A DNA stretch of 64,000 nucleotides from Escherichia phage vB_EcoM_3HA11: sequence record MN342150; one strand, given 5' to 3'. Shown in pieces: positions 1 through 64,000 of the stretch. The position numbers were made by a program, and so were the translations under genes. Within the stretch, counting starts at the first letter, position 1; each line of letters begins with the position of its first letter. The notes beneath the pieces were generated by a model. It ran no database searches and was not told where the DNA came from. It worked only from the letters and a program-made list of their open reading frames with translations.

Positions 1-248
1 CGCGCATGCTGGGGTATGTGGATTTGGTGAGTGGTTCTTGGTATCAACGTACTGCCAAAGGCGGGTTTGATCCAGAAAAAGAAAAGAAATATCGTAAGGC
101 AGAGCTGGGGGATGACTTCTGGTATCCGTTGCTGGAAAACCCAGACTTTGTTGACGATGTGAACAACATGTTCGGTATCTCTCAGAGTTCGGTTATGCCT
201 GCAGATATGCTGGAGCGCCTCGATAATGTCATCAAAACAACCGAGTAA
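1..248 (+). CDS. 3' end of an upstream gene truncated by the window edge (product unknown)
   Basis: Open frame running to the window start, stop at 246-248; lies just upstream of the helicase, where T4 has uvsX/40, but no motif recognised. Confidence 0.3.
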   Translation, partial: RMLGYVDLVSGSWYQRTAKGGFDPEKEKKYRKAELGDDFWYPLLENPDFVDDVNNMFGISQSSVMPADMLERLDNVIKTTE

Positions 249-555
249 TATTGCAGGGGGAGGAGACTCCCCCGTTAATTACAAAATCATCGACCCTGGT
301 TCTGATCAGTTAGCTATTATCGAAATAACGGAAGGCAAGTTCCGCGGTGTTCAATTTCGTATAGGAAAAGTGGGTGTCCATGTAGACAATGGAGAACCTC
401 GGTTATCCTTTACGACGGATATATTGAAGAAACCATGGCGTTTGTTATTTGTTAATTTGAAAGAAAATGACTTGTTCACTGTGGTGTCTGGGGATATCTT
501 AGTTGATCTGATACAGCAAAATGCTCAGGATTACAACAAAATTTTGGTGGGGTAG
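226..555 (+). CDS. hypothetical protein (109 aa)
   Basis: ORF directly abutting the helicase start; no recognisable motif. Confidence 0.4.
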   Translation: MSSKQPSNIAGGGDSPVNYKIIDPGSDQLAIIEITEGKFRGVQFRIGKVGVHVDNGEPRLSFTTDILKKPWRLLFVNLKENDLFTVVSGDILVDLIQQNAQDYNKILVG

Positions 556-1986
556 TTGCCAATGTTACTCGAATCTGTCGTGCTTTCCCAATTAATCTAC
601 AATGAAGAATATCAAAGAAAGATCCAGCCGTATTTGAAAGCCGATTATTTCGATAACGAAGGCGAGAAGATTATATTTGGTCTTATAGACCATTACACTT
701 GCGAATATAATGCTCGTCCTTCGGTTGAAGCGCTGTCTATTATGCTGGAAAAGACTTCGCTCAATGAACACGTATTTGATCAGGCCATTTCTGCTCTTGA
801 AAATATTAATGACAATACTTTTCATCAGGACTGGTTAGTAAAAGAAACAGAAAGTTGGGCGCGTCAGAAAGCTGTTCATAACGCAATTAGACAAGCCGTT
901 AACATATACGGCGATGAGAAACGCAAAGATGAGATGAACAACATCCCTACTTTGCTGCAAGAAGCCCTGGCGATTCAGTTTGATTCATATCTCGGTCACA
1001 TCTATTGGGAAATGGCTGAGCAACAATACGACCACATGAACTCTAATGAAGCGAAGATCCCTTTCGCCGTAGAGATATTCAACAAAGCAACTCGTGGTGG
1101 TGTTGGCAAGAAGACATTGAACATCGTTACAGGCGCAATCAACGCAGGTAAGACAACAACTCTGATTGATTTGGCTGCTGGTTATGCCGAGCAGGGGTTG
1201 AATGTGTTCGTATTCACCCTCGAAGTGGCCGAGAACGTCTGGCGACACCGCCTTGATGCCCGTATGATGCGCAGGGACTTCGAGTCCTTAGAGAAGCTCT
1301 CACGGCACGAGTATATTGCCACCATACAAAAACTGAGAACCCGTCAAGACGGTTCCATGAAGGGTGATATTGTTATCAAGGAATATCCTTCGGGCGCGGG
1401 GCATACAGGTTTGTATCGTCGTGATATTCTTGATTATGCGACTGTAACAGGAATTACACCCGATGTCATCATTATTGACTACTTGGGGGAATCTGCGTCT
1501 TCTCGCCTTCCCGCTCACTTGATGCAAAACACCAACGTGTATTATACATCCGTGGCGCGAGAATTCCGTGCTCTTGGGTTTGAGTTTGATTGCCCTGTTT
1601 GGACAGGTATGCAGTTTAACCGTGAAACGCAATCAGCAACTGATGGTAATATCAGTGACTTGGCAGACGCTATCGGTATCCCGAAGGTCGCTGACTTTAT
1701 CATGGCGTTTTATGCCCCAGACGAACTGGCGGCTGTTAAGAAAGCCAGAGCATCAATCTTGAAAAATCGTTATGCCAACAAGCAGAAACTCAAATCATTC
1801 TTGTTTGGTATGGACCAAGATAAACAGATCTTGTTCGACTTGGACTGGAATGAAGTCAAACGAGACCTGACTGATGAAGAAGCCCGTTATGTTGAGAACG
1901 TGCATATCAAGCATGACTTGAATAAAACGGGGGACTCAAATGATGTTAAAAAAGCCGAGACCGTCAATAGTTGGAATTTCGGTTAA
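556..1986 (+). CDS. 41: replicative DNA helicase, DnaB-like (T4 gp41 homolog)
   Basis: 476 aa; Walker A GAINAGKTT; N-terminal and HQDWLVKETESWARQ segments collinear with remembered T4 gp41 (HSWLVKETEKY); size matches gp41. Confidence 0.85.
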   Translation: MPMLLESVVLSQLIYNEEYQRKIQPYLKADYFDNEGEKIIFGLIDHYTCEYNARPSVEALSIMLEKTSLNEHVFDQAISALENINDNTFHQDWLVKETESWARQKAVHNAIRQAVNIYGDEKRKDEMNNIPTLLQEALAIQFDSYLGHIYWEMAEQQYDHMNSNEAKIPFAVEIFNKATRGGVGKKTLNIVTGAINAGKTTTLIDLAAGYAEQGLNVFVFTLEVAENVWRHRLDARMMRRDFESLEKLSRHEYIATIQKLRTRQDGSMKGDIVIKEYPSGAGHTGLYRRDILDYATVTGITPDVIIIDYLGESASSRLPAHLMQNTNVYYTSVAREFRALGFEFDCPVWTGMQFNRETQSATDGNISDLADAIGIPKVADFIMAFYAPDELAAVKKARASILKNRYANKQKLKSFLFGMDQDKQILFDLDWNEVKRDLTDEEARYVENVHIKHDLNKTGDSNDVKKAETVNSWNFG

Positions 1987-1987
1987 C

Positions 1988-2015
1988 TTCAATAATGGTG
2001 GTCATAGGGTATAAT
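1988..2015 (+). promoter_or_regulatory. promoter-like motif TTCAATAA-N14-TATAAT
   Basis: Upstream of the gene at 2050. Confidence 0.35.
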
Positions 2016-2049
2016 CTCTATGATCTGAATATTAACCCAGGAGCACATC

Positions 2050-2382
2050 ATGTCGGATGTTGCATTTATAGCTGACCTGATTCGGGCGGCACAACAGGTG
2101 TGCCAGTCTGGAGAAACCAGTCTCAAACTCACTACAGAGCAGACTCTAGAATTTTATAAGAATCGTCGGCATTGGGGTAAGAATGTCAAGATACATTGCG
2201 AACCAGGTGAATTGGTTCAGCTTGATCTTCCGTCTTTTCCATTGCCGGTACAGACCAACACTCAGGAATATTACAATGTTGAAGGCGTTGATATTATTCC
2301 TAAGTTTGGTTTTCACAGTATCGTTTACTTCTTCCTACGCCGTTTGGGAACCAGTATCGGCCCACTCGGTTCTCGTCATTAA
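2050..2382 (+). CDS. hypothetical protein (110 aa)
   Basis: ATG preceded by AGGAG RBS and a TATAAT box; no motif. Confidence 0.4.
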   Translation: MSDVAFIADLIRAAQQVCQSGETSLKLTTEQTLEFYKNRRHWGKNVKIHCEPGELVQLDLPSFPLPVQTNTQEYYNVEGVDIIPKFGFHSIVYFFLRRLGTSIGPLGSRH

Positions 2383-2394
2383 TGAGGATATATT

Positions 2395-2706
2395 ATGTCA
2401 GTTGAACAAATTGGTTTTTATCAACTCCCTTCTGATCCGAAACTGCGTCAAAAGATGATGCAGACATTGGAAAATTGCCGCGCCGCCCAGATCCGTATCA
2501 AGTCTGAACAGACATTTGTTACCGAAGCTCTGGCCGAATTGGCAAAAGAAACAGGCATCAAAGCCGTTGATCTGCGCAAAGTCGTTACTGACCGCGCTGG
2601 CGGAACTTACACCAAGACCATCGAGACCAGCGCCAAATACCAAGATCTCTATGAGTCTCTGTATCCTAATGCAGCGCCTGATCGCGCAGCCGATCCTCAG
2701 CCATAA
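2395..2706 (+). CDS. hypothetical protein (103 aa)
   Basis: ORF followed by a hairpin/T-run terminator at about 2716-2747. Confidence 0.45.
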   Translation: MSVEQIGFYQLPSDPKLRQKMMQTLENCRAAQIRIKSEQTFVTEALAELAKETGIKAVDLRKVVTDRAGGTYTKTIETSAKYQDLYESLYPNAAPDRAADPQP

Positions 2707-2715
2707 ATCCCCCAG

Positions 2716-2747
2716 AAAGCCCAACAAATTGTTGGGCTTTTTATTTG
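2716..2747 (+). terminator. rho-independent terminator
   Basis: Hairpin AAAGCCCAAC-aaatt-GTTGGGCTTT followed by TTATTTG. Confidence 0.5.
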
Positions 2748-2757
2748 AAACCTTTAC

Positions 2758-2781
2758 TTCAATAAAACATACGGCTATCAT
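2758..2781 (+). promoter_or_regulatory. promoter-like motif TTCAATAA-N10-TATCAT
   Basis: Upstream of the gene at 2825. Confidence 0.3.
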
Positions 2782-2824
2782 TTAACCTACTTTGAAAAGT
2801 TTCACTATATCATGAGAGGCAGAT

Positions 2825-4018
2825 ATGAAAGCCAAGACCTTCAGTATTCCTATCGACAACATTGGTCGTGTCAAGGAACGTCTGGCCAAACTTGAAAGAA
2901 CGGCCAAGCGCCTGAATCTCGAGTTCCCTCTTGTCGAATACAGCGAACCATACAAAACCCAGCATCGCGATTCTATCACTGGTGAAAAATTCTATCGGTG
3001 GTGGCAGGATTGTACACTCACTGGTGAAGGCATCGACCGCCCCGTTTCCTACGGCGGGTGGAGCATTATTGGACAATTCAATCACCAATATCCAAAAGTC
3101 ATCTTGAATAAATTAGCAGATGACATCCACCCTAATTTCATTCAAAGATTCGAAGCCGAAAACGTGTCTTGGTGTGAGCATTGTAATAAATCTGTGCGTC
3201 GTCATAACACATATGTTGTTCGTAACGAACAATCCGGCGCTCAAATGTTGGTCGGCAGTAGCTGTATGCACCATTACGTTCCTCATCAGAAATCGCTTGA
3301 TGCCGTGATGTCTTATTATATGTCGATACATGAAATGTTCTCACCTGATGAAGATGACCCTGAAGGCATCTATCGAGTGAACGAACCTGATTACGTTGAC
3401 ACTGAAGGTTATTTGCGGAATTGCTTTCAGGTTCTGCTGTCTGGTATGAGTATGAAGAGCGATGATTTTGGTCGAGTTCTTGGTCATATTTCTAGCGGGA
3501 CTCGTCCGGAGAAAGGTTCTGACATTGAGATATTCTATAACAAGGCTGTTAAAGCCCGTGAAGATGCTCAATCAGAAATGTACCATATGATGCTTTTCAT
3601 CGCCGCGTTGTCTGAGAACAATGATTTCAACGTTCGCCTGAAACGTATGTGTGAACCTGGATATCACCTCGTTAAGGACTCCACGACAGTTCGTTGGGGA
3701 GCAGCAAAGTATTATGATTATATCCACACCCCCCGCCAAATGCGTTCTGTATCAAATTGGGTGGGGGAAGTCGGTGAAATGTTAGAAGTGCAAGTCAAAT
3801 TCGAAGCAAGGATTTTCCTGCATTCATCTGATTATGGTGACACGTATCTGTATACTTTCAAAACCAAAGAAGGCAATACCATTACATGGAAGACTTCTTA
3901 TATGGAAACCGAATTCCTGGAAGGTGATATGATCATTCGTGGTCGCGTCAAAGAATTGACCGAATTCAAAGATGTTAAACAAACTCAGGTAACAAGGGCA
4001 AAACTGAGGAAATTATGA
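2825..4018 (+). CDS. hypothetical protein with Cys/His cluster (397 aa)
   Basis: Long ORF with CEHCNKS...SSCMHHY putative metal-binding cluster; occupies the position where T4 has primase gp61 but no TOPRIM or gp61-like N-terminal zinc ribbon recognised. Confidence 0.5.
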   Translation: MKAKTFSIPIDNIGRVKERLAKLERTAKRLNLEFPLVEYSEPYKTQHRDSITGEKFYRWWQDCTLTGEGIDRPVSYGGWSIIGQFNHQYPKVILNKLADDIHPNFIQRFEAENVSWCEHCNKSVRRHNTYVVRNEQSGAQMLVGSSCMHHYVPHQKSLDAVMSYYMSIHEMFSPDEDDPEGIYRVNEPDYVDTEGYLRNCFQVLLSGMSMKSDDFGRVLGHISSGTRPEKGSDIEIFYNKAVKAREDAQSEMYHMMLFIAALSENNDFNVRLKRMCEPGYHLVKDSTTVRWGAAKYYDYIHTPRQMRSVSNWVGEVGEMLEVQVKFEARIFLHSSDYGDTYLYTFKTKEGNTITWKTSYMETEFLEGDMIIRGRVKELTEFKDVKQTQVTRAKLRKL

Positions 4019-4130
4019 TTCTTTTACAATTTGTTTTGAAAGCATTTGCATTCGGTCTTATCGCATGCGGAGTGATCACAGCTATGCTGTTAATCATAGC
4101 CCTGATCATCCCCTTTAAGAGGAAACGCTG

Positions 4131-4340
4131 ATGGAATGTTCATGCGGAGGGCAAGGCACAAGTGCATACTTGCCATTTAACACCGTCAAGGAAGCCGAAG
4201 ACGCTGGATATGCCGTGGATAAGGCTCCCTGTGTAATTGCCACCAAGGATTGTCCGTGCTGTAAGAGGCACTCTCAGAACGTTTGGTATGCCCCAGAAGC
4301 AAAGGGCAAAATTAATTTATTGAATATGATGAGGAAGTAA
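4131..4340 (+). CDS. small Cys-rich protein (69 aa)
   Basis: AGAGGA RBS; CSCGG...CPCC cysteine pattern. Confidence 0.4.
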   Translation: MECSCGGQGTSAYLPFNTVKEAEDAGYAVDKAPCVIATKDCPCCKRHSQNVWYAPEAKGKINLLNMMRK

Positions 4341-4341
4341 T

Positions 4342-4683
4342 ATGACCACACTCGTAGAAACATTATTCCCAGGATGCACCCTTGGGCGCGGTGGTAGCGA
4401 AGCCAACGGGCTGGCAATTGACGCCGAACCCCAGAACTGCGTTGTTATCGACAAATTCCATGACAATCATTATGCTCTGAATGATCGTCGCGATCATTAT
4501 TTGGTTTCTGTGGGAGAATCTTTGGTTCACCTTCGAATCTGTTCTGCTTTACCAGGATATGGGTATGACGCATTTGCTTATATCCATGATGTTTCCAACG
4601 GCGCGTTGGGGAAAGAATCCCTGATTGAAAAATTCAAGAGTTGGAAGGAGTCCTTCACCTCTGTCACACCACCTAAGAAATAA
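4342..4683 (+). CDS. hypothetical protein (113 aa)
   Basis: ATG 1 nt after previous stop, GAGGAAG RBS. Confidence 0.45.
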   Translation: MTTLVETLFPGCTLGRGGSEANGLAIDAEPQNCVVIDKFHDNHYALNDRRDHYLVSVGESLVHLRICSALPGYGYDAFAYIHDVSNGALGKESLIEKFKSWKESFTSVTPPKK

Positions 4684-4698
4684 TTGAGGAATATATTA

Positions 4699-5307
4699 AT
4701 GTCACTGAAAACATTTTTAAACCGCCTGTTCAGCACTGTCGAGGCCAATTTAACTGCAGGTTTGGATAAACTCACAGATACCGAGAAGCGTTTGAATCTG
4801 GCTGCACGGAAACTATCTGATGAAATCCGGCGTTTAGAAGAAGCCCGTGTAACCAATGTCCACCATGGCGTTAAGATGAAGAAGACCGCTGATGAAAATC
4901 TGGCTGAAGCCATCAAGCGAGAAACCATTTTGAAAGATGCGATCGCTCGTGGAGTAACTCCTACCCGCGCCGAAGCTTTAATCATACTCCACCGCCGTCG
5001 TATTGGTGAAGCCTTGCTGGATAAAGTCAAAGAGATCGAATCTGGCAGCGTGAAATTGAATTCGGCGATTGTTGAATTGGGTGACAAACTGGACGCTGTT
5101 AAGTCTAATCTCGAATTGGTCCGAATTCAGAAAGAATCGAATGATCTTGGGTTAACTTTACCGGAAGACATCGATTACGCGGCTGGAATGATTAATGTCG
5201 ATGTTGATGCTATCCTTCGGGAAGCTGAAATCGCAGATTCCAATTATTCTACCAATAGCCCTTCAGCAACAGAAGCGGACAATTATCTGGCAAATTTATC
5301 AAAATAA
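4699..5307 (+). CDS. coiled-coil protein (about 203 aa)
   Basis: ORF-track frame from 4684 (TTG); first ATG at 4699 with GAGGA RBS; heptad-rich, charged sequence. Confidence 0.45.
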   Translation: MSLKTFLNRLFSTVEANLTAGLDKLTDTEKRLNLAARKLSDEIRRLEEARVTNVHHGVKMKKTADENLAEAIKRETILKDAIARGVTPTRAEALIILHRRRIGEALLDKVKEIESGSVKLNSAIVELGDKLDAVKSNLELVRIQKESNDLGLTLPEDIDYAAGMINVDVDAILREAEIADSNYSTNSPSATEADNYLANLSK

Positions 5308-5344
5308 TATAGAAGGGGCATGTGCCCCTTCATTTGGGGGATTT

Positions 5345-5917
5345 ATGGTCATTATTGACTCAACAGATATTTTGATTGCTGTTCTTAGTATGGTTGGGGT
5401 CTGTATTCTCGTTATGGGAATCAAAAAATCTTTGGGAAAACAAGTTGTTGAGGCCGTCTCCTCAGATTTACAACCAGAAAATACCACGAAAAATGTTAAA
5501 GACATAAAACTTATTCTGAGTAGCCGTGTGTCCAAAAGTTTGGTTCCGAGCATAGATGATTTCAACTTACACTACAAAGACCCAGACACTACTCCTGAAG
5601 AATATTTTCAATATTTCATGAAAGGTTTGGGTTGGCCGTTCATAGAATCGTGTGTATCAAAATCAAATTGTTTCTATTTGAAAATAGCATGTAAAGGTGA
5701 ATATCAGGCTGTATGGTTTTGGAATTACGACGACACTTACGATAAACAATTTTTGATATATCTTCACAGGTTGTTTAAAGAGTATATGAACAACGGCAAT
5801 GTCCCTGTTCACAAGGTAGAAACTGTAGAATCTATCGTGGATCGTGCTCGAACTCGTAATGGAACGAAACCAGATTATCTTTCCAAGTATGGATTTGTTT
5901 GGAAGGAGGACATATGA
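5345..5917 (+). CDS. membrane-anchored protein (about 190 aa)
   Basis: Internal ATG of ORF 5195..5917 located just after the terminator-like hairpin; N-terminal hydrophobic helix ILIAVLSMVGVCILVMGI. Confidence 0.45.
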   Translation: MVIIDSTDILIAVLSMVGVCILVMGIKKSLGKQVVEAVSSDLQPENTTKNVKDIKLILSSRVSKSLVPSIDDFNLHYKDPDTTPEEYFQYFMKGLGWPFIESCVSKSNCFYLKIACKGEYQAVWFWNYDDTYDKQFLIYLHRLFKEYMNNGNVPVHKVETVESIVDRARTRNGTKPDYLSKYGFVWKEDI

Positions 5918-6081
5918 AAGACATTTCATTTTATATTTGGTCTGCAATATTATTTTTCGGGATCTTGATTATTCTTTTTCAACCGTTTTGGGCCGAATGG
6001 ATCAATAATAGAAGAATGCGCAAATATGGAGTGGATGTTCTTCAGATTGTAGATAAGGCTAGAAAAAGACGCAGCAAATAA
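5914..6081 (+). CDS. small membrane protein (about 55 aa)
   Basis: ATGA start/stop overlap with preceding gene, AAGGAGGA RBS; one hydrophobic helix then basic tail. Confidence 0.35.
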   Translation: MKDISFYIWSAILFFGILIILFQPFWAEWINNRRMRKYGVDVLQIVDKARKRRSK

Positions 6082-6134
6082 ATCTATTGAAGTCTCTGGG
6101 GTTATAATAACAAGACGAATAACCCTGGAGACAC

Positions 6135-7562
6135 ATGATGCTTCCTCTCTTAGAAATAATCCAAAATCTTCGTGATACCAAAGGCACTAATGCTAAGAAA
6201 GCCGTGTTGACCGAAGCGTTCAGAACCAATCCGGAACTGGTTGATTTCCTTCAATACGTTTATGATCCAATGCGTTCTTATTATCGCACCCAATTCAATC
6301 TGAATGCATTCCCTCGTATGCTTTCGCGCGGCGTTGTCGGTAGCTGGGATCAGGTTTATGACGTTCTTGATATGATGTCAGAACGTCGTATTGGCGGGAT
6401 GAAGGCCGACCAAGAACTGGCAAAAGCCGCAACGAATATTCACTCTGATTATCACACCCTCATCCAGATCATTCTCGACCGAGACATTAAAGCGGGGATT
6501 GCTGAGAAAGGTATCAACGCAGCATTCAACGCAGCCGGAGGCACAGGTCGCCTGATTAACATCCTCCCATATCATCGTTATGGCAACATGACGATTGATT
6601 TGTTGAAGACGATGGACTTTAAGCGTGGCGTCTTCAGCCAGCTGAAGTCAGATGGCATGTTCGCCAACATCATCTGTCGTTATGGAAGAGACCCAGAGAT
6701 TCGTTCTCGTTCCGGTTCTCTTATTGCAGGAGGTTCTGTTGATAACCTGTCATTAGTTTTCAAAGACCTGATCTACGATGCGGGGATTGGTGAAAGTGTA
6801 TTCCATGGTGAACTCCTCGTCATTGATCTGAAAACGAATACAGTGTTGCCTCGGGCTATCGGCAATGGTAAGCTCAACAGTGTCATCCAAACGGGTGAAC
6901 CCCTGGAAGATCGTTACAAGGTGATCTACCGAGTGTGGGATGTTGTGCCGTATGACAAGTGGTTCGCCGCCGAGCGCGTGGACACGCCTTACGAGCAGCG
7001 CTTCGATATCATACAGCAACTGTTTGATGAAGGCGATGGTCTGGTTCAGGTTCAGGAGACCCGTGTCGTTCATTCGTTCGAAGAGGCGGTTGATCATTTC
7101 AAGGACGCACTGGCCCGTGGTGAAGAAGGAACGATCTGCAAAGCGGCTGATATGCCATGGGAAGACGGCACGTCCTCTGAAGGTCTGAAGCTGAAGATGG
7201 AAGTAGAATGTGACCTTGAAATCGTTGGCTTCAATGAGGCCGACAAGAAAGGGAAACACGCCAAGACATTTGGTTCCCTCCTCTGCAAGACATCCGACGG
7301 CCTATTAGTCGTTGGTGTCTCTGGGATCTCAGATGAGCTGAGACTCCGGATGTGGGAAAACCAGGGCGACTACATTGGCATGATAGCTGCAGTGCTCTCT
7401 AACGGTGTCCAGGATAAAACAGATGACGCCATGAAGTCCTTGTTCCTCCCGCGACTTGTCGAAGTGCGCACAGACAAGAAAGTTGCCAACACGCTGGCTG
7501 AAGTCTATGCTATCCAGAAAGCGTACATTGAAAACATTCTGGTGTTGTTAGAGGCAGCATAG
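6135..7562 (+). CDS. 30: ATP-dependent DNA ligase (T4 gp30 homolog)
   Basis: 475 aa; adenylation motif KSDG (LKSDGMF); N-terminus LLEIIQNL...KKAVLTEAF parallels remembered T4 ligase ILKILNEIASIGSTKQKQAIL. Confidence 0.85.
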   Translation: MMLPLLEIIQNLRDTKGTNAKKAVLTEAFRTNPELVDFLQYVYDPMRSYYRTQFNLNAFPRMLSRGVVGSWDQVYDVLDMMSERRIGGMKADQELAKAATNIHSDYHTLIQIILDRDIKAGIAEKGINAAFNAAGGTGRLINILPYHRYGNMTIDLLKTMDFKRGVFSQLKSDGMFANIICRYGRDPEIRSRSGSLIAGGSVDNLSLVFKDLIYDAGIGESVFHGELLVIDLKTNTVLPRAIGNGKLNSVIQTGEPLEDRYKVIYRVWDVVPYDKWFAAERVDTPYEQRFDIIQQLFDEGDGLVQVQETRVVHSFEEAVDHFKDALARGEEGTICKAADMPWEDGTSSEGLKLKMEVECDLEIVGFNEADKKGKHAKTFGSLLCKTSDGLLVVGVSGISDELRLRMWENQGDYIGMIAAVLSNGVQDKTDDAMKSLFLPRLVEVRTDKKVANTLAEVYAIQKAYIENILVLLEAA

Positions 7563-7575
7563 TCACGATTGAATT

Positions 7576-7596
7576 AAGGGGGGTATAACCCCCTTT
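7576..7596 (+). terminator. rho-independent terminator after the ligase gene
   Basis: Hairpin AAGGGGGG-tata-ACCCCCTT followed by T-rich TCAATAAAT. Confidence 0.45.
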
Positions 7597-7619
7597 CAAT
7601 AAATCTATGGCAGTATAAT
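7595..7619 (+). promoter_or_regulatory. promoter-like motif TTCAATAA-N11-TATAAT
   Basis: Upstream of the gene at 7648, just after the ligase terminator. Confidence 0.35.
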
Positions 7620-7647
7620 TCCAACAAATCATCACAACGGTATTGTT

Positions 7648-7911
7648 ATGAAACTTGTTGACAAACAACCAAGAAAGAATAATGACTCATTACATCTCTT
7701 AACCATTATGCGGGAGTTGGGAGTTTCTGAATTGCAAATGATGAAGATGATGAATTGTTCTGACGTTGTCTATAATTGGACAAACGGTTATCGTCTTATC
7801 CCAAAATCATTCCGTCGTTTTATTTTGGCATTGGTGTTTATTCATCGCCAAGGAAAAACAGAAGAGTTTCAACGTTTCGTTAAATCAGAGGAGAGATCAC
7901 GTGGTTGGTAA
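7648..7911 (+). CDS. small putative DNA-binding protein (87 aa)
   Basis: Helix-turn-helix-like segment LLTIMRELGVSELQMMK; preceded by TTCAATAA-N11-TATAAT promoter-like motif; position matches dsbA/33 in T4 (synteny only). Confidence 0.35.
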   Translation: MKLVDKQPRKNNDSLHLLTIMRELGVSELQMMKMMNCSDVVYNWTNGYRLIPKSFRRFILALVFIHRQGKTEEFQRFVKSEERSRGW

Positions 7912-8054
7912 AAATCCGCCGTCATATGTCAAAATCGGGATCGCTTTCCGGAACGCCATGCTTTTCATTAAAGAGAAAGGCTTGATGTCGGAGTTCAATC
8001 AGTTCTGTTCTGAACGCCGCAGATTACAGAAACAGAAAAGCAGGGAGAAACGCC

Positions 8055-8717
8055 ATGATAACTGAGTGGGAGAAAATGCAATATGAACGTGCATTTAACG
8101 TTTATTGCATATATATGGCGATCAAGTTGCATTTCACCACCAAAGATTTTGATTATGGTCTGTATGGGCCGATGAACAATTACAAGTTTGAAACATTCTA
8201 TTCTAAACAGGGTGTGGCCAAACAATTTGCCAAACTTGCTCGTCGGTTTGAATCTTCCCAGGGTGAAGTGGTGGAAAATTATATCATCGCCAACTTTGTT
8301 AAATCACCAAAAACATGGGTGACAACATTACTCACCCGTCAGGCTCAAGAAAATTATAATGAATATCGCCGCCTGTACGATAACTTTTCATATAATTTTC
8401 TTGACCATTTTGAACGTTATATGATTCCGGAAATAAAAGAAAGAGGTGTGAACTTTATCCAGTACATCAAAGGAAATGGGAATGGTCACCCACCGTTGCT
8501 GACAGACATTATCATCAAACGTTATCCGATTTGGTTTTTGGTTGGATTGAATAAAGTGGTGGGATTTATTCATTTGTATGATACAATACTCAAGGAAGAT
8601 ATTTATTGGAATTCTGAGTCGTTCTTATTGAAAAAGACTAATTCTGTGGTTCCGGATGAAAATACAGAATACACGAAAGGAAAACTCCGTGAGCTAATCC
8701 TTGCCCACGGAATTTGA
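8055..8717 (+). CDS. 59: helicase loader / helicase assembly protein (T4 gp59-like)
   Basis: 220 aa; N-terminal YCIYMAIKLH and IIANFVKSPKTWV resemble remembered gp59 YKLYLMIKQH / ISNLVANQDAWIG; size matches gp59 (217 aa). Confidence 0.5.
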   Translation: MITEWEKMQYERAFNVYCIYMAIKLHFTTKDFDYGLYGPMNNYKFETFYSKQGVAKQFAKLARRFESSQGEVVENYIIANFVKSPKTWVTTLLTRQAQENYNEYRRLYDNFSYNFLDHFERYMIPEIKERGVNFIQYIKGNGNGHPPLLTDIIIKRYPIWFLVGLNKVVGFIHLYDTILKEDIYWNSESFLLKKTNSVVPDENTEYTKGKLRELILAHGI

Positions 8718-10658
8718 TTACCAATCCCAAAGAATACGACCTGCGTCAGTACGGTTGGACGGCTCCAGTTGTGAACTGTTGAAGTTGTTTGTCGTACTGA
8801 CTTTCTTCGAGTTATCAACATTTTGTTGTACAGGCATTACCACACTGGCTGGCGGGTTGGCGTAGGAAGATTTAACTTCCTCAATGTTGTTAGCCGCTCT
8901 CCCCTGAACCGGATATGCCCCACCCAGAGTACCTCCCCCGATCCCAGCATATGCATCTTTCAATTGAGAAGTGCGATCTGTTACGTTCACAGCATCCGAA
9001 GAAACCCCAGAAGGCATTGGAGTCAGCGTGCTGATATCTGCATTAGGTTGTGCTGGCGATTGACTGTTCGGTGGTGCAGAGGCATTCTCAGGAGCCTTAT
9101 CGTCTTGGCTTATCAGCATAGACTGTCTTGCTTCCGCCATCTTATTCCTGGCTGCTTCACCACCCAACGCATCGGGGATAATGCTGACAAACTTATCCAC
9201 GATATCAAACATCGCATTGGTGATAGCATTCAACATGTTGAAGAAAGGTTTCTTCACATTTTCAGCAAATCCTTTCTTCATGTCTTCAACGACTTTGTTT
9301 GCAGCCGCCATGCCGTCATCTATCAGGCCAGTTATTCCACCCGTTACCCAATCAACCAATTTTATCAATTGGCCTTGCAAGTTATCTGCAAGTTTACCAG
9401 GTATTTCGGTCAGTGATGTACTCTTCCCGATACCCGCAAACAAATCGTTGGTGACCCAATCAACAATCGAGTTCAACCAACGCACGGGCGCTTCGGTCAT
9501 TTTCAGCACTTGTTCACGGAACGCCTTTCCAAACCCAGCATTGTTCCATCCGAATATTTCAGCAACCCAATCGGCGAGATCCCCGAAACTACCGACCAGC
9601 TCTGTTATCCCTGCCTGAACCCGATCAACGATCGATACTTGCGCTTTACCAAGGATTTCTTTAGCATTAAAGAACCCTTTACCGAATTCAAATACAGATG
9701 TTATTAACGCCAGAGGTCCAACTCGAAGCATCTTGGTTGCTGCTTTCAGAGGCGCAAGCAACCCGCCGATCCCAGCACCAAACCCCATGAATAATTTAAT
9801 GAAGCCACCAACAAGTTTTAATGGGGACATCAGGAGTTTTAACGCGCCCAGTCCAAGGAGTGCCCCCAGCGCCGCGCCTAACCCAGAAGATTGACCATCT
9901 TGTTTAGGCTCAGACGGAGGGATAGAACCAGCCTCTGGATTGTTCTTGTTTTCCTTACCTTCTTCGCCACGACGGAATTTCTCTTCTTCTCTATATTTTT
10001 GATCACTTTCATAGATACGTGTCAGAGTATCATTAAGATCTTCGTTCATGTATCCCAATTTGTCATCAATGCTGTCGAGGCGGGTAACAGTTTCGTTACT
10101 GGCATCTTTATTGAAATCTAGCGTGTCCTTATGCGTTTGAAGCATTATGTCAGTCAGGTTTACGATCTTCCCTCCGACCAACGCCAGCTTATCCTTTAAT
10201 CCATCAAGGCGTTCAAGACTATCTTCGTTGGCCGCGCCCAATTGATCTGATATCATGTCAAGATATTCAACTGACATGTCGTCAACCGGACCATTCGCTG
10301 CTTCACCAAATTTTTCGATCTTGGTGGCGATACGCATCAGTTCTTCATTGCCATCCTTTGTTAGACTGACGGTGTCTTTCATCCAAGTGCTGTAATCCCT
10401 TGTGAAAATAGGACTGACGCGGACAAACCCACCAACAATATCATTCACCGATGGGAATTTAATTGGCGGGACTTTCTGCTCCTGATTAGACGCCTGGCGT
10501 GTCTTCAGAGATTGCAGTTGTTTGTTGACATCGGCGAGCTGTTTATTCGTCTCGGATTGGGCGCGCAATTGCTTGCGCTCCATCATTTCTTTTTTGATTT
10601 TATCCAAAACCTTGACGATGTCTTGCTGCCCTGGTGTCGGTTGATTGTTATCTGCCAT
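8718..10658 (-). CDS. tail tape-measure / baseplate hub-like structural protein
   Basis: 646 aa; N-terminal coiled coil, central Gly-rich hydrophobic block (GLGAALGALLGLGALKLL...GFGAGIGGLLAPL); last gene of a four-gene minus-strand structural operon. Confidence 0.4.
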   Translation of the reverse strand: MADNNQPTPGQQDIVKVLDKIKKEMMERKQLRAQSETNKQLADVNKQLQSLKTRQASNQEQKVPPIKFPSVNDIVGGFVRVSPIFTRDYSTWMKDTVSLTKDGNEELMRIATKIEKFGEAANGPVDDMSVEYLDMISDQLGAANEDSLERLDGLKDKLALVGGKIVNLTDIMLQTHKDTLDFNKDASNETVTRLDSIDDKLGYMNEDLNDTLTRIYESDQKYREEEKFRRGEEGKENKNNPEAGSIPPSEPKQDGQSSGLGAALGALLGLGALKLLMSPLKLVGGFIKLFMGFGAGIGGLLAPLKAATKMLRVGPLALITSVFEFGKGFFNAKEILGKAQVSIVDRVQAGITELVGSFGDLADWVAEIFGWNNAGFGKAFREQVLKMTEAPVRWLNSIVDWVTNDLFAGIGKSTSLTEIPGKLADNLQGQLIKLVDWVTGGITGLIDDGMAAANKVVEDMKKGFAENVKKPFFNMLNAITNAMFDIVDKFVSIIPDALGGEAARNKMAEARQSMLISQDDKAPENASAPPNSQSPAQPNADISTLTPMPSGVSSDAVNVTDRTSQLKDAYAGIGGGTLGGAYPVQGRAANNIEEVKSSYANPPASVVMPVQQNVDNSKKVSTTNNFNSSQLEPSNRTDAGRILWDW

Positions 10659-10668
10659 TTGTCACCTC

Positions 10669-12057
10669 TCAGACCTTCTGGGCTTGTCCTTTCTCTATTG
10701 GCGTCGGAGTTGGTGTAGAAGCCACAGTTTGACCAGTCTGAGGCGGTAAGACCTTCTGGATCATACTATCTTTGGCAATCTCAGCGACGCATTGATAATC
10801 ATTTGTCAGGCGTGAAATCTTGTGGCGTATCTTTGTGACGATATAATGGCCTGTTGATAACTTACTTAACTCGGCAATGTTTTCATTAGATTTCGGGCGG
10901 TTCGACAAATCTTCAATATAATAAACCTGCCCAACATTCAGACGGTTATCCCCCACGACCAGCAAACGCATAACCGTTGACGCGAGGCTGAATTCTATAA
11001 CGCGTCGTGCGTAATCTATTTGTTCGGCACCATCCGGTTGCGCTTCAATGTACCTAACGTTCTCACGGTCGAATTGATCAGAGAACAAAGGGAACGGATC
11101 AAGGTGAGCAGTGCTGTCAAACCATTCTGAATAAATGCGTTGGGTCGCTGTCGTGGATTTTGTACTAAAGTCATACACGCGCTCGTTCACTGCCAAGATA
11201 TCCCGATAATTCGCCATGTACTGATCACGCGCCAGTTTCTTTTCAGCCTTGATGATCGTCCGCATAAAACGTTCGGAGTTGAAGTTATTGTCTTGCATCA
11301 ACGGGGCATCTTGAGGATCACGGAAGAATTTCTTTTCCGCGCTTGCCTCTTGTTTCTCTTCGGCAGTCATGGACTGATTGCCCTGGTTGAACAATGTCGT
11401 CATGCTCTTGAAGTGATAGCCTGTGAAGTCTTCATAGAAAACAAATGGCATAAACAATTCGTCGTATGCGCGGCTGGCCATATAATCGATGGAACGAAGT
11501 ACAGGCCAAAGAGGAGTTGCGAATCGTTCTTGCACGCCATACGACGGATCTATGTCTTCAAATTTGGTTCGAGAATTTAACTGCTCAAAAATCTTGGCCG
11601 CCATTTCTGAATAAGAACCGTTCAGACCGATAGACTTACGCAGCATGCTGTCACGGTACGCATCTGTTGTCACCAAGTGCAGCCAAAATGCTTTTTTAGA
11701 TGATGAATTGGATTCATCCGCAACTCTACCCACCCGACTCACGCGCAATGAGAGAGTAGTGTAATCAGAAGCCGCTGGTGATTTGAATGACACCACTACT
11801 TCTTCACCGCCAAGTATCGGCATTGTGTCCAATATATCCCAACCTTCTTTTATCAAGATATTGGCTGTCAGTGAAGGAGAAGCATTACCTTCCAAACCAA
11901 GATCTTGGTAGACGTTGAATTCTTGAAATAAAGAAGACAGGTCATATGGTCTTGGCGTACCACCTTCTGGAGTATGTGGTAGGATCGCCATATACTTCAA
12001 ATCAAATGTGGTGGACGGTGTTAAAATACCGTCTTGAGATTCTTTATTTTCGATCAT
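10669..12057 (-). CDS. putative baseplate/tail structural protein (462 aa)
   Basis: Operon context with neighbouring structural genes; 4-nt overlap with upstream gene; no specific motif. Confidence 0.35.
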   Translation of the reverse strand: MIENKESQDGILTPSTTFDLKYMAILPHTPEGGTPRPYDLSSLFQEFNVYQDLGLEGNASPSLTANILIKEGWDILDTMPILGGEEVVVSFKSPAASDYTTLSLRVSRVGRVADESNSSSKKAFWLHLVTTDAYRDSMLRKSIGLNGSYSEMAAKIFEQLNSRTKFEDIDPSYGVQERFATPLWPVLRSIDYMASRAYDELFMPFVFYEDFTGYHFKSMTTLFNQGNQSMTAEEKQEASAEKKFFRDPQDAPLMQDNNFNSERFMRTIIKAEKKLARDQYMANYRDILAVNERVYDFSTKSTTATQRIYSEWFDSTAHLDPFPLFSDQFDRENVRYIEAQPDGAEQIDYARRVIEFSLASTVMRLLVVGDNRLNVGQVYYIEDLSNRPKSNENIAELSKLSTGHYIVTKIRHKISRLTNDYQCVAEIAKDSMIQKVLPPQTGQTVASTPTPTPIEKGQAQKV

Positions 12058-12611
12058 TTGGTCAGCTCCTGTTCCAGCTGATTAACAAAGGAAGAAACAT
12101 AATCTGGATCGAGCACTTGGATGTTACGTTTGGCTTCGTTTTTGTTTATTGCATCATCGTGATATGTAATGCCAGTCAGCCCGTAATTCGCGATGATTGT
12201 CGCGTCGTCCATAGCGCCAAGGCCATATGCCAAACGGATAGCGCGGGGATCTGTTTCATTCCCAAATTCGTCAACGTAGTATTTTACGTCCCACATCCCA
12301 TCGAGTCCATAACGAGCAGTTAGCTCTTCAATGATTCTGCGTTCTGGTTTTGGCCAGTCTTCTGTGATATCCATGATACCATTGATAAGACATGGTATCC
12401 AGAACAACTCGAAGGAACCATAGACCCGTTCCGCAAAAGACCTTGGGGTTTCCCCATCAAAAACAGTATAAGGCAGGAGAAGCCCTTCTATGTCCCGAAT
12501 TTTCTTAACAACCATAACCCGTCGTGTCAAGTTTTGCAACAGGACTTGGTCATTTTCTTTGACACCAATTAGTTGATGCCATACGAGTGGAAATTTCTCA
12601 AAATATTTCAT
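12054..12611 (-). CDS. putative baseplate structural protein (185 aa)
   Basis: Translationally coupled within the structural operon; size similar to T4 gp28 (not verified). Confidence 0.35.
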   Translation of the reverse strand: MKYFEKFPLVWHQLIGVKENDQVLLQNLTRRVMVVKKIRDIEGLLLPYTVFDGETPRSFAERVYGSFELFWIPCLINGIMDITEDWPKPERRIIEELTARYGLDGMWDVKYYVDEFGNETDPRAIRLAYGLGAMDDATIIANYGLTGITYHDDAINKNEAKRNIQVLDPDYVSSFVNQLEQELTK

Positions 12612-12623
12612 GGCATCTTCCCC

Positions 12624-13592
12624 TTAGAAGCTGTCGCCTTCGGTATCAAAGCGGCCTTTGTGCAACGGTTCCAGTTCGATAAATGTCATATCAATCTGGG
12701 TTGACACGATGCTGTCATCTTTGTGGACAGCATATGAAGAATCCGGCGTCTCGTTGACAAACATGTTTGACAAAACACAAGTCGATATCCGATGCAACCA
12801 TTTGTTGCGTTCCCCCTGCACCATGAACGTGATGTCAAATGTGGAAGGGTGTAGATAGAATGCACTGGAATTCTTGTTGTATTTGTATTCGGGGTACATA
12901 TGCATCTTGAACAGACGAATGATTTCCCTCACCATTTTCGCCTCTTTTTGCGATCTTGGAGTGAATTTGAATGTGAACGGGATTTCTCGGTTGCGCACCC
13001 CTTGGAAAATCATTTCCACATACGGGTTGGTCATCGTACCTGTAAACAATTCTAATGTATCATGAGCATTAATTGTCGGCAAGAAAGGAATTGCTTCCGA
13101 AGCAGATTGGATGGCCTTTGTCGCCGCAAATCTCCCCATTTCTTTCCCAACATTCAAAGCATCCCCAAGTTTGAATTGACTCATATCTTGGGCGGCGCGT
13201 GATAAGAATTGGGCACCCATACCTGCTAATCCCAACTCGGAGCCGTTCCAGCCAACGCCATAGTTGGTTGTAATGGATTCGGGCATACACAACACGATTG
13301 ATTCGTTAGAGCGGACGTGACGCGCCCAAGCATATTTGCTAATAGAACCCGATTTAGAACCATAAACCACAGGAGTCTTACCCAATGGATTTTGTATCGG
13401 ATTTTCGACGGTTTGGGTTGTGGTGTCCCCATATGAAGAACCGGATATTCGGTTGATGTTGAATAGAACATAATGGCCGAGGGTTTTACCCCCTGTTATG
13501 TCTAATGGATAGACCAATTGCTTCTGAGACTTGGCCAAGCCTTTTGTGTTCAGAACTTTGATCTTATCGATGGTCGACTTGAAATTCGCCAT
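12624..13592 (-). CDS. putative baseplate/tail-tube-like structural protein (322 aa)
   Basis: First gene of the minus-strand structural operon; beta-rich sequence; CTAAATAG late-promoter-like motif upstream. Confidence 0.35.
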   Translation of the reverse strand: MANFKSTIDKIKVLNTKGLAKSQKQLVYPLDITGGKTLGHYVLFNINRISGSSYGDTTTQTVENPIQNPLGKTPVVYGSKSGSISKYAWARHVRSNESIVLCMPESITTNYGVGWNGSELGLAGMGAQFLSRAAQDMSQFKLGDALNVGKEMGRFAATKAIQSASEAIPFLPTINAHDTLELFTGTMTNPYVEMIFQGVRNREIPFTFKFTPRSQKEAKMVREIIRLFKMHMYPEYKYNKNSSAFYLHPSTFDITFMVQGERNKWLHRISTCVLSNMFVNETPDSSYAVHKDDSIVSTQIDMTFIELEPLHKGRFDTEGDSF

Positions 13593-13628
13593 GGTCTGAA
13601 GCCCTTTAATTAGAATAGAGTGATGACA

Positions 13629-13636
13629 CTATTTAG
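13629..13636 (-). promoter_or_regulatory. late-promoter-like motif CTAAATAG
   Basis: About 40 nt upstream of structural gene start 13592; resembles the T4 late consensus TATAAATA. Confidence 0.25.
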
Positions 13637-13645
13637 GACTAGAAT

Positions 13646-14266
13646 ATGGCTATGTATTTGCAGGGGAAGTATGTTCCCGTAAATCCCAAGAAATATAAAG
13701 GCGACGTGAACAAAATAGTATTTCGTTCTTCGCTAGAACTTGTCGCCTTTAAATTTTGTGATATGAATCCTGCTATCGTCTATTGGTCTTCAGAAGAAAC
13801 TGTAATCCCTTACATATCTCCGGTTGATGGTCGCGCCCATCGTTATTTCATGGATTTGAAGGTTTGGACTCGTCGGCAGGATTCCGATGAATTACAAATT
13901 ACTCTTATTGAAATAAAACCCAAAGACCAGATTAAAGAACCTCGCAAAACTAAAACGATGAAGGAATCAACATTCAATAATTCAATGCGCACTTGGTTGG
14001 TAAATCAGGCAAAGTGGACAGCAACTAAAGAACATTGCGCGAAGGTAGGTTGGAAATTCATTATCTGGACAGAAGAACATTTGGTGCCAGGTGAAGACCC
14101 AGAAGTTAAAAAACAATTTGCTCTTCGTTCTAAGAAAAAGCGCGAAGTCGAAATGGAAGATCGACGCCGCGCTCAAAGGATTAATGCGTTGAAAGAGCAA
14201 ATGAAGAAGGAAACTGCTAATAAACAACCAACGCAATTGAAAGATGATGGTTTGTTATTACCCTGA
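13646..14266 (+). CDS. 4: head completion protein (T4 gp4-like)
   Basis: 206 aa; N-terminal LQGKYVPVNPKKYKGD...IVFRSSLELVAFKFCDMNPAIVYWSSEETVIPY matches remembered gp4/gp2-family signature (RSSWE...W..E.VVIPY). Confidence 0.5.
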   Translation: MAMYLQGKYVPVNPKKYKGDVNKIVFRSSLELVAFKFCDMNPAIVYWSSEETVIPYISPVDGRAHRYFMDLKVWTRRQDSDELQITLIEIKPKDQIKEPRKTKTMKESTFNNSMRTWLVNQAKWTATKEHCAKVGWKFIIWTEEHLVPGEDPEVKKQFALRSKKKREVEMEDRRRAQRINALKEQMKKETANKQPTQLKDDGLLLP

Positions 14267-14476
14267 TTTCCTTGGATGTCCAGGGGCAAAGCAAGTTTGT
14301 TTGTCCCTGCATATCATCCACCCATCAGCACGGGCTTGTCTAGCACAGTCTCCCCAAGATTCACCAGCATAAGACTTCATCCCACATCTGGGGTGATGCT
14401 CTTGCCAAGCCCAATCACAAGATTTGCATTCCACACATTCACAATACAAATCTATCGTGTATCCTGCGGTAATCAT
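14258..14476 (-). CDS. small Cys-rich protein (72 aa)
   Basis: Abuts upstream minus-strand gene (start 14476, previous stop 14477); CxCxxC...C pattern; 3' end overlaps the convergent gp4-like gene by 9 nt. Confidence 0.3.
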   Translation of the reverse strand: MITAGYTIDLYCECVECKSCDWAWQEHHPRCGMKSYAGESWGDCARQARADGWMICRDKQTCFAPGHPRKSG

Positions 14477-14884
14477 TTAATCCGCCAGGCGTTCGTAAAT
14501 TTTTTGACGGAACTCATTCCCTTTTGCACAACCTGTGGCCAGCAAACGAGTACCGCCTGTCCCGATGACACTGATAGTTGAAAATCTTAAAATACGGCCT
14601 GTAATGGACTGATCCACTTTGATGGTCTCAACTTTACCCAGGCGAAGTTCATCAGCATCACGGCGGATAAATCCTCGTTTTACGATAACCCGTTTGTTGG
14701 TGACTGCGAATTCCGTGGTCATCACATTCAAGATAGTTGGGATCAGGAATAACAAACTGAAACCAAATGTTGGAATAATCGTTAAAGCGACGAGAACATA
14801 AATCCAGAATCCACTCCACCAAGTCGGACGAGTGAATGCAACCACATATTCATTTTCGCTCAGCATACGATCGACGTAACGCAT
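14477..14884 (-). CDS. membrane protein, bacterial PH-domain-like (135 aa)
   Basis: Two N-terminal hydrophobic helices then a soluble domain (TEFAVTNKRVIVKRGF...), an arrangement typical of bPH/DUF304 proteins. Confidence 0.35.
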   Translation of the reverse strand: MRYVDRMLSENEYVVAFTRPTWWSGFWIYVLVALTIIPTFGFSLLFLIPTILNVMTTEFAVTNKRVIVKRGFIRRDADELRLGKVETIKVDQSITGRILRFSTISVIGTGGTRLLATGCAKGNEFRQKIYERLAD

Positions 14885-14885
14885 T

Positions 14886-15407
14886 TTAATTCCTTACTTT
14901 GTCAGGATTAGATAATATTTGTTCGTATCCGACTTCTCCTTGATAGTCGAAAACATGCTGAAGAATCGCCATATCGTCTACCATCCGATAAACTTCAATT
15001 CCAGCGTTCATCAATTTTTTGATTCCATCCATAATACGATATGGCTCACGATAATATACTTTATCGATTTTACCGCTATCTATTATCTTTTGAGTGCAAT
15101 TAGGGCAAGGACTATGTGTCACAAACATAACCAACCCTGTGAAATCATCTGCATTTTCGGGGATACGCATTAGAGCATTTTCCTCCGCATGAACAACACA
15201 CGGGTTTGTAACAATTTGCCCGTGTTGCTCCATCTCACAAACATTCGGCATGCCAGGAGGCGTTCCGTTCCATCCGATAGCCACAGGCTGATCAGTTTCA
15301 GGGTTTACGATAACACAACCGACTTGCAGACGCCGAGCATAACTGGTTACACCATATGCTGCAGCTGATCGCATATGAGCAAACATCATACGTGGTTTGA
15401 TAGCCAT
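14886..15407 (-). CDS. cd: dCMP deaminase
   Basis: 173 aa; zinc-binding cytidine/dCMP deaminase motifs HAEENAL and PCPNC. Confidence 0.85.
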   Translation of the reverse strand: MAIKPRMMFAHMRSAAAYGVTSYARRLQVGCVIVNPETDQPVAIGWNGTPPGMPNVCEMEQHGQIVTNPCVVHAEENALMRIPENADDFTGLVMFVTHSPCPNCTQKIIDSGKIDKVYYREPYRIMDGIKKLMNAGIEVYRMVDDMAILQHVFDYQGEVGYEQILSNPDKVRN

Positions 15408-15739
15408 TATTTTATCAGAGCCTTTTCAAGTAAAAAGATCATGTCATCCTGGTCGGCGCGGCCAAAGATCTGACCGAGGGACACCATGGAATGAACCTCT
15501 TTGACAATCAGGTCTTTGCCTGTTACACCGCTGTTGTCCAATTCGAGAATTGTAGACATGCGCTCAACCATATGAGGTGGATGATTGATATAACGTTGAA
15601 GATACTTTTCACGCAACGCAATTTTTTCGATAAGATCTGACATTTCTGCATTCTCTTCTGAATACAGACGTTCTTTAGATTTCAGTTCTTCGAGGCGTTC
15701 GTACATTTCTTTTAATGAAATCATGTTTATCTCTCCCAA
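15407..15739 (-). CDS. hypothetical protein (110 aa)
   Basis: ATGA-type overlap with downstream gene; GGGAGAG RBS. Confidence 0.4.
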   Translation of the reverse strand: MGEINMISLKEMYERLEELKSKERLYSEENAEMSDLIEKIALREKYLQRYINHPPHMVERMSTILELDNSGVTGKDLIVKEVHSMVSLGQIFGRADQDDMIFLLEKALIK

Positions 15740-15786
15740 TAAATTAAGGGGAAGTATACCTTCCCCTTCTTCAATAAAATAAATTA

Positions 15787-16137
15787 TTATTCAGTACAAG
15801 CTCGACCAAGTTCAGTCAGGCGGTAGAATGTTACTTCTGATTTCGGCCAATGCTTATACTCTTCAGAGTCATCATGAACCATTGTAAACGCAGGTTCGAT
15901 CAGACCTTTAGATAATAATGATTGCCCTGAACGTGTATCCCACGGATCACCTTTTACAGAACGAAACCCACCAGCAATCGGAGGGGTATGGAATGTCCAT
16001 ACTGTCTTGCCCTTTTCATTCGTCCAAGACTTCGGATTGAAATACCAATGACAAAGGCGTCTGGCTTCACCCTTTTCAAAATTTAACATTCCTAAAAGGA
16101 CGCAGAGTTGATGTCCTGTGATTCTTGGCTTTTTCAT
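15787..16137 (-). CDS. hypothetical protein (116 aa)
   Basis: ORF in operon; no motif. Confidence 0.4.
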   Translation of the reverse strand: MKKPRITGHQLCVLLGMLNFEKGEARRLCHWYFNPKSWTNEKGKTVWTFHTPPIAGGFRSVKGDPWDTRSGQSLLSKGLIEPAFTMVHDDSEEYKHWPKSEVTFYRLTELGRACTE

Positions 16138-16466
16138 AAGATCCCCAAGTCAGTAAGGTAACGATAAGACAGGACTACAGATAGAAATCCAATTAACGCC
16201 CAAGACGACAGAATAGGCTTGCAATTTAGCGTAGTCTTTCCATTGGGTATGTTGGGACTTCCAGTAATAACAACCGAATCCGTTTCAGCTCTCAGTGTCA
16301 TGACAGAACCCATGAGAATGATTGGGCGCACATAATATCCTTCATTATTGCGCTTTACGATACATGGTGAAGAAAATCGCAGGAACGGATCACCGCTTTT
16401 ATAACCGAATAACTCGACCTTTTCTATTTCTTCGGGTACTTTCTGACCAGGAAAGAATATTTTCAT
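16134..16466 (-). CDS. hypothetical protein (110 aa)
   Basis: 4-nt overlaps with both neighbours. Confidence 0.4.
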
Positions 16467-17041
16467 AATGCAATTCCTAAATTTGTGTATAACAACTCAG
16501 CCAGGGTGACAGGACGCTTGAATTGTTCCCAACTGCAGTTCAGGTATTCGCGCTCTTCGCGAATATTTTCGTGAAGATGGCCATGGATATTATACGCCCA
16601 ACGGTCTAATTGATAAGGAACATGTGTTGTCAACACACGGCCAACAGGCGTGTCACGTTCGTACATAGCGCCGAAGGAGCTAATCCAGCCGTCCATATAC
16701 AAAGACAACAGCATCTTAAAGCTGTCGTGGTTGCCCTGTGCCACCCTGATGATAAAGTTCGGACGCCAGTCATCGGGGACGGGGCGTCGCTTAAACTCAT
16801 CAATGTTTCGCTTGGCACCCTCCCGCATCAGGCGAATGAACCCTTCAGCCCCGATGAAGCATATATCACCAGCCAGTTCAAGGACGTCCCGAGACTTCAG
16901 CCCCTGGAAGATCGTGTCGATAACCGCAGCGTCATGCGCTTCCTGTGTATCAAATCCACGCGGTTTAAAGACCTTCTTATGCCCAAGGTGAGTGTCACCA
17001 AGGTACTTTACGATTCCCGCCATTATGGTTTCCTCAGCCAT
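16463..17041 (-). CDS. calcineurin-like metallophosphoesterase
   Basis: 192 aa; phosphoesterase motifs GDTHLG, GDICF, GNHD, GHLH in canonical order. Confidence 0.7.
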
Positions 17042-17364
17042 TCTAAAATTGGTACGTTCACAAACCCTTTGTGCCAGCGGTGTGGGTTGTGGCCTCTGTT
17101 ATGATCTAGTAAGCACGTATCGGGAGGAACACTGAAGTGAATGCCTTCGATGTCATAATAATTCCCATCAATCAGGGTGTATACATGACCTTCAATCTGG
17201 CTATAATGGATCTCTGCTTGGGGATACACATGCTTCAGAACCAGAGCAACCTGATAGCACTTTCCGTTCTTCCCGATATACTCGACATCGACCTGTTGTG
17301 GGAACACGTCTTTGATAAGATTTATCAATCTCGTGATATCATTTACAACAACCGAACGTTTCAT
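17023..17364 (-). CDS. hypothetical protein (113 aa)
   Basis: ORF in operon; His-rich C-terminus. Confidence 0.4.
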
Positions 17365-17366
17365 CT

Positions 17367-18029
17367 CTATGATAACTCATGGCGGTGTCGAACACACGCA
17401 GGGCAATTACAATTCTTTTTCAAAATTGGCATTTCACACCATGTCATTAAGTCATGTATTGGGGACATGTGATGATAGAACCAAGATTTCTTGAGACTAA
17501 TCAATGGATATAAAATTTCAATAGGTCTTTCCCCGTCTCTGGTCATCATGTTGTACCCTTCAATGACTTTATTAAAAGCGGGTATCCAGTGTATTGCGTC
17601 ATCGCCGTTAACATATGCCAATATATACGTGGACGGCAAGCCCCTGCCTTTAAATTGCGTGTTTAATAACCATATCGGGGCTTGTGCTAAACAAGCGCGA
17701 AAACCACCGTCAGGGACGTTGATGCCACTGATAGGTTCTTGATGATGTGTCCAACGATACATAAGAAGTGGGGCATTTTTATTAATCCAGTTGTGAATTT
17801 TATTCCTCGCCCAATTTTCGCGTTTAGATTTGCATTTATTATTTTCGAGGTGGCAATACACAGTATGAACTGAATATCCTTTCGATAACAACCAAATCAA
17901 CATGTATGTGCTATCCACCCCACCAGACCAGAACAACGTCACTTCTTGATTATTCTCCGGCAATGGAGCATCCCCTTGAAGAACACGGTATACAAAATCA
18001 CAATCAGATATTGAGACAACAATTTCCAT
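17367..18029 (-). CDS. PP-loop ATP pyrophosphatase, QueC-like (7-cyano-7-deazaguanine synthase-like)
   Basis: 220 aa; N-terminal PP-loop LFWSGGVDST; C-terminal cysteine cluster CNCPAC resembling QueC zinc site; size matches QueC. Confidence 0.5.
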   Translation of the reverse strand: MEIVVSISDCDFVYRVLQGDAPLPENNQEVTLFWSGGVDSTYMLIWLLSKGYSVHTVYCHLENNKCKSKRENWARNKIHNWINKNAPLLMYRWTHHQEPISGINVPDGGFRACLAQAPIWLLNTQFKGRGLPSTYILAYVNGDDAIHWIPAFNKVIEGYNMMTRDGERPIEILYPLISLKKSWFYHHMSPIHDLMTWCEMPILKKNCNCPACVRHRHELS

Positions 18030-18110
18030 TAAAATATTCCTCTTAAAGAATCATTTGTTGTGCGCCATAAAGATATGATGGTGCAATGATAATACATTAT
18101 ACAAATAGAA

Positions 18111-18129
18111 AAGCCCCTTTCGGGGCTTA
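18111..18129 (-). terminator. rho-independent terminator
   Basis: Hairpin AAGCCCC-tttc-GGGGCTT; on the minus strand followed by TTCTATTTG. Confidence 0.4.
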
Positions 18130-18417
18130 TTTGTCTTCAGATTCATACAAACGCCAATTGCCGATGCTAAACCATTCCCCTACATTATTTGAATATCTGG
18201 TTGTTCGGACTCCTCCGACTTCATACGCCCATTTGAAGAATTTCCATTTGGACGATAAAGAAGGACATTCGCTTCCGGATTTCAGAGAACACGCTGTGAG
18301 CCAACGCGTAATACTGAGAGCCTGAAAAATCGGATGGATAAATGAAGAATACAATATCCAAAGCGTTATGACAACAAAAATAATGGTCGTGATCACCCCG
18401 ACAATTTGAAAGAACAT
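18127..18417 (-). CDS. small membrane protein (96 aa)
   Basis: GGAGG RBS; N-terminal transmembrane helix; hairpin terminator just downstream. Confidence 0.35.
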   Translation of the reverse strand: MFFQIVGVITTIIFVVITLWILYSSFIHPIFQALSITRWLTACSLKSGSECPSLSSKWKFFKWAYEVGGVRTTRYSNNVGEWFSIGNWRLYESEDK

Positions 18418-18493
18418 TTAAGAACCTCCAAAATATTGAACACTGACTATGAAGAAAACCATGATTGTAAACAACCATGAAACAAGGAAAGAT

Positions 18494-19126
18494 TCATCCT
18501 TCCACCTTCAGTCCCATCAGGTCTTCCATGGTTTTCTGAATGCGTAACCAATCAAGCGCCGCATCATAACGAGGATCATGATAGACCATACCTTCCAGTT
18601 CCCACGCCTTGATACCAGCATATCGATCTTGCTGCCCAACACCCTTCAGCCAGCTTACGATGTCAAATGTGTGGTGATAGTCCCAAGGTTCGTTGGAATC
18701 TTGCTTACACGTCACCTCAATGATGTGCTGAGCCTTGCGTAGGTCAAACAGATTCCTATCACACCAGTCAACCGAGCGTGGGTCGATCCCAAGGCGATGG
18801 CACCCCTTGCGAATTTCATCGGCCAATTCGAAAATAGAAATATCCTTGTCGGTCGGATATAGACTGATAGCTCGGGCGGCGTCGCACGGGTTGCGTTTAC
18901 CTGTACCCAGCCACCATTCCACAGTACCCTGGTCTTTCACACGGCCAAGTTCAATCTGTTCTTTGACATTCAGTTTGATAAATGTCGTGCGCTCTTCAAC
19001 AAGCTGCTGAAGAGTATAACGCTTTGTCAGGTCGGCGATAGTCTGTGCCCAAGACAACATGACAGCATCATCCCAACGACCGAGAGTTTCGCTATCAGCG
19101 ACGGCCAAGAAATTAGATTTATACAT
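18494..19126 (-). CDS. DEDD-type 3'-5' exonuclease-like protein (possible DexA analogue)
   Basis: 210 aa; Exo I-like FLAVADSETLG, Exo II-like RNLFDL, Exo III-like YHHTFD; motif-level only. Confidence 0.4.
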   Translation of the reverse strand: MYKSNFLAVADSETLGRWDDAVMLSWAQTIADLTKRYTLQQLVEERTTFIKLNVKEQIELGRVKDQGTVEWWLGTGKRNPCDAARAISLYPTDKDISIFELADEIRKGCHRLGIDPRSVDWCDRNLFDLRKAQHIIEVTCKQDSNEPWDYHHTFDIVSWLKGVGQQDRYAGIKAWELEGMVYHDPRYDAALDWLRIQKTMEDLMGLKVEG

Positions 19127-19463
19127 CAGTTTCCCCTGCTTTCTCTAAAAGGAGTTTCAAAGGATATGTCCCACAAGCGGTGGCATACTCGACTTTGAAA
19201 TATGAATTATCGTTCATGGCGAAATTTCGATGTGGGAAATATTCCCCGTCATCCAACCCGCCTAATCCCCCGCCGACGCGATATTGTTTCAACTCAACTT
19301 CGCCGCCATAACGGAGTTGGGCATATAGGCCGATAGGAGCGCGAACGTAATTCTCCAGCCATACCCAATTTCCATCGTGTAAACGTGTAGGGATAAATGC
19401 AAAACGCACCTTGGGATGAAGAACGGCTTTGGCGAGCATCTCTTCTGTTATTTCACGTTTCAT
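19119..19463 (-). CDS. hypothetical protein (114 aa)
   Basis: ORF overlapping neighbours by 4-8 nt. Confidence 0.4.
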   Translation of the reverse strand: MKREITEEMLAKAVLHPKVRFAFIPTRLHDGNWVWLENYVRAPIGLYAQLRYGGEVELKQYRVGGGLGGLDDGEYFPHRNFAMNDNSYFKVEYATACGTYPLKLLLEKAGETDV

Positions 19464-20080
19464 CCAATACCTTCCTCTTCGATAATATCTTCTTCACTAG
19501 CGACGACAGAGATTCCGTAGTCTACCATCTGGGAAAGTTCTTGTAAATCTTGTTCAAACCCGTCACCCTGTCGGATATAAAAGACGGGTACGACACGACG
19601 CCTGGTATCTTCGAAGATAGTCTCCGCGATTTTATTAATCTGGCTCACTACATGAAACAGTTTCAAACCACCGATACCACAGCCGATGGCGGGTAAACCG
19701 ACATAGACTGTTTCGTCGGTTTTTGCCTCAATGATATCGTGAACTTGTTCAAACATAATCTGAACTGAACTGATAATGGAAGGCATGCGTGCGTTAGGAC
19801 CAGGATAGAACTGAGTGTACAAATTGAATCCCCAGACACCCGTGTCATGATCAAACGCATAGGACATGTTCCCCAAACGTTGTTCCGGACCACGTTCATC
19901 TAATTGGTCGGCTCGGTAAATTTCTGGGAAATCCAATCGAACATGGTTGGCGATACCTGCGCCCATCACAGACCAACAATTTGCGCCATGAGCAAAGGCA
20001 TTGATGAGATTGAAACTCGTGGCAGCTTTCAGTAAATCGCCGTTTGTGATAACATATGTGGTCATGCGTAACGTCTCCAT
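19460..20080 (-). CDS. macro domain protein (ADP-ribose binding/hydrolase-like)
   Basis: 206 aa; LINAFAHGANCWSVMGAGIANHV and VGLPAIGCGIGGL match the macro-domain NAAN...GGG and distal glycine-rich motifs. Confidence 0.6.
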   Translation of the reverse strand: METLRMTTYVITNGDLLKAATSFNLINAFAHGANCWSVMGAGIANHVRLDFPEIYRADQLDERGPEQRLGNMSYAFDHDTGVWGFNLYTQFYPGPNARMPSIISSVQIMFEQVHDIIEAKTDETVYVGLPAIGCGIGGLKLFHVVSQINKIAETIFEDTRRRVVPVFYIRQGDGFEQDLQELSQMVDYGISVVASEEDIIEEEGIG

Positions 20081-20298
20081 TGTATAATTTCGTTGTTGAC
20101 ACAGCTAACCTGGATGATACACATATTCTGGCGATGGTCAGTGAGTGTCATAATAAAACTGTCTGGTTGTGACATGACACGATTAACAGATATCCCGCGC
20201 GACATCAAACGAACACAGATTTCTTGATACAAACGTTGCATGTATCCTGAAACAGAAGCCGATTCATACACACGTTCAAATTCATATAAGTCGTTCAT
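20062..20298 (-). CDS. hypothetical protein (78 aa)
   Basis: ORF in operon. Confidence 0.35.
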   Translation of the reverse strand: MNDLYEFERVYESASVSGYMQRLYQEICVRLMSRGISVNRVMSQPDSFIMTLTDHRQNMCIIQVSCVNNEIIQWRRYA

Positions 20299-20519
20299 TT
20301 GTTCAGACCATTAATAGCATTTTCAGAGATGTATTCGACAAATTGATTGTCAGCCGCCATTTTTAAAAGTTCAAATAATTCCGTTCCGACGGTACTCCCG
20401 AACATTCCTTCCAATACGCCTTGGACATCTTCATCTATTTCTTCGATGATGAGTCCATAAGATTTCAGGCGGCGCGAAATAGCACGGAACTGGGCGATAT
20501 CACCAATTTCATTTGCCAT
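20295..20519 (-). CDS. hypothetical acidic protein (74 aa)
   Basis: ORF in operon. Confidence 0.35.
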   Translation of the reverse strand: MANEIGDIAQFRAISRRLKSYGLIIEEIDEDVQGVLEGMFGSTVGTELFELLKMAADNQFVEYISENAINGLNK

Positions 20520-20567
20520 GTTATTGTCTCATTATGGGATTAGGCGGCAATTATACCGCCAATTTAT

Positions 20568-20981
20568 TCAATAGAGGTCTTCGGAAAAGAGTTCACGGAA
20601 AGGAGTGTTCTTCAAACGAACTTGATTAGTTTGTCCGGCTTCACGGGCGACCACAGCGGCCTCTTCACGGGACATCCATTGCCCATAGTTATCAATAAAA
20701 CCTTGTTCACGAGTGTGAGTGGTTTCGATAATACCTGCTTCTTTCAATCGTTTGAGTTGCGCGTTCATCAATTTGTCGTGATGTCGAGCGCTTACAACGA
20801 TCACATCACCATATTTGTTGGCAGCAGCCACAACACGCCGATCAAACTTGGTTGGGTCAGGTATATCACGAGCATACAAGGCGATGTGAGTGTCGTCCAC
20901 GTCCCCTTTCACTTCAGAGTATAACTGACACCCATTAGGAGATCCAGTAGGTAAAGAACGAAAATATCCAAGTAATTTCAT
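20568..20981 (-). CDS. hypothetical protein (137 aa)
   Basis: ORF; no motif. Confidence 0.4.
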   Translation of the reverse strand: MKLLGYFRSLPTGSPNGCQLYSEVKGDVDDTHIALYARDIPDPTKFDRRVVAAANKYGDVIVVSARHHDKLMNAQLKRLKEAGIIETTHTREQGFIDNYGQWMSREEAAVVAREAGQTNQVRLKNTPFRELFSEDLY

Positions 20982-20984
20982 AAT

Positions 20985-21296
20985 CTAATCTATCCATATT
21001 TCAGGTTCAGGAATATCGACCATCTCCACGGTTTGATTCTTTAATTCGTGGAAACAATCTCCAAGGAATTGTAATTTACCATCTGTCAAAAATAAATGGC
21101 AACGGCTATTTGGATCAGAATGATTCACCAACAGACTAGGAGTGAAAGTCGGTGATTCGAGATCGTGATTCCATTGCCATATTGGGCCAGGCATTTGCCC
21201 TGAAATGCGATAAGGATGAAGCATATTACAACCAGGACAATGAAAATATATGGAACCACCCATTGACAATAATTTTGAAGTCAGCAACTTTGACAT
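20985..21296 (-). CDS. small zinc-finger-like protein (about 103 aa)
   Basis: Start moved to Met 1 nt after the upstream stop; HCPGC...CH...C..H pattern. Confidence 0.4.
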   Translation of the reverse strand: MSKLLTSKLLSMGGSIYFHCPGCNMLHPYRISGQMPGPIWQWNHDLESPTFTPSLLVNHSDPNSRCHLFLTDGKLQFLGDCFHELKNQTVEMVDIPEPEIWID

Positions 21297-21297
21297 A

Positions 21298-21609
21298 TTA
21301 CGCCTCCACTTCTTCATCAGGAAAATAAGGGCGTAAATCCCCAATTAATTTAGGGAAGAGGGCAAACCCGAACAGATTAAAAGAACGCATGGTCCCAACC
21401 ATACCAACATCATCCAATTCGGTAACGTCAGAAAGGGCACACAACGGTATCCACACGTCTTCTTGTCCTTCGTAATTTACGAAGGCAACTTCCTCTTTGA
21501 TGAATCGAGGACACAGAATATCAAACAGCCAATAGACGTATGCCAGCAATGAGAGACTGCGGAAATATACAAACATGGTGAACCCCTCACAGGTTTGGAG
21601 GGAATTCAC
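21298..21609 (-). CDS. hypothetical protein (103 aa)
   Basis: ORF following the topoisomerase genes. Confidence 0.4.
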   Translation of the reverse strand: MNSLQTCEGFTMFVYFRSLSLLAYVYWLFDILCPRFIKEEVAFVNYEGQEDVWIPLCALSDVTELDDVGMVGTMRSFNLFGFALFPKLIGDLRPYFPDEEVEA

Positions 21610-21618
21610 CCTCCAGAT

Positions 21619-22950
21619 TTATAGGCTTAATACCTTTTCAAGATCATCTAAATCATCATTGTAGAGATCAATGTCTTGTTTGTTATTTAATTCTTCTCTT
21701 TGTTCTTCCAGATTCTTTATCTGATTCAACAATCGTTCACGTGCGTCTAACGTGATTGATGATAAAGACATCTTGAATAATTCATCAAGATCACCATCAA
21801 AATCCGGATAATCCGTTTGAAACAACGCTTTCAGTTCTGTAATGCTGCGACGCATATCCGTAACCACAGCCCAACTGATGAATAATGCACGGTTGTTCAG
21901 GCGATGAATTTTATCAGTCATCTCCTTTAACAGGTATTGACGACGGTCTTCATAACGGATCAAACGATAGTTGAAGAAGGAAAGCAGCATCTCCTTCCAC
22001 CCAGAATAACGTCGGATGACACCATCTTCATCCCATGCCGTCCAGACGGGTTTGTTCGCAGAGTACAGTTTGAACATCTGCTCGATTTGTGCATCATCCA
22101 GCTTAGACAATTCACCACGTTTGAACACGACAGTAATGTCCCAGCCGTCTTCGGTCGTGTCATTGGCGTATTCAGTGAGCAAACCCGCCTTATACAACGG
22201 CAACAGAACTTTGGTCTCATACGATTTAGCGAACCAACCAATTGGGACCTCGGTGATGTGAAGGGTTGTAGCATTGATGCGTTTGAAGATGCCGCGACTG
22301 TATGCTCTTCCTTCCTCAGTATAGCCTGTCTCTCCTTTATATCCATTCCAGTACGGTTTTAAGTCCGTAGGGTCTTCGCCACGGAGAAGTGCTCTCAGAG
22401 CGCCGAGGACTGATTTAACGCAATGGCATGGGGTGTCCGTTGAGTACCCAGATCCGATACCATTAATTCCGTTCACCAAGAACATGGGAATAACAGGCAA
22501 AAAGAACTTTGGTTCCAATTGTTCTTCACCCAAGTAGTTGTAATCCAAAATCCCCTCATCTTCCTTACGGAATATTTTACGGATAACATCGGATACAGAA
22601 ACAGAGATGTAACGAGCAGACGATGCATCACGTCCCATGATAGAACCAAATTGACCATCACGGTCAAAGTATGGAATATTGTTCGTACCAGGAAACGCCT
22701 GAGCCATGTTCACAATCGTATTGCCCATGTTCTCACCACCGGACTTGTAGTTGGTACGAGCGGCGGCGAACATACCCAGACGATCAACAATCTCTTCCTT
22801 GCCATATTCTAATGCAGTGAAAAGAATTTTGCGCTGACTTGGTTTCAAACTGTCAATCAACTGAGGTATTTGACGGATGCTGTTGAACACAGAAAATGCC
22901 TTGTGATCATTATTGACATAATCCGTGACATTGATACTTTGAGCGACCAT
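21619..22950 (-). CDS. 52: DNA topoisomerase II medium subunit (T4 gp52 homolog, GyrA-like)
   Basis: Start moved to Met 1 nt downstream of the large-subunit stop; KPSQRKILF...GNFGS segments collinear with remembered gp52 (KPVQRFVI...GNFGSR). Confidence 0.8.
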   Translation of the reverse strand: MVAQSINVTDYVNNDHKAFSVFNSIRQIPQLIDSLKPSQRKILFTALEYGKEEIVDRLGMFAAARTNYKSGGENMGNTIVNMAQAFPGTNNIPYFDRDGQFGSIMGRDASSARYISVSVSDVIRKIFRKEDEGILDYNYLGEEQLEPKFFLPVIPMFLVNGINGIGSGYSTDTPCHCVKSVLGALRALLRGEDPTDLKPYWNGYKGETGYTEEGRAYSRGIFKRINATTLHITEVPIGWFAKSYETKVLLPLYKAGLLTEYANDTTEDGWDITVVFKRGELSKLDDAQIEQMFKLYSANKPVWTAWDEDGVIRRYSGWKEMLLSFFNYRLIRYEDRRQYLLKEMTDKIHRLNNRALFISWAVVTDMRRSITELKALFQTDYPDFDGDLDELFKMSLSSITLDARERLLNQIKNLEEQREELNNKQDIDLYNDDLDDLEKVLSL

Positions 22951-22951
22951 C

Positions 22952-24862
22952 TTATTCTCCCTCTGTTTCAAACAAACAAACATCACTAAACCAGGTTTTG
23001 CGGTAATCGGAGGCCTCATCACCGAAGCCGTTCTTCAGTGATTCTTTGTAGTTGTCATCCAACGTGACCGTCGTAGTATACGCATCCAGATTGTTTAGAA
23101 TACGTTTGAAGTCTTCAGTGCTGTTACCACCAAGACCTTTCAGATATTTCTTCTTCGTAATCTTCTTGGCGTCAGGGGTTTTTAAAAATTCTTCATATTC
23201 CGTATTGCTCATAAACTCATACATCGTTTTACCACACCAAATACGCATGTATGGTGTGCGCAGGAGTTTCAGCCTACCCTGACGGACGTACTCCGGCCAA
23301 TATGTGCAATACAGGGTAATCAACAAACCACGGATGTGAATGCCATCATCGTCCGCATCGGTGGCTACAACAGTCTGTGGATAGCGGGTGATATCAATCG
23401 GCTGACCTGGGACTGCGCCTCCATGAATCGTGCAAAGATTCTTGAACTCCTCATTATTCATTACCTTTGATCGCGGATTGTTTAAACAATTGATGAATTT
23501 ACCACGCAAAGGGAATAATCCGATCTTTTTAGTATCACGGGCGTTCAGGATAGGATTGGACGCGCTGTCACCTTCAGTCAATAACAGAGAGCACCCACTG
23601 CGATCACCACGGGCGGTCGCCGGATAATACTTCTCTATCTCACGATAATCCCGTTTGCTAATATCCTTCTTGGCCTTTTCAAATTCAGCATCATCTTGGT
23701 CGTTACGCAAGGCGGCCAATTCTTTGCTCAGGCCAGCTGTGACAAACTCCAGAGCCTTCCGGATTAGTTTATCGCTGGGTTTATAGGTCGTACCAAACTG
23801 ACTAACAGGAGTCGTCATGCGCTCCTTGGTTTGGCTATCAAAGCGTGGATTGTTGATATCCGCCGAGATGAAAAGCATCATATGGTTTTTAATCATAGAA
23901 GGCTTCAGATCAGTCTTAAACTTTTTCACCAATTGTGGGCGAATCGCATTCACGATCTGGTCAGCAACGTAATCCACATGAGGACCACCGATATGGGTGG
24001 CAATGCTGTTCACATATGATGCATGAATAAACGCCCCCTGCGAAGGAGCAACAGCGACAGACCACTCCTCTGTTTCATCAACAGAAGAACCTTGGCAAAA
24101 GTAATCCACAAAATGGCCAAAGCGGTCGATACGGATTTGTTTCCCGTTCAGAATGACTTTCAGGCGCGGGTTACAAGCAGCCACTTCAAATGCTCGGCGA
24201 TAGATCATCAACAAGTTATTTTGATCAAGACCTTTGACACCCAGACGCGCATAATCAGGTATCCATGCGATAGACGTCCCAGGGGCATTCAAATTACTGA
24301 TCACCGGATTAGAACGTTTGCTCAAATTGTCTTCAAATGTTTGAGTGTAAGACTTCTTCCCGTCATTTGTCGTGACACGGAACCATTTTGAAAATACGTT
24401 GACCAGTGAAGCCCCTTCACCGTTCTGACCACCTGATTTTTTGTTATTGTATTCTTCATCGTCGTCGTTGAAGTTGCTACCCGCATAGAGGGAGCCAAAT
24501 AACATTTCAGGGAGCCATTCTTTGGTCTCCCCGTGTTTAACAACCGGAATACCCCCATTGTCAGCCACGATGATCTGACCATTCATAGGAGAAACGGTAA
24601 TGGTGATTTCTGTGAGGCTTTTACCTTCTGGCGTTTTGCTATGATCTACAGAGTTGGTGATAATTTCATCAAACTGTTTAATCAATGCAGGAGAATATTC
24701 AAAATTATCCTTGAATATAACTTGATCTTTTATTGGATCATATATCCAAGTTGTTCCAACGGATGAACGGATACTGCCCAGATGACGCTCTGGGCGAAGA
24801 AGGATATGCTCTATGTGAGTGAGCTTTTTGTATTTTCGTTCAATATCAATCATATTAGACAT
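22952..24862 (-). CDS. 39: DNA topoisomerase II large subunit (gp39 plus gp60 equivalent in one ORF, GyrB-like)
   Basis: 636 aa; GHKL ATPase N-terminus, RFDSQTKER, TOPRIM LLLTEGDSA; continuous ORF covering the region split into genes 39 and 60 in T4. Confidence 0.85.
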   Translation of the reverse strand: MSNMIDIERKYKKLTHIEHILLRPERHLGSIRSSVGTTWIYDPIKDQVIFKDNFEYSPALIKQFDEIITNSVDHSKTPEGKSLTEITITVSPMNGQIIVADNGGIPVVKHGETKEWLPEMLFGSLYAGSNFNDDDEEYNNKKSGGQNGEGASLVNVFSKWFRVTTNDGKKSYTQTFEDNLSKRSNPVISNLNAPGTSIAWIPDYARLGVKGLDQNNLLMIYRRAFEVAACNPRLKVILNGKQIRIDRFGHFVDYFCQGSSVDETEEWSVAVAPSQGAFIHASYVNSIATHIGGPHVDYVADQIVNAIRPQLVKKFKTDLKPSMIKNHMMLFISADINNPRFDSQTKERMTTPVSQFGTTYKPSDKLIRKALEFVTAGLSKELAALRNDQDDAEFEKAKKDISKRDYREIEKYYPATARGDRSGCSLLLTEGDSASNPILNARDTKKIGLFPLRGKFINCLNNPRSKVMNNEEFKNLCTIHGGAVPGQPIDITRYPQTVVATDADDDGIHIRGLLITLYCTYWPEYVRQGRLKLLRTPYMRIWCGKTMYEFMSNTEYEEFLKTPDAKKITKKKYLKGLGGNSTEDFKRILNNLDAYTTTVTLDDNYKESLKNGFGDEASDYRKTWFSDVCLFETEGE

Positions 24863-24909
24863 CGGCCTATCCCGTCAATGGTAAACACAAGATTATGTAT
24901 GGGGTCGGC

Positions 24910-25488
24910 TTATAGACCAAATTTACCGCGCCATTTCTGTACTTTGTGTTCAATGGCATGCTCAACTTTGACTATGGTGCTTTTTAGATTATGGTTGTGA
25001 TCACAAGCCAGTTTGGCAGTGTGTCGGATGACACCATTTACCAAATCGGCCAGATTATCATCTGTTCTTTGTGGTTGGTTGAGTAATCTGGTAATGCGAC
25101 CTTTGTAGTGGTTGATCATCGCTAGTTGCTCGTCCAAACTATCAACCCCACCACAGAACCAATAATCTTCTAAGGTGTGTTGTGTGAGGTCACTTGTACA
25201 GTTGGCCCGAGACAGAGAGAACACGATCGAATCAAATATCTCGTCTTTGTTCATAGAGCCGTATTGTTGAATATGCTGATATTCACAAACATACAACAAG
25301 TCCAGTGCTGAAATAATAACGTCTGCCACTTCACCATTCAGAGGTTCTGAAGCAGAAATCTCATATAACACGTCAGACAATTCGCAAGTTTCTTCAACAA
25401 GTTTACAGAACACAAATACAGATGGGCGATTCGGTTCTTTCTGGCTGAGTTCATAAGATGTTTCTAAGATGCGACGAATAAATTTCAT
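24910..25488 (-). CDS. MazG-like all-alpha NTP pyrophosphohydrolase (putative)
   Basis: 192 aa; paired acidic helices CKLVEETCELSDVLYEI ... EVADVIISALDLLY consistent with the MazG/dUTPase-like EExxE motif. Confidence 0.4.
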   Translation of the reverse strand: MKFIRRILETSYELSQKEPNRPSVFVFCKLVEETCELSDVLYEISASEPLNGEVADVIISALDLLYVCEYQHIQQYGSMNKDEIFDSIVFSLSRANCTSDLTQHTLEDYWFCGGVDSLDEQLAMINHYKGRITRLLNQPQRTDDNLADLVNGVIRHTAKLACDHNHNLKSTIVKVEHAIEHKVQKWRGKFGL

Positions 25489-25985
25489 TTCAAATATCCT
25501 TCTAAGCGAAAGCGGTTGATATGTTGTATGATAAAGTCCATAGAGTTTTGAAAACTATATTTCCCCTGATGCTCATATGCATGAATAAGGGGAAGTCGGC
25601 TGTGAGCCAATTGGAATCGCAGTCTTGGTGGCATAGACAACAACTTGGCTGATGTCGCCGCGATAATACGAGAACGCAATATGGGGGAATCCGAATCAAC
25701 GAGAGGGATTTGCGTTTTACCCAAATCCAATCCATACTTCTTGGCTTCATAACCACTCAGATGCCGAAGAGCATCATCGCGATATTTTATCCAGTACCAA
25801 TAACCCTCGATAGAATCGAAGTGTCCGTCCAGGGTTTCAATCGGATGATGGGTAAAATGCGATAGGAATTTTCCCAGATCAGTCCGGCTTTGGCTGTATA
25901 TGTTGTAATGATTGACACCCTCAGTTATAGGCGTCATCGCTTTCTTTGAAACATTCAGTAATATAAGCATGATATAGAGTCTCAA
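25485..25985 (-). CDS. hypothetical protein (166 aa)
   Basis: 4-nt overlap with downstream gene. Confidence 0.4.
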   Translation of the reverse strand: MRLYIMLILLNVSKKAMTPITEGVNHYNIYSQSRTDLGKFLSHFTHHPIETLDGHFDSIEGYWYWIKYRDDALRHLSGYEAKKYGLDLGKTQIPLVDSDSPILRSRIIAATSAKLLSMPPRLRFQLAHSRLPLIHAYEHQGKYSFQNSMDFIIQHINRFRLEGYLK

Positions 25986-26249
25986 ATCAAAATTGCTGTG
26001 TGTAATCAGGTCAAATCTTTTTATATGCTTTCAGGGTACAGATAATAGAGACGCCGCCAAACAGAACGAGCAATATGAATCGTTCCATCCTGAAATCAGG
26101 AAGGGAAAGCAGTCCCACAAGGCTGTCTAAAGCAATCATGAACGTTACTCCAGTCAGCATGCCTAACTTAAAGGAGTTGGAACCTCTTTTGCAACGTAGC
26201 ATAAATCACCTCCGATTCAAATGGGGAGTTTCCTCCCCATACAAATTAT

Positions 26250-26753
26250 CTAGCCCAGAAACACTACTAAAGTCAAATTTGTAAAGCAGCTGCGATTATC
26301 TTTTAACATTTGATGGGCAGCGGAAAGGCGCTTAGCATCATGCAGAGTATCTGAAAACACGATGATATTGGCCTTGTCGATTTTGGTTCCCATAAAATTG
26401 GCCATGGTCGACGTTTTCTCTTTTCGATCAAATTTTTCATACTGCTCCCCTGTGGTTACATTTTTCGATTGAGTGAAAAACGTATCACGTTCACGAGCAG
26501 TGTGAAATACACCGAATACGTCGATTTCATTTTCAATTTGGAATTTTTCAGAAAGGAGTTTCTTTAACGCCGCAGTGTGACCAGTCTGGCGAAGCATTCG
26601 ATAGTAGAGCATGCTCCCACTGTCTGCGGGATCAAGGTCGTGACGAATCCGACGATCTTTTTGAATTTCATACACATCTAGAACCAATTGTTGTAGCATT
26701 TCAATATGCGCATTAAGGGATACTTCTACTTTTCGTTTAACTAAAGATTTCAT
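26250..26753 (-). CDS. hypothetical protein (167 aa)
   Basis: ORF; no motif. Confidence 0.4.
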   Translation of the reverse strand: MKSLVKRKVEVSLNAHIEMLQQLVLDVYEIQKDRRIRHDLDPADSGSMLYYRMLRQTGHTAALKKLLSEKFQIENEIDVFGVFHTARERDTFFTQSKNVTTGEQYEKFDRKEKTSTMANFMGTKIDKANIIVFSDTLHDAKRLSAAHQMLKDNRSCFTNLTLVVFLG

Positions 26754-26825
26754 TGTTGTAGCCTCGAATTTACGTTCCGCTCATGGGGAACATAAAAATT
26801 ATACCCTTAGACACAACAATGAAAA

Positions 26826-26841
26826 AGAGGCCGAAGCCTCT
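26826..26841 (-). terminator. rho-independent terminator
   Basis: Hairpin AGAGGC-cgaa-GCCTCT with T-run on the minus strand. Confidence 0.45.
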
Positions 26842-27063
26842 TTAATCGTCATATTTGCCTGTCCTGAAATTCCATTTCCTGGCCTTGGATAGGTCAAGAT
26901 CTTTGAATATATTACCGAAGATCTTTTTAAACCCTGACTCTTCTTCAAGATCTTTCGGTCTCTTGACAGGTTCTTGAACCATACCGCCTTCGGGTTTCCC
27001 CACATCAGCGGTAGTGGTGGCCGGAGCAGAAGAGTCTTCGAGGTAATCCTGGAAGCTCTTCAT
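26842..27063 (-). CDS. hypothetical small protein (73 aa)
   Basis: ORF followed by hairpin terminator at 26826-26841. Confidence 0.35.
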   Translation of the reverse strand: MKSFQDYLEDSSAPATTTADVGKPEGGMVQEPVKRPKDLEEESGFKKIFGNIFKDLDLSKARKWNFRTGKYDD

Positions 27064-27066
27064 AAA

Positions 27067-27888
27067 TTACACCACAGCCAGTTCACAACGGGCGGAAGTT
27101 ACAGAATGGCCGTCCGCGTCTTCTACAACACACCAGTACTCACCCTCAGAAGCAGCGGTGACAGCGTGGTTGACCAGAGACGCAGTCGCTGCTGTTGGGT
27201 TAACACCAGCATCAATCACCACACCTTCGCCGCCAGGGGTGTCAGAGTAATACCACACATAAGAGTACGGCGCGGTGCCGCCAGCAGCAACGATAGTGAA
27301 TGTCGCATCAGCGCCGTCGGCCACGTCCTGAGAAGCAGCCAGATCGGTTGTCAACGACAACAGTCCTGCGATGGTAATGACGGTAGAATCGGTGTGATTT
27401 CCTTCTACAGTAACACCATAAACTGTAACAGAACCAGACTGAAGCAGTTTGAATTTACCACCGCCGATATGGATCGCCTTCGCCAGGTCGCCAGAATACC
27501 AGTTCACTCCTTGATATGTTGCGTTCACAGGAGCAACAGTGGCCAGCAATTCAACGATTTGGCCTATTTCCCCGCTGGCAGTAGCCGGAGTAATGGTCAG
27601 ACCCGTGGTCAGAACAGCAGTCGGATCATGGATTTCATAAGAAACCTGGAAACCTACTGGCTTGGTCGGATCAACTTTGGTGACACCGTCCGCTTGCAGA
27701 TTGCTTTTGGTCAGCAATGCATCAAGACCTTTACATTCGGTCAGGATCTCATCAGGATCTTGATTTAGGCTGGTTTTTTGCCAACCCTTTGCAACACCCG
27801 TCACGACATGATTGCGTTCGGTTTCCGGTTTGTTGCGGACAACTTCCGGCGCGACTAATACTGTGATTGTTGGCATGGTTTCCTCCAC
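27067..27888 (-). CDS. Ig-like (Big_2-type) domain protein
   Basis: 273 aa; ATVAPVNATYQGVNWYSGDLAKA resembles Big_2 signature; C-terminal Y.C...G Ig-like motif; Thr/Ala/Val-rich beta sequence. Confidence 0.45.
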   Translation of the reverse strand: MEETMPTITVLVAPEVVRNKPETERNHVVTGVAKGWQKTSLNQDPDEILTECKGLDALLTKSNLQADGVTKVDPTKPVGFQVSYEIHDPTAVLTTGLTITPATASGEIGQIVELLATVAPVNATYQGVNWYSGDLAKAIHIGGGKFKLLQSGSVTVYGVTVEGNHTDSTVITIAGLLSLTTDLAASQDVADGADATFTIVAAGGTAPYSYVWYYSDTPGGEGVVIDAGVNPTAATASLVNHAVTAASEGEYWCVVEDADGHSVTSARCELAVV

Positions 27889-28247
27889 TCATCCAAATCG
27901 TTGTTCAGAGCCATCATCAGCTCGTTATCTGGTTCGTATGAACCGGAACATAAATCATCTCTCCAAACTCCTAACGTCAACAGTGCTGCCTTTAGACGAG
28001 GATGTTGGTTCTTATCCGTTTTCAACACCAGCATTCGACACACAGCTTCAGTTTCGAAAGTATTGAAAAGAATAATCAATTGATTGATAAGCACACGAGG
28101 ACTTTTCCCTGGCACAAATCTCTTCAATGATTGATTAATTAGCGAAATTCGCTGAATGTCTACCATCAAATCATCCCGTGAGACACCAGCAGTGATATAG
28201 TGTCTCAGGGCATATTCCATCAAATTGCTTTCGTCAACGATAGCCAT
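27855..28247 (-). CDS. hypothetical protein (130 aa)
   Basis: ORF overlapping downstream gene start. Confidence 0.4.
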   Translation of the reverse strand: MAIVDESNLMEYALRHYITAGVSRDDLMVDIQRISLINQSLKRFVPGKSPRVLINQLIILFNTFETEAVCRMLVLKTDKNQHPRLKAALLTLGVWRDDLCSGSYEPDNELMMALNNDLDEWRKPCQQSQY

Positions 28248-28279
28248 ATTGAATTATAATCAGCAGTTATACACTGGGA

Positions 28280-28693
28280 TTATTTAATCTGGAGTTTTTC
28301 AGTCAATTGAGCAATAATTTCATTCCGGTCGGTAGAAACAATTCCCAAAGGTTCGGCCAATGTTTTAAGATCATTGATGTCAAGCAAGAGAAGGACTTCA
28401 ACCGTAATATCGGTGGATACCACAGTGCCTGGTTTCATAGGCTTACCGAACTTGTCTAACCCATATCGACGTAAAGTACCCGCCAGCCCCGTAAGTTCCT
28501 CCAGAAGCTCCTTCGTGCCGTCTTTGTATTCACAGACCCAACCGTAGTCACCAGCATAAACTACGCCACCGTCGCCCCCCTGAGGGATGTTATCCACCAC
28601 ACGCTGGAGATAACTTGGAAGTTTGTTTTCTTCCTGGGCGGTGATTTCCTGGGAAGTTTGGGTATTTTCAATTTTCTTTGGTGTCTTCGCCAT
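28280..28693 (-). CDS. hypothetical protein (about 137 aa)
   Basis: Start moved to Met with AGGAGA RBS (track ORF begins at 28789). Confidence 0.4.
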   Translation of the reverse strand: MAKTPKKIENTQTSQEITAQEENKLPSYLQRVVDNIPQGGDGGVVYAGDYGWVCEYKDGTKELLEELTGLAGTLRRYGLDKFGKPMKPGTVVSTDITVEVLLLLDINDLKTLAEPLGIVSTDRNEIIAQLTEKLQIK

Positions 28694-28967
28694 GATCAGT
28701 TCTCCTATAGACTGTAATGTATTTACCACAGCAATTGCAGCAATAAACGTGCATGGAATATCCGTCGTCATTGAAATCACACCCACCACAACGACAGAAC
28801 AATTTCACAAACTGGTCACCACTGACTTCTCTTGGAGGAAAATTCTTAAACGAGTATTCTCTGAGTTCACCCTCAAATTGGAATGAATCAACAAGGAACT
28901 TTGTTTTTCGGCGCAGTGATCCAAATGCCTGTTGCTCATACACGAAGTAAACATCTCTGGTTTCCAT
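28668..28967 (-). CDS. Cys-rich small protein (99 aa)
   Basis: CRCGGC...CCNCCGK cysteine cluster; first gene after the rIIB terminator. Confidence 0.35.
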   Translation of the reverse strand: METRDVYFVYEQQAFGSLRRKTKFLVDSFQFEGELREYSFKNFPPREVSGDQFVKLFCRCGGCDFNDDGYSMHVYCCNCCGKYITVYRRTDHGEDTKEN

Positions 28968-28984
28968 ATTAACCTCAAAGAAAA

Positions 28985-29000
28985 GGAGGCCGAAGCCTCC
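28985..29000 (-). terminator. rho-independent terminator after rIIB
   Basis: Hairpin GGAGGC-cgaa-GCCTCC, T-rich on both sides (bidirectional). Confidence 0.5.
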
Positions 29001-29020
29001 TCTTTTATGTCAGTTCGCGG

Positions 29021-30604
29021 TTACTTGTACAGACCGTCAACGTCAATAGATTTATGTTGGCGGTTGTATTCCGTGGTATAGTCATCCATCACGAGATATT
29101 CACAGCAACGGATTTTACTAGAACCGTAATCATCAGTGATAGACACGATGTCTTTCGGGTTCAGTTTACAACGCACAACCCGCTGGCCCAGGCTACCGAA
29201 ACATTGTTTCAGATACGCCAGAGAACAAACGTGAAGACCATAGGAGCACAGGTCTTTGTTGTTATCGTTCACGAATGAGCGAGCCATCCGGACGATAGTG
29301 CCAGGTGCGTTGCTGACTTTACCTGTGCGCTTATCCATATAATTTCCGCGAACGGATTTGTATAGAATAATGTCGCCGTCTTCATGAATCTCAATGTCTG
29401 AGTATGCCATGAATTCATAGATCCGACCAGACTGAACCAGCGCGGCGCTCGGGTTTTGGAACATCTTGTCAAGGAAACGGCCCAAGCGTTCCAAGTTCGG
29501 ATAATCGCCTTTTAATGCCAAAGCCAAAATGCGTTTGGCAACGGAAGTTCCGGTGATATCATAGCCACCCCAGCGAACACGGTTGTCTGAAAGATCAACC
29601 ATGCCTGTAGTGAATTGTTTGATGGCTTCACGCGGTTTCATCAGAGTGTAAGCTGTTTTGACGTCACGATTTTTAATCGCTTCAACAATACGGTCATACG
29701 CCTGGTGGCTCGTTGTGATCGTTTCCGGTTTACCATCGACCACAATCACGATACTTTCCGGCAAAATCATGATCTGGTGTTCGTTCAGGAACACAGACAG
29801 TTCTTTTTCATTAAATGAATTCTGAGTTTGCTTGTCGCCTGTTTCTTCAACAACTGCAACCGTCTTGACCACGAATAATACGGATGACAATGCCAGACGA
29901 AGTGTACGGCCTAAAATTGCATCAAAGTAACCCACGCGCCGACGGGCATCAAGGGAACCGCGCATCGGATATGTTTCACCGTCATGCTGTACGCTGATTT
30001 CCACACCATCATTGACTTTAACCACGCCATCAACCAATGCAGTAGCCAGTTCTGCTAACGGCGAAATATTTTCTTCATTGAAGCGGCTTGACCGAGTTTC
30101 TAACGGTTTCAGTTCTTCGCTTCTGAAAAGTTTGGCCTGAATAGCAGCAGAGCTATCATAACGCATACAGATAAACACTGTTTGGTTTTCCAGGAAACGG
30201 CCAACATACCATTCTTCGCCTTCAGAATCGACAGACACCGAACCTTCCAGAACTTCATAGGTGTCGGGGATTTTGCCTTCTTCAGTCAATTCTTTAATTG
30301 GCGAAATCACGACCACGTTATTAGATTCTTTGATGATACGAACCATCAGGGCGCGGGCAATTGTTTTGGCACTGACACCATAAATTGATGCCAGAGAAGA
30401 ATTGCTTTCACCTTTGCTGCTCTTGGTTTGTATTTCTTGAATCTGTTCTGTGGTCAGAGACTTAATCGAAGCCGGATCCACTCCCAGTTCTTTATCCGAC
30501 ACGCGTTGTATCATTGAGCGCGGTACGCCCAATTCACTGGCTATTGAACTTTGACTTCTGTTCTCATTCAACAGCTTGAGAATACGTTTTTCTATAGCAT
30601 TCAT
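29021..30604 (-). CDS. rIIB: rIIB-like protein
   Basis: 527 aa; N-terminal HTH (SQSSIASELGVPRSMIQRV) and C-terminal CSYGLHVCSLAY...FGS...RVV...DY...RCCEY collinear with remembered T4 rIIB (CSRGLHVCSKSY...FGS...RVV...DY...RTCQY). Confidence 0.7.
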   Translation of the reverse strand: MNAIEKRILKLLNENRSQSSIASELGVPRSMIQRVSDKELGVDPASIKSLTTEQIQEIQTKSSKGESNSSLASIYGVSAKTIARALMVRIIKESNNVVVISPIKELTEEGKIPDTYEVLEGSVSVDSEGEEWYVGRFLENQTVFICMRYDSSAAIQAKLFRSEELKPLETRSSRFNEENISPLAELATALVDGVVKVNDGVEISVQHDGETYPMRGSLDARRRVGYFDAILGRTLRLALSSVLFVVKTVAVVEETGDKQTQNSFNEKELSVFLNEHQIMILPESIVIVVDGKPETITTSHQAYDRIVEAIKNRDVKTAYTLMKPREAIKQFTTGMVDLSDNRVRWGGYDITGTSVAKRILALALKGDYPNLERLGRFLDKMFQNPSAALVQSGRIYEFMAYSDIEIHEDGDIILYKSVRGNYMDKRTGKVSNAPGTIVRMARSFVNDNNKDLCSYGLHVCSLAYLKQCFGSLGQRVVRCKLNPKDIVSITDDYGSSKIRCCEYLVMDDYTTEYNRQHKSIDVDGLYK

Positions 30605-30636
30605 CTTGTAGTTCTCACTGTGGGGTAATGGGGCTA

Positions 30637-33378
30637 TTATGCCCCGAGAATACGTTTTGAAATAGCCTTCACAAATCTAGTGGCATCTTCAATCGCATTA
30701 TGCGCCGTTGGCTGATATTTTGACATCATGAATTTCACCAAACGATGACATTCAACTCGGTATCGGTTTTTGGCCTTTTGCTTTTGAGATATAGTGCTAG
30801 TGACCTTTATCTCATCAAATCCTTCAGTAGTTAATTTTTCATTCAATAAATCAACAACTTGAGTTAACTGGTTACAGGCGCGGAAAAATCTCGTAGTTGA
30901 GAAAGGCATTTCTATACGATAATGTAATTCCTCAACAGCCTTGCGGAAATAACCGTACCCCGATCCAGACGGGTTTCGTTTGGCCAGCATACGAACAACC
31001 TTCCATTCTTCTTCAGTGATTTGTTGTTTCGCATAACCGATGATTGCTTTTGCCCTGTGTTGATGATGAGCATAGCCATCCGTAACTTCTCCATGGGAAT
31101 CAATCAACAGCTTGGCACCATAATCAATGCGATGAGACATGATGTTTATGCCCTTGCGAAGTTTCAGGAGTTTCTTAGATTCAAGCGCCTGAAATTCATC
31201 TTTATAATGCTCAAGCAACATATCAAACACTGCGTCAATGGGGATGAATACTTCTGGGAATTTCTTCATCATCGGAACAGATTTACGACGCGCAAGAACG
31301 ATTGTTGGATGCGCTCCCAGCAAATCAAACATGTTTTCGTTTCCATTCTCGCCGAACTTCGTTCTTTCCATCGCTTCACGCAAATGTCCAGCCGTGGATT
31401 GTCGTAAGGTATTACCATGAATTTTATGGATACCTTCTCGGCCAGATACTTCGATGTATACGATCTTTTTGCCTGAATCAATAATATCTGAAACGGTTTT
31501 TCCATCCAATTCATAAACGCTGTCGAAGTTAAATGAATTGTAATGGAAACTAAACATCCCAGGATCTTTTTCAACGGTCGGGCGAACATATTCCATTTCA
31601 TGCATGAAATAAACTTCATCCGGATTGAATAAATCGCCAAAAACCTCGATCAGTTTATCGGCAAAGACCAGGTAGTCCGGTGTTGTTTCTTGTACACCGA
31701 TCCATGATTCAAAATAAGACTTCAATTCCTCATGGTTGGTGAATGATTCTTTATGTGCCGCCAGCTGATTCCGATTACTGAAATAATTTTCATTCGGTTT
31801 GACGACGATAACGACATTGAAGTTATTGCGTGCTGTTTGTATCTTCAGGTTTCGAGCACGATTCGAGTTATCAATAATAACAGCAATTTTTGATTTAGAT
31901 TTCAACCAATTTCCGACAGAGTTCACATAAATGCTGTCGTGTACTACACCGTCGTCGTGTACTTCAATTTCGTAAGGACTACCAATAGACCGGAAAGGTG
32001 CATCCACAGAGTAATCGCGCACGACGTCCGGCGCTCCGATATAACGGAACGTGCCTTTGTAGAAACGGTTATCTGCAGGAAATTCTCGCTCCACTAATTT
32101 ACGGAAACCACTACCGAACATATCGGTCAATTGAGCCTTCTTCATATAAAGCATAAGAGGACCCATAGATTCGGCCTGGCGAAGTTCATACATCTTCGCC
32201 TGCATAATATTGTCAGCCACATATTTGAACACTCGGTTCAGGCTTTCACGGGTGAACTCGTCATATGACAAGTCTTCACGTGATGGAGGAACATTCAATT
32301 CTCCAAGTTCAAAGAATGTATAGGAACTCGGGAATTTCTCCAGCACCGAACGTATTTCAGAATCCAATTGCTCAAGATCTATCGGATAAGAAACCCCGCC
32401 CATAACGGCATAGTGGGTATTATCAGAATCAGACTTCGGCTGAATATACGTGTTGCCCACACGGTTTTCAAAATTGATGTCCTGCCAGCGGAAAGAATAA
32501 CTGGCATTTTCAACCTTCGGGCGCATTGATGGGCGCATAACTCGACCCAGACGGACCAGTTCTTGTTCAAATGCGGTAAATCGCTGATTCTTTACAGGCA
32601 CTTTAACAGTCAGACCATTGAACTCATCAGTGTCTTCTGGTTTCGGATCACGGGTATCCAAATCCTTGGTGATCAGGTCCACAGTAGGAATCCTGTCCGC
32701 ATTCAGATACATAAGGAAGCGATACAGTTTACCTTCATAACGACTTTCTACAGTAAATGAGTCCGACACTGCAAATGGGGATTTAGAACCCAGACCAAAC
32801 GCGCCGATCTGCCCGTCGTCGTCCTCTTTGGTGCTATGGAAGAGTGTGGTGTACAAACCAGGTCCACGGATGATCTCGCCATCCTCAGCGCGGAATACCA
32901 ACACCCCATTGTAATAACCAGGCGTCCCAATAACAGCAGTGCTGTCAGGGATCTCATCTTCCTTTACAACAATGTTGCCTTCGACAAGCACTTCATCTTC
33001 CCGCGCTGCGATAGGTTCCCCGATAATCATTTCTAACGGAAGGCCAATCCCATAATCCTTGATTTCCAACCATGGTTCCATAACATCAGGTAAATGGACC
33101 ACAACGGGCGTCCCTTTGGGAGCAAGATGCTTGCTGTATCTTTGGGGCATAGGGGTAAGAGGGGCATAATGGGACGGCAACCAACGCTGTTGGCGATCGC
33201 GCATATTATGCGAGTCTATACCGTTACATAACGTCTCACGCAAAGATGCGGCCTCTTTATATTTGTAGAGACTTGAGAACAATGTTTCAAATAATTTATC
33301 CGTCATCTTGACATTAAATGTCTGTCCGACGATAGTGGAAGAAGAGCGCACGAAATGCTCAGACTTGCGCATTTTCAT
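30637..33378 (-). CDS. rIIA: rIIA-like protein with GHKL-type ATPase domain
   Basis: 913 aa; Bergerat-fold motifs ETLCNGIDS (ExxxNxxD), DYGIG, GAFGLGSKSPFAV; immediately upstream of rIIB. Confidence 0.7.
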   Translation of the reverse strand: MKMRKSEHFVRSSSTIVGQTFNVKMTDKLFETLFSSLYKYKEAASLRETLCNGIDSHNMRDRQQRWLPSHYAPLTPMPQRYSKHLAPKGTPVVVHLPDVMEPWLEIKDYGIGLPLEMIIGEPIAAREDEVLVEGNIVVKEDEIPDSTAVIGTPGYYNGVLVFRAEDGEIIRGPGLYTTLFHSTKEDDDGQIGAFGLGSKSPFAVSDSFTVESRYEGKLYRFLMYLNADRIPTVDLITKDLDTRDPKPEDTDEFNGLTVKVPVKNQRFTAFEQELVRLGRVMRPSMRPKVENASYSFRWQDINFENRVGNTYIQPKSDSDNTHYAVMGGVSYPIDLEQLDSEIRSVLEKFPSSYTFFELGELNVPPSREDLSYDEFTRESLNRVFKYVADNIMQAKMYELRQAESMGPLMLYMKKAQLTDMFGSGFRKLVEREFPADNRFYKGTFRYIGAPDVVRDYSVDAPFRSIGSPYEIEVHDDGVVHDSIYVNSVGNWLKSKSKIAVIIDNSNRARNLKIQTARNNFNVVIVVKPNENYFSNRNQLAAHKESFTNHEELKSYFESWIGVQETTPDYLVFADKLIEVFGDLFNPDEVYFMHEMEYVRPTVEKDPGMFSFHYNSFNFDSVYELDGKTVSDIIDSGKKIVYIEVSGREGIHKIHGNTLRQSTAGHLREAMERTKFGENGNENMFDLLGAHPTIVLARRKSVPMMKKFPEVFIPIDAVFDMLLEHYKDEFQALESKKLLKLRKGINIMSHRIDYGAKLLIDSHGEVTDGYAHHQHRAKAIIGYAKQQITEEEWKVVRMLAKRNPSGSGYGYFRKAVEELHYRIEMPFSTTRFFRACNQLTQVVDLLNEKLTTEGFDEIKVTSTISQKQKAKNRYRVECHRLVKFMMSKYQPTAHNAIEDATRFVKAISKRILGA

Positions 33379-33463
33379 AGTATAGAATTCCTATTCAGTT
33401 TCAAAGGGAAACACATTATTGGGTAATGGGTATGATACTGGTGGGAGACTCAATAGAAAAAGC

Positions 33464-33481
33464 CTCCAAAAGGAGGCTTAA
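33464..33481 (-). terminator. rho-independent terminator
   Basis: Hairpin AGCCTCC-aaaa-GGAGGCT followed by TTTTT on the minus strand. Confidence 0.45.
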
Positions 33482-33487
33482 TCAGGT

Positions 33488-33841
33488 TTAACTCTGGTCT
33501 ACATTTACAACGGCAGCGTTAAAGTTGAATGTCGGATGGGTAGCGCCTGGCTCTAACGTTTCTTCCAGATAACCCGCGATATTCCGCACCACGGTTTTAG
33601 GCTCAGAACGTGAAGGCTTCGTTGCTCCAAGTTCAATGATACTGGAAGTAACTTGTTCGACTTGGGTGTGGGCCACAACAAAATGGTAACGACTACCAAA
33701 CGCCGCCACTTCAACTTCTGTAATTTCCAAACCACTCAATTCAGAGCTGCTCAACTGCTTCACATTCAGTTGTGAACGAAGGTGTTCCACAATGTTGCTG
33801 TAAACATATTGTGGCGTGATCAGCTGTTCAATAGAACTCAT
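33488..33841 (-). CDS. hypothetical protein (117 aa)
   Basis: ORF followed by hairpin terminator at about 33464-33481. Confidence 0.4.
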   Translation of the reverse strand: MSSIEQLITPQYVYSNIVEHLRSQLNVKQLSSSELSGLEITEVEVAAFGSRYHFVVAHTQVEQVTSSIIELGATKPSRSEPKTVVRNIAGYLEETLEPGATHPTFNFNAAVVNVDQS

Positions 33842-34041
33842 GACATATCCTCATTTCTTTGGGGGTTATTGTTACTTAACCGGACGACCTCTGCTCGAAG
33901 GAAAAGGATTTCATCGGCCATTATCTTTCCCTCTTCAAACATCACATGGCAACGTGATAATCTGGGTTCGCCTTCAGATAATGCGTGAAGACGATATTCA
34001 GGGATGACATCATTTACGGCGTTTCTTTTTGTTCTTTCCAT
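33838..34041 (-). CDS. hypothetical small basic protein (about 67 aa)
   Basis: Shortened from track ORF 33838..34128 to an internal Met; ATGA overlap with downstream gene; overlaps the next small gene, so uncertain. Confidence 0.25.
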   Translation of the reverse strand: MERTKRNAVNDVIPEYRLHALSEGEPRLSRCHVMFEEGKIMADEILFLRAEVVRLSNNNPQRNEDMS

Positions 34042-34216
34042 GCGTCTTGGCCTTTTTAGGACGACTAACGGAAGGACGGGCATGCCCAGGCTCCCCAGGG
34101 GTACAACCTTGGGCATAACGTTGGTCATCCCAGAGGCGTCCTTTGTGAGACATATCTTCAGCCATCGCGGACAAGGCGAGGGTTGCTACAGCCGCAGCAG
34201 ATAATGGTTTAGACAT
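34010..34216 (-). CDS. small secreted basic protein (about 68 aa)
   Basis: Internal Met of ORF 34010..34237 preceded by AAGGAG RBS; signal-peptide-like MSKPLSAAAVATLALSAMA then Lys/Arg-rich tail. Confidence 0.3.
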   Translation of the reverse strand: MSKPLSAAAVATLALSAMAEDMSHKGRLWDDQRYAQGCTPGEPGHARPSVSRPKKAKTHGKNKKKRRK

Positions 34217-34655
34217 CTGTTTCTCCTTTTGCTGCATATGCCAGTGCTTTTACAATCATCACGGCCAATCCGATTGGGTCGCACGTACCTTCGAATTCTT
34301 GTTCTAAAATCTCACGTATTTCATCAGAAGATTGTACTTCGGAGCAGTTCTTGCTCTGTCGACGTTGTTCTTGCTCAACGAGGTCTTTGAACAGAAGGTC
34401 TTTGAAAGAATACTCATCGAAGTTTTCCAGATACTGCTGGATACTTGGTTGTTTCGCATCCATCGTTCTACGCAGATTGCTGATAGTTGAACTCGCCTGT
34501 TCGCGGTGTTTGTTCATAACGGAAAAGTTCACGGGTTTCCCCCAAGCGTTCGTCACTGTGTTGGAACACACTTGTCCGAAGAGATCTTGGAAGGCGTCAT
34601 CCAGATGAATCAGCGCGGCGGCCAGTTCATCATAAGTTGGTTTTTGAGCAGTCAT
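34209..34655 (-). CDS. hypothetical protein (148 aa)
   Basis: ORF in operon. Confidence 0.4.
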   Translation of the reverse strand: MTAQKPTYDELAAALIHLDDAFQDLFGQVCSNTVTNAWGKPVNFSVMNKHREQASSTISNLRRTMDAKQPSIQQYLENFDEYSFKDLLFKDLVEQEQRRQSKNCSEVQSSDEIREILEQEFEGTCDPIGLAVMIVKALAYAAKGETDV

Positions 34656-35035
34656 TTTCGTTTATTCCTATTTTTAGATTTCTTGGCTTGACGTTTATGC
34701 TGAGCGGCTCCATACAAGCGCGGAGGCTTTTGATAACGCTGTGAGGCAATTATATCCCTGTAGTCGGCTTCGGCTTCACAGCAAGAAACATCCGTTCTTC
34801 GTAATTGTGCGACCGCTTGAGATACCAATGTTTTGCGTTCACTTTCTACCAGATCATCACAAATTATCATGCGTTCACCTGGTTCACAACGACGTTTAGG
34901 AATATCGTCTACACTGATACATTCTACTTCAACGCCTTTCAACTTTTCTTGAAGGATAATGGCCATAGTACGAGCGCCCACCCCTCCTCCAATAATTGCA
35001 ATCTTTCTTGGCTTGTCAGACATATTACATTCCAT
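34652..35035 (-). CDS. small Rossmann-like nucleotide-binding protein with basic C-terminal tail
   Basis: 127 aa; N-terminal IAIIGGGVGA dinucleotide-binding signature; C-terminal KRQAKKSKNRNKRK; promoter-like motif upstream. Confidence 0.4.
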   Translation of the reverse strand: MECNMSDKPRKIAIIGGGVGARTMAIILQEKLKGVEVECISVDDIPKRRCEPGERMIICDDLVESERKTLVSQAVAQLRRTDVSCCEAEADYRDIIASQRYQKPPRLYGAAQHKRQAKKSKNRNKRK

Positions 35036-35053
35036 AAAAAAGAGGATAGAGCA

Positions 35054-35079
35054 ATAATACCCTATCCCCCTTTATTGAA
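35054..35079 (-). promoter_or_regulatory. promoter-like motif TTCAATAA-N12-TATTAT (minus strand)
   Basis: Upstream of gene 34652..35035; part of an 18-nt block CGTTCTTCAATAAAGGGG repeated at 38021-38038. Confidence 0.35.
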
Positions 35080-35085
35080 GAACGA

Positions 35086-35529
35086 TTAGTCTTTGGATTC
35101 TACTTTATCACCGCGCAGATCCTGGACGAGTTTGCCATCCGGCGACATGATGTAGATGGTGTTAATTGTCTCAAACCAGGATAGTTCATCAACTCCTTCA
35201 GTGTATGGAGTTACCGGAACTGAAGTTTTGATATGATCACCATCGTTATTTGGGGTGCCATCAGACTTCAGCACTGGCTCCAGGAAGGCGAAACGACCAT
35301 TTGGATAAATCACCCCGCCTTTAAACATGCGGATCTTCTTGCGAGGGTTGTTGGCCTCGCCAAGGCACACGACCAGATGATGGATCATCTCCGGACGGGT
35401 AAGCAACGTGTCGTCACGGATGATACCCTGTTTAATAGCGGAGATCACCACTTCGTCCAACAGCGCCTGCTGCTGGTCCAGCGTCAGTGATTCAGTAAGT
35501 TTCAGAGCCATTATTCGTACCCCAAACAT
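35086..35529 (-). CDS. hypothetical protein (147 aa)
   Basis: ORF; no motif. Confidence 0.4.
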   Translation of the reverse strand: MFGVRIMALKLTESLTLDQQQALLDEVVISAIKQGIIRDDTLLTRPEMIHHLVVCLGEANNPRKKIRMFKGGVIYPNGRFAFLEPVLKSDGTPNNDGDHIKTSVPVTPYTEGVDELSWFETINTIYIMSPDGKLVQDLRGDKVESKD

Positions 35530-35643
35530 TTGTTTAAGAAAGTCAGGACATCGTCCATGGTCTTGACCTCAATTTCAATGCCGAGTTGTTCCGCCAACTT
35601 GTTGGTGTTCTCGACGATCTCTTTGTCTCGCGCTGACATGATG

Positions 35644-36213
35644 TCAGCCTTTGAAGTTGATCGGTTTCTGAACCCCAGCGTCAAACGCGGCCTGGGTACG
35701 GGTATCGCTCACCACCTGGCAGGTCTTGTCAAGATCGATGCGCGGGTAGCCAAACACACCAGCAATCAACGAACCAGGGAACTGAGCCAGCTTGGTTTCG
35801 TACATCGCGCAGATGTCAAGCTTCTTGGTCTGACTGATACGGAACTCATCGCGGCCTGAGCTGATGACAACCTGGATCTCTTTGTACAGACTGGAATCAA
35901 ACTGAATGTTCTGTTCCTGGATCCACTGCATCACAGCCTTGGAACCATCAGCACCATAACGCCCTTCGAACGTACCTTTGATAACTTCCTTCAGGCCGTC
36001 TTTGTACATGTCAGGAATCTGCGCCGTCTCCTGAACTTTGAGCGTGTAGTTGCTCAGGTAGTTCTCAGAGTCTTTGTTGAACTTCTTGACCTGTTGCTCA
36101 GTGCGGTTGAAGTCGTTGAAATAACTGACGAAACTACCAACACCGATTACAACAAAAGCCAGAATCGCCAAACCGATGATCCAACCAATTGAAATACCTT
36201 TACGCTGCGACAT
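35644..36213 (-). CDS. LemA-family membrane protein
   Basis: 189 aa; N-terminal TM helix; C-terminal KLAQFPGSLIAGVFGYP matches the conserved LemA FP..IIAG.FGF segment. Confidence 0.55.
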   Translation of the reverse strand: MSQRKGISIGWIIGLAILAFVVIGVGSFVSYFNDFNRTEQQVKKFNKDSENYLSNYTLKVQETAQIPDMYKDGLKEVIKGTFEGRYGADGSKAVMQWIQEQNIQFDSSLYKEIQVVISSGRDEFRISQTKKLDICAMYETKLAQFPGSLIAGVFGYPRIDLDKTCQVVSDTRTQAAFDAGVQKPINFKG

Positions 36214-36228
36214 CTTTACTTCCTCTTG

Positions 36229-37338
36229 TTAAAACAAACGTTTGTAAGTGCGACCATTGTAGTGCATATGGCCTAATATGAAAATTGCGGTAAACGGAAC
36301 ACAACCTAATAAAACGACGATAATCACTTCCCATGTCTTGAGGTCACGCCATTTCAGATACTCCATTTCCTTCATTTCAACGCGGTTATAGCCTTTGCTT
36401 ATATTGACTGCAACTTCTTGGAATACTGATATCCCCATGGGTTTGCCAGTCAATGAAAGACCGTTTCGGGAATGAAGTTCCATGTTATTCATCCCATCAG
36501 CAAATGACGTGGATTTACCCCAATTGATTTTCATATCCTTCGATATGTCAGTAACCACAATGACATCGTTCTTTTTACCACCGGGCCATGCATATAGCAG
36601 CCCCTGAAAATATTCCACAGGCTGGCCAGAAGTCACTACCCACACGATATTGACCTGACGTGATGCCCCCAATGTTTTCAAAGTGTTGTTCAGATAATCA
36701 TTCCAATAATCAACGGGAATATCCATCCCCGACATATTCAGAACACGAGTCACCCGATAATAATCATACACCCTTGGATATGACGGGATATGGTCTTTGA
36801 ACTTCTCAGCGAATTGTTGGTCAGATTTGGAGAATAAAGAATCCTTGTTCCCCAGAACATAGTTCATATATGCATGTTCACGCGCTGCAGGTTCTCCGAT
36901 TTTAACTTGTGCCCAACGTGGAGGCTCTGTAGTACCCTGACGATCAATACGGTCAATGCTCAGATCACCGACGGTTGTTAATACGTCCCAATCAACGTCA
37001 TAAGAGTGCTCATAGCACGTGCTGCAATGACGCGTTTGTGTACAAGATCGGTTATTTCCTGAACCAGAGCAAGAAGTTGTGTAATAGCACATACATTCAT
37101 AAGAATGGCTACAACCCACCTTATTTCGTTGCTTGTCAGTAACGTACCCATTCAAAATTTCAACATCTCCCGAACTACCCAGGGAAAATGCAGCGTATGC
37201 TCCCGCCTGGATAAGACAGGATAATACAACCACTATCGCAGTAGCAATTAGCGTTTCTTTTGGTTCATGGGTTTTGCGATGGTAAACCACGAACAATATG
37301 GCTAAAATAATAGGGACCACAAACAGAAGGTAAATCAT
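36229..37338 (-). CDS. polytopic membrane protein with Cys-rich extracytoplasmic domain
   Basis: 369 aa; two N-terminal and one C-terminal hydrophobic helices; CSHSYECMCYY...CSGSG...CTQTRHCSTC cysteine cluster; immediately upstream of the LemA-like gene. Confidence 0.45.
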   Translation of the reverse strand: MIYLLFVVPIILAILFVVYHRKTHEPKETLIATAIVVVLSCLIQAGAYAAFSLGSSGDVEILNGYVTDKQRNKVGCSHSYECMCYYTTSCSGSGNNRSCTQTRHCSTCYEHSYDVDWDVLTTVGDLSIDRIDRQGTTEPPRWAQVKIGEPAAREHAYMNYVLGNKDSLFSKSDQQFAEKFKDHIPSYPRVYDYYRVTRVLNMSGMDIPVDYWNDYLNNTLKTLGASRQVNIVWVVTSGQPVEYFQGLLYAWPGGKKNDVIVVTDISKDMKINWGKSTSFADGMNNMELHSRNGLSLTGKPMGISVFQEVAVNISKGYNRVEMKEMEYLKWRDLKTWEVIIVVLLGCVPFTAIFILGHMHYNGRTYKRLF

Positions 37339-37721
37339 AACACACCATCCACGAGTTGTTCCTTCGTCATACCAAGAAGTTGATTTTTATGATCTGATTC
37401 AGCTCCATTTTTCAACAACAGATCCCAACGTTCTTCATGATACTGTGGAGCCATCGCATCGTCAAAAGAAACATGGTGGCGATGCATAATTGTTGCAACG
37501 GTATGAAGAACGATTGCTGTCGCTCTTTTTAAAGCACGTGTATCAGTGATATGGTCTTCATATTCGATACCCATCAAATCGAGTTCTTTCCGAATATATG
37601 CAATAGACAAATCACCTTCAGAATGCAATTTAACAATAGTCGCTTTCTTAGGATGTAACACGCCGTCTGTTTCTTTCATGAACAGATCGTACAAATATTG
37701 TTTGTATTCGGGGCGCATCAT
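37335..37721 (-). CDS. hypothetical protein (128 aa)
   Basis: 4-nt overlap with neighbours. Confidence 0.4.
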   Translation of the reverse strand: MMRPEYKQYLYDLFMKETDGVLHPKKATIVKLHSEGDLSIAYIRKELDLMGIEYEDHITDTRALKRATAIVLHTVATIMHRHHVSFDDAMAPQYHEERWDLLLKNGAESDHKNQLLGMTKEQLVDGVL

Positions 37722-37972
37722 CTCGTAATCCCTCCGGCACAGATAATATTCAGTTCACCGCGACGGAAACCGCCTTGCCCCTCGCCATGTAGTAGACCAA
37801 ACGCACTCTTGCCGGAATTTTTGTTGCCGTTCAGTATATTCCAAAGAGCATCAGCATCGCCTAACTCAGTCATCTGGTATTTTGTTGGATTTTTATGATC
37901 TTCTTCCAGAATCACCGATACCATAGATTCAATATCGAGGGAGTCCATATCTTCAATTCGTTGCATTGCCAT
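37718..37972 (-). CDS. hypothetical protein (84 aa)
   Basis: Preceded by TTCAATAA-N12-TATTAT promoter-like motif. Confidence 0.35.
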   Translation of the reverse strand: MAMQRIEDMDSLDIESMVSVILEEDHKNPTKYQMTELGDADALWNILNGNKNSGKSAFGLLHGEGQGGFRRGELNIICAGGITR

Positions 37973-38007
37973 GATGTATTTCCTTGTAAAAGAAAGGGGA
38001 ACGGGCT

Positions 38008-38033
38008 AATAATAACCCATTCCCCTTTATTGA
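38008..38033 (-). promoter_or_regulatory. promoter-like motif TTCAATAA-N12-TATTAT (minus strand)
   Basis: Upstream of gene 37718..37972; same 18-nt block as at 35067-35084. Confidence 0.35.
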
Positions 38034-38053
38034 AGAACGCAATCGCAGTCAGA

Positions 38054-38221
38054 TTACTTTTTCTTCAGCTCTTCCAGCTTGGCTTCAATTTGGTCCAGAA
38101 TCTCTTTACCTTTCTGGACGATGGCTTCACCGTCTTGCGCGTGTTTACGAAAAACCAGAGCGCCAGCAATGAAACCAACAACCACGCCTGGGAGCGCATA
38201 CACCAACAGATCTTGTAACAT
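38054..38221 (-). CDS. small membrane protein (about 55 aa; below ORF-track cutoff)
   Basis: ATG with GTGAGGA RBS; sequence MLQDLLVYALPGVVVGFIAGALVF then charged tail; coordinates hand-counted. Confidence 0.35.
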   Translation of the reverse strand: MLQDLLVYALPGVVVGFIAGALVFRKHAQDGEAIVQKGKEILDQIEAKLEELKKK

Positions 38222-38259
38222 GATTTATATCCTCACTTTTATAAGCAAGGATATTTATA

Positions 38260-39495
38260 TCATCGTTTCAACAAAGACATGAGGTTTACACTGGTCGACT
38301 TCGGATTGTCCTCTATCTTCCGGACGGGCATTTTCAGATTAGTGTAAACCTCAGATGGTTCCCAACGCGTACCCTGCTGCAGGTGCCATATATGTAGAGG
38401 AACACCCGTCTCAAAGAACACAGACATCTTCCACTTCTGGACGCCAGGAACGTGCCCTGCAGGAGCTTTTTCGCATAACAGGGTATCTGGTAGCCAGAGG
38501 GAACGGGCTTCCCATAATGCCTTACAGGAGTACTCAGGCCAGATGCGTTCCATGTAGTCGATCTCATCCCAAGTACGCTCGGCATCCCACCCGATGTAAC
38601 GAGTGTTTTTCAGACGGAAGAATTTCTTAAGCCAACAAGCACCGGAAGTCTCAAAGTTCAAACGATTGATGAACGTGATGTGACCAAACTCGGCGACACA
38701 ATCTTTGAATGCCTGTTCAAGATCAGCCTCAAGGATGTCGCATTCTTCATCGGTGATAGGACAGCCGTTGATCTTTTTCTTTCCGTGCTTGGTCACCCAG
38801 TCGTCACGGTTTGACAAGAATGCCGCGCCGTTACGGTTGGACTCACTACCATCACGGTCACGCAACATGAACCCAGGGACGTCGATCTGATACATGTTGC
38901 CGAATACCATGTTCAGGGCTTCCAGGAAGTTCCAGGCGCTCAGGCGACCGAAGTATTTCCACCCCATAGCCGTGTCCCATAGCTTAACGAATTGATCACT
39001 TTGCAGTTTAGTCTCCAACAACGGACGGAAAGCATCCATCTGAGTACGACCAGCCAGCCAATCAATGTAGGACTGAACACACGGGATCATCTTCGATTTG
39101 CGATAGCGGCAATCAGTATCGAATCGCATACGCTCGAAGTTCAGGTTATACCAATCACAGAATCGCTTGAACTCTTGTGGTGACTGAGGCGGTACAGGAA
39201 ACTCACTATAAATCGTCCATGGGCCAACCCCATTATAACAACAGCCCCAAAGGAACGCCATCCAGATCTTGCGCTCGATCTTCTCAAGCTGCGTAATGCC
39301 TTCAGTGACTTCAATCGCATAATCCATCAGACGAACTTGTTGGTTGTGTTCTTCCGTATACGACAGCGCCTCCACCCATGCTTTGAGCAGATACATCCGA
39401 TTCTCTGGCTTACGATAATCGATTGACAAATCAATTGGGTACTTCCATTCAGCCGGAGGCGTATAACCTGTCGGCATTTTAGATAGATGCGTCAT
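38260..39495 (-). CDS. hypothetical protein (411 aa); candidate DNA-modification enzyme by context
   Basis: Large Trp/Cys-rich ORF with no motif I can name; upstream in the same operon as the P-loop kinase. Confidence 0.4.
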   Translation of the reverse strand: MTHLSKMPTGYTPPAEWKYPIDLSIDYRKPENRMYLLKAWVEALSYTEEHNQQVRLMDYAIEVTEGITQLEKIERKIWMAFLWGCCYNGVGPWTIYSEFPVPPQSPQEFKRFCDWYNLNFERMRFDTDCRYRKSKMIPCVQSYIDWLAGRTQMDAFRPLLETKLQSDQFVKLWDTAMGWKYFGRLSAWNFLEALNMVFGNMYQIDVPGFMLRDRDGSESNRNGAAFLSNRDDWVTKHGKKKINGCPITDEECDILEADLEQAFKDCVAEFGHITFINRLNFETSGACWLKKFFRLKNTRYIGWDAERTWDEIDYMERIWPEYSCKALWEARSLWLPDTLLCEKAPAGHVPGVQKWKMSVFFETGVPLHIWHLQQGTRWEPSEVYTNLKMPVRKIEDNPKSTSVNLMSLLKR

Positions 39496-39853
39496 CCTTC
39501 ACCTCGGCTTCGAGTTGGATATCTTCAGGGTTTAAAACGGGCTGGCCCAAAGACCAAATTGGAAGGAACCGACGGTCATTGGATACTACCCAGATTTGCT
39601 TGGCGGTTTTCGTTTTTTCAGAAATATAATGCTGGGCATTAACCTGAGTCCGTGCCAGCCCAATTTGCCGCCATGCACCGAAATCTTTAGAAGATGGATT
39701 GGTGTTCAGCTGAAATTGTGGGACGATTTTATTCTGTTCCGGATAGTAACGGACAGCGTTAATCATCTTCGCATCACCACGGTAATCAATAGCAACAGCG
39801 ACAACGTTGCGTGGAATGAGGATTTTCATTTTAATTCCTTTTGAAACTTTCAA
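39479..39853 (-). CDS. hypothetical protein (124 aa)
   Basis: ORF in operon. Confidence 0.35.
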   Translation of the reverse strand: MKVSKGIKMKILIPRNVVAVAIDYRGDAKMINAVRYYPEQNKIVPQFQLNTNPSSKDFGAWRQIGLARTQVNAQHYISEKTKTAKQIWVVSNDRRFLPIWSLGQPVLNPEDIQLEAEVKDDASI

Positions 39854-40034
39854 TTATGTTGTAAACGAACGGCGTTAATAAAGCAACACCGCCCGAATAA
39901 TATAACGCGTAAACATTCAATATTTCGGTTGAGTCTAATTCAACGATGCCCAAATATTTCATAACACCGACAAGCATAGCTGAAAAGCACATCACCAGAC
40001 CGACGAACACAAAATATTTAGACATCTGTTTCAT
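39831..40034 (-). CDS. small membrane protein (67 aa)
   Basis: Two hydrophobic helices. Confidence 0.35.
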   Translation of the reverse strand: MKQMSKYFVFVGLVMCFSAMLVGVMKYLGIVELDSTEILNVYALYYSGGVALLTPFVYNIIESFKRN

Positions 40035-40036
40035 TT

Positions 40037-40951
40037 CTAACCCTTGCTCAACAGGCCGAGAAGGGACACGGATGAGGTCTTTGGTTCTTCCTTGGCGACG
40101 GCCTTGTTTTTAGTTTTGGATGCCTTCTGCGGCTTCTCAGGCACTCTGTGAGCCAAAGGATCCTGACCGCCGACTTCACGCGTCATCGGATTGGTTTCGC
40201 AATAGCCGTAGAAGTCTTTCGACATCAGATTGTTAGCGCGGCAAACTGTGCCAAGCTGATGATAGATAGCATTACCCACCACCCACAACGGGGCGTCGAA
40301 CGGCAACATAGCCAATTCGCTATCATTCCCAGTCTTGAATTCTTGGGTGTTCGTAGCCGTTTGGTGGTACAAAACGTCTTGCCCACTGTAATCATCCACG
40401 GCAACATTCCAGCCAAGCGCCAGCATTTCAGCCTTGGACTTCTCGAACTCCTTGGAGTAAGATTCGTTGCGCGACCAGCCGGAATCCCCCGCTTCTTTAC
40501 CAGAGCGTCCACGGATGCGGGCATCGTACTGATAGCGGTCTGGATATGCAAAGTACAGCAGCGCCAAAGAATCAATCGGATAGTTATTGAACATCCATTC
40601 AGGACGCCACTTGTCCGACAGCATCAGAGGTTCGCCCTCACACACCAGGGTATATCCCTGAGCCAGCCAACCCTTGACGAGGTCGCGAGCAATATCCCCA
40701 GAGCCTGTGGCCGCATGAATGGCGTCCATAGAGGTCCAAGACGCCAGGCCGGATTTATTGGACACTGTGTATTGGCCGACGAAGATTAACTTCAGCTCTT
40801 CAAATTTCAGGCCGAAGGGGCGCGTCTTATCCCCAACAGTGTACGACAATTCAGTCGGCTTCAGCTTAGTGCGGAGCCACTCGATGAACTGTACGACACG
40901 AGTGCCTTTACCCGTGCCGCTGGTTCCTTTGATTACAATGATCTTTGCCAT
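40037..40951 (-). CDS. P-loop kinase (candidate nucleotide/DNA-base kinase)
   Basis: 304 aa; N-terminal Walker A IVIKGTSGTGKGT; no match to T4 dNMP kinase gp1 as remembered. Confidence 0.45.
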   Translation of the reverse strand: MAKIIVIKGTSGTGKGTRVVQFIEWLRTKLKPTELSYTVGDKTRPFGLKFEELKLIFVGQYTVSNKSGLASWTSMDAIHAATGSGDIARDLVKGWLAQGYTLVCEGEPLMLSDKWRPEWMFNNYPIDSLALLYFAYPDRYQYDARIRGRSGKEAGDSGWSRNESYSKEFEKSKAEMLALGWNVAVDDYSGQDVLYHQTATNTQEFKTGNDSELAMLPFDAPLWVVGNAIYHQLGTVCRANNLMSKDFYGYCETNPMTREVGGQDPLAHRVPEKPQKASKTKNKAVAKEEPKTSSVSLLGLLSKG

Positions 40952-41256
40952 TATGCAGCATCCTCAATGCGCCAACTCACTCCACCCAACCAAGGTGCCC
41001 AAAACACGGCAACTTGCGGATGACCATTCTCAACAAACTTCACTTTATACTGGTCATCAAAGTTATAGAAAATTTCGTCGTCATCAGGTGCCATACCGTT
41101 TTCAATCAGAACTCGTTTTAATTCCAACGCTGCGCCAACGGAAGTTGGTGGATTCTGATTACGGATGAAGTTGTTTACATGGATAATGATACCATCCATA
41201 TCACTGTCACCGGAACGCTTGTCAGGGCTTTCTACAACTTTATTTTGTTCTTGCAC
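40951..41256 (-). CDS. hypothetical protein (101 aa)
   Basis: ORF in operon. Confidence 0.35.
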   Translation of the reverse strand: MQEQNKVVESPDKRSGDSDMDGIIIHVNNFIRNQNPPTSVGAALELKRVLIENGMAPDDDEIFYNFDDQYKVKFVENGHPQVAVFWAPWLGGVSWRIEDAA

Positions 41257-41265
41257 GATGTGCTC

Positions 41266-42048
41266 CTATCGGACATATTGATAATGAGAAACCAGGCGAT
41301 TCACCACTTCATCGAGGTTACGATTTAAGAAGTCAAAGTGGTTTTGGCCTTCTACATGCTTAATATAAAGCATATCCTCGCAATTCGAAAGATCCAGTTT
41401 TTCATAATTGCCCTGAGGGACGAAGATGACGAAGATGTTATTCAGGGCACACGGCTCAACATACTTCGGATTGTCGTCGATCAGGACATCGCCAGCAAGC
41501 AGATGCTTTTCATCCGTGCTCACGAACCCATTAATCAACGATTCAAAGTGATGGTATGTGAACTGACGCTTGCTGCGTTCGTGTTCCGGTTCGCATTTTG
41601 TAACTGCCACCATTTCCACTTGCTCAAACTTCTGAAGGAGAGCGGCCTTTAAATTCGTAAGGAATTCAACAGCCCCTGGCAGTGGTGACATTCTGGAATA
41701 CAGATCAGGCATACGCCACCAATCCATCGGATCACGTCCTGTTGGCGAATCCATCCACTGACCAGCAACGAATACACGGCGCGTTAACCAGGCCGGATGC
41801 GCGCGTTCACGCATGAGGATCGCCAGATCACCAGCGTGTGACATATAGCACTCTTTGGTGATTGGTTGAAATTCAGATGGGTAGTCGTGACATCCCATAT
41901 TTTCCGCAGCGGCTTTAGAATTAGAGATATTGAACCATTCAACCCACGGCGAAAGGGAATCAACCAGAGTCAAATCCACATCCACCAGAACGCGATATAA
42001 CCCGCCAATTTTAGAACATGCGTCATACAGACCAACGTGATTATTCAT
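41266..42048 (-). CDS. HAD-superfamily hydrolase/phosphatase-like protein
   Basis: Start moved to Met with GGAGA RBS (track ORF begins at 42108, which would overlap the upstream gene by 68 nt); HAD motif I VLVDVDLTL. Confidence 0.45.
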   Translation of the reverse strand: MNNHVGLYDACSKIGGLYRVLVDVDLTLVDSLSPWVEWFNISNSKAAAENMGCHDYPSEFQPITKECYMSHAGDLAILMRERAHPAWLTRRVFVAGQWMDSPTGRDPMDWWRMPDLYSRMSPLPGAVEFLTNLKAALLQKFEQVEMVAVTKCEPEHERSKRQFTYHHFESLINGFVSTDEKHLLAGDVLIDDNPKYVEPCALNNIFVIFVPQGNYEKLDLSNCEDMLYIKHVEGQNHFDFLNRNLDEVVNRLVSHYQYVR

Positions 42049-42385
42049 CAGATTTCTCCACTTGATCATAACCAGTTGCGGTGCATTGTTCTTCGGTGCA
42101 ATCAGCATACAGAACCACAGAAGATTCCTTCACGTAAGTGGTGCAGTGATAGGTTTCATCTTCCTGGATGGAATCATCATAATTGCAAACTGTTTGCAAC
42201 GGACCAGGAGTGGTGTTGTCCAAAGCTGCATGTGCCTTGATGGTGTCTTCCATCTTATTCACCGCTTGCTGATTGGTGAACGTCGGCGCATCGAGGTCAA
42301 CAGTAGACGCAACGTCCAGAAGGGTAGAGCATGCAGTGGTAGAGAAAGCCAGAGCACACACCAGAAGAATCTTATTGAGTTTCAT
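42041..42385 (-). CDS. secreted protein or lipoprotein (about 114 aa)
   Basis: Signal-peptide-like MKLNKILLVCALAFSTTAC with Cys after the hydrophobic core; TTCAATAA-N12-TATAAT motif upstream. Confidence 0.4.
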   Translation of the reverse strand: MKLNKILLVCALAFSTTACSTLLDVASTVDLDAPTFTNQQAVNKMEDTIKAHAALDNTTPGPLQTVCNYDDSIQEDETYHCTTYVKESSVVLYADCTEEQCTATGYDQVEKSDE

Positions 42386-42419
42386 AATAATACCTGTTGT
42401 CAAAGGGATAACAGGGGGA

Positions 42420-42445
42420 ATTATATCCCCCTTTGATTTATTGAA
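42420..42445 (-). promoter_or_regulatory. promoter-like motif TTCAATAA-N12-TATAAT (minus strand)
   Basis: Upstream of the secreted/lipoprotein gene. Confidence 0.35.
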
Positions 42446-45442
42446 TCAACCTTTCTTGCCCATCATGGACAACAGATTAACTCGACGTTTGTGAGACCAA
42501 CCAACCACATCCAAGATAGACTGAATTGGCTCTATGAAGGTCTTTTCAAACGTGGTGTGGTAATCTACCCACTTATCCAGCCCCAACTCCGGAGGGAGGA
42601 AGTCAGGGAAGGCTATGCGGTCGTTCCCCACAGGATTGCCAGGTTTCAGGTTGATGATTTTAACCTTATCACCGGATTCAATAGGCGGAAGACCGAGATC
42701 TTCGTGCTTATCGATCAGCTTGTTGTACATAATACAAGCCTTGGCAGCAAAGTGTGTACCGCTGATATAATTCCCGTTCGCGTCCAGCCACTTCTCAATA
42801 TCGCTTACACCAGATGCCTGAGCGATATCATCCACGGTGAGTTCCATATATTCCTTTTTGTATCCAGCGATTAATTCCTGAACTTCAGCCTCCGTCCCGA
42901 GCAGGACTTTCTCATAACATTTGACAAGACGCTCACGACACCATTCCGGCGTTGTAGACTTACGCGCTTCCAGACCTTTGAATTTTATCTTTGGCTTCTC
43001 ATACTTGATGCCTTCGCTATCGTATACTGCCATGCAATACATCTTCTTGGCTCGCCATACAGCAGACGATGCGATGACCTCACGTTCCCAGACCATGCGC
43101 TGCTCAAACCCGTTCATGGTATTACACAACAACTGCGCCCATTCACTGGTTTTTGGCTGGTAATTCTCTTTGATCCATTGGTCAATGTTATCAACGAGTT
43201 TGTGATGGTCCTTTTCTTCAGGCCACAATTGCTTGACCAGGCGTTCAATGCAAATGTAGTTGGAGTCAGTATCACCCGCGATAACAAAATCCTGACCAGT
43301 AGTGCCGCAAAGTTTGTTCAGATAATCATCGGTGTGGCGTTTGTTCCATTTGTTGATCAGCTGGCCGGAAGTGGTGATTGCTTCAGCGATGTTGATGTTG
43401 AAGTATTCTTTAAACCAGACGTTGGAGATTGCGCCATAACCTGCGTTCATCAAGATCTTCAGACCTTGTTGTAACGTATCTTGAGCAACCCCCAGATCTT
43501 CCCATTTGTGCATGACTTCAGTCAGGTGATCAAGATCGATATGCTTGTGTTCTTCATACCATTCAGGATCGTAGAAACGAGATTTCATGGCGGACTCAAG
43601 GTGGAAATCACCTTTAGACATTTCCTTACACCAACCAGCCCATTGCTCATACTTCAGGCCAGTTGCTTTCTCTCCTTTACGGTCAGCGTATATGCCTCGC
43701 ATAATTTCGGAAAGGAAGGACATCTTCTCATTACTGAAGAACTGAACGTTCGGGGTAAACGAAACGTTATATCGGCGTAATGTTTCAAAATGGAATTCGC
43801 CCAGCGCGACCAATTCATCAACAACTTGTATGCGTTCATCAATAGCACGCTGCAACTTGTCGTGAAGATTTTTGAGATGACGACGTTTATTCATCGGCGT
43901 TGTCATATCATTCATCGCTTTGGTCAATTCCTCACACATGGCCTCAATAATATCACGGCGTGTGTGCTTATCAGAAACGATAGTCTCTGGACCAAGGTTG
44001 TATTGCTGTATGATGTGGGGATACAGGGAGTTTAAGTCCTCAGAGAAGACCCAGAAATATATCCCTGGGGCAACCTCCATGACATATGCGCCTTCAAAAT
44101 CTGTTGGCCCATCATAGACGCGCTGGATTTTCGGGACAATCCCCTTCTCATAAAGACGATAATAACACATCGCCAGCCACGGCGCTACAGTGCCGAGACC
44201 GTCTTCATAGTTGGATTTAGTGCGATAAGCCAATACAAACATCAGCTGTATCAAACGCAGTTTTTGTTCTAAGCGCCACACCAGCTTGACGTCTTTGATA
44301 CCATATCGCGTATGCTTGCAATAATCATTGAAATAAAGGTCATACAATGATTTGCTTTCACTATAATCCAACTTCTTCTCACCGAGTTCACAATAAGCGA
44401 TCCAGTCCAGTGAGTATTTTTCGCGGGTGGTGTAAGTGTGTTTCTTGTACACTTGCATGTAGTCCATCATTGGACAACCCACAAACTGATAAGACGTGAC
44501 GTCGCCTTTACGGTCTTTGATGAAACGTTTCTTCAGTTTACCCCAAGGACTGAGACGTTGGGCTTCAGATTCACCAAGAACCTGCGTAATTCGTTCAACC
44601 AAATAGGGGCTATCGAACGTTTCAATGTTCCAACCAGTCCAACCGTCAAATTGACGTTCCGACCAGTAATCCAAGAAGGCGCGAAGCAGATCTTGTTCCG
44701 TCGTATATTCTTTATATTCAACCTCAAGACCGCCGACTTCTTCATCATTGGGGTCATATTTGAATTTATGGCGATCCTTGGAACACGGCATGCCCCAGAC
44801 ATAGAATTTATTGGTATTCATATCTTGGAGCTGTATCAGCGTAATAGGGAACGCCGCATTCATGTTCTGTGTGATTTTACCGTTACTGTCAATTATAGGG
44901 AATTGGTCAGTCACGTTGTTGGAAATAAAGGAACCAGGGAAATGCTCCCGAACGAAATCATGGTTGGCCAGTACTTGCTTATGGAAACGACGAACCCGCG
45001 CCTCGCTGCCTTTAAACGTGTGAGATTCAATCGTTGCGTGTGGGAATGGACCTTTAGTCATTTCTCCGTCACGCCAACCAGCCGAGAACACTTCGATATC
45101 CACGTTGGCGATGTGGATATTTGAATAATCAGGTGTGATCATCCCAGGAAAACTATGGGCGATGAATTGATATGCATAATCCGTTTGTCCATACACCGCA
45201 GCCCCTTCGACCTCCTTGTACTCCTCAAGATAGTTGTCAGCGTCGCGCATTGATGCAAACTTTTTAGACACCAACGGTTCGTTGAGGAGGCCAATCTTTT
45301 CAACTTTGGAATAATCAGCTGTGGGTAAATACAAGGTGGGTTCGAATTTCTTACGCAACATGCGGCGATTGCCGTTGTCGTCTGCGATACGAATCAGAAG
45401 GTCGTTACCCTGTCGGGCAACGTTCGTATAGAAAACAGTCAT
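42446..45442 (-). CDS. 43: family B DNA polymerase (T4 gp43 homolog)
   Basis: Exo I DIE, Pol motif A DLNSLYP, motif C YGDTDS; start moved to Met 35 of the track ORF (GGAGA RBS; MTVFYTNVARQGNDLLIRIADDNGN parallels gp43 N-terminus), giving about 998 aa. Confidence 0.9.
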   Translation of the reverse strand: MTVFYTNVARQGNDLLIRIADDNGNRRMLRKKFEPTLYLPTADYSKVEKIGLLNEPLVSKKFASMRDADNYLEEYKEVEGAAVYGQTDYAYQFIAHSFPGMITPDYSNIHIANVDIEVFSAGWRDGEMTKGPFPHATIESHTFKGSEARVRRFHKQVLANHDFVREHFPGSFISNNVTDQFPIIDSNGKITQNMNAAFPITLIQLQDMNTNKFYVWGMPCSKDRHKFKYDPNDEEVGGLEVEYKEYTTEQDLLRAFLDYWSERQFDGWTGWNIETFDSPYLVERITQVLGESEAQRLSPWGKLKKRFIKDRKGDVTSYQFVGCPMMDYMQVYKKHTYTTREKYSLDWIAYCELGEKKLDYSESKSLYDLYFNDYCKHTRYGIKDVKLVWRLEQKLRLIQLMFVLAYRTKSNYEDGLGTVAPWLAMCYYRLYEKGIVPKIQRVYDGPTDFEGAYVMEVAPGIYFWVFSEDLNSLYPHIIQQYNLGPETIVSDKHTRRDIIEAMCEELTKAMNDMTTPMNKRRHLKNLHDKLQRAIDERIQVVDELVALGEFHFETLRRYNVSFTPNVQFFSNEKMSFLSEIMRGIYADRKGEKATGLKYEQWAGWCKEMSKGDFHLESAMKSRFYDPEWYEEHKHIDLDHLTEVMHKWEDLGVAQDTLQQGLKILMNAGYGAISNVWFKEYFNINIAEAITTSGQLINKWNKRHTDDYLNKLCGTTGQDFVIAGDTDSNYICIERLVKQLWPEEKDHHKLVDNIDQWIKENYQPKTSEWAQLLCNTMNGFEQRMVWEREVIASSAVWRAKKMYCMAVYDSEGIKYEKPKIKFKGLEARKSTTPEWCRERLVKCYEKVLLGTEAEVQELIAGYKKEYMELTVDDIAQASGVSDIEKWLDANGNYISGTHFAAKACIMYNKLIDKHEDLGLPPIESGDKVKIINLKPGNPVGNDRIAFPDFLPPELGLDKWVDYHTTFEKTFIEPIQSILDVVGWSHKRRVNLLSMMGKKG

Positions 45443-45503
45443 TGTTTGTCTCCGGTTAACCGTGCCGTCAGCACGTCCCCGTAATTTAACCGAGGAACGT
45501 TCA

Positions 45504-46094
45504 ATGACCAAGGAGTTTAAAATGGCAATCCCCTTTGTGAGCATGATTCCAGGGGCGCTAAAGCAACTCTGGAATCTTGGGACTGATTTGGTGCAATATA
45601 AGCGGGAAATTGTTCAGGCTAAACACGATGTTAAACTGGAGGCAATAAAGTCTTCTTCAGAATGGGAACTTTCTAAGATTACCGAAGTCGGCGGATCTTG
45701 GAAAGATGAATTCTGGACAATCGTTTTGGCTGTTCCCGCTATCCTTGTTATGATCGCTCCGGTTGTGGAACTTCTAATGTTCCCCACCGAGTATCATAAA
45801 GGGGATTTCATCAAAGCAGTAATTGATGGTATGCAAGCCCTTGAAACAGCGCCTGATTGGTATACTGCTTCGCTATTGACAGCAATTAGTGCATCATTCG
45901 GTATCAAGGGGTACAACCATTACAAAAGCAATAGCCGGAAGGCGCAAGCTGTGGATGCTCTCAAACAGTTTGGGGTCAAAGTGGTTAACAAAGATCCCAC
46001 TGTTGTTACTCAGTCGGGTTCTCCCGATCTTGAGTCTGCTCCCCCAGCTGGGTCTACTGCGACCTCTGGTGCGTGGCCTGATCTGAAGAAATAA
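45504..46094 (+). CDS. membrane protein (about 196 aa)
   Basis: Divergent from DNA polymerase; GAGGA RBS (alternative ATG at 45522 with AAGGAG); central hydrophobic helix FWTIVLAVPAILVMIAPVV. Confidence 0.4.
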   Translation: MTKEFKMAIPFVSMIPGALKQLWNLGTDLVQYKREIVQAKHDVKLEAIKSSSEWELSKITEVGGSWKDEFWTIVLAVPAILVMIAPVVELLMFPTEYHKGDFIKAVIDGMQALETAPDWYTASLLTAISASFGIKGYNHYKSNSRKAQAVDALKQFGVKVVNKDPTVVTQSGSPDLESAPPAGSTATSGAWPDLKK

Positions 46095-46100
46095 GTTCAA

Positions 46101-46126
46101 GGGGAGGAAACTCCCCTTTCTTTTGG
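46101..46126 (+). terminator. rho-independent terminator
   Basis: Hairpin GGGGAG-gaaa-CTCCCC followed by TTTCTTTTGG. Confidence 0.5.
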
Positions 46127-46135
46127 TGTTAGGGA

Positions 46136-46348
46136 ATGAAAGTGGTAAACAAGAGATTGCTCGTCACCCAAGGCGGGGCGACGATAGTACGCGGACGGAT
46201 ATATGAACAAACCAAGCTGGGTGATCATAAGACTCGTCTGACGGTTAAAGCCCCCGACGGCGGTTGGCCAACAAAGGTGATTGTCCCAGACGGCCTCATA
46301 GAACGAGGGACGGCGACGTATAAGGGTGCAGAGTTCAAAATTTATTAA
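46136..46348 (+). CDS. hypothetical small protein (70 aa)
   Basis: ORF after a hairpin terminator. Confidence 0.35.
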   Translation: MKVVNKRLLVTQGGATIVRGRIYEQTKLGDHKTRLTVKAPDGGWPTKVIVPDGLIERGTATYKGAEFKIY

Positions 46349-46443
46349 AATATTTATTGAATAAAGTTTACTTCTTCAATAACTGGCGTATACTTCTAAT
46401 TGTAGTACGAACAAACAACAATCTGAAGAGAAGGAAATACATC

Positions 46444-47001
46444 ATGGCAATCGAAATTATCGCTCAATCAAAATCAGGCAAGACTGTAATGTACGGCACT
46501 GAAGAAGGCCGCTGCATCATCAACTACGGCACTATCACTGGCGAGTCTCCAGAGAAAGGTGGTCGCTATCTGGTTGAGTACGGATCACGCCTCCTGATGG
46601 TAAGCAAAGTCGATGGTCGTGAAATCATGATTCCTCGTAAAGAATACTTTGACTCACGCTCTGCCGCGATGACTTTCTTCCTCTTCCAGAAACGCCACGA
46701 ACTCTTCGTTGAAGCGAAAGACGCAGGTCTGGACGACGCGACGGCTGAGCTGATTGCCGAAGGTAAAATGACTCTCGAAGCTGCTCTGGGGGACATGGAT
46801 TGCGAAGCCGAAGCACATTATATTGAATATTCCGCATATCAGAACGAATGTGAAGATGATCCGGAAGACGACGGATTCGACCCTGACCTCCACGGCGGCG
46901 AAGACGATAACACCCCTTCCTTAGAAGTTCTGATGGCTGGCGGCCAGGCCGCTTGGGAATGGCAGAACGAGAAGAACGCCTGGCTGGATTCCCGTATCTA
47001 A
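46444..47001 (+). CDS. hypothetical protein with strongly acidic C-terminus (about 185 aa)
   Basis: ATG with AAGGAA RBS inside track ORF 46357..47001; C-terminal ECEDDPEDDGFDPDLHGGEDD. Confidence 0.45.
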   Translation: MAIEIIAQSKSGKTVMYGTEEGRCIINYGTITGESPEKGGRYLVEYGSRLLMVSKVDGREIMIPRKEYFDSRSAAMTFFLFQKRHELFVEAKDAGLDDATAELIAEGKMTLEAALGDMDCEAEAHYIEYSAYQNECEDDPEDDGFDPDLHGGEDDNTPSLEVLMAGGQAAWEWQNEKNAWLDSRI

Positions 47002-47008
47002 TTGACTG

Positions 47009-47030
47009 AAGCCCCTTCGGGGGCTTACTT
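47009..47030 (+). terminator. terminator-like hairpin
   Basis: AAGCCCC-ttcg-GGGGCTT followed by ACTTTG (weak T-run). Confidence 0.35.
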
Positions 47031-47049
47031 TGAACTGAAGGACTATATC

Positions 47050-47202
47050 ATGATTTTAATCTTATGGTTTGTATTCACATTTCTGGCCATGGCCGACATC
47101 GGCAAGTATCACGTTCTCCCAAGCGACCTGACCGTCCTGCTATACGGCATAGTTTCGTTTGTGCTGGGTTCCTTGCGCGCCCATATGAGGACTATATCAT
47201 GA
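47050..47202 (+). CDS. small membrane protein (about 50 aa)
   Basis: ATG with GAAGGA RBS inside ORF 47002..47202; hydrophobic MILILWFVFTFLAMA. Confidence 0.35.
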   Translation: MILILWFVFTFLAMADIGKYHVLPSDLTVLLYGIVSFVLGSLRAHMRTIS

Positions 47203-47396
47203 GCACCCCAAAAACTCCTGTCCGTATCGCTGTTGAGCCTCTGCTGGTTGATGCTGAGAATGCTGCTGAGCAGTACGCGAACAAAATCATCAAGAACATA
47301 ATGGACGATCTAGCATCCAACGGCTGGGACGTTGAGAAGTGCGCTCCGTGGCCATCTTCGGTTGGCGTCAAGTTTGGTGATCCAGTTTACAAATGA
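47199..47396 (+). CDS. hypothetical small protein (about 65 aa)
   Basis: ATGA overlap with previous gene; GAGGA RBS; leader sequence duplicated from the preceding gene. Confidence 0.4.
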   Translation: MSTPKTPVRIAVEPLLVDAENAAEQYANKIIKNIMDDLASNGWDVEKCAPWPSSVGVKFGDPVYK

Positions 47397-47489
47397 AAGA
47401 CTCATACTGCATCGCGGCGTTTCGACGTGCTTCCTTGACAAACAGAGCATGGCGTTCAGGATCAGCTTTGACAATATCCGGCTTCCCAG

Positions 47490-47744
47490 GTGTGTAAGAA
47501 GGATTCACTGCCTGGGTCAAAGAACGGTAGAGTGCGTGTTTTGATTTCATTCGTTGGTAATCTGGAAAACAAAATTGGTGGTCACAGCGCGGCTGTACTG
47601 AATGGTTCCCATGTATGGGGGTATTCAATCCTGACCGTGACTACACCAGAGGGGATCGAGCGCTGGAAGACTCAGACGATTATCAATGTGTCCAAGCTGG
47701 GCAAACTCTTTAACCAATATCCAACCAGGAAGGTGAAGGAGTAA
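47490..47744 (+). CDS. hypothetical small protein (84 aa)
   Basis: Plus-strand ORF ending before the hairpin at about 47757-47777; preferred over the overlapping minus ORF 47368..47628. Confidence 0.3.
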   Translation: MCKKDSLPGSKNGRVRVLISFVGNLENKIGGHSAAVLNGSHVWGYSILTVTTPEGIERWKTQTIINVSKLGKLFNQYPTRKVKE

Positions 47745-47756
47745 AATTAGAACAAC

Positions 47757-47777
47757 AAAGGGGCATTAAGCCCCTTT
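47757..47777. terminator. bidirectional terminator between convergent genes
   Basis: Hairpin AAAGGGGC-attaa-GCCCCTTT with T-rich flanks on both strands. Confidence 0.45.
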
Positions 47778-47779
47778 GT

Positions 47780-48238
47780 TTATTTCCCATCCCAAAAGTC
47801 GTCTTCATCGTCTACTTCATCAAACGCAGAATCCAATTCTTCGTCAGAGTACTCTGGAAGGCGACCATTCTGTTTCAGATATTCAATCTCGTCATCTTCC
47901 AATTGAAGATCCGTTGCTATAAACAGTGCTCCGGTCTCTTCATCATGTTCAATGCTATAAGACGTATATTCAGAACCCTGAACTGTAATGATGATAGATG
48001 TTGGATCTTCTGGATCCACGTGAGCTTCAAACGGGATACCGTCAATTGGGGCGTCTTCTAAGAACGTTGCAAGGGCTACGGCAGCGCGGACAACATCCGT
48101 GCCCTGTACCGATGCATAAATTTCTTCTGCACCCGTTTCCCCGCGCTCAAAGAATTCAATCGTAGTTCCGTCTTGAACCCCAGTCCAGATAGGCATATCT
48201 GCTGGTGTATCGGCTTCAAATAATTTTGAAATTGGCAT
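47780..48238 (-). CDS. highly acidic protein (152 aa), candidate DNA mimic
   Basis: About a quarter of residues are Asp/Glu with few Lys/Arg; C-terminal DEVDDEDDFWDG; last gene of the operon before a terminator. Confidence 0.45.
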   Translation of the reverse strand: MPISKLFEADTPADMPIWTGVQDGTTIEFFERGETGAEEIYASVQGTDVVRAAVALATFLEDAPIDGIPFEAHVDPEDPTSIIITVQGSEYTSYSIEHDEETGALFIATDLQLEDDEIEYLKQNGRLPEYSDEELDSAFDEVDDEDDFWDGK

Positions 48239-48273
48239 GTTCGTTTCCTCTATGGATAAACCTTATGGGATAT

Positions 48274-48723
48274 TTAGGCTTCTCTCTTCGCCAGCCCTGG
48301 TTTAAACACGACCATTTCTTCAACGTTATTAGCGCTCATAGAGGCTATGGAATCGAATCCTTTATTGATAAGTTCCTTCACATTATCGTGAATCTTACCA
48401 GGTTCTATCCCCAACTCACGCATTTTGTTTTCCCAAACAGAAACGTTATTAGAATCTATCACCAGAGTCTTCTTGGCCTTAACACGAAATGCCATGACAA
48501 CAGGTTCACCAGATTGACGATAGCGAACGGCGTTTTCCGCGTAGATCTGCGCTTTTTCTGGATCCCCTGTCAGGTAAAATCCAGCACCCATCGTACCTGA
48601 GTCAGTCTGGCCAAATTTTTCAAAGTCAAAGACGTCGAATTCAACATTCGACCCATGATATAAAACAATATCCGTAAAATCGGGCAATGTTGATTCACGA
48701 TAGAATTCTAGGAAGGTTTTCAT
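48274..48723 (-). CDS. hypothetical protein (149 aa) with HGS motif (speculative ADP-ribosyltransferase-fold)
   Basis: LYHGSN near the N-terminus, then aromatic-rich GAGFYLTGD and a later Glu; pattern-level resemblance only. Confidence 0.4.
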   Translation of the reverse strand: MKTFLEFYRESTLPDFTDIVLYHGSNVEFDVFDFEKFGQTDSGTMGAGFYLTGDPEKAQIYAENAVRYRQSGEPVVMAFRVKAKKTLVIDSNNVSVWENKMRELGIEPGKIHDNVKELINKGFDSIASMSANNVEEMVVFKPGLAKREA

Positions 48724-48762
48724 AGATACCCCACACTTGCTGTATGGGGTATTTAGGAGGGA

Positions 48763-50037
48763 TCAATCAGGGGTAAACTCGTTCACAGGAACTTGTTCCG
48801 GCATAGACAATTCGGGGCATGCTGCCTTCATTGGCTCAATATACGGCTTGCTACCAACAATCCAGAACAGAGCGTTTTCGTTGAGCAGTTCTGGCTTATG
48901 CTGTTGGATCCAGGTCATGACCTTGCCTTCATAGCGAGGATGCAGCTCAATATCACCCCACTGATAATCCATCAGGTCATTATAGCGAACCCAATTCGTT
49001 GTATGCAAATCCCAATGGTGTACTGCAAAGCGTGGGAGCGTTATCTCCGACTCTCCCTTCTCGCGGATACCCATCAGGAGGCCAGCCAGCGAAACGCTCT
49101 TAGAGGCATGCTGAAGATCCTTCTTGCCGTACACATAATCTGGGTTGTCGTGATAGCAACGAGTGAAATCCGTTATGTGCGGAAGATTAGCTTGTTTTCC
49201 AATAATACGCAAACGGCTTTCAATAAAGTCCAGACGGTTGGGACCAATCCCGATCAGATATACATTTTTCAGATTCGGTTTCGGGTGCATTGCCAGCCCT
49301 GTCAAAATGCTGGTACAAGAATTACATGAACCAGCAGGAATGATCAGATCTGTGATATGGTCCGGAATGTTAGCAACCTGCTCGCCGCCCAGCATATGAA
49401 ATCCTGCAATCCTCTCCGGAGAATGCAACGTATGATCCAGAGTGATCCCATACTCTAGATAATATGCTTTTGGATTCTGCTGCTCAATCAATTTCTTGCA
49501 GCGCGGCTGGATAGTGCTGTTGTAACCCGAACCGACAAAGTTGAATTCGCTGCCGAACCAGGCGCTCATCTTCACCATGTCATGGTTCATACACGTGGTG
49601 GGTTTGGTAGCGCCCAGGACTGTAGTTGTCTTGCCGCCGAAATGCCGTGAGACTGCTGTCGCCATAGGGGACTGCGGACTACCAACGACAGTACCATGGA
49701 TAAGGTCTGGGGAGCCTCCGGCCTTTAAATGCTCAACCATCAGCCAGATGGCCTGACGCAATTTACTACCATTGATCCCCTGCTTACCATTCATATAACA
49801 AGACAGCGGCGCGAAGTAATCTTCACGTTTGAACCAGACCTGCTGATTAGTTTCAGGGTTGGCAACGAGTTCGCATGGGGTGTGCTTATAGAGATAGTCT
49901 TCCCAATGGATATGGTCTCTGTTAAGGGAAAGAACATTAAAGATAGTTTTGTATGGACCTTTCCCAATATGATGCATCGGGATATATGGGGAAAGCGGTT
50001 GGCTGGGAAAAGATTTTGGATCAATTGGTTCGTTCAT
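48763..50037 (-). CDS. PLP-dependent enzyme, fold type II (ACC deaminase / D-cysteine desulfhydrase-like)
   Basis: 424 aa; FKREDYF...NGSKLRQAIWL resembles the KRED...GGNKxRK PLP-lysine region of that family. Confidence 0.45.
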   Translation of the reverse strand: MNEPIDPKSFPSQPLSPYIPMHHIGKGPYKTIFNVLSLNRDHIHWEDYLYKHTPCELVANPETNQQVWFKREDYFAPLSCYMNGKQGINGSKLRQAIWLMVEHLKAGGSPDLIHGTVVGSPQSPMATAVSRHFGGKTTTVLGATKPTTCMNHDMVKMSAWFGSEFNFVGSGYNSTIQPRCKKLIEQQNPKAYYLEYGITLDHTLHSPERIAGFHMLGGEQVANIPDHITDLIIPAGSCNSCTSILTGLAMHPKPNLKNVYLIGIGPNRLDFIESRLRIIGKQANLPHITDFTRCYHDNPDYVYGKKDLQHASKSVSLAGLLMGIREKGESEITLPRFAVHHWDLHTTNWVRYNDLMDYQWGDIELHPRYEGKVMTWIQQHKPELLNENALFWIVGSKPYIEPMKAACPELSMPEQVPVNEFTPD

Positions 50038-50106
50038 TCTATTTCTCCTGTAGACATTGGCTTATCATAGCGTATCTACAGGAGTATAGAAAAGGAGAAT
50101 CTCGGG

Positions 50107-50790
50107 TTACTTGGTCAGAAAATCCATCAGGCGGCGGAAAAACGATTTGTGTGAGTCACTCACCTTCGGAGGATACTGAAGGATGGGTGGAAGTTCAGGA
50201 TCCACACCAACAGGCGCTCCCTGATCGTTCAGAACACGACTGGCTGGTGGAGTCGGTGGAGTCGGCTTCAAAGATTTGATCGCCTGATTCAGATCGGAAT
50301 TGTCCACAACACTCGCTTCTTCAGCCACAGAAACACACGGCTTGATTAAAACAGATTTCTTAGACTGCTCATACTGATGAGCGATATCTAGATATTTCTT
50401 GCGCTCAGCGTAGAAATCGACGTTCTTAACTTTACGGCGGCGAGCAGTAGAACTCTCTTCACCATAAAAGTCATATCCATTTTTGAACATCCAATTCACT
50501 GCTTGCTCAAATGAATTGAATACCATATACAGGCCGCGCCGCCCGTTGACCATATCGTCTTCGCTGGAATAACCGATGAACACCGCTTGGCCTTTCTTGT
50601 TCAGATCAAATGGGGTGCAGACGCCCGTATCATCTAGGGAACGCGGTGCGAGGTGCCCGTCTCTGTAAATGTAAGCCGGATACAAGAACTCATTCAGAGT
50701 GCGCTTGTTGCCTTTATATGTGTACAGACGAGCAAATGGAGGCAGATCACAAACAACATCATTGTAATCCCAAATTGTTACATTGCGCAT
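50107..50790 (-). CDS. hypothetical protein (227 aa)
   Basis: ORF; Pro-rich C-terminal segment TPPTPPAS. Confidence 0.4.
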   Translation of the reverse strand: MRNVTIWDYNDVVCDLPPFARLYTYKGNKRTLNEFLYPAYIYRDGHLAPRSLDDTGVCTPFDLNKKGQAVFIGYSSEDDMVNGRRGLYMVFNSFEQAVNWMFKNGYDFYGEESSTARRRKVKNVDFYAERKKYLDIAHQYEQSKKSVLIKPCVSVAEEASVVDNSDLNQAIKSLKPTPPTPPASRVLNDQGAPVGVDPELPPILQYPPKVSDSHKSFFRRLMDFLTK

Positions 50791-50861
50791 GGTGTTTCCT
50801 CAAATCAATGAAGGGGTTTATAAACGGTTAAATTTTAAACCCCTTATTGTCATTGAACAAA

Positions 50862-51380
50862 TCAAATGCTGGTCATATAGAGTGGGACAACCTGCTCGGC
50901 AATCAACACGACCTCAGTAATAGTGAAGTCACCGCCATAAGAGTACAGTTTGATTTGCGCCCCGTTTGTCGCCAGATTCCCATCCTTGTCAACACTGAAG
51001 AACGTAATGAAAGACAGGGTGTCCGGCGGCGGTACGCTAGCATCACGACTTCTTGATAACTGGTTCCCAAGAGAGCCAACAAAGTCAACAATCATGGTTC
51101 TGTTTGAAGTGGATCCAGACCATGAACCGACGATATTGACCTTCACCGGAAGAATAGAATCATAAGGAAACGCGTGAAATTTGTGATCTGATAATTTAAA
51201 GAACGGAGCCAAACCAGTAGGAGAAGAAGGGTTCGGAGTCTTCCCATCCAACACAGTTAACAAATCTATTCCAGTTGCCCCAGAAGTTAGAAGTTGTGAC
51301 AAACCGGAAAATCTGACTTCTGTTTTGATGCGATGGGTCTGAAGCATATTCCCCAAATAGGGAGATGTCAAAATGGCCAT
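50862..51380 (-). CDS. hypothetical beta-rich protein (172 aa), possibly structural
   Basis: Ser/Thr/Gly-rich beta-type composition. Confidence 0.4.
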   Translation of the reverse strand: MAILTSPYLGNMLQTHRIKTEVRFSGLSQLLTSGATGIDLLTVLDGKTPNPSSPTGLAPFFKLSDHKFHAFPYDSILPVKVNIVGSWSGSTSNRTMIVDFVGSLGNQLSRSRDASVPPPDTLSFITFFSVDKDGNLATNGAQIKLYSYGGDFTITEVVLIAEQVVPLYMTSI

Positions 51381-51389
51381 ACCCCCTCC

Positions 51390-51623
51390 TTAAGAAACGA
51401 TAACCGTCGCATCAGAATTAATTGCCTTAACCCATCCCACCGTCGGCGGGGTTAAAACGACCATATTTCCTTGATATATGATATGCGCGTTGTTACCCGT
51501 TGGAGTGCTGGGGTTATCACACAGATACACAGAACCGTGAGTCACTTGAAGAGTTTTCAAAGATGTGCCGTCTGAGACTTGCGTCCATGTACTTGCGTTT
51601 GGTGTGATCTTAGCAGTTGCCAT
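51390..51623 (-). CDS. hypothetical beta-rich protein (77 aa), possibly structural
   Basis: TAAATAG late-promoter-like motif upstream; beta-type composition. Confidence 0.4.
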   Translation of the reverse strand: MATAKITPNASTWTQVSDGTSLKTLQVTHGSVYLCDNPSTPTGNNAHIIYQGNMVVLTPPTVGWVKAINSDATVIVS

Positions 51624-51648
51624 AATAGACCTCCTTTACAAGTCAGAT

Positions 51649-51658
51649 CTATTTATTA
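51649..51658 (-). promoter_or_regulatory. late-promoter-like motif TAATAAATAG
   Basis: Upstream of gene 51390..51623. Confidence 0.25.
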
Positions 51659-51660
51659 CA

Positions 51661-51691
51661 GACAAAAAGAAACCCGATCATCCTGATCGGG
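51661..51691 (-). terminator. terminator downstream of the tRNA array
   Basis: Hairpin CCCGATCA-tcc-TGATCGGG followed on the minus strand by TTTCTTTTTGTC. Confidence 0.4.
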
Positions 51692-51744
51692 CTATGTTAA
51701 ACCATCGTGGGGATGGAAAGACTACTCACAGCAATTTCTGATAA

Positions 51745-51835
51745 TGGGCGTTGGGAGAGTGCGTCGGGAATCGAACCCGAAACCGTCAGGACAATGAAAA
51801 GCTATTGCATTTCACCTTGCATATCCTCCGGCTTT
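51745..51835 (-). tRNA. tRNA-like element (T-arm present, cloverleaf not resolved; possible pseudo-tRNA)
   Basis: GGGTTCGATTCCC T-arm signature on the minus strand, but no complementary 5' acceptor strand found by eye. Confidence 0.2.
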
Positions 51836-51917
51836 CTTAACTTCCTTAACCCCAGATTGTTATGAAGTCGGCATGCACACCTTCTTCATCTTCAGGAAGT
51901 CACACTCATTATTCTGA

Positions 51918-52003
51918 TTGCTTCAACTGGATTCGAACCAGTGACCTCAGGCACCTTGTTCTCTCGAAACTTTCCTGCGCTCTACCACTCGAGCTATGAA
52001 GCA
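51918..52003 (-). tRNA. tRNA-like element, 86 nt, anticodon arm non-canonical
   Basis: Perfect acceptor stem (TGCTTCA/TGAAGCA), canonical D-arm and T-arm (ACTGG-TTCGAAT-CCAGT), but 35 nt between D- and T-arms with no standard 5-bp/7-nt anticodon stem-loop. Confidence 0.35.
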
Positions 52004-52006
52004 ATT

Positions 52007-52095
52007 TGGCGGAAGGTGAAGGATTCGAACCTTCGGGGGCTAAAAGCCCCACTCGATTAGCAGTCGAGTCCCTTAAACCTCTCGGGCAACCTTCC
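52007..52095 (-). tRNA. tRNA-Ser (anticodon GCU)
   Basis: Hand-folded cloverleaf: acceptor GGAAGGT/ACCTTCC, anticodon stem CTCGA/TCGAG with loop CTGCTAA, long variable arm, T-loop TTCGAAT, encoded CCA. Confidence 0.7.
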
Positions 52096-52099
52096 AATT

Positions 52100-52183
52100 T
52101 GGAGCGGGAGAACAGGATTCGAACCTGTCCAGTGATCGTCGCCGATGATCAGTCGGCTACTGGCCAACCCCTATGGCTCCCGC
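52100..52183 (-). tRNA. tRNA-like element (anticodon loop CTGATCA, possible GAU), non-canonical junctions
   Basis: Acceptor GCGGGAG/CTCCCGC and T-arm present, but one extra nucleotide between T-stem and acceptor, no clean D-stem, pyrimidine at position 37. Confidence 0.3.
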
Positions 52184-52544
52184 GAAATTAGGACGGGCTT
52201 CACACCCGATTGAGCATTTCATCTGCCCGTTTGAAGGGCGACCAGTGCCTTCTGGTCTGTACACAGCTGGCTGCAACGCTTACCGTGTTTGGTCTACCGC
52301 TACGTGCTGGGCCACGCTCGAGGACATCGGCCATCCTTCCTCAGCTAATCCACGCAGCGGCAGATTTGTATCAGAGTGTCCGGTGTAGCTTTCCGTGAGG
52401 TGCGCACTACTGTAGCCTCTACACTCTGAATTTGGTGGGCGTTACTATCGTCGTCTTCGGATTCCGTTCTGCTATTGGACAGAGGCTTGGAGCTTGTCGG
52501 TCGCATACTTCGTGCCTATTCACTTTCGTTCACACCCGTAATTC

Positions 52545-52619
52545 TGGCGGTGCCTCAAGGACTCGAACCTTGCTATCACGGATTAACAGTCCGCCGCTTC
52601 ACCATTTAGCTAAAGCACC
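52545..52619 (-). tRNA. tRNA-Asn (anticodon GUU)
   Basis: 75 nt; acceptor GGTGCTT/AGGCACC, anticodon stem GCGGA/TCCGT with loop CTGTTAA, T-arm CAAGG-TTCGAGT-CCTTG, encoded CCA. Confidence 0.65.
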
Positions 52620-52627
52620 TGAATATT

Positions 52628-52703
52628 TGGCATGCCCTCCAGGACTCGAACCTGGGTTGTACGGTTTTGGAGACCGACCTCATAGCCGCTAGATCAAGGG
52701 CAC
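52628..52703 (-). tRNA. tRNA-Trp (anticodon CCA), weak D-stem
   Basis: 76 nt; acceptor GTGCCCT/AGGGCAT, anticodon loop CTCCAAA, T-arm CCAGG-TTCGAGT-CCTGG, encoded CCA. Confidence 0.5.
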
Positions 52704-52717
52704 ACACCTTACAACGA

Positions 52718-52742
52718 ACTATACTGTATAAAGGTTATTGAA
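52718..52742 (-). promoter_or_regulatory. promoter-like motif TTCAATAA-N11-TATAGT (minus strand) upstream of tRNA-Trp
   Basis: The -10-like hexamer ends about 15 nt before the mature tRNA-Trp 5' end. Confidence 0.35.
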
Positions 52743-52771
52743 ACAAACCTTTATTTTATTCAACCATAATA

Positions 52772-52848
52772 TGGTGATCCTGGTTGGGTTTGAACCAACG
52801 ACCAATGAATTATGAGTTCACTGCTCTAACCGACTGAGCTACAGGACC
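52772..52848 (-). tRNA. tRNA-Met (anticodon CAU; initiator/elongator/Ile-lysidine not distinguished)
   Basis: 77 nt canonical cloverleaf: acceptor GGTCCTG/CAGGATC, D-arm GCTC-AGTCGGTTA-GAGC, anticodon stem GTGAA/TTCAT with loop CTCATAA, T-loop TTCAAAC, CCA. Confidence 0.75.
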
Positions 52849-53252
52849 TTTTGATTCTTCAAATTTCTCAACACGTGTGGGTTGGATTCTAACATCTTCT
52901 TCATGTTGTCCTCCTTACTTAACAATTGTAAATTCCACAGTGCGCAATTATATTTGTTCTCATCAATATGGTCTATTTCAAACCCTTCTGGAACTGGGCC
53001 ATTAAACGCCACCCAGACAAACCAGTGTAGATATTTCCTGAGATATACACCCAGATATTCCACTTTTATTTGCAAATAGCCAGTCCCGTTGTCCACTGCA
53101 GTCAAATACTTCTCTGGCAGTTTCTGTTCATATTCCCTAAACTGGTTCTTACGGAGTATAGTCAATTCAGGCTTCTTGACCTTTCCGTAGTTGCTGACAA
53201 ATACGCAGATTCCGAGTTTATCCAAACACAACTCTTTCCAAATCTCTTCCAT
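52839..53252 (-). CDS. HNH homing endonuclease
   Basis: 137 aa; HNH motif EIDHIDENKYNCALWNLQLL; adjacent to the tRNA array; 3' end overlaps tRNA-Met by about 10 nt. Confidence 0.6.
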   Translation of the reverse strand: MEEIWKELCLDKLGICVFVSNYGKVKKPELTILRKNQFREYEQKLPEKYLTAVDNGTGYLQIKVEYLGVYLRKYLHWFVWVAFNGPVPEGFEIDHIDENKYNCALWNLQLLSKEDNMKKMLESNPHVLRNLKNQKVL

Positions 53253-53259
53253 GCCAACT

Positions 53260-55600
53260 ATTCCCCGTTATTTGTGATGTGTCCAACCAAGGTCTCTCAA
53301 CCCTTTATCCCGTTTGTGCATGATCAGTTCATGCATGCCTGTTTGTGCGCCTCACGGCAACGCGCTTCTGTGGGTCTTTGGCTTGCACCGTAGCCTCACC
53401 ACAGGCGTTTATTTTTCCAGGGCTTTCCACTTGCAAGTCTTGACCATATAGGGATACGGGCTTGCAAGATCGGGTTGGACACAACTTTGATGGCTCTAGG
53501 ACTAAAGATCCCGCGTCACCCATAGACTTGGTTTATAAAATCTAGAGCCATCAAAGTTGCAACCAATGTCGCAACTCGCACTTCAGCGTCTTCGTCTCGC
53601 TTCAGCACTTGTCCTCTACGCTCGGACCAAACGAGGCTGGCCGACAGAAACATGACACCACTCATCACTAGAGCGAGGATGTGGTTGATAGCCACGATGT
53701 TACATCTCTGTCGCAGAGTGATCACACTTGTCAGGATGATCACTGTTTTGCGAACTTGAAAATACTGCGCCTGTCTCGGGTTTCCCCTTAGTTCGGCCTC
53801 TCATTGTTCGTCTAGTCAGGGAGCTACCCTTGATGACCAGCTTATTTTGAGATCTTCGCCAGCACCCACTAGTGTCTAGAATATGTAGGTGTCGAGGTCC
53901 GCAAGGCATTGCCCTATTTCATACAACGCTCTCTCAAGTACGCAAATCGAAGTTCTCTGGGCTTAACAGGTTCGACCCAACATGTTGTATATCGCCTAAC
54001 TTACTCATGGGACGGCCACTTCTGTGTACAGACCTTGAGGGTTAAAAGATATACCCAAAGAACTTCGATTTGCGTTGTGGGGCAAACCCCCACACGGCTA
54101 CTTCTTTGACAGGGATTGCTAGCCCTGGGGATTCCACTGTTTAAGGCTTTATCCCATAACGCCCGAGGCGCGTTTTAACTTATTGAAGCTTGCATAACTG
54201 CAAACTGATGCGCTGTGAGACACATCTTTGAGGGCACTCAGTGTACAACAGGCTCCGATATTTCATAGGGCATTACTGCCTCGGATTTAAGTTGCCTTTC
54301 TCCTGAAACTCCATACAGTCTCGCGTCTGACGCGGAATGCCCTCAAAGATATGGAGCCGTTTTAGGGAGTCGAACCCAAATGCTTGGCCAGCGCTGACCT
54401 TACATCCCATCTGACTTAGGCAACCCACCTCTGCTTACTCAGGAGCTTATCCCCTTTGGACAGTCAGATATAACGGCTTTGGGATTGGAGGAAGGACTCG
54501 AACCTTCTCATGTACGCTCCTGATTTCTCAGAAGTAGTCTGCTCCCATCGACCTATTAAGTACACGCTCCGCTCATTGTTCGGCGGGAGCTTATTAATCA
54601 CACCCTCCCGCCTATTGTTAGTGCGCCGAATTTTGTTATGAGGAATCGGAAGACCTCACTGGTGTATGGCTATTAAGCTACTGCCAGGAACGTGTTATCA
54701 TTAGCGATTATTTTTGTGGTCAGTTTCTAAAAACCCGCAAAGTCACGCACAACGAAAACGAAAACCTGTTTGAGTCCTAAACCTACCTGTCTTGGTCTCA
54801 CATCGCTATGAGTGGCCAGGACTCAAACAGCTTGCCGTTCAGTGAGTTAACTATACTTTGTAACCCGTTATTGATAAAACCTTTTATTTTTGTTGACGAG
54901 GGTGTGGAATCGAACCACACTTCTGAGCGCTGCCCCGTGTCACCAATGCACCACCTCACCATCGATTTGCCGGAACTTACGCATCCGGCCTCGTCCTGTC
55001 GGTGTTCTTCTGAATCCGGGAAGATCAGCAGGAACTATGAATCAAGTTAATTCAACCAACAGGAATCCTCGTGTTGCCCTTTGACGCAACATTATGAACC
55101 CTCTATGAAGACTCATAATGTTGTCGGCGTGATGGAGATTAGCGCCCCCGACCTCCCCTTATATGTTGGTGTCGACTTGCCAACAGGGTGCTCTCTGATT
55201 CTGAGCTAATCACGCTACAACAGGGAGTTTCGTTCTCCGACGGTCAAGTGCGTCCACTGACACCAGCGAGGTGGATATTATGCCTCTATTCACACAAGCC
55301 CCAGAGACTAGGGGTTCACTGTTTTCGGTTTCAAGCCTACTCACACTGTGCTGTTTCCCTCATGTTTGATACTTTACTGCAAGCCAGCCAATTTGAAAAA
55401 TCCTCTCCCCTTTGAATTACACTGCCCACAGCAGTGCGGACGAACCTTCATTCAAAACCGGATGCGCCGAAATGGGCGACTGTGTACCGGACTGATCAGG
55501 TCGACCCAGGAGAGAGCAGGTAATCCCGATCAGGAGGATGAGGAGTAACATCATGTAAAACATAGTGTTCCCTCCCTTCCATGCAACTAACTTTACCGCA
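53260..55600. other. ORF-poor structured region with tRNA-like fragments and long-range inverted repeats (candidate ncRNA, intron or pseudo-tRNA remnants)
   Basis: No credible ORF of 60 aa or more; T-arm-like motifs at about 54366, 54496 and 54910 with acceptor-like pairings at non-tRNA spacing; inverted repeats such as 53483-53500/53551-53568, 53943-53957/54060-54074 and 54225-54234/54341-54350. Confidence 0.4.
55414..55560 (-). CDS. small hydrophobic peptide (about 48 aa; below ORF-track cutoff)
   Basis: ATG preceded by strong GGAAGGGAGGGA RBS; MFYMMLLLILLIGITC signal-like N-terminus; coordinates hand-counted. Confidence 0.3.
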
Positions 55601-55613
55601 TTTATTTATTGAA
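55590..55613 (-). promoter_or_regulatory. promoter-like motif TTCAATAA-N10-TAAAGT (minus strand, weak -10)
   Basis: Upstream of the small peptide gene 55414..55560. Confidence 0.25.
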
Positions 55614-55620
55614 TAAAGCG

Positions 55621-56190
55621 TTATTTTATCAATTCTAACTTCACAACGCGGCGCAGAAGATAAACATATTCACCAGACGCTTCATGCGACATATAATGTG
55701 TAGAAGGGGTGGAATGGTTGTTCTGGGTTTCTTTTAACCCAACGCGTTCAGCCCAACCATTAATGGAGTTCCCGTAAAACCCGATAATCGCGCCGAAATA
55801 AATGCGCTGGCTCTCTGGTTCTAAAATATAGTTGACAGTGAAGCAGATGTCAGAACGAATAGATTCTAATTTTATACCAACCCGACCTTCAGAGAATTCG
55901 TTGCGAACATACAAATGACGAAAACGATCGCGTCGCGCTTGTGATGACTCTTCCAATTCTTGGCGAAGTGAGGATGTTGCATCGATATTAAATGAAAATG
56001 TCGGGTTTTGCAAATCGGTACGGGCTAACTCTAATGCTGATTCAACAACACGGCGGAAATTAATATTTTTGCCAGTCAGACGTTTCACTTCTTCTGTAAT
56101 TGTTCCGAAAGGAATTTTTGTAGCACGTTCCCCTTCGTATTTTGCTAACAAAGGGATGATGTGTTTCATTATTGCTGTATTAATGTGCAT
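55621..56190 (-). CDS. hypothetical protein (189 aa)
   Basis: Isolated minus-strand ORF between the ncRNA-like region and the plus-strand structural operon. Confidence 0.4.
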   Translation of the reverse strand: MHINTAIMKHIIPLLAKYEGERATKIPFGTITEEVKRLTGKNINFRRVVESALELARTDLQNPTFSFNIDATSSLRQELEESSQARRDRFRHLYVRNEFSEGRVGIKLESIRSDICFTVNYILEPESQRIYFGAIIGFYGNSINGWAERVGLKETQNNHSTPSTHYMSHEASGEYVYLLRRVVKLELIK

Positions 56191-56506
56191 TTCCTGAGCC
56201 TCGTCAAATTAATTAAATGTCCCCACTATTATATTGGGAATATGTTTATTGAATATAACCCCAAGAAAGGCCAATAAAATAATGACAGCGATTATTAATA
56301 GGTAAAAACTACTTTTCTACAACATCAAGAAACTGTATCTTAACGCGGTGCCCTTCGAGTTGTGAGTGTTAACGAACAACGAGAAGCAGCCTCCATGGCT
56401 GCGGAATGGGACTGCCTGTCAAGGCGGTGTTACGAGCGAGGGCGTCAGCCCCCTCGCGAGTATATTCGAATAAATTAACGCGCGAGAGCGTTTTGATTCC
56501 CTTTGG

Positions 56507-56513
56507 CTAAATA
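56507..56513 (+). promoter_or_regulatory. late-promoter-like motif CTAAATA
   Basis: About 40 nt upstream of the baseplate gene ATG at 56554. Confidence 0.25.
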
Positions 56514-56553
56514 TCTTCAACACCATATTCAAACTCAGGTGATGGAGATTATC

Positions 56554-58335
56554 ATGGCCACGCAAACAGTTCCTTCACTCGACGTCAGAGCCTTTGAGTA
56601 CATTATCAAACAGCGAATGAAAGCTGATCCCACCTTTAAAGATTATGACTTTGAAGGTTCCGGTCTTAGTGCTATTATTCGTTTGTTGGCATCTGATGCG
56701 AACGCCATAGCCTTTATGCAGAACATGCTTAATGGTGAAGGCCATTTAAAAACAGCAAATCAACGTTCTAATGTTGGTTTGTCTGCTGCTTTTCTTTCTT
56801 ATACCCCCGACAACTATCGGGCGGCATACATGTATGCCAACATCAAAGTAACGCCGTATGACGCCAGTACAGCTCCTAATGAGATCATTATGGACCGCCG
56901 TGTGATGTTCGTTGGGGCGAAGGATGGGAGTTCCTACAACTTTACTGTTGAAAAACCCGTGTCCGCCACGTTGACAACAGACGGTTATTACATGTTCAAC
57001 AACGTGAAACTGATTCAGGGTAACTGGTTGTACAAGACATATGATGTTGAAGGAAGCGCGATTTCGACTTATACGATACCTTCGGAAAATGTTGATATCA
57101 ATCATCTGGTCGTACAGGTACAGGAATCAGAGTCCTCTGATGTTTCAACGACATACCAGAGATACAACAGTCCGTTCGACCTGAATCAATATGCATATCT
57201 CTATTTTGTGGAATTAGGGATAGATGGCCTGTATGTGTTTGAGTTCGGAGATGGTTATCTGTCTCGCCGAGTAGAAGATGGCAACGTTATTTTCCTCCAG
57301 TATTTAGAAACTTCTGGCGCTGAAGGTAATGACATCACTAGTTTATCTTCCGCATCTTCGATAGGCGGGTTTAACCAGGTTGATATAGAATTGGTTTCCG
57401 AACGCAGTGCGGGTGGGGGAGATCCGGAATCTATTGAAGATACGAAGCGTCTGGCACCTTTGGCTTATCAGGCTGATGGCGCTGCCGTTACGGAAACCGA
57501 TTACGGTGTTTTAACTGAACGCTTGTTTTCTAACGTTGCCCGTGCTAAATCATATGGGGGTGATACGCTTTCCCCTCCGGATTCTGGTTACGTTTATATC
57601 GCTGTGATACCATCTGTTGGGGAGACTCTTTCAGACGCAGAGAAGGCTGATATCGTTGCCGCGTTGGACAAATACAACGTTGGGTCCATCACCCCCAAAG
57701 TGGTAGATTCTGAGATCACATATATCCAAGTCGCCACGACTATATTTTGGGATCCGACTTCAACGGTTTATGTTGAAGAACAAATGAAAGTGGTGGTGGG
57801 TAATAGTATCACCAAATGGGGTGAAAACAATCTCGGTGGTTTTGATCAATTGTTCGATAAAGAGATATTGCAGGAAGCAATTACTAAAATGGAACGATCC
57901 ATCAATTCGAATATTACAGCTGTTGGGTATAAACGCCATTTCAAACCAGAATACGGGATTTTGGACAGCTTTACGTTTAATTATGGAAGAAGTATCAAAT
58001 CTGGTTCTGTGAAAATAACAGGGTTCAAACCGCTTCCAGCAGAAGTTGATTTCACTTATTATATGCGCGATGACAATGGCGATTTGAACATGTATAAAGT
58101 GAACAACAACGACACCACTAAAGAATTTTTGGTTCAAAAGACTGGTGTTGTGGATTACGCCAACGGCGTCGTAGATCTTCAGCAGATTACGGTTTCAAAC
58201 TATAATACTGAAGGAGTAACGATCGTTGTGCTACCAGATGGCCTGAACCAGAACATACAGGCTACGCAAAACCAGGTATTCAAGATTGGTGATGTGGTTG
58301 TTACGCCAGAGGTGCGCTATGTCCAAAGATCTTAA
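56554..58335 (+). CDS. baseplate wedge protein (gp6 / Baseplate-J-like, putative)
   Basis: About 593 aa from an ATG with GGAG RBS (track ORF begins at 56503); first gene of a coupled baseplate/fibre operon; CTAAATA late-promoter-like motif upstream. Confidence 0.4.
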   Translation: MATQTVPSLDVRAFEYIIKQRMKADPTFKDYDFEGSGLSAIIRLLASDANAIAFMQNMLNGEGHLKTANQRSNVGLSAAFLSYTPDNYRAAYMYANIKVTPYDASTAPNEIIMDRRVMFVGAKDGSSYNFTVEKPVSATLTTDGYYMFNNVKLIQGNWLYKTYDVEGSAISTYTIPSENVDINHLVVQVQESESSDVSTTYQRYNSPFDLNQYAYLYFVELGIDGLYVFEFGDGYLSRRVEDGNVIFLQYLETSGAEGNDITSLSSASSIGGFNQVDIELVSERSAGGGDPESIEDTKRLAPLAYQADGAAVTETDYGVLTERLFSNVARAKSYGGDTLSPPDSGYVYIAVIPSVGETLSDAEKADIVAALDKYNVGSITPKVVDSEITYIQVATTIFWDPTSTVYVEEQMKVVVGNSITKWGENNLGGFDQLFDKEILQEAITKMERSINSNITAVGYKRHFKPEYGILDSFTFNYGRSIKSGSVKITGFKPLPAEVDFTYYMRDDNGDLNMYKVNNNDTTKEFLVQKTGVVDYANGVVDLQQITVSNYNTEGVTIVVLPDGLNQNIQATQNQVFKIGDVVVTPEVRYVQRS

Positions 58336-59173
58336 TAATGGGCACAACGGGGTTAAGTATGAAACTCCGTTGTTCTACCAGAATGATTTCCCTCTGTTCA
58401 TAGAATTTATGGACACGTTCTTCAATTGGTTGTATAGGCAGCAGGGGTTCACTCAAGAAGAGATATTGGCATATTTGGCAGATACGTCTAGTTGGATGAA
58501 TCCCGAGAGTGAAGATTCTCCTGTTAAACAACTCATAGATTTAAAGGCCGACAAAACGCCAGGCTCTGAAGCCAAAGATTATTTGTCAGATAAATTTTTG
58601 GTCAGAACATTTGAGAACATGATGGCTCTTGATGCCGAGACGCTGCTAGACGCTGATGGAAGGCCGTTGCTTTCTATTGAAGACAAGAACAAGCAGATAG
58701 ACGACTGGTATAATGATTTTGGGTTTCAACGAACTGTCGATAAATCATTTCAAGAATTTGGACATTTTATCCCAGTCGGTTCGGATTCTTTATTGACGGC
58801 CACGGGCGATACGTTCTCTGTTTATATTGAAGGAACTAAACGAAGAACTCTGGATCATCCGCGTTGGCTGAAATTGTTGAAACACATTTATAAAATACGT
58901 GGAACAAAGAAAGCGATTGAATTGTTCTTTTGGATATATTTCGGTTGTCCAGTCAGCGTCTATTTTACGAAAGAAGACATAGGCGGTCTGGACGGAAATT
59001 TTGAATGTGACGGCACGACAGGGATGCGTGATGATTACTATTATGATGAATACACTTATGTTATAGGAGTCCCAGGCGACGTATCTGATTTTGAAGGTGT
59101 GTTTGAGCGCGTCTTCCGTCAGCATTTCCATCCTGCTGGATTTACTGTATTCCTAGAAAGCACAAGGAGCTAA
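58319..59173 (+). CDS. baseplate/tail-fibre-associated protein (putative)
   Basis: About 284 aa; ATG inside track ORF 58286..59173, 17-nt overlap with the preceding gene. Confidence 0.4.
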   Translation: MSKDLNNGHNGVKYETPLFYQNDFPLFIEFMDTFFNWLYRQQGFTQEEILAYLADTSSWMNPESEDSPVKQLIDLKADKTPGSEAKDYLSDKFLVRTFENMMALDAETLLDADGRPLLSIEDKNKQIDDWYNDFGFQRTVDKSFQEFGHFIPVGSDSLLTATGDTFSVYIEGTKRRTLDHPRWLKLLKHIYKIRGTKKAIELFFWIYFGCPVSVYFTKEDIGGLDGNFECDGTTGMRDDYYYDEYTYVIGVPGDVSDFEGVFERVFRQHFHPAGFTVFLESTRS

Positions 59174-59175
59174 AA

Positions 59176-60366
59176 ATGGCCGATTTCCTGAGTCAATATA
59201 CAGGTCAGCAGATAGATCAGATATTGGGTTCTGTTGACGACAAAGTAAGTAAAAACGACGTCATTGATGATTTTGAAGTCAGTGACCCATTGTTTCCGCC
59301 TTCTGCTCGCCTGACTTATGAGTTGAAAAGGTCTGTGGATACGATTAATGATACCCTGACCAACAAAGTTATAAGAACGGATAGTGGCGAACAGACAATC
59401 AATGGCAAAAAGACTTTCAATGCTTTGTTGGTGACCAATGGGGGCATACAAGTCCCCGCTGGAAAATCCGTTTCAATCACAGATGAACCAACGAACTCGA
59501 CAGATGGTGTTAACCTGAGCATGTTGAGAAAGCATGGCGTCAGTGAAGACACTACCCCGCCTGGTTCTGGTTTGGCTGGGGAGTTGTTGACATCCGGATA
59601 TTACAAATTCAATTTGGATTTCACCAGATTGTCTGCGTATACCGGACCAACGTTGCCGACTTCAGTTCCTGTACAGACAGATTCTGGAGCGCGTTATTGG
59701 ACAATGACTGCATTTTTTGATGCGTTGTTTGCAGACAACCGATTTAATGGATATGTGACAACGACAGCGTATGACGCAGATATGCTGAGTCTAGAGTCTC
59801 AGATTAATAACATCAACACGTCGTTGAACGGGAAAGTCAACACCTCAACTTACAACACTAAGATGGCGTCGTTGGATTTGAGTATCTCCAATATCAACAC
59901 GTCTCTGGGTAATAAAGTCGAGGTCAGCACATATAATACGAAGATGACTTCCTTGGACGGCAGTATCAGTTCTCTCACGACTGGTAAGGTCGATGTATCA
60001 ACGTATAATGCCAAAATGACCACAATTGATAACAGTTTAGGGAACGCAGTTTATCGTACCAAAACGAATTTGTCGTCATACACGGTTTCGGCTTCGGGAA
60101 CGACGGCTCTTCCAGATTTTGATTTGGTAAACCTTTGTCAAATACTGGTAACTGCGCAATGGGGGACAGGTAACGTTGTTGACACATATCGAGTAACCAT
60201 AACTCGTGACGGAACGATCAAATCAGAGTTGTTGGTTCAGAAAAGTACGAGCGGTACAGTGACGTTCACAGGGGCTGTGGTGGGTGGCAAATTGAGAATT
60301 TCCGTTGTTAATGCAAATACAACAACCGCTTGTTCTGTCGATTATTCTATTGCAGCTTATTTCTAA
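59176..60366 (+). CDS. tail fibre protein with tandem repeats
   Basis: 396 aa; SGEQTINGKKTFNALLVTNGGIQVPAG fibre-like motif; three tandem repeats of about 20 aa (KVNTSTYNTKMASLD / KVEVSTYNTKMTSLD / KVDVSTYNAKMTTID). Confidence 0.5.
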   Translation: MADFLSQYTGQQIDQILGSVDDKVSKNDVIDDFEVSDPLFPPSARLTYELKRSVDTINDTLTNKVIRTDSGEQTINGKKTFNALLVTNGGIQVPAGKSVSITDEPTNSTDGVNLSMLRKHGVSEDTTPPGSGLAGELLTSGYYKFNLDFTRLSAYTGPTLPTSVPVQTDSGARYWTMTAFFDALFADNRFNGYVTTTAYDADMLSLESQINNINTSLNGKVNTSTYNTKMASLDLSISNINTSLGNKVEVSTYNTKMTSLDGSISSLTTGKVDVSTYNAKMTTIDNSLGNAVYRTKTNLSSYTVSASGTTALPDFDLVNLCQILVTAQWGTGNVVDTYRVTITRDGTIKSELLVQKSTSGTVTFTGAVVGGKLRISVVNANTTTACSVDYSIAAYF

Positions 60367-60368
60367 AA

Positions 60369-60375
60369 CTAAATA
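60369..60375 (+). promoter_or_regulatory. late-promoter-like motif CTAAATA followed by a 9-bp 5'-UTR hairpin
   Basis: Upstream of the tailspike ATG at 60413; inverted repeat AATACCCCT/AGGGGTATT between motif and start. Confidence 0.25.
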
Positions 60376-60412
60376 CCCCTAGATGACATGAATACATTTA
60401 GGGGTATTACAA

Positions 60413-63400
60413 ATGGCCAACAAACCAACACAGCCTCTTTTCCCTTTGGGTTTAGAAACTTCTGAGTCTTCGAACATAAAAGGCTTCAACAACTCCGGCA
60501 CTATTGAGCATTCCCCTGGTGCCGTAATGACATTCCCTGAAGATACTGAAGTTGCAGGTCTTCCATCTTCTGTACGTTACAATCCTGATAGCGATGAATT
60601 TGAAGGTTATTACGAAAACGGTGGTTGGTTGTCTTTGGGGGGCGGTGGAATACGCTGGGAAACGCTCCCTCACGCTCCCTCTAGCAATTTGTTAGAAGGT
60701 CGCGGCTATCTCATTAATAACACCACAGGGGCATCTACAGTGGTTCTCCCTCCCCCTACACGTGTTGGGGATTCCGTTACTATTTGTGATGCTTATGGAA
60801 AATTCGCCACTTACCCATTGACTGTATCTCCAGCGGGAAATAACCTTTACGGCTCCACCGAAGATATGACGATATCCACCGATAACGTGTCGGCGACTTT
60901 CACTTGGTCTGGGCCTGAACAAGGTTGGGTTGTCACATCCGGCGTCGGCCTTGGCCAAGGCCGTGTCTACAGTCGTGAGATTTTTACACAAATTTTGGCG
61001 TCTGAAACAAGCGCTGTCACTCTCAATACTCCACCAACAATCGTGGACGTGTATGCTGACGGAAAACGTCTTGCGGAATCCAAATATTCACTAGATGGGA
61101 ATGTGATCACTTTCAGTCCTTCTTTGCCAGCCAGCACAGAACTTCAGGTGATTGAATATACTCCTATTCAATTGGGTAATGGCGGTGGTTCTAGTTCTTC
61201 TACGATTACCTGGGTCTATAATGGGGGTTCTGCGATTGGTGGTGAAACCGAAATCACGTTAGACATCGTTGTCGATGATGTTCCGGCCATTGATATAAAC
61301 GGAAGTCGCCAGTATAAAAATCTGGGGTTCACATTTGATCCATTAACCAGTAAAATCACTCTTGCGCAAGAACTGGATGCAGAGGATGAAGTTGTTGTAA
61401 TTATCAATGGAACGCCAAACATCTATAATCAAATTGATTATACTTTGCGGGAAGTGGCTCGTGTAACCAATGTTAAAGATACAGAGGTTGTTTATTTTAG
61501 TGTTGGTGCGGTGTTAAGCGGGTATAAAGTTATCTATGATAAAGTAACACAGAGATCATATTTTATTCCAGAGCTACCGACTGGAACCACGGCAGTCAGC
61601 CTTAGTTCTTCGGCTGTACTTGTGCATTCTGCTGGTAGTGTTGATCTGGGCGCATTAGCTGTATCTCGTGAAGAATATGTTACCTTGTCTGGGACATTTG
61701 ATTCTGGTGCTGTTATCAATGTTAAAAATGAATTACTCACCCATACGAACGGTAAGTATCGTTGGGATGGTGCACTTCCTAAAACTGTCGATGCTGGCTC
61801 AACACCTGAGACAACTGGCGGCGTTGATTTAGGTGCATGGGTTAGTGTTGGTGATGCTTCTCTACGTAATGATTTAAAATCTGATGATGTACAGTTAGGT
61901 GATAACTTAATTACAGTAAAGCAACCATTCTCTTCAGCATCTACCAGAACCCAACACAATAAGAACTCAGAATTCGTCAGTCTGATGGATTTTGTCGACC
62001 CTAATACCGTCACTACGGATTACACGATTGCTATTTTTAATGCTATATCTGATGGTGTGACTGGTCTGATAATTCCTCCAGGAAAATATGTAGTCAGTAA
62101 TCTTGAGATTGGTATCCCATTACAATTTCTTCCAGGTAGTTCGTTGTCTGTCACAGCAGGGTCAACCTTAACAATCAGGGGACAAATTTTTGCTCCTGAT
62201 GTTAGAATTTTTTATGGTGATGGTACTGTTAATATTCAGGGGCCAGCCAGAAAAAATAAATCAGGTGCTTACTGGTTTGGGCTACATGGAAATGATGTAC
62301 GTGTAACTGCAACATGTGCAATTGGTAATCCGGTAATATCTGCCCCAGGTCATTTCTTCCAGGAAGGGGATGGTGTAGCTATAGAACATGTTGGGTCTGC
62401 TGCTGCATTACCCATCCCTACAAATGTCACTGTAGCGGCAACAGGACTTAATAGACAAGGGCCAACAGGAACCACAACATACAGCTATCGCGTTGCTACC
62501 GTTGATGAGAATGGTGCTGTAAGTGTAGCTAGTGCACCAATTACCATTACTAATGGTAATGACACTCTTGGTAAATTGACACCAAGCATACGTGGTTTAG
62601 CTTTTAACGTTATTCGTTGGGATAGTTCTATAGGAAGTGCTGCTGTATGGCGCAGTAAAGCTGGTGGTGCATATGAACTATTGGGTGTATTTGGTATGGG
62701 TCAATCTGACTCTATAGCTAATGGCCTAATGGATTCTGGATTGCCTGCTATCACTATACCGTGGATTCCACCACAACCTACGGAAGCGGCATTACCTCCA
62801 CGTATTATTACTAAAGTTGTTTCTGTAACTACTAATACGGTTACTGTGAAGAATGCACCACAAGTAACTGGTGCTGCATTGATACGTAATGATGCGTCAG
62901 TAGACTTGGTTAGTTACATGAATAATTGTGATGAGGCATTTATCCCCTCTGGTGTGCATAACGTAACAAGCTGCACTGTTCCTACCACAGTTAAACGAAT
63001 TTTTGGTAATGGATACCAGTCTCTTATATATGGTTGGGGTAACTTAAATAGCGTACTTAATTGTACTGGGATGGGGGCTGGATTCTCGATTGAAGGTATT
63101 CGTGTGCATAGTACAGCTTGGCATAACCAGATTGGCATTCAATTGAACCAGCTTACTAAGGCAAAGGTCAAAGATTGTTATACGTCTGGTAACTTGCCCA
63201 TATTCCTCAATGGTTGTACCCGCACAGTTGTATCCGATGTGCTTGTTGAAGAGTGGATTGATTCCGCAATTTTCGACTACATGGGTAACTGGAATACCAT
63301 CAAAGATATTGACGTGGAACAAGGCTGTGCAGCTATCCCACAAAACGCTGCTGCTATTCACTTGTATGGTACAAGTACTGGCATTGTTAGGGATATTCGC

Positions 63401-63994
63401 ACATCTGGTTTCCATGTGTATGGGGTTAAGATAGAAAGTGGTAATCAGAACTGGGCATATCAGAACTACATCAGTAACTCTTGGGTAGAATCTCTTCACA
63501 TTACTGGTAGTTCTTCTGGCAACAGGCTTACCAATAACTCAGTGTTCGGTGGCACTCATTGCATGGATTATGCTATTAGTATTAGCAACGATGACCGACC
63601 AAACTGCGTTATGCACGCGAATGAGGTTGCCTACAACTTCATTTATGAATGCGGTACTAGTGCAATAGCTGTTTGTGAATTTGGAGGTGCTAACCCAGAT
63701 ATAAATTACACGGTAGTTAAGGGTAATACCGTATTTGGTGCTAATAAGAATGGTATTGCAAATACACCAGAAATTTATATTGAAGGTTCCCACGTACATA
63801 ATACGTACGTAAGTGACCATCATTCGTTTTCTTCTGGTGCTGTGAATTATACGGTACAAGAAGTTAACGACCTCTACGGATTACCCAACAACACACAAGT
63901 TGGTACTCTTTTTGGCGATACACCAACAACAGGCCTCGTTATGTTGACTGGTACTGGCAGTGCTAAACTAGCAGGCGGAGGAACTGGCTTATAA
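60413..63994 (+). CDS. tailspike / large tail fibre protein (receptor-binding, possible beta-helix depolymerase)
   Basis: 1193 aa; Gly/Ser/Thr/Asn/Val-rich beta composition; CTAAATA motif and 5'-UTR hairpin upstream; GC content falls in the distal two-thirds. Confidence 0.5.
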   Translation: MANKPTQPLFPLGLETSESSNIKGFNNSGTIEHSPGAVMTFPEDTEVAGLPSSVRYNPDSDEFEGYYENGGWLSLGGGGIRWETLPHAPSSNLLEGRGYLINNTTGASTVVLPPPTRVGDSVTICDAYGKFATYPLTVSPAGNNLYGSTEDMTISTDNVSATFTWSGPEQGWVVTSGVGLGQGRVYSREIFTQILASETSAVTLNTPPTIVDVYADGKRLAESKYSLDGNVITFSPSLPASTELQVIEYTPIQLGNGGGSSSSTITWVYNGGSAIGGETEITLDIVVDDVPAIDINGSRQYKNLGFTFDPLTSKITLAQELDAEDEVVVIINGTPNIYNQIDYTLREVARVTNVKDTEVVYFSVGAVLSGYKVIYDKVTQRSYFIPELPTGTTAVSLSSSAVLVHSAGSVDLGALAVSREEYVTLSGTFDSGAVINVKNELLTHTNGKYRWDGALPKTVDAGSTPETTGGVDLGAWVSVGDASLRNDLKSDDVQLGDNLITVKQPFSSASTRTQHNKNSEFVSLMDFVDPNTVTTDYTIAIFNAISDGVTGLIIPPGKYVVSNLEIGIPLQFLPGSSLSVTAGSTLTIRGQIFAPDVRIFYGDGTVNIQGPARKNKSGAYWFGLHGNDVRVTATCAIGNPVISAPGHFFQEGDGVAIEHVGSAAALPIPTNVTVAATGLNRQGPTGTTTYSYRVATVDENGAVSVASAPITITNGNDTLGKLTPSIRGLAFNVIRWDSSIGSAAVWRSKAGGAYELLGVFGMGQSDSIANGLMDSGLPAITIPWIPPQPTEAALPPRIITKVVSVTTNTVTVKNAPQVTGAALIRNDASVDLVSYMNNCDEAFIPSGVHNVTSCTVPTTVKRIFGNGYQSLIYGWGNLNSVLNCTGMGAGFSIEGIRVHSTAWHNQIGIQLNQLTKAKVKDCYTSGNLPIFLNGCTRTVVSDVLVEEWIDSAIFDYMGNWNTIKDIDVEQGCAAIPQNAAAIHLYGTSTGIVRDIRTSGFHVYGVKIESGNQNWAYQNYISNSWVESLHITGSSSGNRLTNNSVFGGTHCMDYAISISNDDRPNCVMHANEVAYNFIYECGTSAIAVCEFGGANPDINYTVVKGNTVFGANKNGIANTPEIYIEGSHVHNTYVSDHHSFSSGAVNYTVQEVNDLYGLPNNTQVGTLFGDTPTTGLVMLTGTGSAKLAGGGTGL

Positions 63995-64000
63995 CAAAAA

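Follow-up and report, generated by a model that had tools for sequence, protein, structure and literature searches.

The open reading frame at positions 60413–63994 of the window (the whole 64,000-nucleotide stretch of DNA that was analyzed) is the TSP4 (tailspike protein 4) gene of a Kuttervirus (Ackermannviridae). Its product is very probably a three-layer hub of the Kuttervirus branched complex, with an exchangeable receptor-binding (RBD) cassette as its outer layer. The gene also changes in base composition along its length. The exchange junction was found at 61857–61875 and the composition change at approximately 61331, approximately 500 bases upstream, so the composition break does not mark the fusion point, contrary to what the initial annotation had proposed. 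All features described lie on the plus strand.

Gene identity and genomic context

The gene is complete, with an ATG start and 1193 codons plus the stop. In megablast comparisons it was 100% identical to its counterpart in Salmonella phage FSL SP-063 and 99.9% identical to that of phage Guerrero (GUERRERO_173). Nucleotide identity of 98.8–100% extended from end to end in the TSP4 genes of the Kutterviruses FSL SP-063, FSL SP-029, Guerrero, vB-SalM-SJ2, STML-13-1, UTK0005, AKM_ssTn, and Sajous1. There was no material difference from the TSP4 of the FSL SP-063/FSL SP-029/Guerrero group, whose phages were sequenced earlier, and the TSP4 gene itself had already been described. A conserved N-terminus and a variable C-terminus have been noted previously for the SP-029 and SP-063 tailspikes (PMC3728262).

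Only 10 of the 188 related phage records matched the full length of the gene. The other 178 matched only gene nt 1 to approximately 1450, with 94–99% identity over that part. The suggestion that a conserved N-terminal anchor is joined to an exchanged receptor-binding or enzymatic module was borne out. PHROG families covered either aa 1–490 or the entire protein. In the annotation of Guerrero, the gene order runs from the baseplate wedge genes through TSP4, TSP3, TSP2, and TSP1 to VrlC; in the window, a baseplate wedge PHROG match was located at 56503–58335, upstream of TSP4. The gene is the first of four tsp genes and lies directly 3′ of the baseplate wedge genes, the position characteristic of a Kuttervirus TSP4.

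Anchor, XD domains, and tailspike head

Residues 1–338 matched the crystal structures of CBA120 TSP4-N (7REJ and 7RFO; E = 2e-217, phmmer against PDB), and 7RFV matched aa 1–250. From the phmmer match to CBA120 TSP4-N and the domain limits given in PMC8825819, the baseplate anchor domain (AD) comprises aa 1–75 (60413–60637), and the T4 gp10-like domains XD1-XD2-XD3, matched by 7REJ, 7RFO, and 7RFV, comprise aa 80–335 (60650–61417). A tetra-glycine linker (GGGG, aa 76–79, 60638–60649) was located between them in the translation. Homology of AD and XD1-XD2-XD3 to CBA120 TSP4-N335 is a hallmark of Kuttervirus TSP4, as is a Tail_spike_N head located after the XD domains, and both were found here. 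The structure and function of TSP4-N have been described, with interactions measured by ultracentrifugation in CBA120, and T4 gp10 shares the XD fold and the role of docking platform for trimeric partners (PMC8825819). T4 gp10 is without a tailspike head or RBD, and the likeness to it here rests on the CBA120 TSP4-N match. Near identity to CBA120 TSP4-N suggests that the protein would form a trimeric hub binding the baseplate, TSP2, and TSP1.

The D1-D2 tailspike head (aa ∼344–483, 61442–61861) was delimited by Pfam and PDB matches and was conserved among Kuttervirus TSP4s (93–100% identical among Kutterviruses). It includes Pfam Tail_spike_N (PF18668; aa 416–481, 61658–61855; E = 3.9e-23), and PDB entries 5W6H, 4OJ5, and 5W6F matched over aa 339–495, with aa 344–495 corresponding to the heads of CBA120 TSP4, TSP1, and TSP3. 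The motif GTTAVSL, located in the translation at aa 391–397 (61583–61603), has been put forward as a place where TSP1, TSP3, and TSP4 recombine with one another (PMC8432352).

Compared with CBA120 TSP4 (ORF213; PDB 7REJ/7RFO for the N-part and 5W6H for the C-part), AD-XD1-XD2-XD3 was near-identical in alignment, the D1-D2 head matched over aa 344–490, the genomic position was alike, and the presumed hub role in the branched complex is common to both (PMC8825819). Past aa ∼490, no similarity to CBA120 TSP4 was detectable, and nucleotide identity to PhaxI, a close CBA120 relative, fell to approximately 0.2–0.4 after gene nt 1450. The protein is 1193 aa long versus 1036 aa in CBA120 TSP4, whose module recognizes E. 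coli O78 (PMC8432352).

Exchange junction and cassette limits

Five Kuttervirus genomes were collinear with the window from 57813 up to 61857–61875, with blastn homology to their TSP4 subtypes stopping at 61857, 61857, 61863, 61864, and 61875. The exchange junction defined by these end points and by the drop in identity (61838–61876) lies between WVSVGDA, the conserved end of D2, and SLRNDL, the start of the variable module. Binned identity fell from 0.8–1.0 to approximately 0.3 over gene nt 1440–1500, and nucleotide identity to a G7C-like spike stepped from 72% (head) to 83.5% (RBD) exactly at 61861/61862. Homology with other Kutterviruses restarted at the first base past the stop codon, as seen in the 99.9%-identical Guerrero, from which this 3′ boundary was read because only 6 nt of the window follow the stop codon. 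Conserved sequence therefore flanks the sharp loss of homology on both sides, as expected of an RBD cassette. Because of the sharp 5′ loss and the restart after the stop codon, 61862–63991 (aa 484–1193; 710 aa), which just 10 phage records contain in its entirety, was taken as the replaceable cassette.

Phage vB_Sen_ST2 was 100% identical over gene nt 1–1320, showed 0.98 identity in nt 1321–1380, and was unrelated beyond, the pattern of a swap that took place recently. Published work has described modular TSPs with swapped RBDs in Kuttervirus (PMC8432352, PMC11721090) and, for a different type of RBD, exchange of Kuttervirus TSP4 with the spikes of G7C-like phages (PMC8432352); modularity, swapping, and exchange with G7C-like phages are thus already established for the genus.

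Architecture of the receptor-binding module

The RBD was modeled as a monomer from only 13 sequences. Model secondary structure gave neck helices and a small N-terminal cap subdomain at aa 484–620 (61862–62272), a predicted beta-sandwich region preceding the helix at aa ∼630–826 (62300–62890; model strands at module residues 147–343), and a right-handed parallel beta-helix at aa ∼829–1133 (62897–63811), the presumed catalytic and binding body. The neck and cap segment showed weak similarity to the opening part of numerous tailspike beta-helices, that of Sf6 among them (2VBE/4URR, matching aa 490–591, E ∼1e-6), and many partial matches landed on module residues 1–90. The beta-sandwich region may serve in carbohydrate binding or as a spacer. 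By itself (module residues ∼139–390) it was matched in many representative proteins, and it had the lowest GC3 of the gene (0.19–0.24).

The fold class was clear in the model: a right-handed parallel beta-helix body, the feature that characterizes tailspike depolymerases. The RBD may act as a hydrolase, a lyase, or an esterase, or it may only bind. Pfam Beta_helix scored below its gathering threshold (22.1 vs. 25.9 bits), and Foldseek TM-scores of the model to PDB entries were low (0.15–0.37). The RBD was only 9–14% identical to AlgE4 epimerase, GH87 glucanase, phi29 gp12, and K1 lyase, and likewise to the Det7, HK620, Sf6, and 9NA spikes, with no enzyme class standing out. Unlike these enzymes and tailspikes, it has in the model an extra beta-sandwich region of approximately 200 residues before the helix.

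Invariant motifs of the beta-helix were WIDSAIFD (948–955), AIPQNAAAI (974–982), KIE.GNQN (1006–1013), NSW.E..H (1022–1029), MDYAISISNDD (1051–1061), and CGTSAIAVCEFGG (1080–1092). The invariant acidic residues of the RBD were D950, D955, E1008, E1026, D1052, D1060, and E1089, with no close structural template for their assignment. Judged from the modeled fold, which is typical of polysaccharide depolymerases and agrees with the enzymatic module that the initial annotation had envisaged, the RBD is probably an O-antigen or capsule depolymerase. Its subtype has no entry in the host-prediction table of PMC8432352, and the receptor is not assigned there. More tentatively, and jointly with the gene-pool reading of low GC3 given below, the RBD may represent an uncharacterized depolymerase family with a Salmonella or E. 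coli glycan receptor.

Occurrence of the RBD on other anchors

A search of 1.84 billion representative proteins gave 292 matches to the RBD (E ≤ 0.001), with the core attached at many different offsets. Beyond the TSP4 anchor, at least five further N-terminal scaffolds, from other phages and prophages, carried the same C-terminal module, in keeping with the view of an exchanged module. RBDs of approximately 50% identity were found on epsilon15-like (922 aa), short (690–702 aa), Tail_spike_N (830 aa), and other (869 aa) N-termini. Occurrence on unrelated anchors and in unrelated phage lineages is a further property of an RBD cassette.

The G7C-like N4-type podovirus spike P0002, encoded on a metagenomic contig (L007) with an N4-like backbone of approximately 70 kb, carried an RBD 88–89% identical in amino acids and 83.5% in nucleotides, from SLRNDL to the C-terminus. 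P0002 is 868 aa long, with a short TSP1-like N-terminus, and its D1-D2 head was homologous to the TSP4 head at 68–71% amino acid identity. Upstream of P0002 on the same contig, a 375-aa protein carried XD-like domains (PHROG 12242). The G7C-like gp63.1-type spike docks on a separate gp66-like XD adaptor, whereas TSP4 is fused to AD-XD1-3. By these sequence comparisons, the RBD has evidently moved between the Kuttervirus myovirus lineage and the G7C-like N4-type podoviruses.

The epsilon15-like E. coli prophage tailspikes P0003, P0005, and P0007 (922 aa) shared 50–54% amino acid identity with the RBD from the cap to the C-terminus and kept its invariant motifs and architecture. Their N-terminal anchor was unrelated, and from its N-terminal sequence we take it to be of the epsilon15 gp20 type. 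The spike gene belongs to a temperate podovirus prophage and adjoins an acyltransferase gene. At approximately 50% RBD identity, the sugar specificity of these spikes need not match that of TSP4. The epsilon15-like spike genes also showed a fall in GC3 from anchor to RBD (0.416 to 0.325).

Base composition of the gene

GC content was 0.452 in 60413–61600 and 0.419 in 61900–63994, with GC3 of 0.376 and 0.300, respectively. The 5′ part was thus GC-richer than the distal part, as the initial annotation had it, but it was typical of the genome and not GC-rich in itself (window mean 0.446; SD 0.024 in 1200-bp windows and 0.04 in 300-bp windows). The distal part was indeed AT-richer, at approximately the 5th percentile of 2100-bp windows, but it was not uniform, with GC3 of 0.23 in codons 484–827 versus 0.36 in codons 828–1193 (P = 0.0035). 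In the single change-point test, significance was confined to third codon positions: the GC3 change-point was at codon 306 (position 61331), after which GC3 fell from 0.402 to 0.290 (LLR 6.44, permutation P = 0.0115); when the analysis was restricted to codons 1–827, it was matched by 0 of 2000 permutations. Its support covered codons ∼285–405 (61268–61628), comprising the XD3 end, the XD3-D1 linker, and part of D1, which is approximately 300–600 nt upstream of the break that had been placed at 61600–61900. The all-base GC change-point was at 60980 (P = 0.035), and GC1 and GC2 change-points were not significant (permutation P = 0.60 and 0.44).

With GC3 corrected for amino acid composition (expectation from the window's own codon usage), residuals were −0.067 for aa 1–338, within the range of other genes, −0.20 for aa 339–483, and −0.17 for aa 484–1193. 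The difference between aa 1–338 and the rest was 0.106 (P < 0.0002). Residues 339–483 and 484–1193 did not differ (P = 0.42). GC3 was genome-typical in XD1-XD3 (0.39), and the D1-D2 head was already AT3-rich (0.24–0.27). The homology junction (codon ∼483) was disfavored as the change-point by approximately 4.6 log-likelihood units, and the compositional discontinuity that a cassette might show at its junction was not found there. The shift is real but modest, lies mainly at synonymous sites, and is not a clean two-state pattern. Because the head is as AT3-rich as the cassette, composition separates the gp10-like adaptor (aa 1–335) from the tailspike proper; low GC3 spans head and RBD and spares the adaptor, and so indicates where the adaptor and the tailspike meet, not where the present cassette is joined.

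Among the window's 74 ORFs, none had a lower GC3 than the TSP4 gene (0.318 vs. a mean of 0.457, SD 0.067). The gradient from the N-terminal part to the head and RBD recurred in five other TSP4 subtypes carrying unrelated C-modules. In Guerrero, TSP4 codons 1–300 and TSP2 codons 1–200, which bear the XD domains, were near genome-typical, and the remainder of the four TSP genes was mostly low in GC3, with a few local rebounds. Across genera, the association of low GC3 with the tailspike unit was only a tendency: Agtrevirus EspM4VN TSP4 was nearly genome-typical (GC3 0.56 vs. 0.61 in the core), with no internal break.

Explanations of the compositional shift

That the shift is no real feature but ordinary fluctuation within a gene is the least probable explanation and can be given almost no weight: the total-GC amplitude is small (0.45 vs. 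0.42) against the 300-bp SD and the all-base P value is only 0.035, but the GC3 change-point was significant in the whole gene and more so in codons 1–827, and the pattern recurred in TSP2 and in five further TSP4 genes. Scarcely more probable is an artifact of amino acid composition, in which a Gly/Ala/Pro-rich anchor would produce the shift with no synonymous difference. GC2 was 0.52 in codons 1–279 versus 0.45 afterward, and the visible GC bump at 60500–61100 coincided with GC2 of 0.49–0.55; however, neither GC1 nor GC2 yielded a significant change-point, and that of GC3 survived the amino acid correction, which refutes the artifact as the main cause. It is also improbable, if less so, that the break is the footprint of the recombination junction, with a GC-richer resident anchor joined to a recently imported AT-richer RBD. 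Such a footprint would agree with the lower GC3 of the C-module (0.297 vs. 0.350 in aa 1–483; corrected difference 0.061, P = 0.023) and with the AT3-richness of the RBD family in three contexts, Kuttervirus, G7C-like podovirus, and E. coli prophage, the last with an RBD GC3 of 0.325 versus 0.42–0.55 in its neighbors. The position of the best change-point, the equal GC3 of the conserved head and the RBD, and the same gradient in five TSP4 subtypes with unrelated RBDs largely refute it.

Translational selection could also account for low tailspike GC3 without reference to ancestry, through slow or rare codons that aid cotranslational folding and trimerization or through low expression, and we consider it a possible, although rather unlikely, cause. 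All four Guerrero TSP genes were depressed (d = −0.11 to −0.16) and the neighboring VrlC and baseplate genes were not; the highest-GC3 genes of the window look like abundant structural genes; and the GC3 rebound at codons ∼900–1100 had counterparts at the corresponding sites of the P0002 and P0005 genes, suggesting a constraint tied to position. The effect nevertheless varied greatly between cassettes and genera (EspM4VN TSP4 as above, TSPd 0.55, and TSPc 0.43 against the core; Menlow TSPs 0.32–0.46), and this variability is easier to reconcile with a varied history than with a folding requirement common to all. Slightly more plausible, although still tentative, is the reading that several phage families may draw on a common pool of tailspike genes (D1-D2 head plus RBD), of which low GC3 would be an inherited mark. 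Members of such a pool may pass between Ackermannviridae, G7C-like podoviruses, and prophages, with only loose amelioration to each resident genome. If the gene-pool reading is true, the XD3/D1 composition step would record an ancient fusion of a gp10-like adaptor with a complete mobile tailspike.

Proposed organization of TSP4

In the proposed model, TSP4 would be the hub of a four-spike branched receptor-binding complex. Layer 1 (aa 1–335), the anchor with three gp10-like XD domains, would tether the complex to the baseplate and provide docking sites for TSP2 and TSP1, as judged from CBA120 TSP4-N homology. Layer 2 (aa ∼344–483) is the genus-conserved D1-D2 tailspike head, with paralogues in TSP1 and TSP3. 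Layer 3 (aa 484–1193), the receptor-binding module, in which the model shows a neck, a cap, a beta-sandwich, and a right-handed beta-helix, most likely recognizes and degrades a particular polysaccharide, either an O-antigen or a capsule. With the cassette bounded on the 5′ side by the conserved D2 end (61857–61875) and on the 3′ side by the stop codon and the conserved intergenic region, homologous recombination in its flanks could replace layer 3 and change host range.

The range of O-antigen or capsule types open to attack by a Kuttervirus is set by its TSP4 module, and Kutterviruses are used for biocontrol of Salmonella and E. coli O157 and for their detection. The precise limits of the cassette (WVSVGDA/SLRNDL at 61857–61875 and the stop codon) are of practical use for chimeric-spike engineering. 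A GC or GC3 step is an unreliable locator of recombination junctions in the TSP4 family because the conserved head domains have the composition of the swapped module. Epsilon15-like prophage spikes, along with other scaffolds, carry more distant versions of the RBD; among 5426 complete E. coli genomes, a single one contained the prophage relative.

Gene identity and domain organization

The ORF at 60413-63994 (+ strand; 1193 aa on translation) was 100% identical to a gene of Salmonella phage FSL SP-063, 99.9% identical to that of phage Guerrero (Ackermannviridae, Kuttervirus), and 98.8-99.4% identical to those of SP-029, SJ2, UTK0005, AKM_ssTn, STML-13-1, and Sajous1 (megablast, phage genomes). 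Gene order in Guerrero runs from the baseplate wedge genes to the gene for tailspike protein 4 (TSP4) and on to three more tailspike genes and vrlC, and PHROG matches in the window gave the same context upstream of the gene. Together, the identity to Kuttervirus genes, the gene order, and the PHROG context assign the ORF, by homology, to TSP4, the predicted hub of a four-spike branched receptor-binding complex as in CBA120.

Residues 1-338 were nearly identical to the CBA120 TSP4-N crystal structures 7REJ and 7RFO (E = 2e-217). CBA120 TSP4-N comprises a baseplate anchor domain, a tetra-glycine linker (aa 76-79 in the present protein), and three T4 gp10-like domains, XD1-XD3, which are the docking sites of TSP2 and TSP1 (PMC8825819). 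Residues ~344-490 resembled the D1-D2 heads of CBA120 TSP4, TSP1, and TSP3 (PDB sequence search); the motif GTTAVSL lies in this head at aa 391-397. Past residue ~490, the sole similarity to a PDB sequence was a weak one between aa 490-591 and the start of the Sf6 spike. Pfam searches of full TSP4 and of its C-terminal module (aa 484-1193) returned only Tail_spike_N (aa 416-481) and, below threshold, Beta_helix; matches to DUF7323 and TIG were at noise level and were dismissed.

Within the conserved anchor, a patch in the XD1 region (60833-60892; gene nt 421-480) was locally divergent, with 72-75% identity to S117, PhaxI, and PhiSH19 and 100% identity to vB_Sen_ST2 and Mutine, adjacent bins being 90-100% identical. 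This pattern suggests that small-scale mosaicism also occurs inside TSP4-N.

Three observations concern the database records. In STML-13-1 (JX181828.1 / NC_042061.1, 100985-105135), the full-length match to the 3582-nt query was a join of two pieces that extended over 4151 nt of the record; the second piece is probably a paralogous D2 segment of the adjoining tsp gene. A TSP4 N-terminus of Kuttervirus type was present, at 97.6% aa identity, in the record labelled Pseudomonas phage Pa-sanjiao (MN871475.1), and one Enterococcus-labelled record appeared among the organism counts of both searches for TSP4 relatives. The host labels of these last two records look doubtful.

The exchange junction

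Most related phage records (178 of 188) aligned solely to gene nt 1 to ~1442-1452, at 94-99% identity. When five other TSP4 subtypes were compared in 60-nt bins, identity was 0.8-1.0 up to nt 1440 and ~0.3 in the next bin. The blastn collinearity with five phages began at 57813 and ended at 61857, 61857, 61863, 61864, and 61875, so that comparison with related tailspikes located the junction at 61857-61875; in the protein, the break falls between WVSVGDA, the end of D2, and SLRNDL. Homology to other phages restarted at the first base 3′ of the TSP4 stop codon, as seen in Guerrero. The sharp loss of homology on the 5′ side and its resumption after the stop codon therefore define 61862-63991 as a 2.1-kb exchange cassette with conserved DNA on both flanks. 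Within 60000-64000, predicted promoters and terminators were no more numerous than in shuffled sequence, and nothing suggested that the junction holds an internal start.

The TSP4 gene of vB_Sen_ST2 matched the window at 100% identity in gene nt 1-1320 and at 0.98 in nt 1321-1380; beyond this it was unrelated, which points to a recent swap. Its replacement module shared 87.8% nt identity with Guerrero TSP3 (3813-4294 of the ST2 sequence vs. 12919-13400 of the Guerrero sequence). Judged from these alignments, ST2 TSP4 represents a natural transfer of a receptor-binding domain (RBD) between TSP positions, in agreement with the published sharing of modules between TSP3 and TSP4 (PMC8432352).

Composition along the TSP4 gene

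The initial annotation had placed a compositional break at ~61600-61900 and had read it as the fusion point. A shift in third-codon-position GC (GC3) does exist: a single change-point, from 0.402 to 0.290, was found after codon 306 (61331; permutation P = 0.0115), with a likelihood support region of approximately codons 285-405 (61268-61628). No change-point in GC1 or GC2 within the gene was significant. Composition did not locate the junction, given that a change-point at codon 483 was ~4.6 log-likelihood units worse than the best position. Nor was the 5′ segment GC-rich; its GC content (0.452) was ordinary for the window (mean 0.446). The distal segment was indeed AT-richer (GC content 0.419, approximately the 5th percentile of equal-sized windows) and differed in codon usage, but it was not homogeneous: GC3 was 0.23 in codons 484-827 vs. 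0.36 in codons 828-1193. The same rebound was seen at the equivalent position of two homologous genes in other genomes and is therefore intrinsic to the module rather than a second junction.

The TSP4 gene had the lowest GC3 among 74 ORFs of the window. When GC3 was corrected for amino-acid composition, with expectations taken from the codon usage of 38 other window genes, aa 1-338 fell 0.067 under expectation, within the variation among those genes (SD 0.066), whereas the D1-D2 head fell 0.20 and aa 484-1193 fell 0.17 under expectation. Head and C-terminal module did not differ (P = 0.42), and each differed from aa 1-338 (P ≤ 0.003).

In Guerrero, corrected GC3 was low in each of the four tsp genes (-0.11 to -0.16) and normal in the flanking vrlC. 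The XD-bearing stretches (TSP4 codons 1-300 and TSP2 codons 1-200) were near genome-typical, and the rest of these genes was mostly low, save for a few local rebounds. The GC3 gradient from the N-terminus to the head and RBD was common to five TSP4 subtypes with unrelated modules. Because the XD stretches are typical and the gradient is shared by unrelated modules, the composition step sets the tailspike proper, head and RBD together, apart from the gp10-like adaptor. It is not a divide between resident and imported DNA at the cassette boundary as it now stands.

The RBD family was AT3-rich in three of three genomic contexts examined. The idea that low GC3 is fixed and universal among tailspike units was weakened by Agtrevirus EspM4VN, whose TSP4 was near genome-typical (GC3 0.56 vs. 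0.61 in the core) and had no break. In Taipeivirus Menlow, the TSPs had a GC3 of 0.32-0.46 vs. 0.51 in the core. A uniform translational requirement for low GC3 fits such wide variation of the deficit across genera less well than does mixed ancestry with partial amelioration, which we consider the likelier of the two explanations.

Predicted structure and carriers of the RBD module

In an AlphaFold2 model of the module, built from a 13-sequence alignment (pLDDT 82.4, pTM 0.84), neck helices led into a small cap, which was followed by a beta-sandwich region of ~200 residues and then by a long beta-helix. Invariant motifs on successive helix turns carried the acidic residues D950, D955, E1008, E1026, D1052, D1060, and E1089. 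We infer that the module is probably a trimeric depolymerase specific for O-antigen or capsule. A Foldseek search of the PDB gave generic beta-helix matches only (TM-scores 0.15-0.37), supporting no specific enzyme class, and the main text of PMC8432352 gives no host for the TSP4 subtype with this RBD.

Only ten records of the phage collection contained the full module. In a wider search of a 5.8-billion-protein set, P0002, an 868-aa spike whose N-terminus is short and TSP1-like, carried the module at 89% aa identity, and 922-aa proteins, in which the N-terminus is long and of a different kind, carried it at 45-54% identity. The module was also present in 690-702-aa proteins that have almost no N-terminus, behind another Tail_spike_N head in 830-aa proteins, and behind yet another N-terminus in an 869-aa protein. 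When 1.84 billion representatives were scanned exhaustively with HMMER, 292 relatives were recovered, among which the module core (residues ~138-710) was joined at many different offsets.

The metagenomic contig with P0002 encoded a terminase, a virion protein, and a 375-aa XD-bearing adaptor, all three as in G7C-like N4-type podoviruses (ECBP1, phi G17, PW8). Compared with the P0002 gene, D1-D2 was 72% identical in nucleotides and the module 83.5%, with the step exactly at 61861/61862; thus, the same junction was used between phage families.

One 922-aa relative, in an E. coli prophage, adjoined an Acyl_transf_3 gene and lysis genes. The Acyl_transf_3 gene (12805-13854 of the prophage sequence, - strand) had a GC content of 0.327 and a GC3 of 0.26 and was convergent to the tailspike gene with the related RBD; its product plausibly acetylates the O-antigen in seroconversion. 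Among 5426 complete E. coli genomes, only that of strain MARGA_3 (NZ_CM170101.1) contained the DNA of this relative's RBD. Inference of the receptor from this relative was dropped, since a single genome carried the RBD DNA and ~50% aa identity would be too low for specificity to be transferred.

For Kuttervirus TSPs, published work already describes N-termini that are conserved, receptor-binding modules that vary, and the swapping of these modules, as well as exchange with G7C-like phages and the conserved head motif GTTAVSL (PMC8432352, PMC11721090, PMC8825819), and the SP-029 and SP-063 tailspikes were already described as conserved N-terminally and variable C-terminally (PMC3728262). The initial biological reading, a conserved N-terminus with an exchanged receptor-binding module, is therefore correct but not new, and the compositional observation made with it holds only in part. 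The small additions made here are where exactly the cassette begins and ends, the likeness in composition of the conserved head to the cassette, a second example of exchange that links Kuttervirus TSP4 with the spike of a G7C-like podovirus, and the predicted architecture of this RBD type.

Other features of the window

The highest GC3 values of the window (0.57-0.63; z up to +5.5 vs. expectation) belonged to 35644-36213, 38260-39495, and 40037-40951 (- strand), possibly structural genes with high expression. No ORF >80 aa was present in the ~1.9-kb stretch (53750-55620) that separates the tRNA/HNH region from the gene at 55621-56190, and an Rfam scan of this stretch found nothing at E ≤ 0.01; the Guerrero equivalent (2340-4219) likewise lacks annotation.

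A tRNA cluster occupies 51918-52848 (- strand), in which ARAGORN predicted five genes (Ser-gct, Ile-gat, Asn, Trp, and Met). Rfam instead reported a tRNA at 51918-52003 and lacked the one at 52100-52183, and in the Guerrero annotation the first two are labelled Leu and Ser; these sources therefore disagree on both the number and the identities of the tRNAs. The counterpart of the Guerrero HNH homing endonuclease (52839-53252, - strand) abuts the tRNA-Met gene (52772-52848), with an overlap of ~10 nt.
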